This document shows positions 1 through 64,000 of a stretch of DNA of 64,000 bases, piece after piece. Source of the DNA: Octopus bimaculoides. Lineage: Eukaryota. How positions within the stretch are numbered: position 1 is the stretch's first letter; each line of letters opens with the position of its first letter. The DNA lies in assembly GCF_001194135.2 (NCBI RefSeq), contig NC_068982.1, forward strand, positions 45,359,503 through 45,423,502. The letters are read 5' to 3'. The position numbers and the translations under genes are program-made. The notes beneath the pieces were generated by a model, which was not told where the DNA came from, searched no databases, and saw only the letters and a list, made by a program, of their open reading frames with translations.

Positions 1-99
1 GACTGGTACTTATTTAGTTGAGGGAAAAAGACAATATCAAAATAAGTGGCACTTGAATTCAAATGGATGGAATAAGGCATTTAATCTGACCCTTTACAA

Positions 100-373
100 T
101 AGTGATTCCCAAACTTTTCAGGCTGCCGCCCCCTTGGTGCCCGCACCTCATTCTTACAGCCCTCATTCACCACCACCACCACCACCACAAACATAAACCA
201 CTTTCTGCTGCAAATTGAAAACAACTGTGTTTCACAAATAAAACTTATAATCAATCCTTATAATCTTGTTGTTTTTACACCCATTGCCCCTTTATCACCT
301 CACTTTTCTTCAACACTCCCTGGATCTTTCCACTGCCCCAGCGGAGAAGAACCACCCACTTTGGGAACCACTA
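100..373. mobile_element. hAT (Charlie-like) MITE
   Basis: Terminal inverted repeats tagtgattcccaaa / tttgggaaccacta; degenerate 8-bp flanks ctttacaa / cttaaaaa. Confidence 0.6.
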
Positions 374-429
374 CTTAAAAACTTCAACCAGCTCATTATC
401 CAGAAAGAGCAAGTAATGTTGACTTGTAA

Positions 430-1102
430 ACACAGGTACAAAACCAGAAATTTTATGGGGAGTGGCGGGGAGTTAATTACAAACAGCTCAGTACTTGGTT
501 GGTATTTTATTTTATCGACTCCTGAATGATAAAACGCAAAGTTGACCATGGCAGGATTGGAACTTGGAACATAAAGAACAGGAATAAAATACCTCAAGGA
601 ACTTTGTCTGACATTCTAACCATTTTGCTAATCCACTGCCAAGAATGTGTATAATACTGGTTTCAGATTTTGGCACAAGGTCAACAATTTCGGAGGAGGA
701 GATAAGTCGATTACACCAAACACAATGTTCAACTGGTACTTATTTTATTGACTCCGAAAGGATGAAAGGTAAAGTCGACCTTGGCAGAATTTGAACCCAG
801 AACGTAAAGACGGAGGAAATGCCGCTAAGCATTTCGTCCAGTGTGTTCGCGATTCTCCCAGCTCACCGCCTTGAGCATGTGTAATATTGATTTCAAATTT
901 TAGCGCAAGGCCAGCAATTTCAGGGGATAGGTTAAGTCAATTACACTGACCCCAGTGTTCTGCTGGTACTTATTTTACCGACTCCGAAAGGATGAAAGGC
1001 AAAGTCGACTTCAGCGGAATCTGAACTGAGAACATAAAAACGGACGTAAAGCTGCTAAGTATTTTGCCTTGCATGCTAACAATTCTTCCAGCTTGCTGCC
1101 TT
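430..1102 (-). repeat. Three head-to-tail copies of tRNA-derived SINE family A (about 230-bp period)
   Basis: The core ...gatgaaaggcaaagtcgac...atttgaac.cagaac... recurs; heads end at about 640, 872 and 1102. Confidence 0.8.
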
Positions 1103-1128
1103 GAGCACATGTAATATTGACTTGAAGA

Positions 1129-1345
1129 AAGGCAATAAACTGGCAGAAGTGTTAGCACGCCGGGTGAAATGCTTAGCAGTATTTCGTCTGTCTTTACGTT
1201 CTGAGTTCAAATTCCGCCAAGGTCAACTTTGTCTTTCATTCTTTCGGGCTCAATAGATTAAGAACCAGTTGCATACTGGGGTCAATCTAATCGACTGGAC
1301 CCTCCCCCAAAATTTCGGACCTTGTGCTAGAGTAGAAAAGAATAT
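1129..1345 (+). mobile_element. SINE family A
   Basis: A-box-like tggcagaagtgttagc and B-box-like gagttcaaattcc; 3' end ccttgtgctagagtagaaaagaata. Confidence 0.85.
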
Positions 1346-1516
1346 ACTAAGTATTTACTTTTTAAAAAATATAAATGAAGTGATATTTATATATTACAAG
1401 AATATGCAATCATTGTAAATCCGTATACCGTTATTGTTTCCATATAAATATCTTTGTATTTATAAATGCCTTCTATGAAATTTCTAATGTCTGAATATAT
1501 ATTTTCTGGAAAATAG

Positions 1517-1674
1517 CACCGAATACATGATGTTCATGCCAAAAGTCTTCCGATGCGATGAAAATGAATCAGTCCTACTGCAATTCTTCGACTATTATAA
1601 CTTATGTGTGCAAATAGAGTTACTTGATGTTAAGACCGAAAAAATACTGAAGAAATATTTGAAAGTATTTGAGG
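1517..1674 (+). CDS. Exon A (MG1 N-part): TEYMMFMPKVFRCDENESVLLQFFDYYNLCVQIELLDVKTEKILKKYLKVFE
   Basis: tag acceptor at 1514-1516 (phase 2); donor G|gtaagt after 1674 (phase 1). Y-x-x-x-x-P-K-V-x-R matches the start of MG1 in C3/TEP. Confidence 0.85.
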
Positions 1675-2670
1675 GTAAGTACATTTTCAGAAATTATTTC
1701 CATATAGTCTATATTCTAAAAGAATACAAAAGAAGGAAACAAATGAGTTCTTTTTCAGATCCATCTGTCACCAAAGTCATTGGTGATCTTTCATCTTTTA
1801 TGTTTTTCTTGTTTGAGTCATTGAACTGCGACCAGCCATGCTGGGGCACTGCCTTGAAGAATTTTTAGTTGAATGTATCGACCCCAGTACTTTTTTTTTT
1901 TAGCTACGGAAATGTGAATACACCAACACCAATTGTCAAGTGGTGGTTGGGGGGGGGGGGAACACACATGTATATACGACGGGATTCTTTCAGTTTCCGT
2001 CTACCAAATCCACTCACAAGGCTTTGGTCGGCTCGAGGCTAGAGTGCAAGACACTTGCCCAAGGTAGCACCCAGTGAGACTGGATTCGGAACTATGTGAT
2101 TGGGAAGCAAGCTTCTTACCACATGGCCACGTGTGCACCTATACAGCCACACCCGTGCCTGTGTGTATAACTTTCATGATCATCATCTGGTCGGGTGACT
2201 TACGCTAATAAGACTCATTGGTAATTTGATAGCTGAATGTCTGATGTGCACAAGTCACGGCTTCAAATGATAGCAGTAGTTCATTAACTGAACTGGTTGA
2301 TCCTAGCTTTTGACAGTCTATTGACTGTTCATCTACTTAGCATCTAGTGATATTCGCCATGGACTTAATAAGTTTATCTGCCGAAATAGTTCGCCTCCAC
2401 CGTGCTACATCCCATGATTTCAACATAACCATGGCTTGGGTGGTTACCAGGTACTTAACCTTGTCAGGCGGTTTCCCGTAATTTAACCCGGGTTTGTTTA
2501 TTTCCACATTTAGAACTAACTTCTAATTAATCTGTAGCTGGGACCCCGACAGCTATGGATTAATTATATGTAATTTTAAATTAAATTTAAGGGAACCCAG
2601 TAACCTCATTTATAAATGCTTTCATTTTTGCATAGATGTTTATTTAAGAAAAAGCTTGTTTCTTTATAGC

Positions 2671-2701
<31 letters not shown>

Positions 2702-5700
2702 NNNNNNNNNNNNNNNNNNNNNNNNNNNNNNNNNNNNNNNNNNNNNNNNNNNNNNNNNNNNNNNNNNNNNNNNNNNNNNNNNNNNNNNNNNNNNNNNNNN
2801 NNNNNNNNNNNNNNNNNNNNNNNNNNNNNNNNNNNNNNNNNNNNNNNNNNNNNNNNNNNNNNNNNNNNNNNNNNNNNNNNNNNNNNNNNNNNNNNNNNNN
2901 NNNNNATATATGAATGAAAGGTATGTGGCCTAGTGACTCGGCTGTTGCACTTACGATTTAGTGATCGTGGGTTCGATTCTCAGACTGGGTGGTGCGTTGT
3001 GTTCTTGAGCAAAACATTTAGTTTCCCATTGGTCCATTTCCCTCAGCCAATGGAGTGGCATCATTTGATGGCTAAAACGATGCAAAGCGCATTGTGACCA
3101 GTGATGTGTTACAACATCTGATATTCTGGTCGGTCACATGATCAAGTGAACCAACTGGTTGTAGCAGTTATAGAAGAATAGGGAGGGAAAGTCCTAGAAT
3201 CCCGTCAAACTATGTTGGTTTGCCTTGACATTATGCATTGGCTCAGAAAATCCCACTTCCTCCTTAATTTGACTCTATTTCCACTACGAAACTCATTCTA
3301 ATAGTATTGCATGAAAATGACGTACAATTAAGAGGAATCTGGGCTTTTTTCAGCAGAAAATTATGAAACATTTATTAAAAGATTTATTATTATCAGAATG
3401 AATGTGCATGGCTTAGTGTTTAGGGGTATTCGACTCACGATCGCAAGGTCGTGAGTACAATTGCCGTCGATGTGTTGTGTCCTTGAGCAAGACACTTTAT
3501 TTCACATTGCTCCAGTCCACTCAGCTAGCAAAAAATGAGTAGTAACTGTATTTCAAAGGACCAGCCTTGTCACACTCTGTGTCATGCTGAACCTCCCTGA
3601 GAACTACGTTAAGGGTACACATGTCTGTGGAGTGCTCAGCATGTTAATTTCAAGAGCAAGTTGTTCCATTGACTGGATCAACTAGAACCGTCGATGTGGA
3701 AACCGATGGAGTGCCGGTATTATCAGAAGGCATGGATCAAACACTATAGTGACTGAAACTAGTCTAAGAATTAGTGACTCATTGAAATAAGTTCAATAAA
3801 ATGATCAAAGACATAGACACCATAAATGGTTATAAGCTATTTATTTGCTAAAACTATATTTGTTCAAATGGGTTTCTTATTTCTTTACTGCCCACAAGGG
3901 GCCAAACATAGAGGGGACAAACAAGGGATTAAGTCGATTACATCGACCCCAGTGCATAACTGGTACTTAATTTATCGACCCCGAAAGGATGAAAGGCAAA
4001 GTTGACCTCAGCGGAATTTGAACTCAGAACGTAGCGGCAGACGAAATACCGCTAAGCATTTTGCCCGGTGTGCAATCGTTTCTGCCAGCTCATTACCTCT
4101 TTTGTTCAAATGGGTTTCTGCACCCACTGGAGTTTTATGGGCTACAACTGGAGTAAAGCACAACTGTGAATGCTGAGCTTCAACTCCAAACTTTCAGTAA
4201 AGGGAATAGCCATATGCATTGCTATACACTACTTTCAGGGGTAAAAAAAACATAATGCCATCTATTCATTGGATTCAAAAAGAATTAATATAAGCTAATG
4301 GGTCTTGATGTGATAGGGAGACACAATGCTATAAAAATTCATGAATAAAGTATCACAGACATTTTGTAGTTTATGTACGTCGTGTGATTCGGATAAAACC
4401 GTCATGAGGACTGACGTCAGACTTAGGAAGCACCAACAAGTTGGAATTTTTCCGTATTAATGGGGATTTTTCAGATCTTTTTTCAAGGTGCTCTTGGAGA
4501 TGCTCTAGATTATCTTTTTAGCAAAAAAATTTTGCAGAAAATAATGGGTTTTTAATCCCTCCCATACACACACCACATCTTTTCCTCTCTGGACTGAATT
4601 TGGTCGATTTTATGGGCACTATGCACGATGATTTTGTGGGGCACTACGCACTTAAAGACTGAAGGAGAAAGGAGCCTTTTTGGTAACAAAAAAGTAAATA
4701 TTTTCAAATGAAAAGGTGTGTGATTTAAGGGAGATTTGGTTGTTGTTTCTAGCATATCCCATGACCACCTTCCACATTTCTTTCCCACTGTGGCAAATAT
4801 GGATGTTTTTCAATATTTTCTCCCCATTAATAAACTCATTTATGCAATGAAAAAGAAATTTTTTTGAAAATTTATGATTTTTATTAACCCTAAACCTTAC
4901 GAGTCAAGAGATATGTTAGAAACAACGACCAAATCTCCCTTAAATCACACATATTTTCGTCTGGAAATATTTACTTTTTTTTTTGCCTATAGTTTTTAAG
5001 CACGTAGTGCTCCCCTTTGCCCGAATCATCGTGCGTAGTGCCCACAAAATTGACCAAAATCGGTCCGGAGAGGGGAAGATGGTGGGCAGGGTAAAAAAAT
5101 TCCATCATTTTTTGCAAATTTTGGTTGATTCTGTGGGCACTACGCATGATAACTATGCACTTAAAAACTATAGGAGAAGCCTTTTCGGTAAAAAAAAAAA
5201 AAGACTTAGAAGATAGTCCTGAGCATTTACAAGAGGATTGTGAAAGAAAATCTGAAAAATCTGTCAAAACAGAGAAATTCCAACTTGTTGGTTCTTCCCA
5301 AGTCCAACGTTCGCCAAAATGAGTTCTGACTGGTCTTATTCTCATACATTGTATATTTTCTAGTTGTTATAAATATTTTCTTATTTTTCATTGTACGAAG
5401 TTTTAAACTCTTTAAGTGTTATATTTTTGTACTTTTTAGGAAACCAAGTTTTATTCAACATCAGTGTTGAAGGAAATGAATGCCTGAATGATGAAGTGAT
5501 TTTGAATGTTACTGGATATAAACCGCAACGTATAATTGAAGGAAGACAGTTGTGTAGTGACAGGATTGATGATTCAATTAATATGAAACAAATACTTCCT
5601 ATAAAGAGAACATTCGGGCACATTTTCATTCAGACTAATTTGCCCATTTATCGACGAAATGAAAAAGGTGAGTAATTACTTTATATTTTATTAAAAATTC

Positions 5701-6775
5701 AATAAAATAAGTTTAATATTATGATTGATTCAGTTTAAAAGTTTTAATATTTATTGATTTTTAAGGTGGCGAGCTGGCAGAAACTTTAGCACACCAGGCG
5801 AAATGCTTAGCGGTATTTTGTCTGTCTTTGTGCTCTGAGTTCAAATTCTGCCGAGGTCAACTTTGTCTTTCACACTCTCTGGGTCCATAAAATAAGTACC
5901 AGGTGAACACTAGAATCGATTTAGTCAACATAGCCCATCATCAAAAATGTACAATAACACCAGAGATCAAGAAGATTTATAAGGTATACTTTGACTGTCC
6001 ACTTGGAGATCAGGACAAGTTATGGGCACTACATTTTATCTGCTCAGCTTGCTCAAATGGCTTACGTGACTAGTTCAATAATAAGTCCATTCCAGTGATA
6101 TAGAGTTATTTTTGCAAAGTAAGTCACAGGATTTTCTATGAAGAATAAGCACAAAATTTGTGTATCTAAATTTGGACTCTGCAATGAGACCTGTGCCCCA
6201 CAATGGAAGTTTGCCAATTCCAGTTCCACTAGATGATGGTATTGAAACATAAGACGATAATGCTGACTGTCACGATAGTGCTGCTGTGCTGCCGAGGAAG
6301 ATTTGCATGGCTGATGATGAACATGGTGAAAGATTTCACCAGAATATTAGTGCTATGGAGAAATGGCAGCAAGGCTTCTGGAATGACAGTATGCTGGCTG
6401 ACTACTACTGGACACATTACTGTGATCAACCAGATCAGGAACACCGCAGGAAATCCAAATCACAATGTTTCTTACTCTGTTGTTCTAACTTTGGTTTGTC
6501 TGACCCATTTTTTGTGTGTTCACTCTTTGTAGAATGGTAGTAATGATTTTTAACTCAATAAACTCATTTACTTTCTAAAAATAATTCCCTTATTTATTAC
6601 GTTAACGATTTCATATATACGGATATGTAAATATTTGCATGTATCTATCGAAAAACTGATACGTGCTGCATACAAATGGAGTGAAATTTTGAAATCAACA
6701 TATAAAATTAGTCTTAAAAAGTCGTTTGTATTCATAATGAGTATAATACATTTAATTTTGACCACCACCACCACC

Positions 6776-6809
<34 letters not shown>

Positions 6810-9800
6810 TCATCTTCTTCTTCTTCTTCTTCATGAAGGCAGCGTGCTGGCAGTATCGTTAGCATGCTGAACAACATGCTTAGCGGTATTACTTAACATT
6901 TTCATTTTACGTATTAACAACGTGCTGCAAAAAAATGTTAATGTGTCAGTGACATTTTATGAATGTTACTGGCTCAGTTAATAGTGGAAGAGAAGTTAAA
7001 CTTCCTTGTTGATGTTGATCCAAGAATGAACTTTGAATTTATACATATTTACAAAAGCCAATTTGAGAGTTTCTTTCATGGTAATGGTAACTACCGCAGT
7101 ATAGTTTGTTCTAAAAGAGCATCCATGTTTAAGTGGGGGATAAATATTAACTATTTATTAGTTTGCCGATCGCTGTTCAGTTACACTTCTTCAGGTCATT
7201 ACGAAACAACCTGTCTAATGGTTCTGAGAGGGTCACGTAAAACACCGTTAAGATCTGGCATCTCTTGAATACAAAATTTGTTATTATTTTTAAATCACTA
7301 CTTCACTGCATTGAGTGTTGTTTTTGATGACTAATAGCCTGTCATTATACAACACTTGACAACTATCTGGATTGGCCCCAGTCAATATTTAGTAGCATAG
7401 CTTGGAAATGGGTGGTTATGGGGGAACTCTGCCCTGAACAACGCTTTTATGGAGGCAGCACTTTTGAATCTACTGTATAAACCAAAATAAAGGGGTGAAA
7501 ATAGAGGGCCGTCAAACATAAGGGCTACCCCGGGCAGTACACACTCTAGCTACACCACTGTCGACATTGTTTCTTTCTAGTCATAACAGTCGATACCATT
7601 ATTTCTGTTTCAGCTACAGTTCAATTTTAAGAGCATTTGGGATTAACTATCAATAGATTCTATTTCCTTTTCTGTTTAACCTTGTATGTTGAATGTTTCC
7701 GCAAGTATTACTGATATATTGTAGTACATAATAAGAACAATCTAATTGTAAAATCTTTCTGAATCCACTGTTATTCTAAAGTTACCTTTACTTTATCATA
7801 ATCATAGAATGTCTTCTCATCTCTCCTTTGGTATTTGTTGTTCTCAAGTATCGATTAACCTCTTTTCTTCGAAGTTGCTGGCTTTTTGCCTAAACCAGAG
7901 ACAAAAAGATAAAACGACAGTGAACTAGTAGAACCGTTAGAGTGTTGGAAAAATTGCTTTGTGGCATTTGCTTTGACTCCTTACATTCGGAATTCAAATC
8001 CTGCCCATGTCAACTTTGCCTTTCATCCCGCCAGGGTTGATAGAATAAAATACCAGTCAAATACTGGGGTCAGTGGTATCGACCCCCATCTCTTCAAAAT
8101 GACTAGTGTTATGCTTAAATCAGAAATCATTAGTGATAATATGTGTAACCTAGTGACAGAAAACAACAACAGTTCAGAGAGTGTATCTTCAAGAAATATT
8201 TCTTGTAAGAGATTCATAGTATTTCACTGCCTCTTGTTCAATGACAAAATGGCCGAGCAAAATACTTTAATCTTTTAAAGGTAGTAATTTTTCAATGCTA
8301 CTATTCATTGTTAGACATCAAGAATCTAATTATGATTACTGAACTGAAACGAAAGCATTTTATAGTCTACTCATTTTCTTATGAGGTTTCTGAACTTAGA
8401 AAACAGTCTATTTTGCTTTTATCTATTAGTTGTTCAGTGTAGTTCCACACTGCTCCTTCTGTTAGTTTGTTGATAATTATTATGTCATATTTTAAACTGT
8501 AATTTTTGCCTAATCAGAGCTATTAGTTTTTTTTTTTTTGGTGTACGTTATGTTAATGTCCAAAGTAAGAAGAACATCGGGCAAAAATACCGAAATGATT
8601 ATATGCCTGTGTTTTTGCTTGGTTAGCTTTATATAAGGATGTATGTGATAATGTGTGTGTGTGTGTGTGTGGTCTTCAGTGTTTATTTCATCGTTTAGTT
8701 TTGAGATAATAACTATTGTATATGAGCTTTTTAAATAGTTTCCATATTTGGTGGCACTAAATCATGTGCTCTGCAATTTTGTAAAACTCAGCTTCTCAAA
8801 ATAGGTATCGAGACAATTAGTCTTACATAATGATGTTCCCCAATGGTCACAACTACACCCGCATTACACGTTTGCCTTTCCCTATTCTGGTGAGCTCAAT
8901 TGCGTTTGTAAATTCTGTAAGTAGTGATGTGTACATCCTAGGAATAGTTTTTCTTTTTTTTGTATGTAAAGTTCTTACATTGTAGCTTCTTGTGTGTCAG
9001 TCTTAACATTCATCATAAGACTAAATTCAGTAACCCCCACCTCCTTATATCCCAGTTGTCAGTCACTGCTTTTTATTTTTTATATTGAGTCTACTTCACA
9101 TTCATTTAAAATTAGTTCAACCAAAGCTGAAAAAATTTCTCTCTATCTTTATTGTACACTGCAAGAGTCTTTAAAAGTGCATGGGTCTTGAACTAGAGGA
9201 CATTTCAGCAAGTGTTCCATAATTTATGTATCTTTGTCGTATTCACACATGGTGGTGTTGGAGAAGCTGTAACTCCATTTGTTGAGTATCACATTGACTC
9301 GTCCAACATCATTCTTGGTCGATTAAAACATTTCCACTTTGCCCAGCTCACATCCACATTAAGTGGTAACTGTCTTCTTGCTACCCACCAGCATGACACT
9401 TTTAGGTCTGCTGTAAGCAATATGTGTTTTTTGTGGGGTCTGGGGGGGGGGCAAACGGAAGGGCCGCCTTGGGTGGCATACACTTTAGCTACGCTAGTGT
9501 TGCTACCACTTCTGTTATTGACGAGAGTGGTAGGATGGTCTTTTCTTTCTTCCCTCAAAACAAACAGTTTTTTAATCTCAGTACTGGCCTCAAAGAAAGT
9601 AATACACTTAAGAAAGATTTTCCTTGACATCAGCTGACTTTGAACTGTTATTTCGTCGAACATTTATTTTCTGCCGATTACATTCCTTCATACGGATTCA
9701 AAATGGCTGGTGATCTCACACCTGCTGGAATATGAAGGCTGTCAGTTTCTTCTGAAGTAAACTTCCTGTGATCAGTCGACACAAAGCATTAACGATGGGA

Positions 9801-12800
9801 TCTAGCTTCTTACCATTGATTGGTCTTTCCTGTTCTAGTGGACTCAGTCATGGAATACTCAGCAAAATGTTCAAATAGTTCAACACAGGGTCTGAGGATC
9901 ATGCTACTGAGAGTTGGCGCAATGTTTCACAGGTTTTCAGTTGGAAGGGGCACAGTTAGGTCTTAAATGAATTGGATTCTACTCATAATACAGTGTTAGC
10001 TGATCAAGAAAATTGATCACTTCTTATACTACCGAGAAATTTTAATCGTATGCAGCAGATCATCAGAATGATCATCAGATCATCATAAATCTGCATGAAT
10101 CACCACTTCCTGTTTGGTAATTGACACAGGTACTGAAAAGCACGAGCAAGCACGTTCGTTCCCTCGAGGCAGACTATTCTGTGCATTTTTGTCAACAGGA
10201 AACAAGTCTATTTTGGTAGCATTTTTGCTGATAGGGAACAACTTCGTTTACATCTCAACTCCATAAAAATATGTTCTCCAACATTCTTTCATTCAGCTCT
10301 GCAAGCTGGGTGTCCTTAATGCTGGCTGAGCAGATACAATTGATTGTATTGTATTCTGCAGAGAAATCAACAAAAAGTGTACTGGTTACCATCCATTTTT
10401 CAAGGTCATTTTCGATGTGGTGTTTTTTTTTATTTTTTTAGAGAAAGCCTATTTGTCTTGAGAATAGGCGTTACATCAGCTGCTGGCACTACTCCATTGA
10501 TGGTTAGGCATTCAAAGAGATTGACTACTGAGTGTGATTGAGAAGTAAGCTCAGCATGTAACTTTTGCAGATTAATGTGTCTTCTTTGTTTCAGCTGTAC
10601 TGTTACACGAATCGTTTTCTAGATCTGATGTAGTTTATATGTTGTCACATAATGATTGTGTAGCTGTAAGAACTTCGATGACGTGTTCTGATATTGAGGT
10701 GACTTCGAGCACAAAGGCTGCCCTTTCAAAATTCACATCATCATATTGAAAAACTCAGTAAGGACTTCGATATCGTGTATTGATATTGAGGTGACTTCAA
10801 TTACTGAGGCTGCCCTATAGATCTTCGCATTACCATATAGAAAACTCAGTAAAAACTACAATATCGATATTTTGCTAAAATGTTTATTTCACTTTCAGCA
10901 AAGTCATTCTTTTCAACTTCATTTTCTTGTGCTGTATTTTTGTTTTGTTTCTGTTTATTTTTTCCTGCCAATTTCTTTTATATTTCTATTAGCAATTTTT
11001 TAAGACCGGTAATTGTACTATCGGTCTATGTTGTCAAACTGTTAAGTTACTCCTTCCACCCTCCACCCCCATTTCGAATCGAGCTTGGTGCAAATAATCT
11101 TCATGCGCAATTACATATTTTTTCTCGACTGGATATCTTTCGTTAGTATTTTGAATAGACTTTTTACATTATATATTTTGATTTTTTAGCATATGTTGCG
11201 TGATCATTACATCAGTAAATTGTTTTCTCTCCTTTTCCTATATCGTCATACTATCGCAGTAGATTTCTTATCAAAAGCAATAATTTTAGAACAAAGCAGC
11301 ATTTTTCTCAAACTATTCATCGCTACTCTCACTATTAATACTACTTTTGTGTGTAGGGACTTCCACATAATTGGTTTGTTGCCTCAACCTATTTATACGA
11401 TATTTTAATATAACGACAGCTATGCATGTCGGGCGAGTTAATGGTCAGGAAAACTTATCTGTATAACCATAAATACTAGCATTGTTCATCTTCAGCTTAG
11501 CTATTTTTAGTCTTTTAATAATATTTACTTACGAAGGTGTAGAATTATTAGCACACTGGACAAATGCTTGGCGGAATGTCGTTCATTTTTACATACTGAG
11601 TTCAAATTTTGCCGAGGTCGACTTTGCCCCTTCATCCGTTCGGAGTCGATAAAGTAAATACCATTTAAACACTGGGGTCGATGTGATCGACTTATCCCCC
11701 TCCCGTAAAACTGCTGGCCTTGTACCAACATTTGAAAAGAGACGGTGAATTAGTAGTACCAGTTAAGTGTCGAACAAAATTTTCTTGCACTGTTTGTTTC
11801 GAATCGCTTTGCTCCGAGTTCAACTCTCATCGAGGCCGACTTGTCCTTTCATTCTTTTGAGGTTGATAAAAAAAAAGAAGTACTAGTTCAGGTAGGGGGA
11901 TTGACAGACTTGTCAGGGGTATCAGACGAGATACCTTACGGTAGCATCTGCTCAGTGTATTCTGAGTTCAAGTCCCACTTTCTATTATTCGACAAAATCA
12001 AAAGTAAAAAAACAACCCCTACCTCTTCGATCATGCTTCATTACCTTGTCCCATGTCTTCCTGGATCTACCTCTTCGACAGGTTCCCTCCACAGTTAGAG
12101 ATCGGCACTTCTTTACAAAGTTGTACTCATCCATACGCATCACCTGGCCATGCCAGTGCAGTCGTATAGTTTAATAGTAATCAGCTCGATAAGAAAATCG
12201 GTTACTATCGTCATTATTAATTTAAAATCTCAAGAAATAAGTATTAATAATCAAAGTGCTATTGGAACTTAAAAAGGAAAACCACGTGAATAAATGCAAT
12301 ATTTTATCTAATTCAGCATATTACGGTTTATCTTTTGTCTTGCTTGTTTCAGTTATTAGATTGCGGCCATGCTGGGGCACCGCTTTGAATAACTTTAGTC
12401 AAACGAATCGATCCCAGGACCTATTTTTTTAAAGTATGGTACTTATTTTATCAGTCTCTTTTGTTGAACCGCTAAGTTACGGGGACGTAAACACACCAGT
12501 ACTGGTTACAAGCGGTGGTTAGGGAAAGCAAATAAGTGAGAAGAAATATAATTAGTTGCAATGACCTTTTATTTTTATTGTCATCGTTACACTGTAAGAT
12601 ACAGTTTCTTCAAGTTGTTGTTATACACAGATTATTTGCCGTTCTGGTTTCGATTCTGTAGGTAGTTAAATTCATTTTTTGTTGAATGCTAGGAGAACAG
12701 ATGAAAGAAGGAGAGAGAAAGAGTAAAAGAATTTAGACAAGTAAAGAAAGTGGAAGTTGTGTAGTCGCTTGGAGACACCATGTGTGAAGTGTTCCTTTTA

Positions 12801-15800
12801 GCCAGGAACCAAACGAAAGAGGTAGAACAGAATGTAAACAAGAGCATCGGTTGGGATATTTTCCATATTTTCCAAGTTAATAAATGTGGGGATTTTGTGG
12901 AGTCAGCACATCAAACCAAAACAGTGGCAAAACGGGATTCTTATGTTTTATCATTTACTTGTTTCAGTCATTGGACTGTGGCCATGCTGGGGCACTGTCT
13001 CGAAGGGGTTAGTAAAATAAATTGATCCCAGGACTACTTTTTTTTTAAGAGTGGTAATTATTCAACCCATACTAGCATGGAAGGTGGACGTTAAACAATG
13101 ATGATGATGATGTGATGGTCCATATTGTCACTTAGTTGTCTGATTGCCATATAGCTTGGCATATTTAACAATTCATAGCTTTTAATTTGTGATTGTGGTT
13201 AGGTGGGAACTGGATTATTTGGTCTGACTGCATGCTGCTTCCAAATAAAACCAACTACAATATTCAGATCATATTAGCATGTATATTTACAAACTGATGT
13301 TACAATTAATTTACAATACCAGTAGCTGGTGTGTAAGAATGCATGCTTGGCAAGAGGTGAAAGTGATATGTGTTTGTGCTTGGCAAGAGGTGATCTTTCT
13401 AACATGAGGCTGGAGTGGCAATGCTGTCAGCTAACCAAGAAAATCTCTCTGAATCCTCTGCCTTGTGCATCTTAATTTATAACCATGATTTCTTTGTGAA
13501 ACTGCTTGGACTTTTCCATTAGTCTTTACAATACACAAATGTATCAATAATGACTGGCTGAATAATGGGCCAAGATCACCGAATGAGGATAGTCACCACC
13601 AAATATGGAAACTTGATGCACTGTGACCTCTGCTCATTACTGAACTGGCAAGGTTTTGAATGCTGATTACTGCTGTGTGTTTGTCTTCTGTGCATAGTTG
13701 CAATTGGTTGTATAATGTCTTTTACCAGCTGAATCGCTAAACTGACAGATAAAAGATGGTGTCCATTTCTGTGAAACTTGTGTCTGTTTACATATGATGT
13801 GTGTGAAACATCACTAAACAAAAGATATGATGTCCAGTTACCATTGTTGGTAAACCCTTCTAATCGCTCCTTACTGGAGAATATCCAACATATAACAAAA
13901 CTAATAATCATGATAATCATACTTCCTGGGATATATTTATTACAAGTGAATACTAACTGTAGGTTTAGGACTTAAATCAACTGTTAAACTTTATTCTACA
14001 ACTTGACTTTCAGTAATAAGATGCAGGATTTTTGGGGGGATTTTTTTTTCAGTAAAAGTAAAAGTATGTGCAGAAAAAAAAAAAAAAAACCCAAATAAAA
14101 ATGTAAATTGCTCTCTTTTAAATTTATTCAACACATAACATTTGTTGAGGGAATCATTTTAATTAACCAAAAAAATAAAAGAAAGAAAAAATACAAAAAT
14201 ACCCCAAAATGGAATTTGAATGTTTGATTTGGGAGAACTTGTAAGATAAGTAGAGGTCATAATTTGGGGCAGCGATTTTAAGTCAACCTGATTATAACAT
14301 TTATTTATTCTGAATGGAAGAATAGCAAAGTTAGCTTTAATAAAATTTAAATTTAGAATGCTATAGGATGTGACTAAATATCTCATAGCAGCCTTTTAGC
14401 AATGTCATAGTAAGAGATAAAGTGCTGTTGAGAGTCAACGTCACCATTTATTTTTTGGGAGGCTGATAAAATTCTAATGAAGTATTGCTGTTATATAATG
14501 TGCTTTCAATTCAATTCTGGGGACTGGTATTTATGCTAAAAATCCTCGTTATAAGATACAAGTAACTTTAAACAACCTTTTTATAAGTGAAACTCATGTA
14601 TTTGTGTACTATAAAGAAAAGAGCATAAGAATTCAACTTAATTATTTTCTCCTTCTTTTTTCAGTAACAATACGCATATTCCTTTTAAATGAAACAATGC
14701 ATATTAACAAGTACCAAGTGCTGGTAACTTTAAAGGTAACTATCTTAAATTAGTTTCTAATGTTGTTTGTTATTTTGGGCAATTGTCAATTGAGTTTTGT
14801 TTGAAATGTTAACTTTTTACGTTTTTATTTAATGTGACCAATGCAATTTAAATTCTTGGACAATGAACTACTGACATTACTTCTTTTTCCAAGAAAAACA
14901 ACATAGAACACATGCACAAGTCAGAATTACATAGCGTAATTAAGGAGAGGATTAACCTTTACGAGGTACAAATCAACTTTGTTTCAGGAAGAAGTACTGC
15001 TGTTGTTGTCTCATTAGTGAGACAACTGTCTAGCATCTGTTGATATGGTGAAGACTTGACAGAGTTCCGTGCTCTATATTCTGGTGGTCACTAAGGGAAC
15101 TAGGAATTGTTTATTTTTAGAATTACATTGTAGGGTAGGTTTGAGAGGCCAAATTTGGCTAGTTTGAACATAAAACAGGGAGAATATTTGGGCCAGATAT
15201 GACCGATTTAAATGCTAAAGTGTTAAAAAATGTTGTCATGTGATTGGGGTAGTTTTGGTTAGTGATCCTCAAATTAATGAATACTAGCCCCCACACAACT
15301 AAAATATTAAGGAAATACTTTGCCTATCCCTGCCAATTATTAATGAGAAGATAAAATAAATTTTGCATCTATATACTTCTTAAGATTATTAAAGATAGTA
15401 ATTTATGCCATTCCTTTTCAATCTTTACAACATCCCATTCCTTGTCCCTTACCATGGGAAACGCTGGTTGAGGTCACTATACACAGTTTATTCATGATTT
15501 TTAAAAATTCGATGTGACAGATGACATGTAGTGCCTAGAGCAATAGGTGTAAGTTAAAGCATCCAGAAATGGTGATGGAAGATTGAGATTGTGAAGAAGT
15601 GCATATTCTAAATAACATATGTTTTCAAGCTTTAAAAAATATGAAAAATGTGATAAGATTTAAGGATGACATCAAATTTAGCTGGAATGGTTATGTAATC
15701 AAAATGGATTTTTTTTTAATGAAATTAGTTTTTAGTAACTAGGTACAGGCATGACTGTGTGGTTAAGAAGCTTGCTTTGCAACCACATGGTTTTAGGTTC

Positions 15801-15911
15801 AGTCTCACTGTATGGCACTTTGGGCAAGTGTCTTGTACTATAGCCCTAGATTGACCAATGCTTTGTGAGTGAATTTGGTAGACAGAAACTGTGTGAAAGC
15901 TTGTCATACAC

Positions 15912-15951
<40 letters not shown>

Positions 15952-16620
15952 AAGTTTGTATTAGTCCCACACACTGCTTGACAACTGGTGTTGGTTTATT
16001 TATGTCATTGTAACTTAGCAGTGCCCCAGTATGGCTACAGTCCAATACCTGAAATAAGTAAAAGATGAAGGATAAATCACTGACACCATAATTATAAATT
16101 TTTGGTGCCTTTTGATGTCAAGAAAGACTCAGTTATCTCAAGCATTTCAACAAGCAAATGATAAATTCCATCCTTAACTTCCTTATATTTCAATTTTGCA
16201 CAATAAAGGCAGCATTATTTGTTTTAGCCAGTCTACATTTCTCAGTTAAATGTTTATCATATAAAAATATTATTTTAAAATATCACAAAGAATAAATTAT
16301 TTTGTCTAAATTATATGAAAGTGTGATATAAAACTTTCCCCAAAAATATATGTTTTGGAATTTCTATTTTATTTTTTAAATATTTATTTTCAGGATCCAT
16401 CTAATACTGCAGTTTATTCGAATATTTTTTATGAAACTTCTCCATATTTAAGACTAGCTTATTTGTTGAACTCATCGGCCCCGTTTGGTCTTTGGACTGT
16501 TTCTGTGAAATATCTTGGAAGACATCTTGAGGTAAATAAACTTTTCTCTTATTTCTTCTTCAAAATACAAGGTGGGCCTAAAGTCATGCACCAAACGTTT
16601 TCCATTTTATTTATATTACC

Positions 16621-16708
<88 letters not shown>

Positions 16709-18292
16709 GGTGGTGAGCTGCCAGAATTGTTAGCACACCAGGCAAAATGCTGCAGAGCATTTTGTCTGTCTTTATGTTCTGAGTTCAAATTCTGCTGAGG
16801 TCAAGGTCAACTTTACCTTTCATCCTTTTTTGGGGTTGATAGAATAAGTACCAGTTGTGTACTGGAGTCAGTTGAGTATTGGGATTGATATAATCGACTA
16901 GCCCCCTTCTCTAAATTTGCTGACCATGTGCCAAAATATGAAACCATTACTATTACTATTATTATTATTGAGTGACAGAGCAGTGCATGCCATCAAAGTG
17001 ACACGGGTAAAATACATGAAACCCAGTATACCCATCATGACTACCCATATGATATGGGTACACCAGGCACATTCATCACAACCATATGTACGTGATATGG
17101 TGATCTCATATCAAGATAAACAATGCATGACCTTGCAGGTGGGGCCCAGTTAGAATTTTCTTCAGTTTGAGTAGTCCATCCTGCTCAAAAGGTTACTAAA
17201 TAAGAGTTGTTTAAGGATGTTGAACGAAACACCTATGTTTCCAAAGGTGAATTATCCAAACCCCAAAGAATTCCTCTTAGCATATGGCTAAGATGCTCCC
17301 CCACTACTACCACCACCACCACCACCACCACCGCCCCCNNNNNNNNNNNNNNNNNNNNNNNNNNNNNNNNNNNNNNNNNNNNNNNNNNNNNNNNNNNNNN
17401 NNNNNNNNNNNNNNNNNNNNNNNNNNNNNNNNNNNNNNNNNCCTTAGGCAAATGAATCGACCCCAGAACTTATTTTTGTTTTTTTCTTTTTTTAAAGCCT
17501 GGTACTTATTCTATCGAACCCTTTTACTGAACTGCTAAGTTACAGGGGTCTAAGCACACCAACACTGGTTGTCAAACAGTGGAGGGGGACAAACACAAAC
17601 CCAAAGACACACACATATATAGATATATGTACATATATTACAATGGGCTTCTTTCAGTTTCCATCTACCAAATCCACTCACAAGGCTTTGGTCGGCCTGA
17701 GGCTACAGTGGAAGACACTTGCTCAAAGTGACATGCAGTGGAACTGAACCTGGAACTATATGGTCGGGAAGCAATCTTATCACACAGCAATACTATTAGG
17801 TTTTATTATATAAATATTGTATTATAATTAAGTGGTGACATAAATTATATTATACAAAAGGGATGATATAAATTATTATATTATACAGAAAAGGTGTTAC
17901 TTCACAGTTCACTGACTATACTGTTAAGAAAACATGAGTATTTCCTTAATATGATAAGGAAATATGTGGGAAATATTTTTCTAAATTCTCTCAAATCTTT
18001 TTTGGAACATTAATACTGAGTTACATGGAGATCTTATTTCACCTTTACATTAAAGTTTTCATGAACTCTGCTATAAAAAGAGTGAGAAAATGTATTTCCT
18101 CTACACTCCCTCAGAGCAGAGAGGAAGTCTGATGAGAGTTGCAAGATAGGGAGAGTAGGTGGGTGCTAGCAGAAGAAAGACGATGTTTCATAACTTTAAT
18201 TACTGGTCCTTTCTAATCTCCATCATCCCTATGCTAACCACAATACCCAATCCTTTCTTCTTAGAAATGCCACCTCTCATCATCAACATCAT

Positions 18293-18331
<39 letters not shown>

Positions 18332-21300
18332 TATCATTTAATGGATGTTAAATGATGATGATGTTCTTGTAATCTAAAAAAAAGAATTTCATGATGTACT
18401 TTTCTCTATGGTTACGAACAATAATAATAACATTACAAAAACATATATTTGCCACTTAAATGTGGCTGACCCCTAAGGGTGGATGTTACTGTTGCTTTTA
18501 GCCCCAGGAGAACATCTCCTCCAGCTGGCTATCGACACACATCTGTGTCCTGAATGTATTTGCAAAGGGAAGTTATCCTTCCCATCTTGATCTGCAATGC
18601 CAGCTGGAGGAGATGTTCTCTTGGGGCTAAAAGCAACAGTAACATCCACCCTTAAGGGTCAGCGACATTTAAGTGGCAAATATACTTCACCTTGTCGTGC
18701 TGTTACTGTTAATACCTCGTTCAGAGATTTAACATTGATTACAAAAACATCTTATGCATTTACTAATTTCTTGGTAACTTGAAGATGGTGAGCTGACAGA
18801 ATCATTAGCATGATGGTCAAAATACTTAGCAGCATTTTGTCTGTCCTTACATTCTGAGTTCAAGTTCCACCGGTGTCAACTGTGCCTTTCAAGTTTTCAG
18901 GGTTGATAAAATAAGTGCAAACCAAACAGTGGGGGTTGATGTAATAGACTTACCCCCTCCCCTGAAATTGCTGGCCTTGTGCCAAAATTTGAAACTAATT
19001 TGTAGGTAACTTAAGAAATAAAATCTTTATTTTCCTTGCTTCAATTGCAAGAAAATTCTACCCTGATCTGCTGCAAATGTGTTAGTTCACTTATCAAATT
19101 CTCCATCAGTCAGGCTGGTCATCTATTTGGACATGTATGTGCAGGTCTAGCAATGCTTTCTCAGGGAAACTGGGAAGTTGCTCATATATGCAAGTCTCCT
19201 ATCTCCATTCCACGTGTGTTCATCCAAGGGAAAGACTGCTAATGAGGCTGATACAGCTTGTCATCAGTGTTGTCTCAGGTGTTGTTGTTGGAATGCAAGA
19301 AACTGAAACAGCTACCACAGGGCATCTTGGCTAACTCTCTAATAGTTCTGACAATACACTGCACTAGTTTGTTTTGTTTTTACTGTTCCTGAAAGAATAA
19401 AAGGCAAAGTTGATGGCAGCAGGATTTGAACTCAGAGCGCAGACAGCCAGAATAAATAGCACAAGGCATTCTATTCACCACTCTAACAACTCTGTCAATT
19501 CACAGCTGGAGGGGAAATGAAAACTGTGAATGTGTAAATGAGTTCTAACTCAACTGAAATACTTTGTCATTGAATATAAAAGCAAAGAAGGTGACGAGCT
19601 GGCAGAAATGTTAGGATACCGGATGAAATGCTTAGCAGTATTTCGTCAGTCTTTACATTCTGAGTTCAAATTCTGCCGAGGTCGACTTTGCTTTTATCTT
19701 TTCGGGGTCGATAAATTAAGTACCAGTTGCATACTGAGGTCGATCTAATCGACTGACCCTTTCCTCCCAACAAAATTTCAGGCCTTGTGCCTAGAGTAGA
19801 AAAGAATATAAAAGCAGGGCTTATTAGAGAACTTAATGGATCAATCTGTTACTCTTTTACTCTTTTACTTGTTTCAGTCTTTTGACTGTGGCCATGCTGG
19901 AGCACTAGAAAAAGAAGAAAAAAATGTAGATCACTTTAACTATTTGAACTTGAAATTACCATCTAAAACATTTGAAAGCGTGGAAGTAGTAATATTTTAC
20001 AATTCTCAGAATTAGTGAAATATGAGTACTTCCTAGATGATGAGAAATATTGTTGGGTGCGAGCGGGAGATGGTTTCAGTATCTAATATGTGTAGGAGGT
20101 AAGTCCTTAGTAATCTCTTCAGGAATATTGACGCTGGGTGGCAAGAGTATCTTATTTCAGCTTTTCATCACAGCTTTTTATGAATTTTTACCACAATGTA
20201 AATGAGGTTCTGTATTTCCTGAACACTCCCTCAGAGCTAGAAGAAAGGTTCAGATCAGAATATTTTGACTATGAACAAAATTTTAAGAGGGAAGATAGAG
20301 GTTTCATGCTTGAAGTAACTACCTTATTTAAAATATTTTAACACTTGCAAATTTTAAGTTGATGTTTGAAATGAACTTGTTGAAACTAAGTGAAATTAAC
20401 ATATTTTATTAAGTCAACAGAACACATTCTAAGAATAATTGAACTGTATTTTTATTTGATTTGAGTTAATCAGATTGGTCACAAAATTAAAAATTCTTTC
20501 ATTTTCCTTTTCATTAAATATTTTTATGTATGATGCTTTATGCAAAATAGTTGATTTATTAGAATTTAAAAAAAAACCCCACTTAACACCAAGGAAGTGA
20601 TTAATAGCTTACATAAAAACAGAGCCACTTATAATAAAAAGAATTTTGGATTCATCTACTCCAAATAGAATATACATGATGTGTTTTTCTATAAAGTTAC
20701 TATGGTTACATGAAGAGGAAGGAGAGCTGTGCCTATGATCTTCACTGCACCTCAAAGACTAATATAACTGAATGTGATTATGTTTACCGTAAAAGGTTTT
20801 TAATTTAATGATGGAACAAAAATTCCAGAGAGGTGACATTTCTAAGAGGAAAGGATTGGGTATTGTGGTTAGCATAGGGATGATGGAGGTTAGAAGGGAC
20901 CAGTAGTTAGAGTTATCCTGATATCTGAGAAACTATCATGTAGTCTACACACAAATAAAACTAAAAAACAAGTTACTACAAATGCTAGGTCTGATGATCT
21001 CTCATAATGTCCTCTGGCAAATTTCACAAACATGAAATACTAAACATTGTGTTAAAAGACTAATCCTTTCCTTCTGGGTCAGCCAATGCTTCAGCTCTGG
21101 ACAGTTGGTGACTTACTACTAAGCTTGTGTGACACTCGCAAAAGAAAAATAAACCTATATTAAGAACAGTTTGGCTCCTGCACATGTGAATATTCAAGAA
21201 AAACATGTAGTTGATTGTCCCACTGCATATTAACCTTGGGCAAGTATCTTCTACTATAGTTCCTGGCTGATGAAACTCTTGTGAGTGGATTTGATCAGCA

Positions 21301-22049
21301 AAAACTGAAAGAAACCCATTGCGTATATATGTGTGTATGTGTATGTGAGTGTGAGTGAGTGTGTGTGTATCTATGTGTGTGTGTATCTATGTGTGTGTGT
21401 ATCTATGTGTGTGTGTATCTATGTGTGTGTGTATCTATGTGTGTGTGTATCTATGTGTGTGTGTATCTATGTGTGTGTGTTTGTCCCCCCTCTCACCACC
21501 ACTCCTTGACAACTGATGTTGGTTTGTTTACATTCCTATCACTTAGTGGTTTGGCAAAAGACACTGACAGAATAAGTACCAGACGTAAAAATAAGTACTG
21601 GAGTTAATATATTTGACTAAAACCCTTCAAAGCAGTGTCCCAGCATGGCTGCAGTCCAATGACTTAAGCAAGTAAAAGATAAAAATTTGTACACCAACAC
21701 ACCTCAGCCTCTAGTTTACAGATCTATTGCCTTTCAGCCTGTTTCTTTTACCTCTGTTAAACTAGCCTCAGTTTACACTTCCACCCTTATATATTCTCTG
21801 GAAGCATGCCACAAAGGTTACTTGTAGCAAATTTAGAATACTTCTATGTAATTTGTATGCTATACATGATTATAACTGATTAGAAATATTAAGATCTTTG
21901 TAATAAGTAAGCAACTAAAAAAAAAAAATTAATAAATATGTTCAGTCCCACTGCCATGGCACCTTGGGCAAGTGTCTTCTACTATAGCCTCAGGTTGACC
22001 AAAACCTTGTGAATGGATTTGGTAGATGGGAAACTGAAAGAAGCCCATC

Positions 22050-22081
<32 letters not shown>

Positions 22082-25000
22082 TTGTGTGTTTGTCTCTCCA
22101 ACATCGCTTGACAACCAATGCTGGTGTGTTTATGTTCCCGTAACTTAGTTGAAAATTTTTTTGGCCAATGACCACTTCATGGATCCTAAGTAGTGCATGT
22201 GTAAAATCTGAATGAAATTGGTTGGGTACTTCTTGAGTTTTAGTGATGCACACAGACAGACAGACACACATTCTCAGTTTTATATATATAGATTAATATC
22301 GTTTTGATATTAATGAATTTTGATATCGTGAATTATCTCATAGCTTTGAGTTTTCAATGATGTGATTGTTCATTTTTAGAATGAAATTGTAGGGTAAATG
22401 TGAGGGGCTTTGGCCAGTTTGAACATAAAATAGGTAGAATATTTTGACTGGATATGGATGGTCTAAATGCTAAAAGAGTTAAAGAATAATGGAATGTATC
22501 TTAGAAATAAATAAATACATTTTTTTAATAATAATTGAAAGAGAAATGCATATAAGGTATTTTATTATACAGTAGTCCATTTTAACCCTTCAGTACTCAG
22601 ATTATTCTGTCAAATGTAATGTTTATGTATATTGTTTTGAATCAATCATGTATTTTCTTGTAGCATCAAGATTTCAGTGATGTGAGTGTATATATTTAGG
22701 TTGACAATACAGGGTAGGTGTGAGAGGCCGGAAATAGCCAGTTTTAACGTAAAACGTATAAAATATTCAGGCCAGATATGGTCAGTTTAAATTCTAAATG
22801 GTTTTCAAAAGGGCCAAAATCTACCCTGACCTGCTATAGAAGAGTTCTCAGCTGGAAAAAAAGAACACTGCTGTCTTCCTCAATGCACATGGAAACCAAG
22901 GCTTATGAAAGAACTTAACAAATCAATCTGTTATTTAGCAAAAAAAGTAGATTGCTTTAACAATTAGCACATATATGTATGTATTCATTAGTTTTCTTAT
23001 TAATTTATAAGGTATTTTCTATTTTAGTTACTTAAAGAAAAGAGTTCAACGTTTATGGTTCAAGAATATAGTAAGTATAATTTGTTGCCTTCATCAATTC
23101 TGTGACTAAATTAAAATAAGTAGATATAGTAATTAGAATTAGGCATTTAAACAACCATATGTTCATATATGTGCATGTCATCTACATTTGTGTAACAGAA
23201 AACTACAGTAAGCATAAGATACAGTGTGAAATATCAGATAAAAATGTTTCAAAGTGTTACCTCTCAGTGAAGATACTCTTATCCTATTTTCACAGCCCAG
23301 GTTAACTTCAGCAGACCCACAATATGAGAATTTTCCATTAAATGCTTCATAATGAACTAGTGCTACAATACACCTGTTTTTCTGGTGATCTGTGTTGGCA
23401 AGAAATATATTAAATGAAAAAAAGTGGCAGAAAGAATACAGAAAAATTGCTGTGGGGAATGGAATATCCAACATTGTGGACAGAGTTGTTTTTCAAGGTG
23501 AAGTTGACAGAAGGAAAATGAAGGATTGCAGAGTTTCAGAGGATGTAAAAGTTTATTGTCTTTCTTTTATGGCCCTCCCATCAGCTTTACTCTGAAGAAA
23601 GTCTCTGTTCAAAATTATTTTAAATATTCTATCCCTATGGTGATTTCACTGTACTCTTTTTATGGCATTTTCTAAATCGGTAACAGTAGTAATGAAGCAA
23701 TTTTCAGTCCAATGCATTATCCAGTGCTTGGAAATAAAAAGCATTTAATAAACACATGTAGTATGTGAATTTTATGTAAGCAAGCAATGTTTCATGCACC
23801 CTAGCCTACAGTAATTAACTGATTGTTAATGTTGGAGATATTTTTGTGTTTGTGCATATTTTAGAGAGTTTTAGGAGCTGTTGTTGAGAAATGTTACGTA
23901 TTTATACATGGTTATATGGTTAACAAGTTTGTTTTGTGGCCAAGTGGTTTTGAGTTGAGTCCCACTGCACATCACCTTTGGCAAGTGTCCACTACTAGCC
24001 TTGAGTCAACCAATACTTTGTGAGTGAATCTGGCAGATGAAAACTGTGTGGAAGCCCTTTGTGTTTCATATACATGTGTGTGTATGTATATGTATATATG
24101 TATGTGTGTATATATATGTACGTGTGTGTAAGTATATATGTGCGTGTGTGTGTGCATGTGTATGTATGTGTGTGGGAATGTGTTTTTGTATTTGTTTCCC
24201 TCCTCCTACTATTACTTGACATCCTGTGTTAGTTTGTTTTCATTTTCATAACTTACAACATGGCAAAAAAAAAAAATCTACTGATAGAATAAATACCAGA
24301 CTTAAAAAAGAGTACTGGGATTGATTTCTTTGACTAAACCCTTCAATGCAGTGCCCCAGTATGGTCGCAGTCCAATGATTAGAACAAGAAGAGATTCGAG
24401 TATTTAAGAATAGACTCTGTTATTTACAGTCTACTCCTACAATAGATATTTTGGAACAGCACAAGCTAAACTAAGATAAGATTATCATTAATTGTATCTC
24501 TTTCCTATGAATATTAGCCACTACAGCAAACACAGGCATGACTAACTTTACTTTATAGTTATGAAATCCTCAATTTGATCCCACTGTGGAGTGCAGCCTC
24601 AAGTAAACCCAAATCTTATGAGTGATAGTGGGTTGGCAGAAATTATGTTATTTTATTATAATTTAGTTTTTTTTCCACTTTAAGTTGTACCAAAGTTCCA
24701 ACTTGAGATTAATACAGAACCAAAGCTTATTGCAGAAGACACTGATGTTGTAAATGTGGCAGTATCTGCAAGGTAAGTTATTAATTAAACTTTTTCCATC
24801 TTCTAGTCTTGAGCAGAAGTGGTACCTGTGGCCATTCACTGGGCCTTCGGACCTGTGGGATGGAAGAAAGATGGGTTCCTTCACCCTTTAGCATTCAGAT
24901 TATTCTGTTAAATGTAATACTTATTAATTCAAATTGTTTTAAATTAATCATGCATTATCTCATTGCTTCAAGATTTTGATGATGTGATTGTTTAGTTTTA

Positions 25001-28000
25001 GAATGACATTGTAGCGTAAGTGTGGCCATTTGGAACATAAAGCAGATGGAATATTTTAACTGGATATGGCCAGTTTAAATGCTAGAGTTAAATCAGAAAC
25101 CTTGCTTAAATGCTTGCAACAGAATGGTCTTTGCTAAAGGTTTCCATGTTGCTCTACTGTGCCGTTAGATCACATGATGCATTAAATTTGTCATATAAGT
25201 AGGCTATAGATCATGGAGACAGTGATAAATAATTGAGACCTTTGGTGGTATACCATGCTTGAGAAGACCTGTCAAGCCATGTGAGATTGTAGTCATTCAT
25301 GGCCGATGCTGGTGTTGCATAACTGGCATGTAAAAAGCACCCACTACACTCTTGGAGTGGTTGGAGTTAGGAGGAGCATCCAGCCATAGAAACCATGCCA
25401 AATCAGATTGGAACCTGGTACAACTCTCCAGCTTACCAGTTTTTAGTCAAAATGTCCAACTCATGGCAACATGGAATATGGATGTTAAATGATGATGATA
25501 ATAGATTTGAACTCAGAAAGCCAAAACAAATACTGCCAGACATCTGCTTTGACTTTTTTTACAGCTCCATCAATCTGTCATCTTGGATCATACTTTTTAT
25601 GCATCTCAAAAGGATGAAATGTAAAGTTGACCAAAGCAGAATTAGAACTCAGAGAACAGAGATTCTGTACAAGTGACACAAAATATTCTATCTAATGCTC
25701 TTCTTTTTTTTTTTTTGTGCCTGTTTATCAGCTAATAGTCAAATTGTATCTGTTTTGTGCCAGACTTTGTAAATATCTGACCATCTCTGTTTCTCATTTT
25801 TTTTTCATTCTAGCTTTATACTTTCTCTTTCTTACTCTCATTCTCTCTATTCTCCTCTCCTTTCCCACCATTACATAAATATATGGTGGATTCTCTTAAC
25901 ATAGAAGACAAATGATAGTTCCTGCAATTTCTTGTTGAACAACCTGCACAGACTTGTTTATAGTGAACAAATATTTGTGCTGCATATCAGCTCATTCTCA
26001 CCACCAAATCAACATTTTCCTTGCATGCATGCATAGTGTACCACCTGTTAGAGCCAGATGTTGAAGTGATTGCAGAGCAATATTAAATGGAAAGGTTTGC
26101 TTAAGAACACAATGCACCACCCATAAGTACTAGACTTTAAAAATCAGTACTGAGGACAATTTATTTGACCAAATCCTTCAAGGCTGTGCCCCAGTATGGC
26201 CACAGTCCAAGGACTGAAACAAGTAAGAGACAAAAGACAAGCATTTTCTCTAAAACTCTAATGAGTTAGTTAATCTACCAATAACTACTGGGATCATTGC
26301 TATCAATGATTACATACACCTGTTGATATAGCAGTATGCTAATTACTGGTTGACTGAGAAAAATTCAGTTAATTTAATCCTTAAACCACTCTCATCATCA
26401 TCATTTAACATCTGCATTCCAAGCTGGCATGGGTTGGATGGTTTGACAGGAGCTGACCTGGCAGAAGACTGCACCAGACTTCTGTGTCTGTTTTGGCAGA
26501 GTTTTTATGGCTAGATGCCCTTCCTAACACCAACCACCCAGCAGAGTAGACTGAGTGCTTTTTATGTGGCACAAGCACAGGTGAGGTCAGTTTTGGCATG
26601 GTTTTTATAGCTGGATGCCCTTCTAAACACCAACCACTTTACAGTGTGGACTAGATGCTTTCTAAGTAGCAGTCCATGCAATTTTACATCGCTGATATGC
26701 TTTGAATGTAAATGTAGTTCACTCTTTTATCAGGAGAGATTTATTATATATTTACAATTTCACCCTGTTTTCAGTTGATAAATTGTACAAAATAATGATT
26801 TTTATATATTTCAGATACATGTACAATAAACCAGTAGTTGGCCAGGTGTATATGGAAGCTAGTTATGGCAGAAGTTACTTTGATTCAATGCAGGTAAAGT
26901 GTTTTACAATTATTCTAAGTTTGCTGAAGCTTTTATCCATCTACTTTACACCCAACAATTTATATCTTTGTTTGTTTTTGTGTCTGATTTTCATGTATTA
27001 ACATGGATTAGATGAATATATTGTTGAGACTTTGTATTTGCAGCTGGATACCTTTCCTGTCATTAATCCTTATCTGTTTTATAAGTAAGGGATCACTTAC
27101 CCTATACATCTTTGTAAGTGCAAAGTCAGTGGATGATGTGATGATAGGGGAAAAGAAAAAACAACAGCACTGCTTGTTGCTCAGCAAATGTAAACAAGCA
27201 TACAAACACATAAAATGAAATGATGTCACTTCCTCAATGGGTTTTCTTCTACTCTTGTTTTATTCTTGTCTTACCTTACTAGTGCCAGTGACGAAAAAAA
27301 AAAGTACCCAGTATATGCTGTAAGGTGGTAGGCATTGGAAAGGGCATCTAGCTATAGAAACCATGTCAAAGTTGACGTTGGAGCTTGGTGTAACCCTGCA
27401 GCTTGCCAGATACTGTTAAATCGTACTACCCATGCTAGTACAGAAAATGGATACTAAGTGATTGTTGTGGAGATTGCTAGCATCTAAATCTGTCCAATAG
27501 AAATTGCTGGCATGCGAATCTGTCCAATAGAATTGAATGGAAAGTTGTAGAACTCTCCAGAATGTTCTAATGGCTTACTGCTATATAAGCAGAGCTGGTA
27601 GAGGGGCGTTTCTCTTTTTGCCTTTGTCTTTCCTGTTATATACTGTTTGGGAGACAGATAATAAATCTATCTGGAGTATAACTGTGTTCTTCTTTGCAAG
27701 TGAACAAGAGAAGCACAACAGTGATGATGATTTTATATATATATATATTTATATAATATAGTTAGTATATAAGAGTTTATACATGGAGAGGACACCATCA
27801 TGTGGATTCCTTACAGGCTAGAAAGGGCAGTCAAAACCCAAACCACAAAAAAGATATTGTTACATTGTACGTTGCCTGTAGGACACTTAAATGAATAAAA
27901 ATCTCTGTTAACCCTATACCAATGAATTTCACCATTGATGATCAAATAAATCAATTAATTAGTAAATCAATTGACTAATTAACCATCTGTGGCTTGTCGC

Positions 28001-29310
28001 TGGAAAATGCATAATTATGAAACTATAATACACACCGAAAACACAAAGTTTACACATGCGCACTTAATTTGATTGTTATACATCAAAAATTCAAATTGAA
28101 TGCTGCCAAACAACGTACAGAGTCAGAGTAGTACAGCAGTGATCACATGACCACGTATTCTGATCCGATGTATTCAAATTTTATGGTCATCTTGTATTTC
28201 TGGCTACAATGCTTTTAGAAAACCTTTTTGCATATATGAGTTCCCATAAGCAACTTGTCTTAAAACCCACTGTTATGATCTTCAGAATTATAATAAGTAG
28301 GAAGGTATTGAGAATCAAGTCTTGATGGATACTTACTTGCACTCCAGATTGCTCATGGAATTCATTATCAACCCTCTCTGACTGCATAGCATGGCTAAAA
28401 GTTTGTGGCTGGTGCTCATTCTGACACTGAAGTTGCACCCATTCTGGGGGTTGATGTAGTAGTAACCTTTTTTAATAGGGAACCTCTGTGTTAACTTTGA
28501 GAGTTTTGTTGTAGAACTTGTCCTTTGTATTTTAAGTAGAATTGTGGGTTGGAGAATTAACACTGACAAGGTTCACTGGACCTTTGGCTATGTGAATCCA
28601 AAGTGAAAAATCTGGATGGCCTTCTTGCTAAAAACCTTTTTTGCTACCTCTTTCAACAAGCCAGAATACTGTGTACCTATCCTAAAACCTTAGATACATA
28701 TTCAATTCATTGTTAACCTTTTGATACAAACCAACCAGAGACTGCTCCTGCTTCTATGATACAAACTTTGTTTTAAAGTGAAATGAATTGGATAAGGTAA
28801 ATGTCTCCTAAAATTATATTATATTTACCTTAATTCAACCTTTGCCACCTGTTACATTCTTATTTTCTTATCAAGGTAACAACATCTGTTCTTATTACAT
28901 TTTTATATAAAAATTTAAACCTAATATTTAGATTTTCTATTTATGATTTCATTAAAGTTAGAAAATGGTAAGAGCAATTTCAGTATAAGATTGATGGAGA
29001 AACCTGCAAATCTTCACATGTTCCATGTTAAAGTTCGAGTTATTGAAAGCAACACAAGAGTGACAGAATATAAAACTGATAACACAGCAACTTTTGTCAG
29101 TGTAAAAGAAAGTGATCCCAAATACAAAGTAAGTATTACATAAAAAATATATTCACAAAATAATATTTAATTACTGTTTAAACAAGCATCTCCATTTCAT
29201 CTTTCTTTCCCTTAACCCCATAGTGTTCAGATTATTCTGTTAAATGTAATACTTATTAATTCATATTGTTTCAAACTAATCAAACATTATCTTGTCACTT
29301 TGAGATTTTG

Positions 29311-29351
<41 letters not shown>

Positions 29352-32300
29352 TTAATGTTCATTGTCCATGCTGGCATGGGTTGGACGGTTTCACCAGGGC
29401 TGATAAGCTGATTGCTGCGCCAGACTCCAGTCTGATTCGGCATGGTTTCTATGGCTGGATGCCCTTCCTAATACCAACCTGTCCAAGAGTGTAATGGGTG
29501 CTTTTGCATGCCACCAGCACAGATGCCAGTTGTGTGACACCAGCACAGATGCCAGTTGTGTGACACCAGCACAGATGCCAGTGGCATGATGCCAGCATCT
29601 GTCACAACTACTATTACATTTGGCTCGATGGGTCTTCTCAAGCACAGCATATTGCCAAAGGTCTCAGATGGAAAATATGAGAGAGAGAGAGAAAGAGAGA
29701 GAGAGAGGAGAGGGAGAGAGAGGTGAAGAGGGGATGGGAGATAAGGTGCTAAAGATGTGTCAAGATCCTATTTCACATGACTACATATTCTGATCCTATG
29801 TATTCATATTTCATTATTGCCCACAAGGGGCTAAACATAGAGGGGACAAACAAGGACAGACAAAGGGATTAAGTCGATTACATCGACCCCAGTGCGTAAC
29901 TGGTACTTAATTTATCGACCCCGAAAGGATGAAAGGCAAAGTCGACCTCGGCGGAATTTGAACTCAGAACGTAGCGGTAGACGAAATACTGCTAAGCATT
30001 TCGCTCGGCGTGCTAATGTTTCTGCCAGCTCGCCGCCTTGATCCTATGTATTCAGATCTGAGAGTTTTGTTGTAGAACTATTTAAGCACTGATTTGTAAG
30101 TAAATTTCTATTTTTAGGAGTTACAAGATGCCAATGAAAACAAATATTTTGAAGATTTATTAAGCAATCAAGAAAATGGGAATGTTTCAATTGCATTAAC
30201 TCTAAGCGAAAAAGAAGTTTTAACAGTAAGTAAATATTTTCAACTGATGATTAATTGATGATTATTTTCTTTTAGAAAATTGTTGTTGCTACCATGTAGT
30301 TCTGGTGTGACCTGGTCAATCCCTGATAAAGCGAATCTAATGTTTCAGTAGGAAAACTTATTTAAGAATTCTATTGCAATAACAAGTTACCTTTTACTTG
30401 ATTCAGTCCTTTGACTGTGACCATGCTGGAGCACCACCTTTAGTCGTGCAAATCAACCCCAGGACTTATTCTTTGGAAGCCTAGTATTTATTCTATCGGT
30501 CTCTTTTGCCGAACCGCTAAGTTACGGGGACGTAAACACATCAGCATCGGTTGTCAAGCAATGTTGGGGGACAAACATACACATGCACATACATATATAT
30601 ATATATACATACATACGACGGGCTTCTTTCAGTTTCTGTCTACCAAATCCACTCACAAGACTTTGGTCGGCCCCAGGCTATAGTAGAAGACACTTACCCA
30701 AGGTGCCACGCAGTGGGACTGAACCCGGAACCATGTGGTTCGTAAGCAAGCTACTTACCACACAGCCACTCCTACGCCTATATTTAAAGTTTGTTACTTG
30801 TTCTGTTGGTCTCTTTTGCTGAACTGCTGAGTTATGAGGATGTAAACAAACCAACACCACATGTCAAGTGCTTTGGGCTGACATACACAAACTCAAAGAC
30901 ACACACACATACATATATACCTACATAAATACATACATATTATATATAGGTAGTTAGGGTAAATTCCAGCTGTTTCCTCTTGAAGCTCATCTGCTTCTTC
31001 TATTATTACAATACAATATGTGGTCACAGATGCTGCAGTATGTTTGTCAAAATACATATTACATATTGAAATTCTTTCTTCTGTCTGAAGAATTCTTCAT
31101 AGGAAACTTATTACATGTCTATCTAACATGTAAAAGTTTGTAATTCCTATTAGCAAATGAAACATGTGTAATGCAGAATAAATAATTGCAAAAAATTCCA
31201 CTTTTCTGTTTTGTTATAAATAATACATGCTTGTGCGTGCGCACACGCGCGCGCATTCTGTCCCTCACAAAGCATTGCTTGTTCTACTATAAGTGGAAAA
31301 CACTTGCCCAAGGTCTGTTCAGTCTTAGCTGATTTGGTTGTAAGCGAAGCAACAGTTTTGCAATAACAATTTTACTATATTTGTTAAGCTGCTTTGTCAA
31401 ATATCTTTGAACATTATAATGTTACTGAAGTCGTGGAGGCATAATGGCACAGTGGTTAGGGCAGCGGACTCGCGGTCATAGGATCGCAGTTTCGATTCCC
31501 AGACCAGGCGTTATGAGTGTTTATTGAGCAAAAACACCTAAAAGCTCCACGAGGCTCCGGCAGGGGATGGTGGCGAACCCTGCTGTACTCTTTCACCACA
31601 ACTTTCTCTCACTCTTACTTCCTGTTTTTGTTGTGCCTGTAATTCAAAGGGTCAGCCTTGTCACACCGTGTCACACTGAATATCCCCGAGAACTACGTTA
31701 AGGGTACACATGTCTGTGGAGTGCTCAGCTACTTGCATGTTAATTTCATGAGCAGGCTGTTCCGTTGATCGGATCGACTGGAACCCTCGTCATCGTAAGC
31801 GACGGAGTGCCAACAACAGCAACAGTTACTGAAGTGTTATTAACAATCACCTATTAGTAACACAGTTAAGAAATGTCCTTCCATTTAAGTTTATTTGTAG
31901 ATATTTTCTTTTTTTTAAATAAACAGTACTTTTTCAGTTAAAAAATTCCTTTGCTGACTTAGAAATTTATCTCTAATTTCATATTTTGTACAGGCTGGAA
32001 TGAAAGTGAGAATCACTGCACAACCAACAGATACATCTGTGAGGACGCTTTATTATATGGTAAGAAAAATACTAAAACTTTATTTTTTTATACTTTATTC
32101 TTATATTAGTTTCAGTCATCAGTCTGAGACCATGCTGGGGCACAAACTTTTAGGGTATTAGTCACTCCCAATTGTTATCAGTAAAATTTTCTTTTTCTTT
32201 AAAATATACTGCTGCAGAGATTTTTGTTTCTGAAATCCTTCAATGAAACAATCCATCTATCTAATATTTCAAATTAATTAATTAACAAGTTAGATATTTT

Positions 32301-35300
32301 ATTCTAATCTTTGGCTGAACTAGAATTCTATGCAGATAATTCTACAGCACATTAAATACGTTTCTATTCTTTTTTCTGCAATATTTTAATGGTATATGCT
32401 AGAATTTGACAAGGAATTCTATTTTTTGTCTTTGATAGGATGATGGAACACATAGCTTTAGCTTATGTTGTTATATGCTTCTATTTTTATGTGTTGAAAC
32501 AAACAAGTTTAGTTTATGTTGATAAATGGTTCATCCTTTTGTATTGAAGCTCATGGGTTTGGTTTAATTTAATTTATATACACCTTGTCTTGCATGTCGA
32601 AGCACACAAGCTTGGTTTTTCTTCTTCCTCCTCTGTCTTGCCATTTTCTATGCTGGCATGAATTGGATGGTTTGACAGGATTCTGCAAGGTGTAAGGATG
32701 TGTTGAGCTCTAATGCCAGCTTTGGTATGGTTCCTTTGGTTGGATTTCTTTCCGAATGCCAACCACTCTACAGGTACAAGTGAGGTTACCAAATTAACTT
32801 GCTAGGCAATAAAAGAAAGGAATGAGAAGAAAGGGGAACAAAAGCAAAAAAAAAGGGGAAAGGAAAAGAAGGGAAAAACCTCCTTGAGAGAGCGAAGGGC
32901 AATGATTCTATGCAAGATGTTGAGAGACTAGAGTATGGTAGAAGAACAAGCACAGATGGCTTGTCATTGAGATACAAATATTTTTTCCATATCAGCCATC
33001 ACTGAAGAGCATGTGATGTTACTCAACTATTTTGATATATAATATCTGGTTAGCTTATATCCAGTGCAAAACTGGTTGTTAAGATCAGTTGAAATAGATC
33101 TGTTATACTTCATACTTTGACTCACACTCCACCTTATGTGCTGAAGCATGCAGGTTTGGTTTATGTTAATATATACTTCAGTCCTTGTATGTTGAAATAC
33201 ACAAATTTTCTTTCAACTCTTATCTATTTGTAAGTTGTGTTGACAATGATGGTGTTTATAATAATGATGACCATATTATTTATAGCCTTCAAACAACATG
33301 GTAATTACTCTCTTGCTTCCTTCTTTAGAATCTTTATACAGTTAAAACCTATTGTTTTTTTTTTGGTACTTTAATCACCTGCTGCCATGAAAATATGTTG
33401 CCAAAAAATGGAAAACCCAAAAGTCTGTCTCAGACATGTAGTGTTTCTGCAGAATTATACATGATAATCTCTGTCTGTTCAGAAATGCGGCAGATAAAAA
33501 CCTAGTTTTAGTCAGGCTTTGATCAATTTATATCAGTCAACAGCATTTAATAGGGTAAAGCAGAAATATCTCCTTGTTGTACTTGTAATGTTAAGATATA
33601 TATATGTGTGTGTAAGTGCAGGTTTATGTATGTTTGTGTTTTGTCTTGATAGTCATAAATGAATGTTACTGTCATACAATTGGCATCATTCATTTCCAAT
33701 ATTCAGTCCAGTCTATGTAAGCATGGAAACCTGGATATTAATATGACAACGATGACGACAATGACAACAGCAGTGGTGTTGACAGTGATGATAATGATGA
33801 TGATAGCATCAAACTGCTTAAATATCATCTGTTTTCTGGAAAAAGAAAATCTCTTGTAAAGATGGAGCATGTGTTTTTTAATATTTTTATGAAGAACTTT
33901 TGTGGGAAAAAGATCCATTGGTTACCATCAAATGTAGTCACAGAATGCTAAGTCCAAATTTGTGTAGGCATGATACGAGGCTAAGATGTCTGCAGAAATC
34001 TCTATGCAGTGGGAAGTTTTGGAAATCAATGGAGAGGGAAAGACGCCCTTTTAACATCGAGAGTTGTTGTTGTTGTTGTTGTTGCTAATGTTGAGTAACT
34101 CTAGGGCATTCCTGATTGAATAGATGTGATAAAACTAATTTAAAAAAAAAAATTAGGCTGACCTTTGGTGTATGCTGTGCTTGAGAAGACCTGTCAAGCT
34201 AAGTGACATCACAGTCATGGCCGGTGCTAGTGTTGCGTCACTGGCATGTAAAAAGCACCCTGGAACATTGGGCAATATACTGTGCTTGGGAAGACCCATC
34301 AAACCATGTGAAATCATAGTCATGGCTGATGCCAGTGTTGTGTAACTGGCACCTGTGCCAGTGGTGAGTAAAAAGTATCATTCAACTGTTAGGTCTCACA
34401 GAGGCAGTGACAAGTGACTGAGATCTTTGGCGTTATATTGTGCTTGAGAAGATCTGTCAATGCAAGTGAGATCATAGTCATGGCCGATGCCAGTGCTGCA
34501 TAACTGGTACCCATGCTAGTGGCATGTAAAAAGCACCCACTACGCTCTTGGAGTGGTTGGTATTAGGAAGGGCATCCAGCTAAAGAATCCATGCCAAATG
34601 AGATTGGTGCAGCTCCCTAGCTTACCAGTTTTCAGTCAAACTGTCCAACCCATGCCAGCATAGAAAGCGGACGTTAAATGATGATGACGATGATGATGAT
34701 GAGTTTATCTAGAATTACATCATTCAATGTGTCGTTTTTTAAAAATAAAGTTAGCAGCATATGATTTGAAGGAGATTTCACTGCCATTTCTAGCAAATTG
34801 AATGACTATGTAAAAGCTTCCTTGTTGCCTTGAGTTTTTTCATCGACTGGGATTCCCTTGCTGGCCAGGTGGCATTTATATAAGAGTATGCGCAAGTATA
34901 TGCATGTGTCTATATTTATGCATATGTGCATATGAGGACTGACAATTTAATTATTTCTGCATGCATATAGCATCAAATATCTTGCAGAATTATAAACTAA
35001 CCTCTGTTATTTATTTTTAATTTTTGCAGATTATTTCTAAAGGGAAAATTTTGCTATTGGATAAAAAATCAAGCGGTCAGAAAGTTTGGAACTTTGAGGT
35101 GAACATCATAAGACACATGATCCCTACAGCCAAATTTTTAGTCTATTATTTTCAGAACGAAAGGATAATTACAGCATCTATAAACCTTAATGTATATGAC
35201 ATTTGTCCATATAAGGTAAAACTCACATGGCTTTAACTCCTTTGACCCCACTCTTTTTTTTAACTATACATCCTTTTGAGTATTTGTATACACTTGCATT

Positions 35301-37635
35301 TACACTGACATGTATATATAATTACTGTCTAATTATAGAAGGCATATATATGTATACACACACACACGTACACACACATATACATGCATGCATGTACACA
35401 ATCACATACATACAGAGTGGACCTCTGAATAGTTTTCATGTAGAAAATTCCATTCACAAGATATTAGTCTACTCTGTGGTTATAGTAGAAGACATTTACT
35501 CAATGTACCATTTCCGACAATATATATATATTAAGTTTATGTATCTCTCTAGACTTAAGAGCTATATGTTTAGATATTTAAGTTCACTCAAACTTACCCT
35601 TCAAATTGAGATGGTAAATAACCCAAGATGTGTATATTATGCACTCCATCTAAAATAATTTTTTACCCCAAAATGGGATGATATTTAAGTAGTTCAGCTC
35701 CCACTCTCTAAGTAACTGTTTCTGCTTTAATTCTTGTTAATTCTCATTCTATTTCTCTCCCTCTCTTCCCCTCTCTCTCTCTCCCTTTCTCCGGTTGGGT
35801 AACCATGGACCTTCTCTACAGCAAGACATCTGTTTCTGCCTCTCTGTCACAATTCTAATTTTTCATCATCTGACAAAATATCACCTCCTCCAATGTACCC
35901 AGCCCTCTCAAAGACTCTTTGTCATGCAAAGTCACTTAGTGACCCCACCAGAGCTGGTGCCACTTAAAAAACACCCAGTCCACACTGTAAAGTGGTTGAC
36001 ATTTGGAAGGGCATTCAGCTGTAAAAACTACACCAAAACTGACCTCATCTGTGTGAGTTCCATGTAGAGAGCAAGTTGATACGAGTTTCCAAATATATTG
36101 TTTGATAATGTCAGATATAATCATTTTTACATTAATTTATCTTTTTCACATCCACTCATTCCATGCTAGTATGTGTTGGACACGACTTCTTAGGGCTAAA
36201 TTCAATAGCAGAATGCCCCTTTTGATGGTATATTCCATTCTTGATGACATCCCTTAATTGCTTTTTCATTAGCGTGGGCATGGCTGTGTGGTAAGTAGCT
36301 TGCTTACCAACCACATGGTTCCAGGTTCAGTCCCACTACGTGGCATCTTGGGCAAGTGTCTTCTACTATAGCCTTGGACCAACCAAAGCCTTGTGAGTGG
36401 ATTTGGTAGACGGAATCTGAAAGAAGCCCGTCGTATATATGTATATATATATGTGTGTGTGTGTGTGTTTGTGTGTCTATGTTTGTCCCTATAGCATTGC
36501 TTGACAACCAATGCTGGTGTGTTTCTGTCCTCGTAACTTAGCGGTTCGGCAAAAGAGATCGATAGAATAAGTACTAGGCTTACAAAGACTAAGTCCCAGG
36601 GTGAATTTGCTTGACTAAAGGTGGTGCTCCAGCATGGTCACAATCAAATGACTGAAACAAGTAAAAGAGTAAAAGAGTACCATATTTGATGGTATATATG
36701 GTGCAATTTTTCCTTCCCCAAAAATGACTTTAAAACATCATTCTGGGTCCCATATGTGAAGTAGGGTCTCCCATAAGCTTTAATGCTCTCATGACATTTT
36801 TTTTTCATGAATATGCACTATTGAAATTGGTGGGGCAGGTGCTTTATTTTGCTGGTCATCATACTTTGAAGGGGGACACAAGCAAACATCATTGTCAAGC
36901 TGTGTCAATATGAAGACACGTAGAGATAAACATGCAGAGATAACTGGGAGAGACAATAATGGCAGAATGTGATGAGAGTGATATTTATTACAGAGTTGAA
37001 TAATGGAAGAAAAATGCTAATGGCAGTTGATATCTTTTGCTGGCAAGAGAGGAAGTGTGCATGATGAATTATTGTAGAAATGATTGGTGGTAAGAGTGAG
37101 TAATGGATGGTCGCTGCCACCACCACCACCACCATCACCACTACCATCACTACCACCACCACCACCATCACCACCATCACCACTACCATCACTACCACCA
37201 CCACCATCACCACCACTACCATCACTACCACCATCACTACCACCACCACCATCATCATCACCACCANNNNNNNNNNNNNNNNNNNNNNNNNNNNNNNNNN
37301 NNNNNNNNNNNNNNNNNNNNNNNNNNNNNNNNNNNNNNNNNNNNNNNNNNNNNNNNNNNNNNNNNNNNNNNNNNNNNNNNNNNNNNNNNNNNNNNNNNNN
37401 NNNNNNNNNNNNNNNNNNNNNNNNNNNNNNNNNNNNNNNNNNNNNNNNNNNNNNNNNNNNNNNNNNNNNNNNNNNNNNNNNNNNNNNNNNNNNNNNNNNN
37501 NNNNNNNNNNNNNNNNNNNNNNNNNNNNNNNNNNNNNNNNNNNNNNTGCTTGAATAACAGTGATGCTACTTTACATATGTTGTCAGGACATCATATGTTG
37601 TCAGGACATGGGTATAAACTCACACACACACACAT

Positions 37636-37669
<34 letters not shown>

Positions 37670-39626
37670 TTGCACACACATTCATATATGCACACACATA
37701 CACAAACACATATGCACACACATACACAAACACACACACACACACATTCACATATACACACACACACACACACAAACACACACATGACGAACTTCTTTCA
37801 GTTTTCGTCTACCAAATTTACTTACAAGGTTTTGATCATCCTGGAAATATAATAGAAGACGCATGCCCAAGGTGCCATGAGGTGGGATTGAACCTAAGAC
37901 AACATGGTTGAGAAACAAGCTTTCCATTCACTCATCCATGAAGAAATGAAGAGCGATAGTAAATGGCCTGTGAGAGAGGGATGGTGGTTAGAAGTAGGGA
38001 AAAAGTAATGGTTACCAGCAGGGCTGGATTAAGACTCATAGAAGCTCTAAGCACTTAAAAATAATCTTAAACTGGAAGCATCCAAATTAGTCTTGCAGAA
38101 CTCACTTCATGGTGATGTAAGAAAAGGGAAATGTCGTCACATTTACATCAACAACTTCATTGCAGATACTGGCCTGGAATATATCCAGGACCTTGAGGTA
38201 GTGATAATAAACAGAGAAGTGTGGTGGATGGGCAGTTGCTGCAGCACAAGTTGGAACCCAGCGATAATAAATATAACTTACTAATTAATGTATTATATAG
38301 TTCATTCAACTGGCTATAACTCTTCTTTTACAAATTTGTACTTATGTACCAAATTTGTATATTATTTAAAATTATTTTTTTAGATGCTAATAGTATTTTA
38401 AGTGCAAGAATTATTTTATTTACTCACTCCTTAGTAGTCATTTAAAAATTTTCAGCATTTAGAAAATGAAAAGGTCATCTATGTAATTTTCAAAAATCTT
38501 TGCTATCACATTCTTCAATGGCTGTAGTGAAAAAAATAGTTGGAAAGAAATCCATTTCTCTTCAAAAAAAAAAAAAAAGAAAGAATATGTTCTTTGAGTT
38601 GCTACTTTTTGGTATATATGTGTTTGCATATTTTTATATGTATATTATTTGTATAAAATTACTGAAGTTATATTTATTGTTGGTCTTGTAAAAGACTGAA
38701 CGACACTTCTACACATACACAACACACACACAGATACTCTCTTTCTCTTCCCCCTCTCTCCCTCCACACATACACACACACTCTCTCTCTCTCTCTCTCT
38801 CCCTCAGTTATTTGTACCTCTTATGTCTGCATGTTTCATTATTGTTCAACATGTTTACGCGTCTCTTACAGTTTACATGCAGAAGTAAAGTACTCAGATC
38901 ACTCCTGTTGGGTGGCGGGTGTGGGAAGTGGTAAGAGAGAGAGAGGGAAAGGAAGGAGTGAGAGACAGATAGAGAGAGAGATTGATAAGCAGAGAAAGAG
39001 AGAAAGAGAGTAGTTGTGTAGGGATGAGTTTACGGAAGAGAAGAAAGGCATGTGAAAGAAGCAGAAGTATCTTGGAAGAAGATGAGAGAAAGAGTCAGGT
39101 AAATAAATAAATGGACAAATGAAAATATAGACAAATGAGTGGCTGTGTTATTTCTTTACTGCCCACAAGGGGCTACACACAGAAGGGACAAACAAGGACA
39201 GACAAACGGATTAAGTCGATTATAGCGACTCCAGTGCGTAACTGGTACTTATTTAATCGACCCCGAAAGGTTGAAAGGCAAAGTCGACCTCAGCGAAATT
39301 TGAACTCAGAACGTAGCGGCAGACGAAATACCGCTAAGCATTTCGCCCGGCGTGCTAACGTTTCTGCCAGCTCGCCGCCTATGAGTGGCTGTGTGGTAAA
39401 TAGCTTGCTTACCAACCACATGGTTCCGAGTTCATTCTCATTNNNNNNNNNNNNNNNNNNNNNNNNNNNNNNNNNNNNNNNNNNNNNNNNNNNNNNNNNN
39501 NNNNNNNNNNNNNNNNNNNNNNNNNNNNNNNNNNNNNNNNNNNNNNNNNNNNNNNNNNNNNNNNNNNNNNNNNNNNNNNNNNNNNNNNNNNNNNNNNNNN
39601 NNNNNNNNNNNNNNNNNNNNNNNNNN

Positions 39627-39659
<33 letters not shown>

Positions 39660-40417
39660 TTGTGTTTGTGTGTCTGTGTTTGTTCCCCCAACATCGCTTG
39701 ACAACCGATGCTGGTGTGTTTACGTCCCCGTAACTTAGCGGTTCGGTGAAAGAGACCAATAAAATAAGTACTAGGCTTCCAAAGTATAAGTCCTGGGTCG
39801 ATTTGCTCAACTAAAGGCAGTGCTCCAGCATGGCCGCAGTCAAATGACTGAAACAAGTAAAAGTAAAAGAGAAAAGAGAAATATAAATAAACATACAAGT
39901 GAATTTTTTTTTACTACAGGCATGGTGATGATGGTGGTGGTGGTGGTGATGCTTTGACATTAGGGAGAGGGGGTTAGTCAGCACTTCAGTGCTCTTTTAT
40001 CAACCCAGAAAGGATGAAAGGCAAAGTTGTCCTCATTGGCATTTGAACTCAGAATGTAAAGACTCCACAGAAATATCACTAAGCATTTTGTCGCATATGC
40101 TAATGAGTCTGTCAGCTTGATGGGAAGGCAGATAGGTAAATCAGTACAATATGAGAGGGTGCTGAGAAGTTCCTTGCTTTAAGGGTGTCACGAAAGGCTT
40201 GGTTGGAGGACCAACCTTCTGAGTTCTTTTACAGGGCTTAGGAAAACTGAAGGTCCACTGCAACAAGTGTGTGAATCTGAGAGGGGAATATGTTGAATAA
40301 AAAACATAATTAGATGAAGCTCTTGTATTTTTTTTTACCCAAACCCAGGAACATTTCAACACCCTCTCATGAGTATGTGTACATATATATATATTATGTG
40401 TGTACATATATATATTA

Positions 40418-40474
<57 letters not shown>

Positions 40475-41495
40475 GAGTTAGNNNNNNNNNNNNNNNNNNN
40501 NNNNNNNNNNNNNNNNNNNNNNNNNNNNNNNNNNNNNNNNNNNNNNNNNNNNNNNNNNNNNNNNNNNNNNNNNNNNNNNNNNNNNNNNNNNNNNNNNNNN
40601 NNNNNNNNNNNNNNNNNNNNNNNNNNNNNNNNNNNNNNNNNNNNNNNNNNNNNNNNNNNNNNNNNNNNNNNNNNNNNNNNNNNNNNNNNNNNNNNNNNNN
40701 NNNNNNNNNNNNNNNNNNNNNNNNNNNNNNNNNNNNNNNNNNNNNNNNNNNNNNNNNNNNNNNNNNNNNNNNNNNNNNNNNNNNNNNNNNNNNNNNNNNN
40801 NNNNNNNNNNNNNNNNNNNNNNNNNNNNNNNNNNNNNNNNNNNNNNNNNNNNNNNNNNNNNNNNNNNNNNNNNNNNNNNNNNNNNNNNNNNNNNNNNNNN
40901 NNNNNNNNNNNNNNNNNNNNNNNNNNNNNNNNNNNNNNNNNNNNNNNNNNNNNNNNNNNNNNNNNNNNNNNNNNNNNNNNNNNNNNNNNNNNNNNNNNNN
41001 NNNNNNNNNNNNNNNNNNNNNNNNNNNNNNNNNNNNNNNNNNNNNNNNNNNNNNNNNNNNNNNNNNNNNNNNNNNNNNNNNNNNNNNNNNNNNNNNNNNN
41101 NNNNNNNNNNNNNNNNNNNNNNNNNNNNNNNNNNNNNNNNNNNNNNNNNNNNNNNNNNNNNNNNNNNNNNNNNNNNNNNNNNNNNNNNNNNNNNNNNNNN
41201 NNNNNNNNNNNNNNNNNNNNNNNNNNNNNNNNNNNNNNNNNNNNNNNNNNNNNNNNNNNNNNNNNNNNNNNNNNNNNNNNNNNNNNNNNNNNNNNNNNNN
41301 NNNNNNNNNNNNNNNNNNNNNNNNNNNNNNNNNNNNNNNNNNNNNNNNNNNNNNNNNATACCCCACATTAGTTCTGCAGGAATATAAATAAAACATAAAA
41401 AACAGACAGTGTTGGAACTCTTTTAAGCAAAATAATATATTCCTCTATACACAATCATACAAAAAAATCCACCTTTGTTTGTATTTATTTTTACT

Positions 41496-41550
<55 letters not shown>

Positions 41551-44500
41551 GAGTTAGTGTGTGTGAGTGTATATCAAATAAAGAACTTAAAATAGGTACA
41601 TCAAGCATAAAAGAAGAAAATTGAAATTATCCAGATACTGTCTGAATGATGAATGACAGCTAAGTGTTTTGTCATTTCCTGTGTCATTTAGGATGTTAAA
41701 CGAATTTAAAAATTTTAAAATATCTAACTCACCAGTCCATATGGTTATCACAGTAATGATTTTTGAATAGTTGAACATTTAGTATTTGTTAATGTGTTTA
41801 GTTGATTCTATTTTTGCTTTTTGTTTTTAGATTCACACTAATAAAATGGAATACCTTCCCAATGAAAACATTGAAGTTGAGATATCTGGTTCACCAGGCC
41901 AACATGTTGTGCTATTATTTATGGACAAGGCTATGGGTTACATTGACAGCCGACCCAAAATTACAAAAGAATTTGTAAGTAATCTTGCTTTTGTATTTGG
42001 TTTGCAAGGTTCTTGATGTGAAACTATGTGCTGAAACTGATATTATTATATTTTGGGAGGGACATTATACCAATAATAAACACACACACCGATTCTGTTT
42101 TACTACGTTCTTCATTCAAACCTGGAACAGATCTGGAGGAGAGAGGGCATGTATGTCATTGATGAGGTCACAAATGACAATGAAAGAACTCTGTCAGACA
42201 TAACTGATTGATTGATTGATTGATTAACCATATGATTAATCAAACAATTCATTAGTTAATTGTTAACTGGTTAATTAGTCAATCACTAATAATCAAAAAT
42301 GTCCAATAGAACCACTGCATATGTATATTATTGTAAATAATTATTTGTTAAAATTAAAATAAGTCAATGTAGCAAATACTTTTCTGTATTACAAAATTCT
42401 ACAGTTTCCTTGATATTAAACAGATGAGAGATAAATATCCCTTTGGATAGAAAACTGTTCTACTTCAGGTAGTTTTTCAGTGAGGAAGATTAAACATGCT
42501 CTGCAAGCCAATGATTTCTGCAGTAATTTCACAAAAATGCTGTGGTTTATAGTGGTTATCAGATTTGCAATATCTACATATAGCTAGGTAGACTTTGCCA
42601 TCAACAGTTAAAAAGACTTAACCATGAACAGTGTCTGGTGGGATTGGAAAGGAATTTCTGTACTATGAGCTTCTCCCAAGTAACCAGACAATTAATTCTG
42701 AGAAATACTGCACACAACTGGATGAGTTAAAAGCAGCAATTCAAGAGAAACGTCCTGAATTGGCCAACAGGAAGGGTGTTGTTTTCCAACATGATAATGC
42801 AAGACTGTAAGTTTCTTTGGGAACCAGACAAAAATTACTGCAGCTCGGCTGGAATGTGTTAGCTCACCCTCCATATTCATCAGATATTGCTCCTTCGAAT
42901 TTCCACTTATTCATGTCTCTGCAGAATAGTCTTAATGGTAAAAATTTCAATTCCTTGGATGAGGTAAAAAGATACCTTGATTATTTCTTTGCCATGAAAC
43001 CACCTCAGTTCTGGGAAGAGGGTATTTTCAAGTTAAAGGAAAGATGGAGACGCATTGTGCAACAAAATGGTTCATATTTGGTTGATTAAAAATGTAATGG
43101 CAAGTATTTATTGACCTTTTTCTTTCCTTTAAAAATCAGCAAGAACTTTCCGGACAACCCAATATATATATAGATATGTATGTATGTCTATATTTATGTG
43201 TATGTGTCTTTGTATTGGTGTTTGTTCCTCAACCATCACTTGACAACTGATGTTGGTGTGTTTACATCCCTGTGACTTAGCAGTTCGGCAAAAGAGGATG
43301 ATAGAATAAGTACTAGGCTTACAAAGAATAAGTTCTGAGGTTGATTTCTCTAACTAAAAACCCTTTAAGGTGGTTCTCCAGCATGGCTACAGTCAAATGA
43401 CTGAAACAAGTAAAAGAGTAAAAGAGTACAATATAACTAAACAATGCATTTTTGGAATGAACTGTACATGAAATTAATTTCTAAAATATAATATATTTTA
43501 TTGTCTATGTTTGTTATTAAACAGCATATTGCTAATTTTGTTCTCTCTATGGATTATAACATTTCTAGATAAGAGATGAAATGCTTTTGAATCTCCAAAC
43601 TGATAGAATGCTGAATGTAAGTTTGCATTTTGTCATTTCATTTTGTTTTATTTAATTTTTATTTAATTTAATTTTATTTTTATAAGCTCTTTACAGCAAG
43701 ATGCCTGTTCTTTTCCCTTTATCATATCTTGTCACCTGGCATAGAGTCACTTCTCTCAATATTACTTCCCACCTCAGCTGAGGGTGTCTTTGTCTTGCAA
43801 GTTACTTGGTGACCCTGCTTGGAGCTGCTGCCACATAAAAAGCACCCAGGACATTCTGTACAGTTAGGAAAAACATCCAGCTATAGAAACCCTGACAGGA
43901 GAGCTTCACAAAGACTTGTACCTTGCCAGCTCCTGTCAAACTGTCTAACCCATGCCATCATGGAAATGAATGTTAAATGATATTGATGATTTCAAAATGA
44001 ATGTTAAATGATATTGATGATTTCAAAAGCTCTGTGGAGTGGTTGGCATTTAAGGAGGGCATCCAGCCATAGAAACCAAGCCAAGACAGACTGGAGCCTG
44101 GTGCAGCTCTGCAGCTCACCAGCTCCAGTCACACCATCTTACCCATTCAAGCATGGAAAATGGATGTTAAATGATGATGAATATATTTTAGATTTATTTC
44201 AATGCAGGCATAGCTATGTGGTTAAGAATTTTTTTTGCAACAACGTGGTTTTAGTTGAGTCCCATTGTGAGATACCTTGGGCAAGTATCTTCCACTATAC
44301 CCCCAAGCTAACCAAGCCTTGTTGTAAATTTGGCAGATGGAAACAGAATAGAAGCATCTCTGTGCGGTAGTTGGTGCTAGGAAGGGCATCCAGCCAAAAA
44401 AACCATGCCAAAATGGACACGGAAGCCTGGTGTAGTCTTCTACCTGGCCAGCTCCTGTCAAACCATTCAACACATGCCAGCATGGAAGGCAGACATTAAA

Positions 44501-47500
44501 TGATGATGTATGATGCGGACATATTCTATGCCCATGAAATGTCAAATAATACCAAGCTGAATCAAACTGTTACTATATATCCTCATTGTCATTTAACATC
44601 CACTTTTCCATGCTTGCATGGGTCAGAGAGAATTTATTGAGGCAGATTTTGTATGGCTGGATGCTTTTCCCATCACCAACCCTCACCATTTTCCAAGCAA
44701 GGTTACATTTTGCCATCACTGGACATGTCTTTCCACAGAAGTGCGGAAATAAACAGCATTGTTTATATGTTGGTGATGCTCATTTACAAGAATCTTGTGA
44801 TGTTAAGACAAAGGTACACACAAATATACATACACACACTATGCACACACAGCACACAACATCATCTACAAGAGTAGTTTAGATGTATTTGTACTTAGCA
44901 TTTCTCATATTCATTTTTTCAATCTTTTAATGTTGAATATTTCAAATGAAATTCATTAACTACTGTTTTTATTTTTCCTTTACAGAATTTCAAGCTCTCT
45001 TTAATTGGGAATAGTGACAAAAAGAGAAGAGATGCAACAGTTGCAAAAGAAAATGTGCTCAATTCTCGTGCTGTTCCTTCTACCATTCCTAAGGAATCTA
45101 ATTTTTTGGTATCTTATACATTTTAACTATTTAACTTAACATAAAGGCTTTTAAATGTACATGTGCTCTTCTACTGCTGATTTACTTCCTAAATTACAAT
45201 ATTAACCCATTCACATTTAAACCAGCCATATCCAGCTCAAATATTCTACATATTTTAGGTTAAAACTGACCAGCTCCAACCTCTCACACCAAACCTACAA
45301 TGTCATTTTGAAAATATATAAACACACCATTGAAATCTTGAAGCTACAAGATAATGTGAGATTAATTCAAAACAAAGTGAATAAATAAGAAACATTTGAC
45401 AAAGAAATCTGGATGTAGATATGAAATTGTAATGTCCCAAACTTAGCACAAATGTTATATTGTATATTCACATGCAAGTTGAATTTTATTTGAAAAATGC
45501 TTAGCCTTTTTAATAAATTTATTTTTTAAAAAATATGACCATAAAAATTAATTCAAATTAAATTATATATTCATTTCAGCATATAAAAAAAGAAAAAGAA
45601 CCATACAATTCTTAATAATTAAATTTCTAAAAAATATTGGAATTAACTTTATTTCTTATCTCTTATTCCATTCTGTTTGTATCTGCAGGCAGAGCCTTCC
45701 CCTATGTCTCAAAGTTTGTTCAATGCTAATGTTGCTGAAGACTGTAAGTCTAAATTTATATTTATATATATATCTAACCTTCATATATTGCTTCATTTGA
45801 TAGTTTTTATTTGCTTTTTCCTGAAATATTTTTCAAGGTGTTTCAAAATGTTTTTATTATTATTATTTTTTTTCTTTTTAAGAATCTCTTTTATTGTTTA
45901 GTCTGAAGAGAAGGCACTGCTCAGGAGATCCTTTAGAAGGCTCCTGAAGCTGGTAGGAGGGAAGGAGAAAGGTATCCTCAAAGTGGAGACTAGGTTTCAA
46001 TGCTTGCAATAGAGTGGACTTCACTAAAGGCTCTTAAGAACTGGTGGTGGTGTTAAACTGGTCCTTGAGTGGCATTAGAAGAGCCCACTTTTAAGCTTTT
46101 ATGCTAGGTCTCTGGTTTCAGGATATTTCTGACACCTACCTTCCTCCCATTAATTTTTAGAAGTCATATAAAATATTTTGAGTATTGCCTGAATGTTATG
46201 TAAATTAAAATGTTGCTAATTATTTGAATTAATATTTTAAATAATTTAAGGTAGTGAGCTGGCAGAATCGTTAGCATTCCAGGCAAAATACTTAGCAATA
46301 TTTCGTCTGTCTTTACATTCTAAGTTCAAATTCTGCTGAGGTTGATTCTGCCTTTCATCCCTTTAGGATCAATAGAATAAGTACCAGTTGAGTACTGGGA
46401 TTGATGTCATTGAATTTCTTCCCCTGAAATTGCTGGCCTTGAGCCAAAATTTGAAAGCGACATCTTAAATAATTTATATCAAGCATTTATGACTCCATCA
46501 ATTTTATTTATATCATTTTGTCTTCTTTTGTTTTCAGACTCGACTGATTCTTTATCTGGAATGTTTTATGATCTAACATTGAGGTAATGTATATTTTCTG
46601 AAACTCTTTGTGAGAAATTGTTTTGAAGGGATATGCAGTTTTTTTTTTATTGGGTTATTCAATGCAGTTATAATACTAATGAGAACCACAGATGTCTTAG
46701 TTGATAGCTCAGTGGTTCTCAACCATTTTCTGCCTATGGATCCCTTTGATTCCTATTCTACTCTACTGGACCCCCATAGCTATTCAATGTATATAAAAAC
46801 CATCCTACTGGATTTTTGTAATTTAATGTTATTAGGAGTTGTATTAAAAATTAAAATATTCTGTGTATTAAAGAAGTATAGCCAATTTATTGTACATAAA
46901 TTTTAACAATAAAATCCTATATGAACCCCGGTTGAGAACTACTGTAGCTAAAGGTTTAATTCTTTAGCATTCAAATCTGCCATATCTGGCCTAAATACTT
47001 TACCTGTTCTATGTTCAAATCAGCCAAATTCAGCCTCTTACATCTACCCCACAATATCATTACCAAAGTAAAGAGTCACATCACAGAAATCTCATAGCTA
47101 TGAGATAATGCATAACTGATTCAAAATAATGTGATTAAGTAAACATTACGTTTCAGAGTTCTTCTCACTCAACTCATGTGGTACCCAAACATCGGAGTGA
47201 TTTGTGTACCCAAGCTTTACCAGGTGCTCATGAAGAATGGATTTTGATAGCTTGTGTATATATATATATATATATATACACACACATTATTCTCCACTCT
47301 TACTGTGCTCTCTACACCTTCTGATTGATTCTTACATGTGTTAACAAGTACCTCCTTGCAACAATGTAAACTTTCATTCAGTTAAGATACCCTTGGCCTG
47401 AAGAGTAGCCTACGGTGTACACCTCACTTGGATATTTACCACTTCCAAGGTTCTGCTTGCTATGAAACATATGTAGCCCAGATCTTATCTACTCCATTCC

Positions 47501-50500
47501 TTAACTCTTGTATTCATATTCGCATACTTGGCAACCCTGATCACCGACCATGAAATATAAAAAAGAGACCTTTTTATAGTTTATCGTACTTTGATGTGAA
47601 AAAATCCACACTCTCCTATCTCAATGAACCACTATTGTCCTTGAAAGTTGTTTATTATATTTACTATGGATTGGTTGAAGCTAACTTTCTTCCTACACCT
47701 TGATCCTTGGATTGATCCTGGTGTCATGTAACTGGCACCTGTGCCAGTGGCATGTGGATATAGCACCTTTCAAAAGTTGAGCCTCATGGAGGCACAGTGA
47801 TTGATGCTGGTGTCTCATAACTGGCACCCATGCTGGCGGCATGTAAAAAGCACCTTTCAAGCATTTGGGCCTCATGGAGGCAAAGTGGCCGATGCCGGTG
47901 ACACGTGAAAAGCACTTTCCAAGTTTTGGGCCTCACAGAGGCAATGGTGAATGACCAAGGCATTATGGCGTGAGGAAAGGCAAAGTCAACCTCAATAGAA
48001 TTTGAACTCTAAGCATAATGGGTTGGTACAAATACCATAAAGTACTTTTCTGACACTTCTGTTGGCTTGCTGACCTTACTGTGAGGTGACTGTCGTTATC
48101 GTTAGACCTAACTCATCATAAATAAATACCACTATGAGTGCGCAATGATGCCATCAACAGGTTGGTCCTGAAACAACATGTATTCTGTCTTCATGACCCC
48201 ATAAACTTGCTAGCATCCAGTATGTGAAGCTTTCAACTGGTAACACTTGCAACTGCGAGTTGTTTGCAAAAAAAATCCAATAGTAATAACATTTATATAA
48301 TTTGTTCTAAAATCACACTATATATATATATATATATTTTTTTTTTGTCTTTCAACAGAAATGATGGTATGCAGAAGATAAATTTCTCTTTACCAGATAA
48401 TCTTACCACTTGGGAGATTCAAGGTTTCGGAATTATTGATAATACACATTTCTGTGTAGCTGAAATAGCTGAAGTGAAAACTTTCAAAAGTTTTGTTGTC
48501 AAAATGAATTTCCCTAAAGTTGTAAAGCAATTTAATTTTACAATGGTTACGGTTCTTCTATATAACTATAAGAATACAGCTCTACGAGTAAGTTCCAGCA
48601 TTACATTTATATGTTTTCCATTCAGTTTCATCATCATCCACATCATCGTTGTCATCATCTTGTGATCATATTTCATCATCATTGTCCTGCTCCTCCTCTT
48701 CATCATCATTATCATCATTATTATTGCCAATACTATCATCATCATCATCATCATCATCATATTATTATCATCATTATTGTCCTTGCTGTCATCATCATCA
48801 TATTCAATCACATTGTCATCATCACCACTGTCATTATTACCATTGTCATCATCGTTATTATCATCATCGTTGTTGTTGTCATCATCATCATTATCATTTA
48901 TTTCTGCTTCCCATGCTAGAATGGGTTGGTATGGGTTAGACCATGTCAGTTCGTATTTATTTGGAGTTATTTGTGTATGTGTGTTATTGTGTTGTGTTGT
49001 GTGTGTGTATATGGTGTTTAATGTGTGTGTGTGTGTGCATGCATGCACGTCAGTGTATACATTTGTTCACATGCATGTGTGTTTATGCAGGTGTTTACAT
49101 TTTGTGCTTCTCATGAAAATTACTGAGCTGTAAATAGTGACGTTTGCTGACATTTCCCAGTCAACAAATCCTTTAGTAGTTCTGTGCTTTCAAAGAGGAG
49201 TAAAATAAAACTCCCTTACTCGAAAAACAGGTATGGATCAGTAACAGGAAGGTTGTCCAGCTATAAGACAATGCCTCAATAATGTTTATTTGTTTAACTT
49301 TTGTTAGTATGGAAAAATGGACCAGCTGTAAAACCCATGCCAAAACCCACCTTACCAGTACTGGTGCCACATAAAATGCACTCAATCCACATTGTAAAGT
49401 GGTTGGTGTTAGAAAGGGCATCCAGCCATAAAAACCATGTAAAAACAGACATTGAGACCTGGTGCAGTCTTCTGGTGATCCAGCTACTGTCAAACCTTCT
49501 AATCCAATGGTTCTCAACTATTTTTTGCTTGTGAACCTTGATTCCTCTTTTACTTGGGTGGACTCCCATAGCCATTTGTTGTTTTTAAAAATCCCATATT
49601 TTTATATTTAAATACCATTGGGAATCATATATAAAAAGAATTTGTTAAAATACTTTGTGTATTGTAGAAGTATAAGCAATATATTGTAGATAAATTTTAA
49701 TTATATCTTATATGGACCCTGCAAGGGCCAATTAGACCCCAGTTGAGAACCACTGATCCAATCTGTGCCAGCATGAAAAATGGACATTAAGTGATGGTGG
49801 TGGTGACGACGATGATATGTTTTGTTTTGTCTTACAAATTAAACCATTTTTATTTTCCTTTTTTGTTCCTAGGTACAAGTTACACTTCATGAATCAGCAG
49901 ATGTTTGCTCATATGTCAATAGAAATGGACATCATTATGAAACAAGTGTTGATATTGAAGCAAATGAGTCTAAATCTATCTTTTTTGTTATTCGGCCTCT
50001 TAATTTAGGAAAATTTCCCCTTAAGGTCTCTGCAAGAGATACTGGATCAAATGATATAGAAATCATTGAAGAAGAAATGTTTGTTCAAGTGAATACTCCA
50101 AAAGTAAATAATATATTAATCTATCTTCTATCTTTTACTTGTTTCAGTCATTAGATTGTACCTGTTTTGGGACACTGCTTTGAAGGCTTTCATCAAACAA
50201 ATTGCCCCGAGAACTTATTTTTTTAAAGCCAGTTCCATTGATTTCTTTTGCTGAAGTGCTAAGTGACAAGGGTGTAAGCAAACTAACATTGGTTGTCAAG
50301 TGGTGGTGGCGGTGGGGACAAGCACAAACACAAGGACACACACATACAGATATATGCACACACACACACATTTATATATATGATGGGTTATTTCAGGTTC
50401 CAACTACCAAATTCACTCACAAGTCCTTGGTTGGCTTGGGATTATAGCAGAAGGCACTTCCCCAATTTGCCATGAAGTGGGCCTGAACCCAAGATCACAT

Positions 50501-53500
50501 GGGTGGGAAGCAAGCTTTTTAACCATGCAGCAACATCTGTTCCTCTAATTTATTTAATATCTTTTACTTATTTTTTCAATGATCAGCTTGATGCTATAGT
50601 AGAAATATAAAAAAATTTTTTAAAAAGCCACTCACCCATGATGTACAGTGGGACTGAACCTGAAACCATGTTGTTGCAAAGCAAGCTTCTTGACCACACA
50701 GCCATGCTTGCACCTGTTGAATATTCTTACTTTAATTTTAAAATTTTATGTAAATATTTGAAGAACACAATTTTTAGATAATGAAGTAGTATTTGTATTT
50801 TTGTTTTGATTTGTTTAACAGTTTGAAAAAAAAGAAAATAGAAACTTCACCAACAATAACCTTCCAGTTGAGAAAGTTCCAGATAATGAAATATCAGTTA
50901 AAAATCGTATGTAGAGAATTAGATTCAATCAAAATTCTATTACACTTATGTTTGATTTCTATTATCATATTTTAAAATTTTGCATTAATTTTTTAAAAAT
51001 GCACCATATTTTCCAGCATACAAGCCCATGTAATACATAGTGTAAATAAGGCTGCGGGCTGGCAGAATTGTTAGCACACTGGACAAAATGCTGTCAAGTA
51101 TTTTCTCTATTCTTTTATTCTTTCATTCTTTTACTTGTTTCAGTCATTTGACTGCAGCCATGCTGGAGCACTGTCTTGAAGGGTTTTAGTAGAACAAATT
51201 GAACCCAAGGCTTATTACTTAAGCCGAGTACTTACTGTATTGGTGTCCTTTGCTGAACTGCTAAGTTGCAGGGATGTAAACACACCAACACCAGTTGTCA
51301 AGTGGTGATGGGGGGACAAGCACTGACAGAAAGACACATACGCACAACACACATATATATATGACAAGCTTCTTTCAGTTTCCGTCTACCAAATCCACTC
51401 TCAAGCCTCAAGACTATAGCAGAAGGCACTTGCCCGAGGTGCCATGCAATAGGACTGAACCCAGGACCATGTGGTTAGGAAGCAAGCTTCTTACCACATA
51501 GCCATGCCTGCGGCATCTTTACATTCTGAGTCCAAATGCTGCTGATGTCGATTTTGCTTTCCATCAACTTAGCCCCTTCTCTGAAACTGATGTCCTTGTG
51601 CCAGAAATTTGAAACCAATATATTGTGTAAACATGCAGTGTAAATATTCAAACATTGTCACTATTTTCCCAAATTCTGCTGCATTTCACATGGAATTTCT
51701 GGTCCTCCAAAGTTGTCTTGGTGCATAAATTGGTCTACCTGTTTTGGCCGTAGATTTTAGCCTGAAAACTTTCACTTGTATGCCTGGAAAATATGATATA
51801 AAGATTTCATGACAAATACTTTTCAAATTAGATATTAAAAAAATCTTATATTATAGTCATCTCATTTCATCATCATCATCACCATTGCTTTTAATGTCCA
51901 CTTTTCCATGCTTACTCAGATCAGATTGAGGTAGATTTTCTATGGCTGGATGCCCTTCCTGTCACCAACCTTCACTTGTTTCCTAGCAAGGAAGTATTTC
52001 TCCATGGTTAGACATATTCTCATAGAAAAATAGAAATGAACAACAACACCTCTGTTGTGGAGGGGATATTCCTTTACAGCCATCACATGGCAAGGAGACA
52101 CAAACACACACACATTTCTATATGTGTGCATGTATACATGCATGCATATGTACCTGCACACACACACACACACACACACACAAACAACACATTTTCATTC
52201 AGATATGCTTTACTTGAAATAATACATAATTCATTTACTTTCTGACATTGAATTTGAAAACGTTAATTTATCCTTTTCTTTTCTTATTGCACTAGGTTAT
52301 TTATTTAGCAGTATTGTGAAAACTGCCTTGACTGAACCTGGAAAATTGATACTCATGTCTTATGGATCTGGAGAGCAAAATATCATTTATATGGCATTAA
52401 CAATTTATGCTCTAAAATATCTCAGAAATACTATCCAGATGGATGAGAAAGTGTATGAGAATGGGAAAGAATTCATAAGAATGGGTAAAGTTAATTTTAA
52501 ACTCAGTCTATGTCCTTAATTATCTAACATATATAATACAAAATTTTATATCTGTAACGTAATTTGCTTTCATTTATAATGGCTACTTGGATTCATTGCA
52601 TTAAGTTAAATATGTTAGTTGCTGTTGTTGAACCCTTATCAGACTTATAATCAAAAGCAACCCAAATTTCACAATTTCATCCTTTTAACCCTTTTGATAC
52701 CAACCTGCCTGAAACTGCCCAGGGTCTGATAAAACTGTTTTAGTTTAGATTACTGTTTTAAGGTATCTAAATTAAGACTTTCCTTCAAAATTTCTTGTGA
52801 ATATATGATCCAATCACCTGCTTAATAATAACAAAGCTATTTCACTAAATTCTTCATTGTTTACAAAATTAATTGTAACAAAAGCTATGTATTTCAACAG
52901 ATATAGTAACAAAAAAGGGTACTGCCTCAAAGAGTTATAGTCAAACAAATGAACCCTGGGACTTATTCTTAAAGCTTGGTACTTATTTTATTGGTCTATT
53001 TAGTCAAACCACTATGTTACAGGGATGTAAACAAATGAACACTTGTTGTCAAGCAAGAGGGTAGGGAAAGCCGTTATAAAAATTTACTTTGTACACAAAC
53101 ATACATGCACATGCACATACCTATGTGTGCATGTGTATATAAAGAAGTAAACACTGGATGGATAGTTATTTGCTCACTACAGCTATTTCAGACATGTTTT
53201 TTATTGATGAATACAGTTATTATATCATGTGAAAAAAAACAAACATTTACATCAGGTAAAGATAGGCAAAAATTAAACATTTAAAAAAAAACATCCCACA
53301 AATCCAAGCATGTGCCATTTCATGACACTCTGGTGAACTTTGGTCACCTGGCGAAAACGTTTTTTTTTTTTCCACTCCTATTCATCAATAAAAATCACGT
53401 TTGAAACAGCTGTAGTGAGTGAACCACTACCCAAGTGTTGTTATTTGTTTATTATTCACCTTACTCAGAATCTGCAATTAACGTGGATCTGGAGTCTATT

Positions 53501-55310
53501 GAGTGCAGTACAATTGGGACAGTGTTTGTACTTAGTTGCAGCCTTGAGACTTGTGGTGTATTCAGTTGGATGTTTGTGATTGTACATGCAACTTGAATAT
53601 AAATCCATTTTTACTTTGGTATGTACGTATATGTTTCTCTAATGCTGTTTTGTACATGATAGTGATCTTATTGATCTGTCGTTAGTGATTTACTATTTAA
53701 GGAGCTGATTCACTTGAATCTTGAACTTTAATACACACACACATGCGAGTGCGCATTCAACAGGCTTCTGCACAGTTTCCATCTACCAAATTCACTCACA
53801 AAGCATTAGTTGGACAGGGACTATTGTAGAAGACACTTCCTCAAGATGCCATATCTTAAGCTATTGACTTATGTTAAGCAGATTGGTAGAAAGAATAGTA
53901 AAACACAATAGAATTACCTTGTTTTGAATGAGATTTGGTAGATAGAACAGAAATTCTCTCCAGGCAAAACTTGAACTGAAGATAACCTTTAACAACCACC
54001 TCATGTGTTTTTGTTGCAAATAAGTTGGTTGGATTATTTAGACTGTAAATGAGAGAGGAAAATGTCAAGCTAAAATCTGCCGTAGTTTAACTATGAATAA
54101 GTAACTATTAAGTCTGTGTGTTCATCCTCATTTCCTTCATCCCAGAATTTGAAGTTATTATGAAAAGTTTAGGAAGTGTTAGTCAGAGGAGCTTTGAAGG
54201 ATCAAATAACTCATACAATCAAATACTTGTTGAATTTATTCAATTACTTTCTTTAGAGTATGGGAAAAGAAAGTTAGAAAACTAAACTGAAGAGTCAGTA
54301 AGCAAAAAGTTGTGGTTGGATTTTTTGGTAAGACGATAATCAAACATTATAAACGCTGTCAAAAAGCAGTCACAGACTGAATTTACTCAAAAGACTTTTT
54401 ATTTTTATTTTTCAGGTATTGAAAAACAAATGACTTTTAGAAAAAATGATGGTTCTTTTTCAACTTTTGAGAATACAGAATCAAGTACATGGTAACGATA
54501 AAAATTTCTGACTTTATTTTCAAAGATATCAATCCTTTATAATAGCAAAATGTTACTTAACCATTTCGTTACCGTATTTATTTTGAGATGCTCTGTTTCT
54601 TTCAATTAATTTTAAATATAAAGAATTTAGTTACCTTTAATATAAAGAATTTAGTAAAGTAACTAAGTTACCTTTAAGCTAGTATTAGAAACATCAGTTG
54701 TGACTAAGCTTTGGTGGAATATTTTAATTCAAAACTTATGAAAACAAGACATTTGTACTATAGAGCCAGAGGCAGTTTCAGCCGGGTTGGTACTGAAAGG
54801 GTTAATGCATAATATTACTTTATTCATAGAATTTCAGGCTTGGCTGGGTGGTTAAGAAGTTTATTTCCTAACCATTTGTTTCAGGTTCAGTCCCACTGTG
54901 CGGTATCCTGGATACATGTCTTCTACTATAGCCCCAGGCTGATCAAAGCCTTGTGAGTGGGGCTTAGTAGGTAAAAATTGAAAGAATTCCATCACACACA
55001 CACACACACACACCTATGTATATGTGTGTGTTTGTGTGTATGTGTGTGTGTGTGTATCTTTGTGTTTGTCATTGTGTTTTTGTTTGACCCCCACCCCCAC
55101 CACCACTACCACGACCATATGACACCCAGTGTTGATTTGTTTATGACTAAACAGTTTAGCAAAACGAGATCGATAGAATAAGTACCAGGCTTAAAAAATA
55201 TGTGCTGCAGTTGATTTGGTCAACTAAACCCTCCAAAGCAGGGCCTCAGTATGGCTGCAGTCCAATGACAGAAACAAGATAAAATTAAGATATATATATA
55301 TATACACATA

Positions 55311-55354
<44 letters not shown>

Positions 55355-57617
55355 CAGGCATGTGTTTATGTATGTATTTATATTAGTTTGTGTTATGGTA
55401 AGACATTCTGTGAATCAGAATTTTGGATTGTTTTAAAATCAATTCTTGTAGACTGCCTGTTCTTGGCTGACAATAAGAGACTAGGTTTTGAATTACAAAG
55501 CATATAACCTTGTGATTTTGCATCGTTTTGTGTAAGCTACCGAACTTGTCCCATAACTGACAGAAGAGCTGGCAAAGAAAAAAAAAACAGTTTTTGAAAA
55601 AAGAAAAAATTCAAGTGAAAAGTTTTTATTGTCATCATCAGCATCATTATCAAAGTGTACAGGATGCTTTTTATCATGGCACCAACTCTAGAAGGGTTGC
55701 TGTGTTCTGAACAAGATGAAAGAATCCCCTTGATCCCACTCCTTACAGAGTGTACTGTGTACATTTTATCATGGCACCAACACAAGAGGATTTGCTATAT
55801 CTTCAATAAAATTAATGGGTCCCCACCCCAATATCTCTATTTACCTGCCTCCTATTTTACAAAATATCACTCCAGGGTTGATTTATAGTGATACCAACAA
55901 TAATGGGTTTGCTTCATACCCCTGAGATTAGAGAGTCTTTTACAACCCTATAGATTGTTTGCTAACCCAGGGCTACATAAGTAAGGAGGGGGAGACAGAG
56001 ATGACAGGAGAGGGGAGTAAGTGTGTGATGATAGAAACAGTGTTTGGGATGAGAGGGTGGTGGTAGAAGGAGTGAGAAGAGAGTGATGAACTATTTCAAA
56101 AGGATGTCTGTATAATAGGAATTTAAAATAGTATATTTCCCAGTTTGTGAATCAAAATTTACAGCCCCAAAATGGTAGGTTGGCTTGTAGACCAAGAAGA
56201 TTTTGAAGAACCAAAGATCTCATGTGAAATGCAACAGGATTTTGAATGATAGTGATGATATTTGAAAGTTTACGCTACATTTGTACACTATATACTAAGC
56301 AGGATTTGGTAAGATAGTGTGGAGGTTTGAATGTTTACACTACAAGGTGCTGGCATGGCTGTATGGTAAGAAGCTTGCTTCTCAACCACATGGTTCCAGG
56401 TTCAGTCCCACTGTGTAACAATTTGGGCAAGTGTTTTCTACCATAGCCTCGGGCTGACCAAAACCTTGTGAGTGGATTTGGTAGCTGGAAACTTGAGGAA
56501 GCCCATTGTATATATGTATATGTTGTATGTATGTTTATGTGTGCGTGTCTTTGTATCTGTGTTTGTCCCCCACCATCACTTGACAACTGATGTTGGTATG
56601 TTTACATCCCTGTAACTTAGCAGTTCGGCAAAAGTAGCCAATAAAATAAGAACTAAACTTACAAATAATAAGTACTGGGGTTCGTTTCTTCGACTAAAAC
56701 CCCTTCAAGGCAGTGCTCCAACATGGCCACAGTCAAATGACTGAAACAAGTAAAAGAATAAAAGAATACTTGTATACACCATATGCTATGTTAGATTGTA
56801 TGCTAGAAAATACTGTATTTAATTTTAATTTTTATTTAGGTTGACAGCATATGTAATGAAGATATTTTGTGAGGCATTAACCCTGCAAGAAGTAGACAGA
56901 TCTGTCATATCATCAGCATTTCTATGGTTGCTGAAGAAACAGAAGAATAATGGTGCATTTAAAGAAGACAAATTAATCATTTATAAAGAAATGATGGTAT
57001 GTTTGTAATTTTAGGAATTTTCCATATTGATTTGCTCTTGCTTTTAATTGTTTTTTTTTTCCAAATTATTAAAATGCTAATTATCTAAAAAAAAAAGTAC
57101 AGTTTTTGAATGATAATAATTATGATAATATTAATGATGGTTGCTCCTGTCAATTTCAATGTATGTGCGTTTGAAAGAGTGGATTTTAATAAAAAAACAT
57201 AAATGGAGAAAACAGCTTTTAAAAATCAAAAAGCCAAAAGACGCTGCTTTTATTTGTGATGGCTGTGTGAATGTAATTTGAGTCCAGATATAGATTTTAG
57301 TAAGAAGGTGCAATGAGGACACTGGTGATTATAGGTTTGCCTGGTATTAGATAAATGTATCTGTTGATTGCAGGATATAGTTCATTTATTGTTCATTTTC
57401 TTCAACTCAAATTGTTTTGATGCATCATGACACATTTTATGCCATACTGATTGAACTAAGTAATGTACAGTTTTTTGAATAATAATAATAATAATAATAA
57501 TGATAATAATAATAATAAATAGTAATAATAATAATAATAATAATAAATAGTAATAATAATAATGATAATAATAATAATAATAAATATAAATAATAACAAT
57601 AATAATAATAATAAGTA

Positions 57618-57654
<37 letters not shown>

Positions 57655-57674
57655 GTAATAATAATAATAATAAT

Positions 57675-57709
<35 letters not shown>

Positions 57710-57762
57710 GTAATAATAATAATAATAATAATAAATAGTAATAATAATAATAATAATAATAA

Positions 57763-57814
<52 letters not shown>

Positions 57815-60800
57815 GTAATAATAATAATAAATAGTAATAATAATAATAATCCTTTCGACTATAGGTACAAGGCTTGAAATTTTGGGTGAGGGGCAGTTCA
57901 ACCCCAGTGTTCCACTGGCACTTATTTCATAGACCCCGAAAGGATGAAAGGCAAATTTAATCTTGGCAGAATTTGAACTCAGAACATAAAGATTTGTGAA
58001 ATGCCACTAAATAATAATAATATAAACCAAACATCCATCTATAAGTTGCTGGCATGCTCTGGTGTCAAGTTGGTAAAACTGAAGGGTATATTATTGCTGC
58101 TTAGGATCAGTGCCTTCCATCTGGGAATTACTTGTGTAATGTTCTGAAACATGAAAACAGCCAATTGTGCCATGTACGCAGAGAGCATCCAGAGATAATT
58201 AACCATGAAATCTCTGGATGCAGCTGACTGACACCAACAGAGTATTTGCAATGACTTGACAGGAAAGCTCAAGACGTATTTCAAAAATTTAACAAAAGGA
58301 AAATTTTACAAAAAATATAACAAGCAGAAAATTTGTAGCAAATTCTTCATCGGTCAATGTCCAAAAAGTTATTACAATTTCGTACCTTTAATGTTGATAT
58401 TGTTCACTTTTAGTGGGGTTGATTTGCTCGACTAAAGGCGGTGCTCCAGCATGGCCACAGTCAAATGATTGAAACGAGTAAAAGAGAAAAAAAGAGTAAA
58501 TATAAATAAAGTGGAAGTATACAAAAATAAACATTATTTTCCATCTGTTAGTTTTTGTTTTATTTTGAAAAATAAAAATTCCTCTTATGGTTTATTATTG
58601 TTTATAATTTGAATTACACATGCATGGAGCACCAAAATTTTCTTTAAGTGCTTAGGGCCTTTTTTTGGATCTTAATCTGGCTCTGATCTTTAGATGCAAA
58701 AACCTGTTGTCACTTAATGTTTCTTGTTGAGATTTGGGTACAGCTTGTATGAATTAAAGCAAAGGCAAAACATAACACCAACAACAATAATTTTCTTTTC
58801 ATTTAATCCAGGGAATTATTTCTGATACTGGCTTGACAGCATTCATTTTAATTAGTTTCATGGAGTGTAAAGAAAATTTTCACCAAAAGGTAATTGTTCA
58901 TTATCTCTTATAAAAGGTTCTCTCATAGATTCAGCAAATGTAATTCAGCAATGAATTTACATTAGCCTGAATGTATGTTTGCATCTGTAAGTATACTGTG
59001 TATGAGTGAGTGTGTGTGTGTGTTGTGAGTGTGTGTGTGTGTGTGTGTGTGTGAGTGTTTGGAAACCAGATGCTATGATAAAAGCATGATATAAATTTAC
59101 TAGCACAGTTACCAAAAATATTTTTGTACCATACTTCACCTACCTCCTTGCAAATGTGTATGACAACTTGAATATTTTTAATGTAAAACACTAAAAAGAT
59201 ACACATCATTATATATGTAAATCTACATAGTAGACATACAGATATGTCAAATTTACCTATTTCTCCTTAGATTGAAAAAATAAATTTTTGCTCCTTATTG
59301 GGGTTTCATCTGAGGTTTTGACATCACTTAACCAAGTAACCAAAGCCTATATATAGCATTTAAAACAGTAGTTTCCAAAGAGGGCAGTACTACCCCACTG
59401 GGGTGGTGGAAAGATCTAGGGGTGTTGAAGAAAAGTGGGGCGATAATGGGATGGTCAAGGGTGGCCAAAAGAGGGCAATGGATGTAAAAGTGACAAAATA
59501 ATGGATTAATTAAGTTTTATTCATGAAATACAGTTGTTTTGAATCTACTGCAGAAAGTGGTCTCTGTTTGTGGTGGTGAGTAGGAGAAGGGGGCACTAGA
59601 AATGTGGCCTGAATGCCAAAGGGTCAGCAACCTGAAAAAGTTTGGGGATTTAGAAGAATAATGTAATGACCATATCAATATTTACAAGTCAATAATTTGG
59701 CACTCCGTCGCTTACGACGTTGAGGGTTCCAGTTGATCCGATCAACGGAACAGCCTGCTCGTGAAATTAACATGCAAGTGGCTGAGTANNNNNNNNNNTG
59801 CTCGTGAAATTAACATGCAAGTGGCTGAGTACCCCACAGACACATGTACCCTTAACGTAGTTCTCGGGGATATTCAGCGTGACACAGTGAATTACAGGTA
59901 CAACAGAAACAGGAAGTTAGAGTGAGAAAAAGTTGTGGTGGAAGAGTACAGCAGGGTTCGCCACCATCCCCTGCCGGAGCCTCGTGGAGCTTTAGGTGTT
60001 TTCGCTCAATAAACACTCACAACGCCCGGTCTGGGAATCGAAACTGAGATCCTATGACCGTGAGTCCGCTGCCCTAACCACTGGGCCATTGCGCCTCCAC
60101 ACAAGTCAATAAGTAAATATTACATAAATGGCACATGACAATGCCAACTATGCCCTGTAGAGAAATATTCAGAAGCAAAGGAAAGGAATTTTAAATCCAG
60201 AATGTATATACACATCACAAACACCATAAGGTATTTTGTTTGATGTACTAATTTATGATTTAGAAAAAGTGATGAGCCTATTGTTGATGAAGAATAAAAC
60301 TCTAACAAAGTCGGTCATCATGATAATGATGAAGCATAACAATAACATTCTTGTGAATTAGATTCTAACATTCTTCACTGCTGCTTCATTTTTCTGCTTT
60401 TTTTTTTTTACTTTTTTATACATTGGGAAGTGAATTGACTGAAAGTTTCGATGTGGATTTTGCAGCTCTGAGTGAAACCAAGCTCTCAGGAGAAGGCTCA
60501 CTTGAAGAACAAGGTTCCAGATATACAATCTTCTGGAAAGGAAAGGAGCCTGGCCAACCAGACTGATGCAACATGAAATAAAATGTTTTGCTCAAAAACA
60601 CAACGCACTGCTTGTTCCAGGAATTGAAACCAAGATCACAAGATCATGACTGCAACACTCTTAACCACTAGGCCACGTTCCTTCATGCAAACAAAGACCA
60701 GATGAATTAAGTCCTGTTGATCCTAATATGATCAAGATAACAAAAAGCAAAAGTTTAGCTCTTTAACATTGAAACAGGCCATATCCTGACAAAATATTCT

Positions 60801-63657
60801 ACATGTTCTATGTTCAAACTGACTACTTTTTTATACATTGGGAAGTGAATTGACTGAAAGTAAAACTAGCAAAGACTTAGCCAAAAAATGCATGCATAAC
60901 TGTAATCTGGGAAGTAGCCATGCTTCATTTGTGGAAAAGAGATAGGTATTAACTCTATACAATGTACCTATCATAAATTATGGGTGCTCAAGATTTGCTG
61001 TGGTATTTTGAGCAGGTTGACATCAAAGAAGTTTTTAAAAGACCTATAAGGTTCACTAGAAGTTGTTGTTGGCAGTTTTCTCTTACATAGGTAACTTCAT
61101 CAGCAGTGACTGTGGATAGCTGCTGTTGAAGCATATTTGCTTTACTATGAACAATGTGGAAAAAAGTTCAGGGAAATAAAAACGCTCTCCCTTGGAATGA
61201 AGGGCAAATTGTATGATACTTTTGCGCAAAATACATTACTACATGGAAGAAAAACATGTGCAGTGAATGCAGAAATACAAATGCTGAAAAAACAAAAAGG
61301 AAAAAAAGAGAATGAGGCAATTATGCTTTATTGGATATGTAATGTAAGTGTGAATGAAAAATGGAGCCTTGTAGAGCTGGTGGTGGTGGTCGTCATAACA
61401 CTACTGCTACCACTGTCATTGACATGACATTTATCTGTCTTTTAGTAGAGCACTTAAATCAACTTATTCTAATTTACCCTGGTTGTAGAATATGCAGCAA
61501 TGATTTAGGAAACAGACTTGCATACAATCAAGAGTGGGGTCTGTTGATTGTTACTGCTTCAAATTGATGCCTATAATGTATTATACATTTAAAGAATTAG
61601 AAGTTACATTAATTTTGTATCTGGTTTGCAGCATTCTTTATGTGAATTTGTGTATTGAAACAAATTTTGTTGTGTCTAGGGTGAGTCATTATACCAACAT
61701 TAATAACCGGTTCAATTTCACTCTTTATCATGTTTCAATTGGTTAAATATCCAACTAACCAATCAATTGTTAGTTTAACTTGGTTAAATAGTGTGTGTGT
61801 TTGTGCTTGTGTTTGTATGTATGTATGTATGTATGTTAGTATATATGTATGTATGTATTATGTGTATGTATGTGTATTCTTGTGTTTGTCTGTGTGTTTA
61901 TGTATGTGTCTTTGTGTGCGTATGTATGCATGTGTTTGTGCATATGCACCTGCTAAGCATATGCACCTGCTGTGCATGCATGTGTGGCATAACAGACTAA
62001 GAGAAAAGTCATTGAAAAGGTTGCAAATAGCAATGAAAGAACTTTGACAGAAAAAAAGGAAAAAAATGGCTCATCGTTTAACCAAATTAAACAAACAATT
62101 AATAGTTAGTTGGATATTTATTTAACCAATTGACTAATAATAAAGGAGTGGAATTGAACTAGTGTGTATGTTATTAATGCTGGCATAATGACTCACCCTA
62201 CATGCAGCAAAATTAGAAGTTAATTCATAATGTATTTCTTATTTTTTTCATGCCATAAAAAATGGAGTTAAGCCTCAACCCTGTAAACAAAAATAATTGT
62301 AGTAATTTACAAAGCTACTGTAAATTATAATGTATATTTTGTTTTTTGTTCAAAACAAAACTATTTTTTACATTAAAAAAAATTATTTTCTATTTTTTTA
62401 TTTTTTTCAGTTTAAAACATACTTGAATATGCAGTGATAAATTATAACTGTCACTATATCGATATCTTACACACAGAGTTAAATTTCATTTTCCACTTAA
62501 CATTTCTTTCAAATGCTTCCACTGTTGCTTTTTTTTCCAACTTCTGAGTTTTTAAAGCTAAAATTTCGAATTCAGTAAAGTTAGAACTTTGGTTATAGTT
62601 TGAAATGCTTATCTACAATGAAACAATGAAGTATTGTTTTCATATCTGTGATGGTGCTATTGCTGCACATACAGACATTTGAGACTGCATTTAAAAAAGA
62701 GCTACTTATTTGATTGTTATAAATTCAACCACTGACATTACAGCCATTGGCCCTCTCTTCTCTCTATCTCTTCTACTGCTTCTATGATGGCCTTTTCGCT
62801 TTAAATCTGGCTGGACATATGCCACAGCTGTTCAGGCATTCCCATCTTATTTGTCCCTCCGTCTCTCATCACTAGTGTTGTATCTAGCCACCCATGCTCT
62901 ATATTCAGTCTGTGTTTGACCAAGCATCATCACTCTAGAATTTCGTCTCTGTTCATATATTTTCCACTGGTTTTGACTTACAATGGTCAAAGAGGGACAT
63001 TTAATGACATCACTCTCTCTGGTCTAGGGAGGCTTGTGAGACCAGTACGTCTTTCTAGACCACTGGAAGGGCACTATCTCTTCTTCCAGACCGGAAAAAT
63101 AGAAAAAAAAAAGAAAAAAAGAAAAAGAGAAAAGGAAAACTGAATGTTCATGTTAAATGGTAGATCAGTTTCCTCACCAGTTTAAAATTTTTACACCATA
63201 TTTTCTGTTATATAAGTCAATGTATATAGCATAAACATGTAATGTAAACAGTCAGACCATCACTGTCTTTTCTTCTGCATTTCATATGGAAAATTTGGTT
63301 TTCCAAAGTTGTCTTCATATATAATTCAGCCTACTGTTTTGGCTGTGACTTTTAGTCTGAAAAAGTTGATTTATATGTCAGAAAATATGGTGGTTAGCTC
63401 AACAAAAACATTTGATAGTTCAAAAATACAGGTTATTTTGCCATTTAATAAAAAGTGTTTATAATTTTTTTTTTTTCAACAGATTGTTGAAAATGAACAT
63501 ATTATCCTCCACTCCATTCAGTATTTGGAACAAGAACTTGACACAATTGAAGATGATTTAACATTATCAATTGTAACATATGCTCTAACCGTAACAAGAA
63601 GTGAAAAAAGTGAACAGTCTTGGAATAAATTAAATGAAAAGGCCATATCAGAGTCAG
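1517..63657 (+). CDS. Multi-exon complement C3-like / TEP (A2M superfamily) gene, partial at both ends; 24 exons, about 985 codons
   Basis: Exons with AG/GT boundaries and matching phases give one open frame. Family motifs occur in canonical order: YMMFMPKVFR (MG1), HIFIQTNLPIY (MG2), VQEYIVPKF and ARYMYNKPV (MG3), YYMIISKG and IPTAKFLVYY (MG5), MDKA (MG6), KKRR, LPDNLTTW, VCS (MG7), GSGEQN, FRKNDGSFS, STWLTAYVMKIFC, LTAFILISFMEC, SIVTYAL (TED). Domain assignment is from recalled family motifs; no HMM was run. Confidence 0.93.
1795..2160 (-). mobile_element. SINE family B (tRNA head, CORE-like ttgggcaagtgtctt segment, internal microsatellite)
   Basis: Reverse complement of the family seen on + at 36272-36677. 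Confidence 0.8.
2702..2905. other. Assembly gap
   Basis: N run flanked by (TA)n. Confidence 1.
3403..3718 (+). mobile_element. SINE family D variant
   Basis: tRNA-like head; 3' half (ccagccttgtcacac...gagaactacgttaagggtacac...ggagtgcc) shared with 31433-31824. Confidence 0.75.
3878..4100 (-). mobile_element. SINE family A with 19-bp TSD
   Basis: tttgttcaaatgggtttct at 3859-3877 and 4101-4119. Confidence 0.9.
4375..5353. mobile_element. Fold-back / long-TIR non-autonomous DNA element
   Basis: Outer inverted repeats at about 4400-4520 and 5205-5320; inner inverted repeats at about 4575-4765 and 4903-5090. Confidence 0.75.
5440..5667 (+). CDS. Exon B (MG1 end/MG2 start): GNQVLFNISVEG...GHIFIQTNLPIYRRNEK
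   Basis: tttttag acceptor; donor G|gtgagt; phase 1-1. HIFIQTNLPIY corresponds to the FIQTDKPIY motif. Confidence 0.93.
5945..6735 (+). mobile_element. Internally deleted DNA transposon remnant, Chapaev3 (CMC)-like
   Basis: Peptide remnants YFDCPLGDQDKLWALHFICSAC, NLDSAMRPVPH..LPIPVP and DEHGERFHQNISAMEKWQQGFWNDSMLADYYW. The family name is from recall of these motifs. Confidence 0.65.
9200..10420 (-). pseudogene. Degenerate non-LTR retrotransposon (LINE) reverse-transcriptase remnant
   Basis: Minus-strand remnants FVDFSAEYNTIN (about 10339-10376), QNSLPRG (about 10161-10181) and a decayed Y(A)DDL box (about 10075-10090) in the expected order, with many stops and frameshifts; clade not determined. 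Confidence 0.6.
11535..11737 (+). mobile_element. SINE family A, diverged copy
   Basis: Core gagttcaaatttt gccgaggtcgactttgcc...ggggtcgatgtgatcgac. Confidence 0.75.
14665..14735 (+). CDS. Exon C (MG2): VTIRIFLLNETMHINKYQVLVTLK
   Basis: Polypyrimidine tract plus cag; donor AAG|gtaact; phase 1-0; continues the MG2 V-x-x-R-I-F pattern. Confidence 0.88.
15748..16065 (+). mobile_element. SINE family B with internal (GT)n(GA)n
   Basis: Head ggcatgactgtgtggttaagaagcttgc; ttgggcaagtgtcttg; tail cagtatggctacagtccaata. Confidence 0.8.
16394..16531 (+). CDS. Exon D (MG2): DPSNTAVYSNIF...SAPFGLWTVSVKYLGRHLE
   Basis: ttttcag acceptor; GAG|gtaaat donor; phase 0-0; DP...G-x-W-x-V pattern of MG2. Confidence 0.92.
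16620..16707. repeat. (TAT)n microsatellite
   Basis: About 29 near-perfect TAT units directly before a SINE A head. Confidence 0.95.
16707..16950 (+). mobile_element. SINE family A
   Basis: aaggtggtgagctgccagaattgttagcac...gagttcaaattctgc. Confidence 0.8.
17339..17441. other. Assembly gap
   Basis: N run. Confidence 1.
17450..17790 (-). mobile_element. SINE family B
   Basis: Reverse complement of the family B body (ccaaatccactcacaaggctttggtcgg). Confidence 0.8.
18445..18683. mobile_element. Hairpin MITE with 85-bp inverted repeats
   Basis: Arms 18445-18529 and 18599-18683 are reverse complements with 3 mismatches by manual count; 69-bp spacer; TA-rich termini. Confidence 0.85.
19585..19803 (+). 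mobile_element. SINE family A with 13-bp TSD
   Basis: gaatataaaagca at 19572-19584 and 19804-19816. Confidence 0.88.
21230..21680 (+). mobile_element. SINE family B containing a 16-bp minisatellite
   Basis: ttgggcaagtatcttctactatag body; (atctatgtgtgtgtgt)x7 at 21369-21480. Confidence 0.85.
23028..23070 (+). CDS. Exon E (MG2/MG3 junction): LLKEKSSTFMVQEY
   Basis: ttttag acceptor; A|gtaagt donor; phase 0-1; F-x-V-x-E-Y motif. Confidence 0.87.
24685..24772 (+). CDS. Exon F (MG3): IVPKFQLEINTEPKLIAEDTDVVNVAVSA(R)
   Basis: aag acceptor; AG|gtaagt donor; phase 1-2; EY+IVPKF corresponds to EYVLPKF. Confidence 0.9.
24881..25091. mobile_element. TTAA-ended AT-rich MITE (family E, piggyBac-like termini); related copies near 15115, 22300, 22580, 29205, 45205, 46955 and 60760
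   Basis: Termini ccctttagcatt / aatgctagagttaa; shared internal ggccagtttgaacataaaa...gaatatt...gatatgg. Confidence 0.65.
25245..25500 (+). mobile_element. SINE-like family C with (GAT)n tail; other copies near 26395(-), 29345(-), 32620(-), 35920, 43790, 44365, 44585(-), 47705, 49305 and 51880(-)
   Basis: Shared core aaaagcacccactacactc..ggagtggttgg.gttaggaagggcatccagc.atagaaaccatgcc and tail catgccagcatgg...gttaaatgatgatgat. Confidence 0.75.
26815..26893 (+). CDS. Exon G (MG3): RYMYNKPVVGQVYMEASYGRSYFDSMQ
   Basis: tttcag acceptor; CAG|gtaaag donor; phase 2-0; corresponds to the A-x-Y-x-Y-G-K-P-V-x-G motif. Confidence 0.92.
28958..29128 (+). CDS. Exon H (MG3 C-part): LENGKSNFSIRL...HVKVRVIESNTRVTEYKTDNTATFVSVKESDPKYK
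   Basis: aag acceptor; AAA|gtaagt donor; phase 0-0; L-x-x-G start and V-x-V-x-V-x-E pattern of MG3. Confidence 0.88.
29807..30038 (-). mobile_element. SINE family A with 16-bp TSD
   Basis: tgatcctatgtattca at 29791-29806 and 30039-30054. Confidence 0.92.
30118..30225 (+). CDS. Exon I (acidic linker plus first strand of MG5): ELQDANENKYFEDLLSNQENGNVSIALTLSEKEVLT
   Basis: tttttag acceptor; ACA|gtaagt donor; phase 0-0; open frame. The 3' half resembles the C3 segment NSNNYLHLSVLRTEL. Confidence 0.75.
30400..30775 (-). mobile_element. SINE family B, near-consensus copy
   Basis: Full reverse complement of head, body and tail, with a TA/TACA microsatellite inside. Confidence 0.88.
31433..31824 (+). 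mobile_element. SINE family D, full length, 11-bp TSD
   Basis: tRNA-like head (tggcacagtggttagggc, gtttcgattccc); (caa)n-like tail; gttactgaagt at 31421-31431 and 31825-31835. Confidence 0.92.
31994..32059 (+). CDS. Exon J (MG5): AGMKVRITAQPTDTSVRTLYYM
   Basis: cag acceptor; ATG|gtaaga donor; phase 0-0; YY followed by IISKG in the next exon matches YYLILSKG. Confidence 0.88.
34160..34700 (+). mobile_element. Family C element with three internal subrepeats
   Basis: gtgcttgagaagacctgtcaag...agtcatggccgatgccagtg recurs near 34175, 34280 and 34440. Confidence 0.7.
35030..35215 (+). CDS. Exon K (MG5): IISKGKILL...MIPTAKFLVYY...VYDICPYK
   Basis: tttttgcag acceptor; AAG|gtaaaa donor; phase 0-0; M-x-P-x-x-x-x-L-V-Y-Y motif and conserved terminal Cys. 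Confidence 0.93.
36272..36677 (+). mobile_element. SINE family B, full length
   Basis: ggcatggctgtgtggtaagtagcttgc...ggttcagtcccact (A/B-box-like); tail gactgaaacaagtaaaagagtaaaagag. Confidence 0.9.
37118..37266. repeat. Compound (CAC/CAT/TAC)n microsatellite running into a gap
   Basis: Directly visible; source of the poly-Thr, poly-His and poly-Pro ORFs. Confidence 0.95.
37267..37546. other. Assembly gap
   Basis: N run. Confidence 1.
39149..39380 (-). mobile_element. SINE family A inserted into the head of a family B copy, 14-bp TSD
   Basis: atgagtggctgtgt at 39135-39148 and 39381-39394; family B continues at 39381-39880. Confidence 0.9.
39443..39626. other. Assembly gap
   Basis: N run inside a family B SINE. 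Confidence 1.
40150..40372 (+). mobile_element. Mariner-derived MITE (internal deletion derivative)
   Basis: TIRs atgagagggtgctgagaagttcc / ggaacatttcaacaccctctcat; interior keeps the transposase C-terminal remnant KCVNLRGEYVE-stop. Confidence 0.75.
40482..41357. other. Assembly gap
   Basis: N run; lies in intron K-L and could hide a small phase-0 exon. Confidence 1.
41831..41974 (+). CDS. Exon L (MG6 N-half): IHTNKMEYLPNENIEVEISGSPGQHVVLLFMDKAMGYIDSRPKITKEF
   Basis: tttttag acceptor; TTT|gtaagt donor; phase 0-0; Y-x-P...V-x-L-x-x-x-D-K motif. Confidence 0.92.
42630..43164 (+). pseudogene. 5'-truncated mariner (Tc1/mariner DD34D) transposase remnant with 3' TIR
   Basis: VWWDWKG, YYELLP..TINSEKYC, VFQHDNAR and HPPYSSDIAPSNFHLF motifs; one frameshift and one stop; 3' TIR ...aagaactttccggacaacccaata followed by TA. 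Confidence 0.9.
43569..43616 (+). CDS. Exon M (linker): IRDEMLLNLQTDRMLN
   Basis: tttctag acceptor; AAT|gtaagt donor; 48 nt, phase 0-0; supported by splice signals and frame only. Confidence 0.68.
44986..45108 (+). CDS. Exon N (linker end, KKRR processing site): NFKLSLIGNSDKKRRDATVAKENVLNSRAVPSTIPKESNFL
   Basis: Long polypyrimidine tract plus cag; TTG|gtatct donor; phase 0-0; tetrabasic KKRR at 45019-45030 where C3/CD109 have their beta/alpha furin site. Confidence 0.85.
45689..45743 (+). CDS. Exon O (bait-like region): AEPSPMSQSLFNANVAED
   Basis: tgcag acceptor; T|gtaagt donor; phase 0-1; frame-compatible with exons N and P. Confidence 0.7.
46538..46583 (+). CDS. Exon P (positional equivalent of the FPESW segment): YSTDSLSGMFYDLTL(R)
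   Basis: Strong polypyrimidine tract plus cag; AG|gtaatg donor; phase 1-2, which exactly bridges exon O to exon Q. Confidence 0.72.
46710..46944. mobile_element. hAT-type MITE
   Basis: TIRs cagtggttctcaacc / ggttgagaactactg; related copy at 49505-49755. Confidence 0.75.
48359..48587 (+). CDS. Exon Q (MG6 C-half/MG7 start): RNDGMQKINFSLPDNLTTWEIQGFG...FCVAE...LLYNYKNTALR
   Basis: caacag acceptor; CGA|gtaagt donor; phase 2-0; LPD-x-x-TTW, CVA, F-x-x-x-x-x-x-P and YNY motifs of the A2M family. Confidence 0.95.
48608..48900. repeat. Degenerate (CAT/TAT/TGT)n microsatellite directly after exon Q
   Basis: Directly visible. Confidence 0.9.
49505..49755. mobile_element. hAT-type MITE nested in a family C element
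   Basis: TIRs caatggttctcaact / agttgagaaccactg; flanks ttctaatc / atccaatc; family C resumes after 49755. Confidence 0.75.
49873..50088 (+). CDS. Exon R (MG7): VQVTLHESADVCSY...FVIRPLNLGKFPLKVSARDTGSNDIEIIEEEMFVQ
   Basis: cctag acceptor; phase 0. Donor CAA|gtgaat after 50088, or the in-frame alternative AAA|gtaaat after 50103 (adds VNTPK). F-x-I-x-P-x-x-x-G-x-x-x-x-x-V-x-A motif. Confidence 0.9.
50125..50530 (-). mobile_element. SINE family B (a second B head follows at about 50580-50710)
   Basis: Reverse complement of the family B tail, body and head. Confidence 0.8.
50822..50906 (+). CDS. Exon S (short CUB N-part): FEKKENRNFTNNNLPVEKVPDNEISVKN
   Basis: aacag acceptor; C|gtatgt donor; phase 0-1, required to bridge exon R to exon T; LP-x-x-x-VP-x resembles LPxNxVPGS / DQVPDT. 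Confidence 0.65.
51106..51510 (-). mobile_element. SINE family B interrupting a + strand family A copy (about 51048-51620)
   Basis: A head (ctggcagaattgttagcacac) lies before it and the A remainder (tttacattctgagtcc...ccttgtgccagaaatttgaaacc) after it. Confidence 0.75.
52296..52484 (+). CDS. Exon T (TED start, degenerate thioester motif): YLFSSIVKTALTEPGKLILMSYGSGEQNIIYMALTIYALKYLRNT...EFIRM
   Basis: ctag acceptor; G|gtaaag donor; phase 1-1; GGA TCT GGA GAG CAA at 52364-52378. Confidence 0.95.
54416..54491 (+). CDS. Exon U (TED): GIEKQMTFRKNDGSFSTFENTESSTW
   Basis: ttttcag acceptor; TG|gtaacg donor; phase 1-2; Q-x-x-F-R-x-x-DGSFS and STW motifs. Confidence 0.95.
54557..54805. mobile_element. 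TTAA-flanked MITE (piggyBac-like termini); related copy at about 52685-52920
   Basis: ttaaccatttcgttacc at the left end and ggtactgaaagggttaa at the right end. Confidence 0.7.
54838..55280 (+). mobile_element. SINE family B
   Basis: ggctgggtggttaag head, ggttcagtcccactg and family B tail. Confidence 0.78.
56350..56768 (+). mobile_element. SINE family B, full length, ending about 70 bp before exon V
   Basis: ggcatggctgtatggtaagaagcttgc through gactgaaacaagtaaaagaataaaagaata. Confidence 0.88.
56840..56996 (+). CDS. Exon V (TED): WLTAYVMKIFCEAL...FLWLLKKQKNNGAFKEDKLIIYKEMM
   Basis: tttag acceptor; ATG|gtatgt donor; phase 2-0; WLTAYV and WL-x-x-x-Q-x-x-x-G-x-F-x-E motifs. Confidence 0.95.
57475..57850. 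repeat. (AAT)n array with recurrent AAATAGT interruptions, abutting a minus-strand SINE A (about 57850-58010)
   Basis: Directly visible. Confidence 0.95.
58812..58889 (+). CDS. Exon W (TED): GIISDTGLTAFILISFMECKENFHQK
   Basis: ccag acceptor; AAG|gtaatt donor; phase 0-0; LTAFILIS corresponds to LTAFVLIA. Confidence 0.93.
59696..60100 (-). mobile_element. SINE family D, full length, 12-bp TSD
   Basis: Reverse complement of 31433-31824; acaagtcaataa at 59684-59695 and 60101-60112. Confidence 0.9.
59789..59798. other. Assembly gap with duplicated flanks
   Basis: 10 Ns. Confidence 1.
60420..60566 (+). pseudogene. RTE-clade LINE endonuclease fragment
   Basis: ELTESFDVDFAALSETKLSGEGSLEEQGSRYTIFWKG resembles the RTE AP-endonuclease motif D-I-AALSETRL-x-GEG...YTFFW-x-G; ends in a stop. 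Confidence 0.8.
61160..61380 (+). pseudogene. RTE-clade LINE post-RT remnant
   Basis: LSLGMKGKLYDTF...LLHGRKTCAV...NEAIMLYWICNVS resembles LS-x-x-x-KGRLY...MLHGSETWA...NE-x-x-MLRWMC. Confidence 0.7.
63483..63657 (+). CDS. Exon X (TED): IVENEHIILHSIQYLEQELDTIEDDLTLSIVTYALTVTRSEKSEQSWNKLNEKAISES
   Basis: T-tract plus caacag acceptor; G|gtaaaa donor; phase 0-1; YLE...A/S-I-x-x-YAL motif. Confidence 0.93.
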
Positions 63658-63971
63658 GTAAAAATTTATCTTTGATGATTTTCCATTATTATTATTATTA
63701 TTGTTCAGTAGTTTTATTTTTATAACATGCTTTCACTTCACTACCGAGCGCAGCTCTGTGCGCCTTGGGTATGTGCTGTGGTTTGCTGTGGTGCTCTTAT
63801 GGTTACTGTATTGAAAGTGTTTTGCGTAGGATGTGTGCAGTGCCCAGTAGTGCAATTTTCTGTATGTTATATATATTTGTAAGTCCTGGTGTTTTTGTTA
63901 TGTATTTATCTGAATATTTTTTTTATTATACCTAAAGCACCTACTATGATAGGAATTGTTTCTGTTTTTAG

Positions 63972-64000
63972 ATTCCACATTCGAGTTACCTCTATTTCCA
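63972..64000 (+). CDS. Possible start of the next exon (DSTFELPLFP...), truncated by the window edge
   Basis: tttttag at 63965-63971 and an open phase-1 frame, but there is no recognisable motif and no donor within the window. Confidence 0.25.

Follow-up and report, generated by a model that had tools for sequence, protein, structure and literature searches.

The window analyzed here, a 64,000-nucleotide stretch of the Octopus bimaculoides genome, contains a C3-family gene that is represented by residues 40-1032 of XP_052832929.1 (annotated in RefSeq as 'complement C3' and formerly as 'CD109 antigen-like'). The complete precursor comprises 1465 aa, with residues 1-39, which include the signal peptide, encoded upstream of the window and with the first part of the TED domain being the last portion contained in it. 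The spliced model derived from the window maps onto this protein and is identical to the O. bimaculoides protein XP_014770266.1 at 593 of 593 residues, the junctions between exons H, I, J and K included. The naming of this gene varies across annotations, where it is labelled 'complement C3', 'complement C3-like', 'CD109 antigen-like' or 'NTR domain-containing protein', the last being the UniProt name of the O. bimaculoides protein. In an exhaustive search of representative proteins, a single-exon query matched an Argonauta paralogue and canonical C3, and in word-indexed protein searches exons H, I and J jointly gave no matches and the TED and A2M exons retrieved CD109-like fragments only.

All exons lie on the plus strand. 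MG1 begins in the first exon within the window (1517..1674, STEYMMFMPKVFR...; Pfam MG1 weak, 0.0031), and its end is encoded together with the start of MG2 at 5440..5667. MG2 continues through 14665..14735, which is orthologous to positions 3685-3756 of the Argonauta locus L001, and 16394..16531 (Pfam MG2, 4.9e-09), and ends in the exon at 23028..23070 (LLKEKSSTFMVQEY). MG3 starts at 24685..24772 (Pfam MG3, 3.7e-09) and runs through 26815..26893 into exon H (28958..29128), which encodes the C-terminal half of MG3 followed by VKESDPKYK (29102-29128) and ends in ...TATFVSVKESDPKYK, immediately before gtaagt. The following intron, H-I (29129..30117), occupies the expected place of an exon for the MG4 core. 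Exon I (30118..30225, ELQDANENKYFEDLLSNQENGNVSIALTLSEKEVLT), which is 56% identical to L001 11916-12017, supplies the rest of a linker (30118-30174, ELQDANENKYFEDLLSNQE) and the start of MG5 (30175-30225, NGNVSIALTLSEKEVLT). MG5 is split by intron I-J (30226..31993) and resumes in exon J (31994..32059, AGMKVRITAQPTDTSVRTLYYM; counterpart at L001 13051-13113) and exon K (35030..35215), the 62 codons of which equal the canonical C3 exon size; the Pfam A2M_BRD match (7e-17) covers model residues 355-479. The A. hians gene model misses exon J as well as N-terminal exons, all of which are real.

Downstream, exon L (41831..41974) encodes the part of MG6 located in the beta chain, and a small exon conserved in the Argonauta model (43569..43616, IRDEMLLNLQTDRMLN) corresponds to the linker (LNK) region. 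A predicted beta/alpha processing site, KKRR (45019-45030), lies in the exon at 44986..45108; the tail of this exon, together with two small exons at 45689..46583 (45689-45743 and 46538-46583) that lack cysteine, takes the anaphylatoxin position. These are followed by the exon of the A2M family domain (PF00207; 48359..48587; Pfam 2.2e-23), the next alpha-chain exon (49873..50103, VQVTLHESADVC...) and the first TED exon (52298..52486), with the motif GSGEQ at 52364-52378 in the place of the thioester motif.

An earlier note on this DNA had claimed that MG4 is missing and is replaced by about 28 acidic residues, and this claim is borne out by Pfam searches, alignment with C5, the canonical exon map and the junctions in other species. 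Pfam scans of the spliced model and of the full-length protein detect MG1 (weakly), MG2, MG3, A2M_BRD (MG5/6) and A2M, to which the full-length protein adds TED and A2M_recep; in the spliced model, MG1 falls below the cut-off and MG2 barely above it. No Pfam MG4 match was obtained for the spliced model, the full-length protein or the Argonauta orthologue model, and the positive control, canonical Argonauta C3, gives MG4 at 1.5e-19. In the phmmer alignment with human C5, query residues 255 to 355 span C5 residues 267 to 472, so that about 105 residues are wanting between MG3 and MG5, and the same gap is visible in a MAFFT alignment against seven canonical relatives. Thus, MG4 is truly absent from this C3-like protein, which departs from the six-domain MG1-MG6 beta-ring of the C3/C4/C5 family.

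The cause of this absence is the ancient loss of one exon. In canonical octopod C3, the exons across this region encode residues 287-358, 359-417, 418-460, 461-483 and 484-545, all in phase 0, and the sole exon that has no counterpart in the octopus gene is that for residues 359-417, i.e., the 59 codons of the MG4 core. Exons H, I and J have AG/GT splice sites and are in phase 0 at both ends. Compared to canonical C3, exon H is shorter by about 15 codons at its 3′ end and exon I by about 7 at its 5′ end. The connection between MG3 and MG5 thereby consists of 28 residues (net charge, -4), namely VKESDPKYK from exon H followed by the 30118-30174 portion of exon I, and the predicted H|I junction reads ...CCCAAATACAAA|GAGTTACAAGAT... 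Judging by exon position, and with sequence similarity below significance, these residues are probably what trimming has left of the first and the last strand of MG4 rather than new sequence, with VKESDPKYK being the likely remnant of the first strand and the exon I segment that of the last.

With respect to family membership, MG2, MG3, A2M_BRD, A2M, TED and A2M_recep occur in the order typical of the A2M/TEP superfamily, and the TED and MG8 regions are readily recognized in the full-length protein (Pfam TED, 1.7e-67; A2M_recep, 2.3e-06). Apart from orthologues, the best match is Argonauta C3 (5.9e-127), the alignment with which extends to the C-terminus. In the orthologue, outside the window, the C-terminal 175 aa align with the C-terminal end of Argonauta C3 (7.6e-12), indicating a C345C/NTR tail, although Pfam NTR on the Argonauta model reaches only 0.033, below the cut-off. 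To our knowledge, within the A2M/TEP superfamily the C345C/NTR domain is confined to C3, C4 and C5. We therefore rejected assignment to CD109 or the insect-type TEPs, given the C345C-like tail and the weaker similarity to CD109 (6e-55) and TEP1-F (2.5e-54) than to C3 (5.9e-127).

The placement of KKRR near codon 521 in the earlier note also holds, inasmuch as residue 561 of the 1465-aa precursor is about the 521st if counting begins at the first in-window codon. The site is of the RXXR type and varies among species: O. bimaculoides has KKRR, O. sinensis and O. vulgaris have KKKR, and A. hians has RKRR. Cleavage there would be expected to yield a beta chain of about 60 kDa and an alpha chain of about 105 kDa, glycosylation not included. 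No anaphylatoxin (ANA) domain follows it: there are no cysteines between KKRR and the A2M domain, and phmmer aligns query residues 481 to 589 with C5 residues 610 to 784. The interval 45109-48358 is free of gaps. The thioester motif GCGEQ, which is present in C3 and C4 and absent in C5, is replaced by GSGEQ, with serine for cysteine, in each of the nine orthologous models. With the anaphylatoxin domain and the cysteine of the thioester gone in addition to MG4, the protein does not qualify as a canonical C3.

AlphaFold2, run with a 38-sequence alignment, yielded a model with a pLDDT of 76 and a pTM of 0.70, in which the linker shows no beta-sandwich. Foldseek searches with this prediction recover C3, C4, C5, CVF, CD109, A2M, A2ML1 and TEP1 at a probability of 1.00, with C3, C4b, CVF, C5 and CD109 at TMq 0.61-0.69. 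The remaining domains are placed as in C3 in the prediction, an arrangement that may reflect recall of C3-like training structures. The prediction for the lone Argonauta fragment, made with no alignment, had a pLDDT of 34.5 and was unusable.

Several other explanations of the gap between MG3 and MG5 have to be weighed against exon loss. A segment coding for MG4 might have been collapsed or dropped between exons H and I in the O. bimaculoides assembly, given that the window contains six N runs and that intron H-I, rich in repeats and carrying a (CAT)n microsatellite, is prone to assembly failure. However, all the N runs lie outside 29129-31993, in agreement with the earlier note's statement that introns H-I and I-J are gapless, and the same junction is encoded by gene models of O. 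sinensis, O. vulgaris and A. hians, whose assemblies are independent. Altogether, the junction is common to nine gene models from four octopod species, the models being predictions, several of them isoform-level RefSeq or ENA models. Furthermore, the orthologous H-I intron of A. hians, with the same splice positions, is a clean GT...AG intron of 167 bp, and the chance of an assembly artefact thus appears very small. Alternatively, an intronic MG4 cassette exon might have escaped every gene model as well as our spliced model; the A. hians model demonstrably misses real exons, and similarity searches do not readily detect the MG4 core, owing to its poor conservation. Against this stands the content of the introns. 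A Pfam scan of the three plus-strand frames of 28900-32100 (with stops as X) returned nothing at E<=10, and 35 canonical MG4 segments, compared by tblastn to the two introns, gave 18.5 and 21.6 bits, which is noise by comparison with shuffled controls (mean 18.6-18.8, maximum 23.1). The power of the tblastn search for relics is low, as heterologous MG4 queries also missed the core exon where it is present, in the locus of canonical C3; hence the weight of the argument falls on the Pfam scan, the Argonauta intron, which is in its entirety shorter than the 177 bp that the exon would require, and the repeat content. Interspersed repeats, which occur in up to 28 further copies across the window, make up 74% of intron H-I and leave a longest unique stretch of 81 bp; intron I-J consists of repeats to 53%. 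A missed exon is therefore highly improbable.

A different possibility is that the gene is a decaying paralogue, i.e., a pseudogene or an incipient one, with the losses of MG4, the ANA domain and the thioester cysteine as symptoms of decay; three hallmarks of C3 are indeed gone together, and the N-terminal domains have diverged. Yet all three Octopus species have canonical splice sites and an uninterrupted ORF of some 1465 residues (1474 aa in O. sinensis), the predicted A. hians model being truncated. Moreover, comparison of Octopus with Argonauta over 390 codons gives a pN of 0.275 as compared to a saturated pS of 0.77, with every exon tested, the linker included, conforming to this pattern and the TED exons being 62-84% identical. 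On the strength of pN versus pS we rejected the pseudogene reading, and decay in general seems quite unlikely. The loss of MG4 appears to be older than the divergence of Octopus and Argonauta, and the gene has apparently been under purifying selection since then. A further suggestion, which concerns the linker in itself, is that it is functional, for example as a helix that packs on MG3 or MG5 and stabilizes a five-domain ring in contracted form, or as a novel site of binding or cleavage. Conservation of the linker equals that of the adjoining domains (14 of 28 residues identical between Octopus and Argonauta, pN 0.27), and AlphaFold2 predicts a helix at residues 322-331 (pLDDT ~70); however, residues 333-346 are of low confidence (pLDDT <50), and two lineages are too few to tell whether the linker is constrained beyond the background level, so that we regard this suggestion as tentative and rather doubtful.

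Thus, we propose, with a probability of roughly 0.85, that the gene is an old, divergent paralogue of complement C3 that lost one exon, the 59-codon MG4 core, with the reading frame kept, and has since evolved under purifying selection. With regard to the protein, it seems likely that, since before the Octopus-Argonauta split, octopods have kept an expressed C3-derived protein that has neither an anaphylatoxin domain nor a thioester and in which the ring either consists of five domains or retains a vacant, tethered MG4 position. In the latter arrangement, the vacant position would be bridged by a partly helical tether; in the former, the ring would close over five domains. The product would be a secreted two-chain protein, and as it would allow neither covalent attachment nor anaphylatoxin release, it might be expected to act by non-covalent binding, by analogy with C5 and the thioester-less insect TEPs.

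Our literature search found no account of a C3-like protein lacking MG4, nor of this octopus gene. In every solved structure of C3, C4, C5, CVF, A2M, CD109 and TEP1 known to us, the MG1-MG6 ring carries the rest of the molecule. MG4-MG5 also provide one of the main surfaces contacted in convertase-substrate recognition and by inhibitors such as compstatin. A clean exon loss of MG4 kept by selection would show that the ring tolerates the loss of a domain and would offer a natural minimal variant for structural work. If octopods have indeed kept such an expressed protein with a five-domain or tethered ring, it constitutes a natural experiment on the part that MG4 plays in ring closure and in the MG4-MG5 recognition surfaces of C3/C5-type proteins, and it may represent a derivative of complement that has taken on a different, non-covalent function. 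In surveys of cephalopod immunity, it should not be counted as a canonical C3.

Comparison with known systems brings out both the ancestry and the departures of this protein. With canonical invertebrate C3 (Argonauta hians GAB1607029.1, 1678 aa, and Euprymna scolopes C3), it shares 30% identity (5.9e-127) through the C345C tail, the arrangement of phase-0 exons from MG3 to MG5, the beta/alpha site of furin type, TED and A2M_recep/MG8. In contrast to canonical C3, it has no 59-codon MG4 core exon and no six-cysteine anaphylatoxin domain, carries GSGEQ instead of GCGEQ, and is about 210 residues shorter (1465 vs 1678); without the thioester and C3a, it cannot do the job of C3. The top PDB sequence match is vertebrate C5 (4.8e-33), which likewise has no functional thioester, is processed into two chains and possesses C345C; C5, however, retains MG4 and the anaphylatoxin domain (C5a), and its activation by cleaving off that domain is impossible in the octopus protein, where the domain is absent. 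CD109 and the insect TEPs (TEP1, Mcr) similarly have an unstructured segment instead of the anaphylatoxin domain, and some insect TEPs also lack the thioester. Unlike the octopus protein, CD109 and the TEPs contain MG4 (precomputed PF17789 in TEP1-F) and have no C345C, and the similarity is ~1e-55. In the survey of C3-like proteins by Peng et al. (2022; PMC8960428), which covered no cephalopods and reported no loss of MG4, 13 characteristic domains, MG1-8 included, were described as present; the gastropod 'C3-like type I' described there is, like the octopus gene, a mollusc-specific C3-like duplicate in which ANATO has been lost and the thioester is non-conserved.

A gene model assembled manually on the + strand, with open frames, splice sites and their phase as guides, fills almost the entire window. 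An exhaustive search with a single A2M-domain exon returned two Argonauta hians proteins, namely GAB1607438.1 ('CD109 antigen-like'), which shows 50-84% identity to the window exons, and GAB1607029.1 ('complement component C3', 1678 aa), the canonical protein; the Octopus proteins were recovered by profile search. The model is identical to XP_014770266.1 (O. bimaculoides) at 593/593 residues. The current RefSeq protein XP_052832929.1 ('complement C3') has 1465 aa, of which residues 40-1032 can be placed exon by exon on the window; the first 39 codons, including the signal peptide, lie upstream. All six assembly gaps (N runs at 2702-2905, 17339-17441, 37267-37546, 39443-39626, 40482-41357 and 59789-59798) are intronic in the mapped model; from the end of the largest it is 474 bp to exon L, which encodes MG6. 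The introns hold many interspersed repeats, including several SINE-like families with up to 28 copies in the 64-kb window (e.g., 29210-29534, 29773-30050 and 30387-30948), along with a (CAT)n microsatellite (~29316-29352) and GA-rich simple repeats (~29680-29720). They also contain a mariner-type transposase fragment 3' of exon L (Transposase_1 in Pfam, 4.6e-12, 42628-42807), adjoined by a frame at 42811-43086 that has no Pfam match and looks like its continuation.

The Octopus protein matches the Pfam domains MG1 (weakly), MG2, MG3, A2M_BRD (MG5/6), A2M, TED and A2M_recep, with no Pfam match to MG4; as a positive control, the same MG4 model detects the domain in the canonical Argonauta C3 at 1.5e-19 (residues 341-440). 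In a phmmer alignment with human C5, query positions 255 to 355 correspond to C5 positions 267 to 472, a shortfall of ~105 residues, which is the size of one MG domain. When seven canonical members of the family are aligned with MAFFT, the same gap opens in the window protein as well as in the Argonauta orthologue. These three comparisons bear out the claim of the earlier note that MG4 is missing.

The earlier translation of exons H (28958-29128, +; its 3' end reads ...TATFVSVKESDPKYK), I (30118-30225, +; ELQDANENKYFEDLLSNQENGNVSIALTLSEKEVLT) and J (31994-32059, +; AGMKVRITAQPTDTSVRTLYYM) was reproduced exactly, and each has an AG acceptor, a GTAAG-type donor and phase 0 at both ends. An MG4 exon could in principle be concealed in introns H-I or I-J, but 0/6 N runs fall within 29129-31993, as previously claimed, and no Pfam domain matched at E<=10 when 28900-32100 was translated in its three forward frames and scanned as the HMM check for MG4 across the introns. 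When 35 canonical MG4 segments were used as tblastn queries, the best scores, 18.5 bits for intron H-I and 21.6 for I-J, were at the level of shuffled introns (means 18.6-18.8, maximum 23.1 bits), although the power of this search is low: queries from foreign MG4 domains, run on the canonical C3 locus, recovered only the conserved first strand and missed the core exon. The stronger case is made by comparative evidence. The orthologous Argonauta intron (...DPQYK to ELLVAN...) is a GT...AG intron of only 167 bp with identical splice positions; intron H-I (989 bp) is made up to 74% of interspersed repeats that are present in up to 28 further copies in the window, and its longest unique stretch is 81 bp, which gives it the look of a short intron that has grown by repeat insertions. 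Moreover, nine gene models encode the same junction, and they cover four species (O. bimaculoides, O. sinensis, O. vulgaris and A. hians).

Mapping of the canonical Argonauta C3 to its own locus reveals five successive phase-0 exons (residues 287-358, 359-417, 418-460, 461-483 and 484-545), four of which pair one-to-one with exons H, I, J and K, exon K having the same length as its counterpart (62 codons). The counterpart of exon 359-417 (59 codons, the MG4 core) is absent from the window gene; relative to their counterparts, exon H lacks 15 codons at its 3' end and exon I 7 at its 5' end. Thus, ~81 residues are gone and 28 remain between the flanking domains, in agreement with the previously noted replacement of MG4 by about 28 residues; judging by exon position, VKESDPKYK would stand at the place of the first MG4 strand and NKYFEDLLSN at that of the last. 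The reading frame survives the exon loss because all exons here are in phase 0.

A pseudogene is rejected on the basis of the pN of 0.275 against a saturated pS of 0.77 between Octopus and Argonauta (390 aligned codons), together with the intact reading frame of ~1465-1474 residues in Octopus species. The linker itself has a pN of 0.27 and 14 identical residues, and the TED exons show 62-84% identity, which is the pattern of purifying selection across a long divergence. We conclude that the loss of MG4 is real, conserved and no artefact, which confirms the original observation and supports its overall interpretation.

With respect to structure, single-sequence AlphaFold2 prediction was unusable (pLDDT 34.5); when an alignment of 38 sequences was supplied, the prediction for the O. 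sinensis orthologue (residues 44-780) had a mean pLDDT of 76 and a pTM of 0.70, with confidence mostly >80 in MG2, MG3, MG5, MG6 and the A2M domain. The linker is modeled as a helix (322-331, pLDDT ~70) followed by a segment with pLDDT <50 (333-346), with no beta-sandwich in it. Foldseek matched the model to C3, C4b, CVF, C5 and CD109 (query-normalised TM-scores 0.61-0.69, rmsd ~10 Å). The surviving domains thus retain a C3-like arrangement in the model, which may reflect memory of the solved structures of the family. One MG domain spans ~40 Å, a distance that, on general geometric grounds, a 28-residue stretch can bridge; the ring may be either gapped or contracted.

Beyond its orthologues, the nearest relative is the canonical Argonauta C3 (5.9e-127, with the alignment reaching the very C-terminus), and the C-terminal 175 residues match the C3 C345C region (7.6e-12), which identifies a C3-derived paralogue. 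The CD109 identity is rejected, given that CD109 and TEP1-F score only ~1e-55 and a C345C-like tail is present. The segment between the processing site KKRR (45019-45030, +) and the A2M domain lies at 45031-46583 (exons 44986-45108, 45689-45743 and 46538-46583); it contains zero cysteines, is ~66 residues shorter than in C5 and is free of assembly gaps, and the anaphylatoxin domain is absent. The equivalent Argonauta segment carries a proline run, PPPPPPPP. In the thioester motif GSGEQ (52364-52378), serine replaces the thioester cysteine in 9/9 models (four octopod species), which leaves the protein unable to form a thioester. From the end of the A2M-domain region to GSGEQ there are only ~60 residues (50822-50908, 50104-52297), compared with ~80 in human C3; hence the CUB domain may also be shortened in its first half.

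The Argonauta gene model GAB1607438.1 is incomplete: its MG2-MG3 exons lie upstream of the annotated start (3685-10027 of the A. hians locus BAAFZT010000059.1), partly within a separate 83-aa gene call, and exon J (22 codons) is in the DNA (13051-13113) but skipped. Exon L occurs twice in this locus, once inverted (24877-25065, minus; 17718-17906, plus), with identical tblastn alignments, which points to an inverted duplication or to an error of assembly. The O. vulgaris protein CAI9718466.1 (1412 aa) is an isoform 62 residues shorter, without the IISKGKIL... segment, and seems to omit exon K, an MG5 exon that is likewise in phase 0 at either end.

In the models of O. sinensis and the newer ones of O. 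bimaculoides, TEYM follows a hydrophobic stretch that resembles a signal peptide, and the protein is probably secreted. Cleavage at KKRR would generate two chains, beta with ~520 residues and alpha with ~900, and both covalent target attachment and release of a C3a-like peptide would be impossible. Activation, if any, would need to proceed through a cut within the unstructured segment that replaces the anaphylatoxin domain, as in insect TEPs; otherwise, the protein would be a constitutive non-covalent binder or scaffold.

The sequence is already public under inconsistent names, the same gene being recorded as 'CD109 antigen-like', 'complement C3-like', 'complement C3', 'complement component 3' and 'NTR domain-containing protein'; in the literature, we found no published description of this octopus gene or of an MG4-less architecture, and no precedent for MG4 loss. 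A naturally MG4-less C3 relative maintained by selection is a finding that specialists would consider notable. Domain loss among invertebrate C3 paralogues has precedent. In molluscs, the precedent comes from a study that covers no cephalopod (Peng et al., 2022; PMC8960428): like the octopus protein, the gastropod 'C3-like type I' has lost both ANATO and the thioester.

Follow-up and report, generated by a model that had tools for sequence, protein, structure and literature searches.

The window, that is, the whole stretch of 64,000 nucleotides of Octopus bimaculoides DNA analyzed here, very probably carries the greater part of a functional complement C3 paralogue of octopods, derived from a cephalopod C3 that was duplicated, remodelled, deprived of its thioester, and kept under purifying selection. 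Sequence comparisons support the assignment of this gene as an octopod C3 paralogue and suggest that its thioester was lost independently of Mcr and of BgC3-1/3 of Biomphalaria. Thioester-less relatives have already been described in snails, flies, and vertebrates, and the octopod gene adds one more example without introducing a new principle.

The exon model was derived from homology to the protein and genomic locus of Argonauta; earlier de novo chaining, based on codon usage and splice scores, had recovered the strong true exons and many false ones besides. This independent reconstruction yielded 24 exons, all on the forward (+) strand and all bounded by AG/GT, with continuous phases, 985 codons, and no stops, and thus reproduced the ∼985 stop-free codons over 24 exons of the original prediction. 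Exon sizes and phases agreed with the Argonauta locus, and collinear nucleotide similarity to that locus was restricted to exons. No convincing leader candidate for a signal-peptide exon was found in positions 1 to 1516. Exon 2 of the model (1517 to 1674, AG/GT, phase 1), which starts MG1 (TEYMMFMPKVFRC...), gave a weak Pfam MG1 match and aligned to the N terminus of Argonauta C3, and the exon at 5440 to 5667 (…GHIFIQTNLPIYRRNEK) contained the end of MG1 and the start of MG2. The rest of MG2 was encoded at 14665 to 14735, 16394 to 16531, and 23028 to 23070, the last of these exons completing the domain; all three were conserved with Argonauta locus L001 (3686 to 3756, with 71 nt and phase equal; 4434 to 4571, with 138 nt in both; and 8055 to 8097, with 43 nt in both, respectively). 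MG3 began at 24685 to 24772 (IVPKFQLEINTEP…; Pfam MG3; conserved with L001 9939 to 10026), continued at 26815 to 26893 (tblastn to P0004 and P0005, and splice sites), and ended at 28958 to 29128 (56% identity to P0004; 171 nt in both). A single exon (30118 to 30225) was the sole remnant of the MG4 region, followed by MG5 at 31994 to 32059 (conserved with L001 13048 to 13113; 66 nt in both) and 35030 to 35215 (58% identity to P0004; 186 nt in both), and by MG6a at 41831 to 41974. The counterpart of the exon at 31994 to 32059 is conserved in Argonauta yet absent from the Argonauta annotation.

Past MG6a, the linker was composed of four exons. The first (43569 to 43616, IRDEMLLNLQTDRMLN) had 48 nt in both species, and the second (44986 to 45108) carried the basic motif KKRR (45019 to 45030), aligned with RKRR in Argonauta and predicted to be a furin-type beta/alpha processing site. 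The third (45689 to 45743), the least certain of all exons, was placed on the strength of its phase, its splice sites, and a weak resemblance to Argonauta exon 9, while the fourth (46538 to 46583, …DSLSGMFYDLTL; 46 nt in both species) occupied the place of the canonical FPETWLW. MG6b and MG7 (A2M domain, …PDNLTTWEIQ…) followed at 48359 to 48587, with a further MG7 exon at 49873 to 50088, and a short Asn-rich linker, assigned with moderate certainty from its fitting phase and its weak resemblance to Argonauta exon 13, replaced the first half of CUB at 50822 to 50906. The TED was opened by exon T (52296 to 52484; acceptor AG at 52294-5, donor GT at 52485-6), which contains the thioester-site motif, had the same length (189 nt) and phase (2) in the two species, and showed 84 to 86% identity to P0004. 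It continued at 54416 to 54491, 56840 to 56996, 58812 to 58889, and, with the last exon before the window ends, 63483 to 63657. The gene continues beyond position 64000, and in Argonauta 13 further annotated exons correspond to the remaining TED, CUB, MG8, and C345C; the 3' third of the gene, C345C included, lies beyond the window and is known from the Argonauta orthologue only. Pfam analysis of the window protein, in addition to the weak MG1, recovered MG2 (1e-8), MG3 (5e-9), A2M_BRD (1e-16), A2M (5e-23), and TED_complement (2e-50), in the order of MG domains, A2M domain, and TED that is found in the A2M/C3/TEP superfamily.

In exon T, positions 52355 to 52384 (+) read ATG TCT TAT GGA TCT GGA GAG CAA AAT ATC, translated as MSYGSGEQNI, so that the codon at the thioester-Cys position is TCT (Ser, 52367 to 52369) and the motif is GSGEQ instead of GCGEQ. 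Two residues upstream, the Pro that is conserved in most relatives was also Ser (TCT, 52358 to 52360), and the Gln of the motif was retained (CAA, 52376 to 52378). Alignments to PDB chains and to Argonauta and horseshoe-crab C3, together with a motif table, placed this Ser in register with the thioester Cys of C3, A2M, CD109, and TEP. An exhaustive search with exon T as the query identified GAB1607438.1 of Argonauta hians (1226 amino acids, annotated as "CD109 antigen-like") as the nearest relative; its public gene model is truncated. This orthologue also has GSGEQ, its Ser codon is likewise TCT, and the adjacent codons differ only synonymously. Moreover, ∼110 residues past the thioester site, in the TED exon at 56840 to 56996, LIIYKEMM has Tyr (TAT, 56982 to 56984) at the thioester-catalytic His of C3 (PVIHQEM), and the same His-to-Tyr replacement occurred in Argonauta hians. 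The two observations that an intact exon carries GSGEQ and that the protein is thioester-dead, as originally predicted, were borne out, the first by the sequence, the splice sites, and the alignments and the second by the joint replacement of Cys and catalytic His in both species.

The thioester was one of several C3 features that the octopod gene had lost. The six-Cys pattern of an anaphylatoxin (ANATO) domain was present in no frame, the interval between MG6a and MG6b (41975 to 48358) contained no assembly gap, and neither the KKRR exon nor the linker as a whole encoded any cysteine, so that there is no anaphylatoxin domain at this place; the domain was likewise missing in the Argonauta orthologue. 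Pfam gave no match to MG4, of which ∼100 residues were absent in both species relative to canonical C3, and the first half of CUB amounted to 28 residues in the window protein and 52 in the orthologue, compared with ∼95 in canonical C3. A search of the intervening introns for further conserved exons found none. Conservation did not extend to the alpha'-N-terminal acidic segment or to the FPETWLW region, and no FPETW-like motif occurred anywhere in the window. Without MG4 and half of CUB, the protein could fail to fold or to behave in a C3-like manner at all. The C-terminal tail of the Argonauta orthologue aligned to the C345C of Argonauta C3 (E = 7e-8), and the cysteines of the two matched in position; the Pfam NTR model did not detect this tail at E ≤ 0.01, and canonical Argonauta C3 itself scored 21.7 bits against a cutoff of 21.9 bits.

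Under the preferred reading, a C3 gene would have been duplicated in cephalopods and one copy then remodelled. The product would be secreted and cleaved at KKRR into two chains. No Cys-Gln thioester would form in it and, consequently, no covalent attachment to targets would take place, nor would a C3a-like peptide be released. The protein may instead act through non-covalent binding, with the TED serving for recognition or as an opsonin-like or regulatory scaffold; the TED is the likeliest binding surface because it is the most constrained region. The effector role named in the original prediction is thus a putative one. The protein would then be an analogue of C5, Mcr, and BgC3-1/3, of independent origin.

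A somewhat different function is conceivable, although rather unlikely: instead of being a pattern-binding opsonin, the protein could be derived from C3 in such a way that it is constitutively "activated-like" and serves in the fluid phase as a platform, a decoy, or a regulator of the canonical C3 pathway, in the manner of cobra venom factor or C3(H2O). This would be a sub-hypothesis of the main explanation and not an alternative identity. Cobra venom factor is a lineage-specific C3 paralogue that makes no use of a thioester and has been recruited to a derived role; its precursor retains ANA and TED, which are removed by proteolysis, and the octopod gene is not known to be expressed in venom or saliva. 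Thioester-less mutants of C3 and A2M take the activated conformation. The octopod protein pairs with canonical C3 as its sister paralogue and has kept the processing site, MG7, and TED, and its orthologue has MG8 and C345C, the end at which factor B binds in vertebrates; against this stand the unconserved alpha'-N-terminal acidic segment and FPETWLW region and the truncated MG4 and CUB. Taken more broadly, there is a small chance that this stripped-down C3 duplicate, devoid of ANA, MG4, the N-terminal half of CUB, and the thioester but endowed with an intact and strongly constrained TED that bears GSGEQN, works in a new way, for instance as a C3b- or CVF-like platform that stays permanently "open" and regulates or hijacks the canonical C3 pathway, or by means of a stable Ser-Gln oxo-ester in place of the thioester. 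Taken by itself, the latter proposal, in which an internal oxo-ester joins the Ser to the retained Gln and preserves a covalent cross-link or weakly reactive bond, is very improbable. Gly-Ser-Gly-Glu-Gln-Asn is identical in both species despite synonymous saturation, which is more than a dead site seems to need, and BgC3-1/3, by contrast, have scrambled the entire motif. However, the catalytic His is lost, the Cys-to-Ser changes with retained Gln in Mcr, BgTEP3, and tsetse TEP2 are treated as bond loss in the literature, and structural packing of the TED helix can explain the conservation of the motif.

Phylogenetic analysis placed the gene with C3, as the original prediction of a C3-like protein had held. 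In a neighbor-joining tree (a distance method; 414 columns, 500 bootstraps, and 18 taxa with long branches and without iTEP sequences), the window protein and its Argonauta orthologue were positioned beside canonical Argonauta C3 (89%) within the C3 clade (99%). In the same tree, grouping with the Mcr sequences (DmMCR, TcTEP4, and BgMCR1) received 0% bootstrap support and grouping with BgC3-1/3 received 1%, the latter two clustering with BgC3-2 instead, suggesting a separate loss of the thioester and agreeing with the proposed parallel to the known thioester-less members. Placement outside the relatives of C3, in the CD109/iTEP, A2M, or Mcr groups, is highly improbable but has several points in its favor: the public name of the orthologue, the M-S-Y-G context resembling MPYGCGEQ of CD109 and A2M, the missing ANATO domain, the Ser that Drosophila Mcr also has at this site, and CD109 as the top match (1e-42) in a phmmer search of PDB sequences that also returned C3 (8e-41), A2M, and TEP1. 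These points are outweighed by the tree, in which human CD109 fell among the A2M-like and Mcr sequences, apart from the window protein; by the orthologue tail, which is C345C-like and neither transmembrane nor GPI; by the gap-free MG6a-MG6b interval and the absence of any LDLa-type cysteine or DxSDE pattern from all frames of the window; and by exon-by-exon identities, which were highest to Argonauta and horseshoe-crab C3. Thus, the label "CD109 antigen-like" on GAB1607438.1 looks like a misnomer for what is more plausibly a C3 paralogue.

Comparison with the Argonauta orthologue also bears on whether the gene is maintained. Over 853 aligned codons, amino acid identity was 60%, with pN of 0.243 and pS of 0.776 (saturated), and for the TED alone the identity was 78% and pN was 0.116. 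Synonymous sites were so saturated that the NG86 and YN00 dS values were incomputable, and pN/pS is given instead together with a maximum likelihood estimate (dN of 0.31 and dS of 3.0); because dS is saturated, omega is bounded rather than measured. All losses were common to both species and therefore predate their split, with the gene maintained since; judged from these substitution patterns, the octopod copy is under purifying selection, apparently from before the split of the octopus-like and argonaut lineages. A decaying or unitary pseudogene with a coincidentally open frame, as the losses of the thioester Cys, catalytic His, ANA, most of MG4, half of CUB, and FPETWLW might suggest, is likewise most improbable. 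The chance of 985 random codons being free of stops is ∼3e-27 (at a stop-trinucleotide frequency of 0.060), splice sites are intact in all 24 exons, and Argonauta shares both the structure and the open frame, as well as every loss, despite saturated synonymous sites. The original argument against a pseudogene, which had drawn on the open frame, is strengthened in this way by the conserved exon sizes and phases and by the low pN relative to pS (0.24 versus 0.78), particularly in the TED (0.12). Finally, there is practically no likelihood that the real protein has a thioester and that TCT arose through faulty assembly or sequencing or represents an uncommon allele in place of TGT. A single base separates the two codons and the draft assembly has six N gaps, but the Argonauta hians orthologue, from an independent genome of another genus, has the identical TCT codon with neighbors that differ synonymously only, which is not compatible with an error, and the catalytic His is Tyr in both species as well.

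Among known systems, the canonical cephalopod C3 proteins (Argonauta GAB1607029.1 and Euprymna scolopes Es-C3) are the closest, having the same order of MG1-MG3, MG5-MG7, TED, MG8, and C345C, an RxxR beta/alpha site, 36% identity across MG6b-TED, and the sister position in the tree; unlike the window protein, which has none of these, canonical C3 possesses GCGEQ, the catalytic His, a Cys-rich anaphylatoxin domain, and full MG4 and CUB. Vertebrate C5 is also a thioester-less, C3-derived paralogue that acts by non-covalent interactions, but its anaphylatoxin (C5a), MG4, and CUB are still present and its origin lies within the vertebrates, whereas the octopod gene branches with C3 of cephalopods and not of vertebrates. 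For Biomphalaria glabrata, C3-like proteins that have neither a thioester nor an anaphylatoxin domain have already been published, as have Mcr orthologues and a Cys-to-Ser iTEP that keeps Gln (PMC7016707), and the novelty claimed in the original prediction was to this extent overstated. Like the octopod protein, BgC3-1 and BgC3-3 are molluscan C3-clade paralogues that have neither a functional thioester nor an anaphylatoxin and that keep C345C (PMC7016707). Their motifs are, however, scrambled (LVNAEEV and LIAQEVL), whereas the octopod protein retains G-S-G-E-Q-N; the arginine-rich cleavage region is found in BgC3-2 only and not in BgC3-1 or BgC3-3 (PMC7016707), whereas the octopod protein keeps KKRR; and, in contrast to BgC3-1/3, the octopod protein is devoid of MG4 and of the N-terminal half of CUB. 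Drosophila Mcr/TEP6 and BgMCR1/2 are likewise thioester-less TEPs kept by selection, with no covalent attachment (PMC7016707, PMC12254109), and Drosophila Mcr also has Ser for Cys with the Gln kept (PMESGEQN). Mcr differs in its LDLa, its C-terminal transmembrane helix, and its position on the A2M/CD109 side, compared with an octopod protein without LDLa and an orthologue whose tail is C345C-like. The identical single-residue change at the thioester Cys, with Gln preserved, occurs in BgTEP3, tsetse TEP2, and chicken ovostatin (PMC7016707), but these are members of the iTEP/CD109 or A2M groups that lack C345C and are otherwise canonical in their domain sets.

The cephalopod case joins a recurring pattern in the complement family, in which duplication is followed by the loss of covalent chemistry from one copy, and the octopod loss appears to be independent of those in gastropods, arthropods, and vertebrates. 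The copy seems to have been maintained despite the loss of four features that are usually considered central to C3, and it may represent a natural experiment on the capacities of the C3 scaffold and TED without a thioester. A literature search found no description of a cephalopod thioester-less C3 paralogue. In word-indexed protein searches, exon T alone gave no matches, a silence that is uninformative, as the Argonauta orthologue itself was missed; the concatenated exons returned two distant proteins only, and a profile built from the query and hits returned one more. The ink proteome of Octopus vulgaris contains an abundant "CD109 antigen", which was also considered and is the product of another gene, with a different N terminus.

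The codons ATG TCT TAT GGA TCT GGA GAG CAA AAT ATC (window 52355-52384), translated as MSYGSGEQNI, lie in an exon at 52296-52484 bounded by an acceptor AG at 52294-5 and a donor GT at 52485-6. In alignments with the solved CD109, C3, A2M, and TEP1 chains, the Ser codon TCT at 52367-52369 occupied the position of the thioester Cys of GCGEQ, and it fell on the same Cys when aligned with the C3 of Argonauta and horseshoe crab. Ser also replaced the Pro that is usually conserved two residues before this position, and the thioester Gln was kept. Moreover, the C3 catalytic His (PVIHQEM) was replaced by Tyr (LIIYKEMM, TAT 56982-56984) in both the octopus and Argonauta hians. The original prediction of a thioester-dead protein with GSGEQ for GCGEQ in an intact reading frame was thus borne out by the sequence and alignments.

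An exhaustive HMMER search with this exon alone revealed one close relative (86% identity), the Argonauta hians protein GAB1607438.1, which was mapped exactly onto its genomic locus (L001, BAAFZT010000059.1); window ORFs were searched against this locus, and splice sites were then read. The window is AT-rich (∼35% G+C), with many repeats and six N gaps. The rebuilt model comprised 24 exons from 1517 to 63657, with AG/GT sites throughout, continuous phases, and 985 codons without a stop, exactly the count claimed previously; de novo exon chaining, based on splice scores and codon usage, yielded false exons along with the strong ones and was rejected. Exon length and phase agreed between the two species for most exons (equal lengths of 71, 138, 43, 88, 171, 66, 186, 48, 46, 189, 76, 157, 78, and 175 nt), and the two short linker exons at 45689-45743 and 50822-50906 were placed by phase, splice sites, and weak similarity. 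All N runs (2702-2905, 17339-17441, 37267-37546, 39443-39626, 40482-41357, and 59789-59798) were intronic in the model, and no exon need be hidden in them, given the unbroken phases and the lack of any additional exon at the matching places of the Argonauta locus, which is free of gaps. No signal-peptide exon was found upstream of the model start (window 1-1516), and the gene extends past the window end, with 13 further annotated exons in Argonauta.

GSGEQ and its TCT codon were also present in the Argonauta orthologue, with neighboring codons differing synonymously (GGA/GGT, GAG/GAA, CAA/CAG, AAT/AAC, and ATC/ATT), which ruled out an assembly artefact or allele. Across 853 aligned codons, the two genes shared 60% amino acid identity, with a pN of 0.243 and a pS of 0.776; the maximum likelihood estimates were 0.31 for dN and 3.0 for dS (omega, ∼0.1), with synonymous sites saturated. 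Reading frames were fully open in both species, the chance of 985 stop-free codons at this composition being ∼3e-27, and collinear nucleotide similarity to L001 was confined to exons, all other matches being dispersed repeats. A pseudogene was ruled out by the open frames, the pN relative to pS, and the exon-confined similarity, and the view that the gene is not decaying held up. Together with the shared TCT, these features show that purifying selection has acted on the gene, motif included, from a time before the two lineages split.

Further structural changes were common to both species. The interval between MG6a and MG6b (41975-48358) was free of N gaps and the encoded linker contained no Cys, and therefore the anaphylatoxin domain is absent, as it is in Argonauta. 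About 100 residues of MG4 were gone, with no Pfam MG4 match, and the first half of CUB was reduced to a short Asn-rich linker of 28 residues in the window and 52 in Argonauta versus ∼95 in canonical C3. A pattern scan found no LDLa, and a motif scan of the window found no FPETWLW. The basic processing site was kept (KKRR, 45019-45030, in the window and RKRR in Argonauta), and the TED was the best-conserved region of the protein (78% identity; pN, 0.116). In addition, the Argonauta MG3 exon (L001 10293-10407) was 36 nt longer than window 26815-26893 owing to an internal repeat (…YGQPYMESMEAHYGKNYLDSK… versus …YGRSYFDSM…), and a poly-Pro stretch of Argonauta was absent from the window linker exon at 44986-45108; the linkers change by insertions and deletions that preserve the frame.

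CD109 identity was suggested by the public name of the orthologue, "CD109 antigen-like," and by the top PDB matches, among which CD109 (1e-42) and C3 (8e-41) were not separable. However, the best canonical matches per exon were Argonauta C3 (GAB1607029.1) and horseshoe-crab C3, above A2M- and CD109-like matches, and the last 143 residues of the orthologue gave an alignment with the Argonauta C3 C345C region (E = 7e-8) that kept the cysteines in register. In a neighbor-joining tree of MG6b-MG7-TED (414 columns, 500 bootstraps), a distance analysis of few taxa without any iTEP and with long branches for the window protein and its orthologue, these two grouped at 100%, joined Argonauta C3 at 89%, and fell within the C3 clade at 99%, with 0% support for joining Mcr and 1% for joining the thioester-less BgC3-1/3 of Biomphalaria. 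The references comprised sequences transcribed from the PMC7016707 supplement, matches found here, and, taken from the PDB alignment, a fragment of human CD109. These results support the predicted C3-like nature of the gene, as a C3-clade paralogue, and the proposed separate loss of the thioester. The public name, at odds with this placement, is probably misleading, and the public model is truncated: it begins within the MG3 exon and leaves out at least four conserved upstream exons (L001 3686-10026 region versus window 14665-24772), together with a conserved MG5 exon of 66 nt (L001 13048-13113, window 31994-32059). One intron of the Argonauta gene contained the MG6a exon a second time, in inverted orientation (L001 24874-25029, minus strand) and with the same translation as the copy at 17754-17909; this could reflect either inverted duplication at the locus or an error of assembly.

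The comparison shows a C3-clade paralogue, maintained by selection, with no thioester Cys, catalytic His, or anaphylatoxin domain, a kept RxxR site, and a constrained TED. Such a protein would be secreted and, after processing, consist of two chains; covalent attachment would be impossible, and no C3a-like peptide would be released. Most likely, it would bind noncovalently by means of its TED and what is left of the MG ring, serving in recognition or as an opsonin-like or regulatory scaffold. Among variants of this account, a platform or decoy that is permanently "activated-like" and acts on the canonical C3 pathway seems rather unlikely, and an oxo-ester between the Ser and the Gln is highly improbable. 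The "CD109 antigen" that is abundant in the octopus ink proteome is encoded by another gene.

Both the principle and the exact substitution are already known, molluscs included, because of precedents in Biomphalaria, tsetse, ovostatin, Mcr, and vertebrate C5, the classical thioester-less relative of C3. The thioester site is mutated in 5 of the 11 Biomphalaria TEPs, including BgMCR1 and BgMCR2, and Drosophila Mcr reads PMESGEQN (PMC7016707 and its supplement). BgTEP3, tsetse TEP2, and chicken ovostatin share with the window protein the Cys-to-Ser change with Gln preserved, and BgC3-1 and BgC3-3 likewise have neither thioester nor anaphylatoxin domain (PMC7016707). In the tree above, however, BgC3-1 and BgC3-3 are of separate origin. 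Thus, of the suggested novel parallel to C5 and Mcr, the independent loss stood and the novelty of principle and substitution did not. What is new is a cephalopod case independent of the gastropod one, with an unusually well preserved GSGEQN and loss of MG4 and the first half of CUB; a literature search found no prior description of a thioester-less cephalopod C3 paralogue. Another match to the motif exon (P0009, GSGEQNM) consisted of three C3d-like segments in tandem with Gly-Ser linkers between them; it has the look of an engineered construct, not of a natural protein that lost its thioester, and is not to be taken for a relative.

Candidate mobile-element debris was also observed in the introns. 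Two adjoining frame-0 ORFs at 42628-43086 (+), after the MG6a exon (…VFQHDNARL… and …HPPYSSDIAPSNFHLF…), look by eye like a mariner/Tc1-type transposase fragment, and ORF fragments at 60369-61427 (+), in the long intron between the TED exons 58812-58889 and 63483-63657 (…FAALSETKLSGEGSLEE…YTIFWKGK…), likewise look by eye like retrotransposon (LINE) debris. Moreover, a short dispersed repeat in several window introns (e.g., 26469-26546, 29351-29491, 44358-44496, and 51925-51970) had many copies on both strands of L001, with translations including …WLDALPNTN… and …GARKGIQPKKPCQ…, and appears to be a SINE-like element common to octopods.
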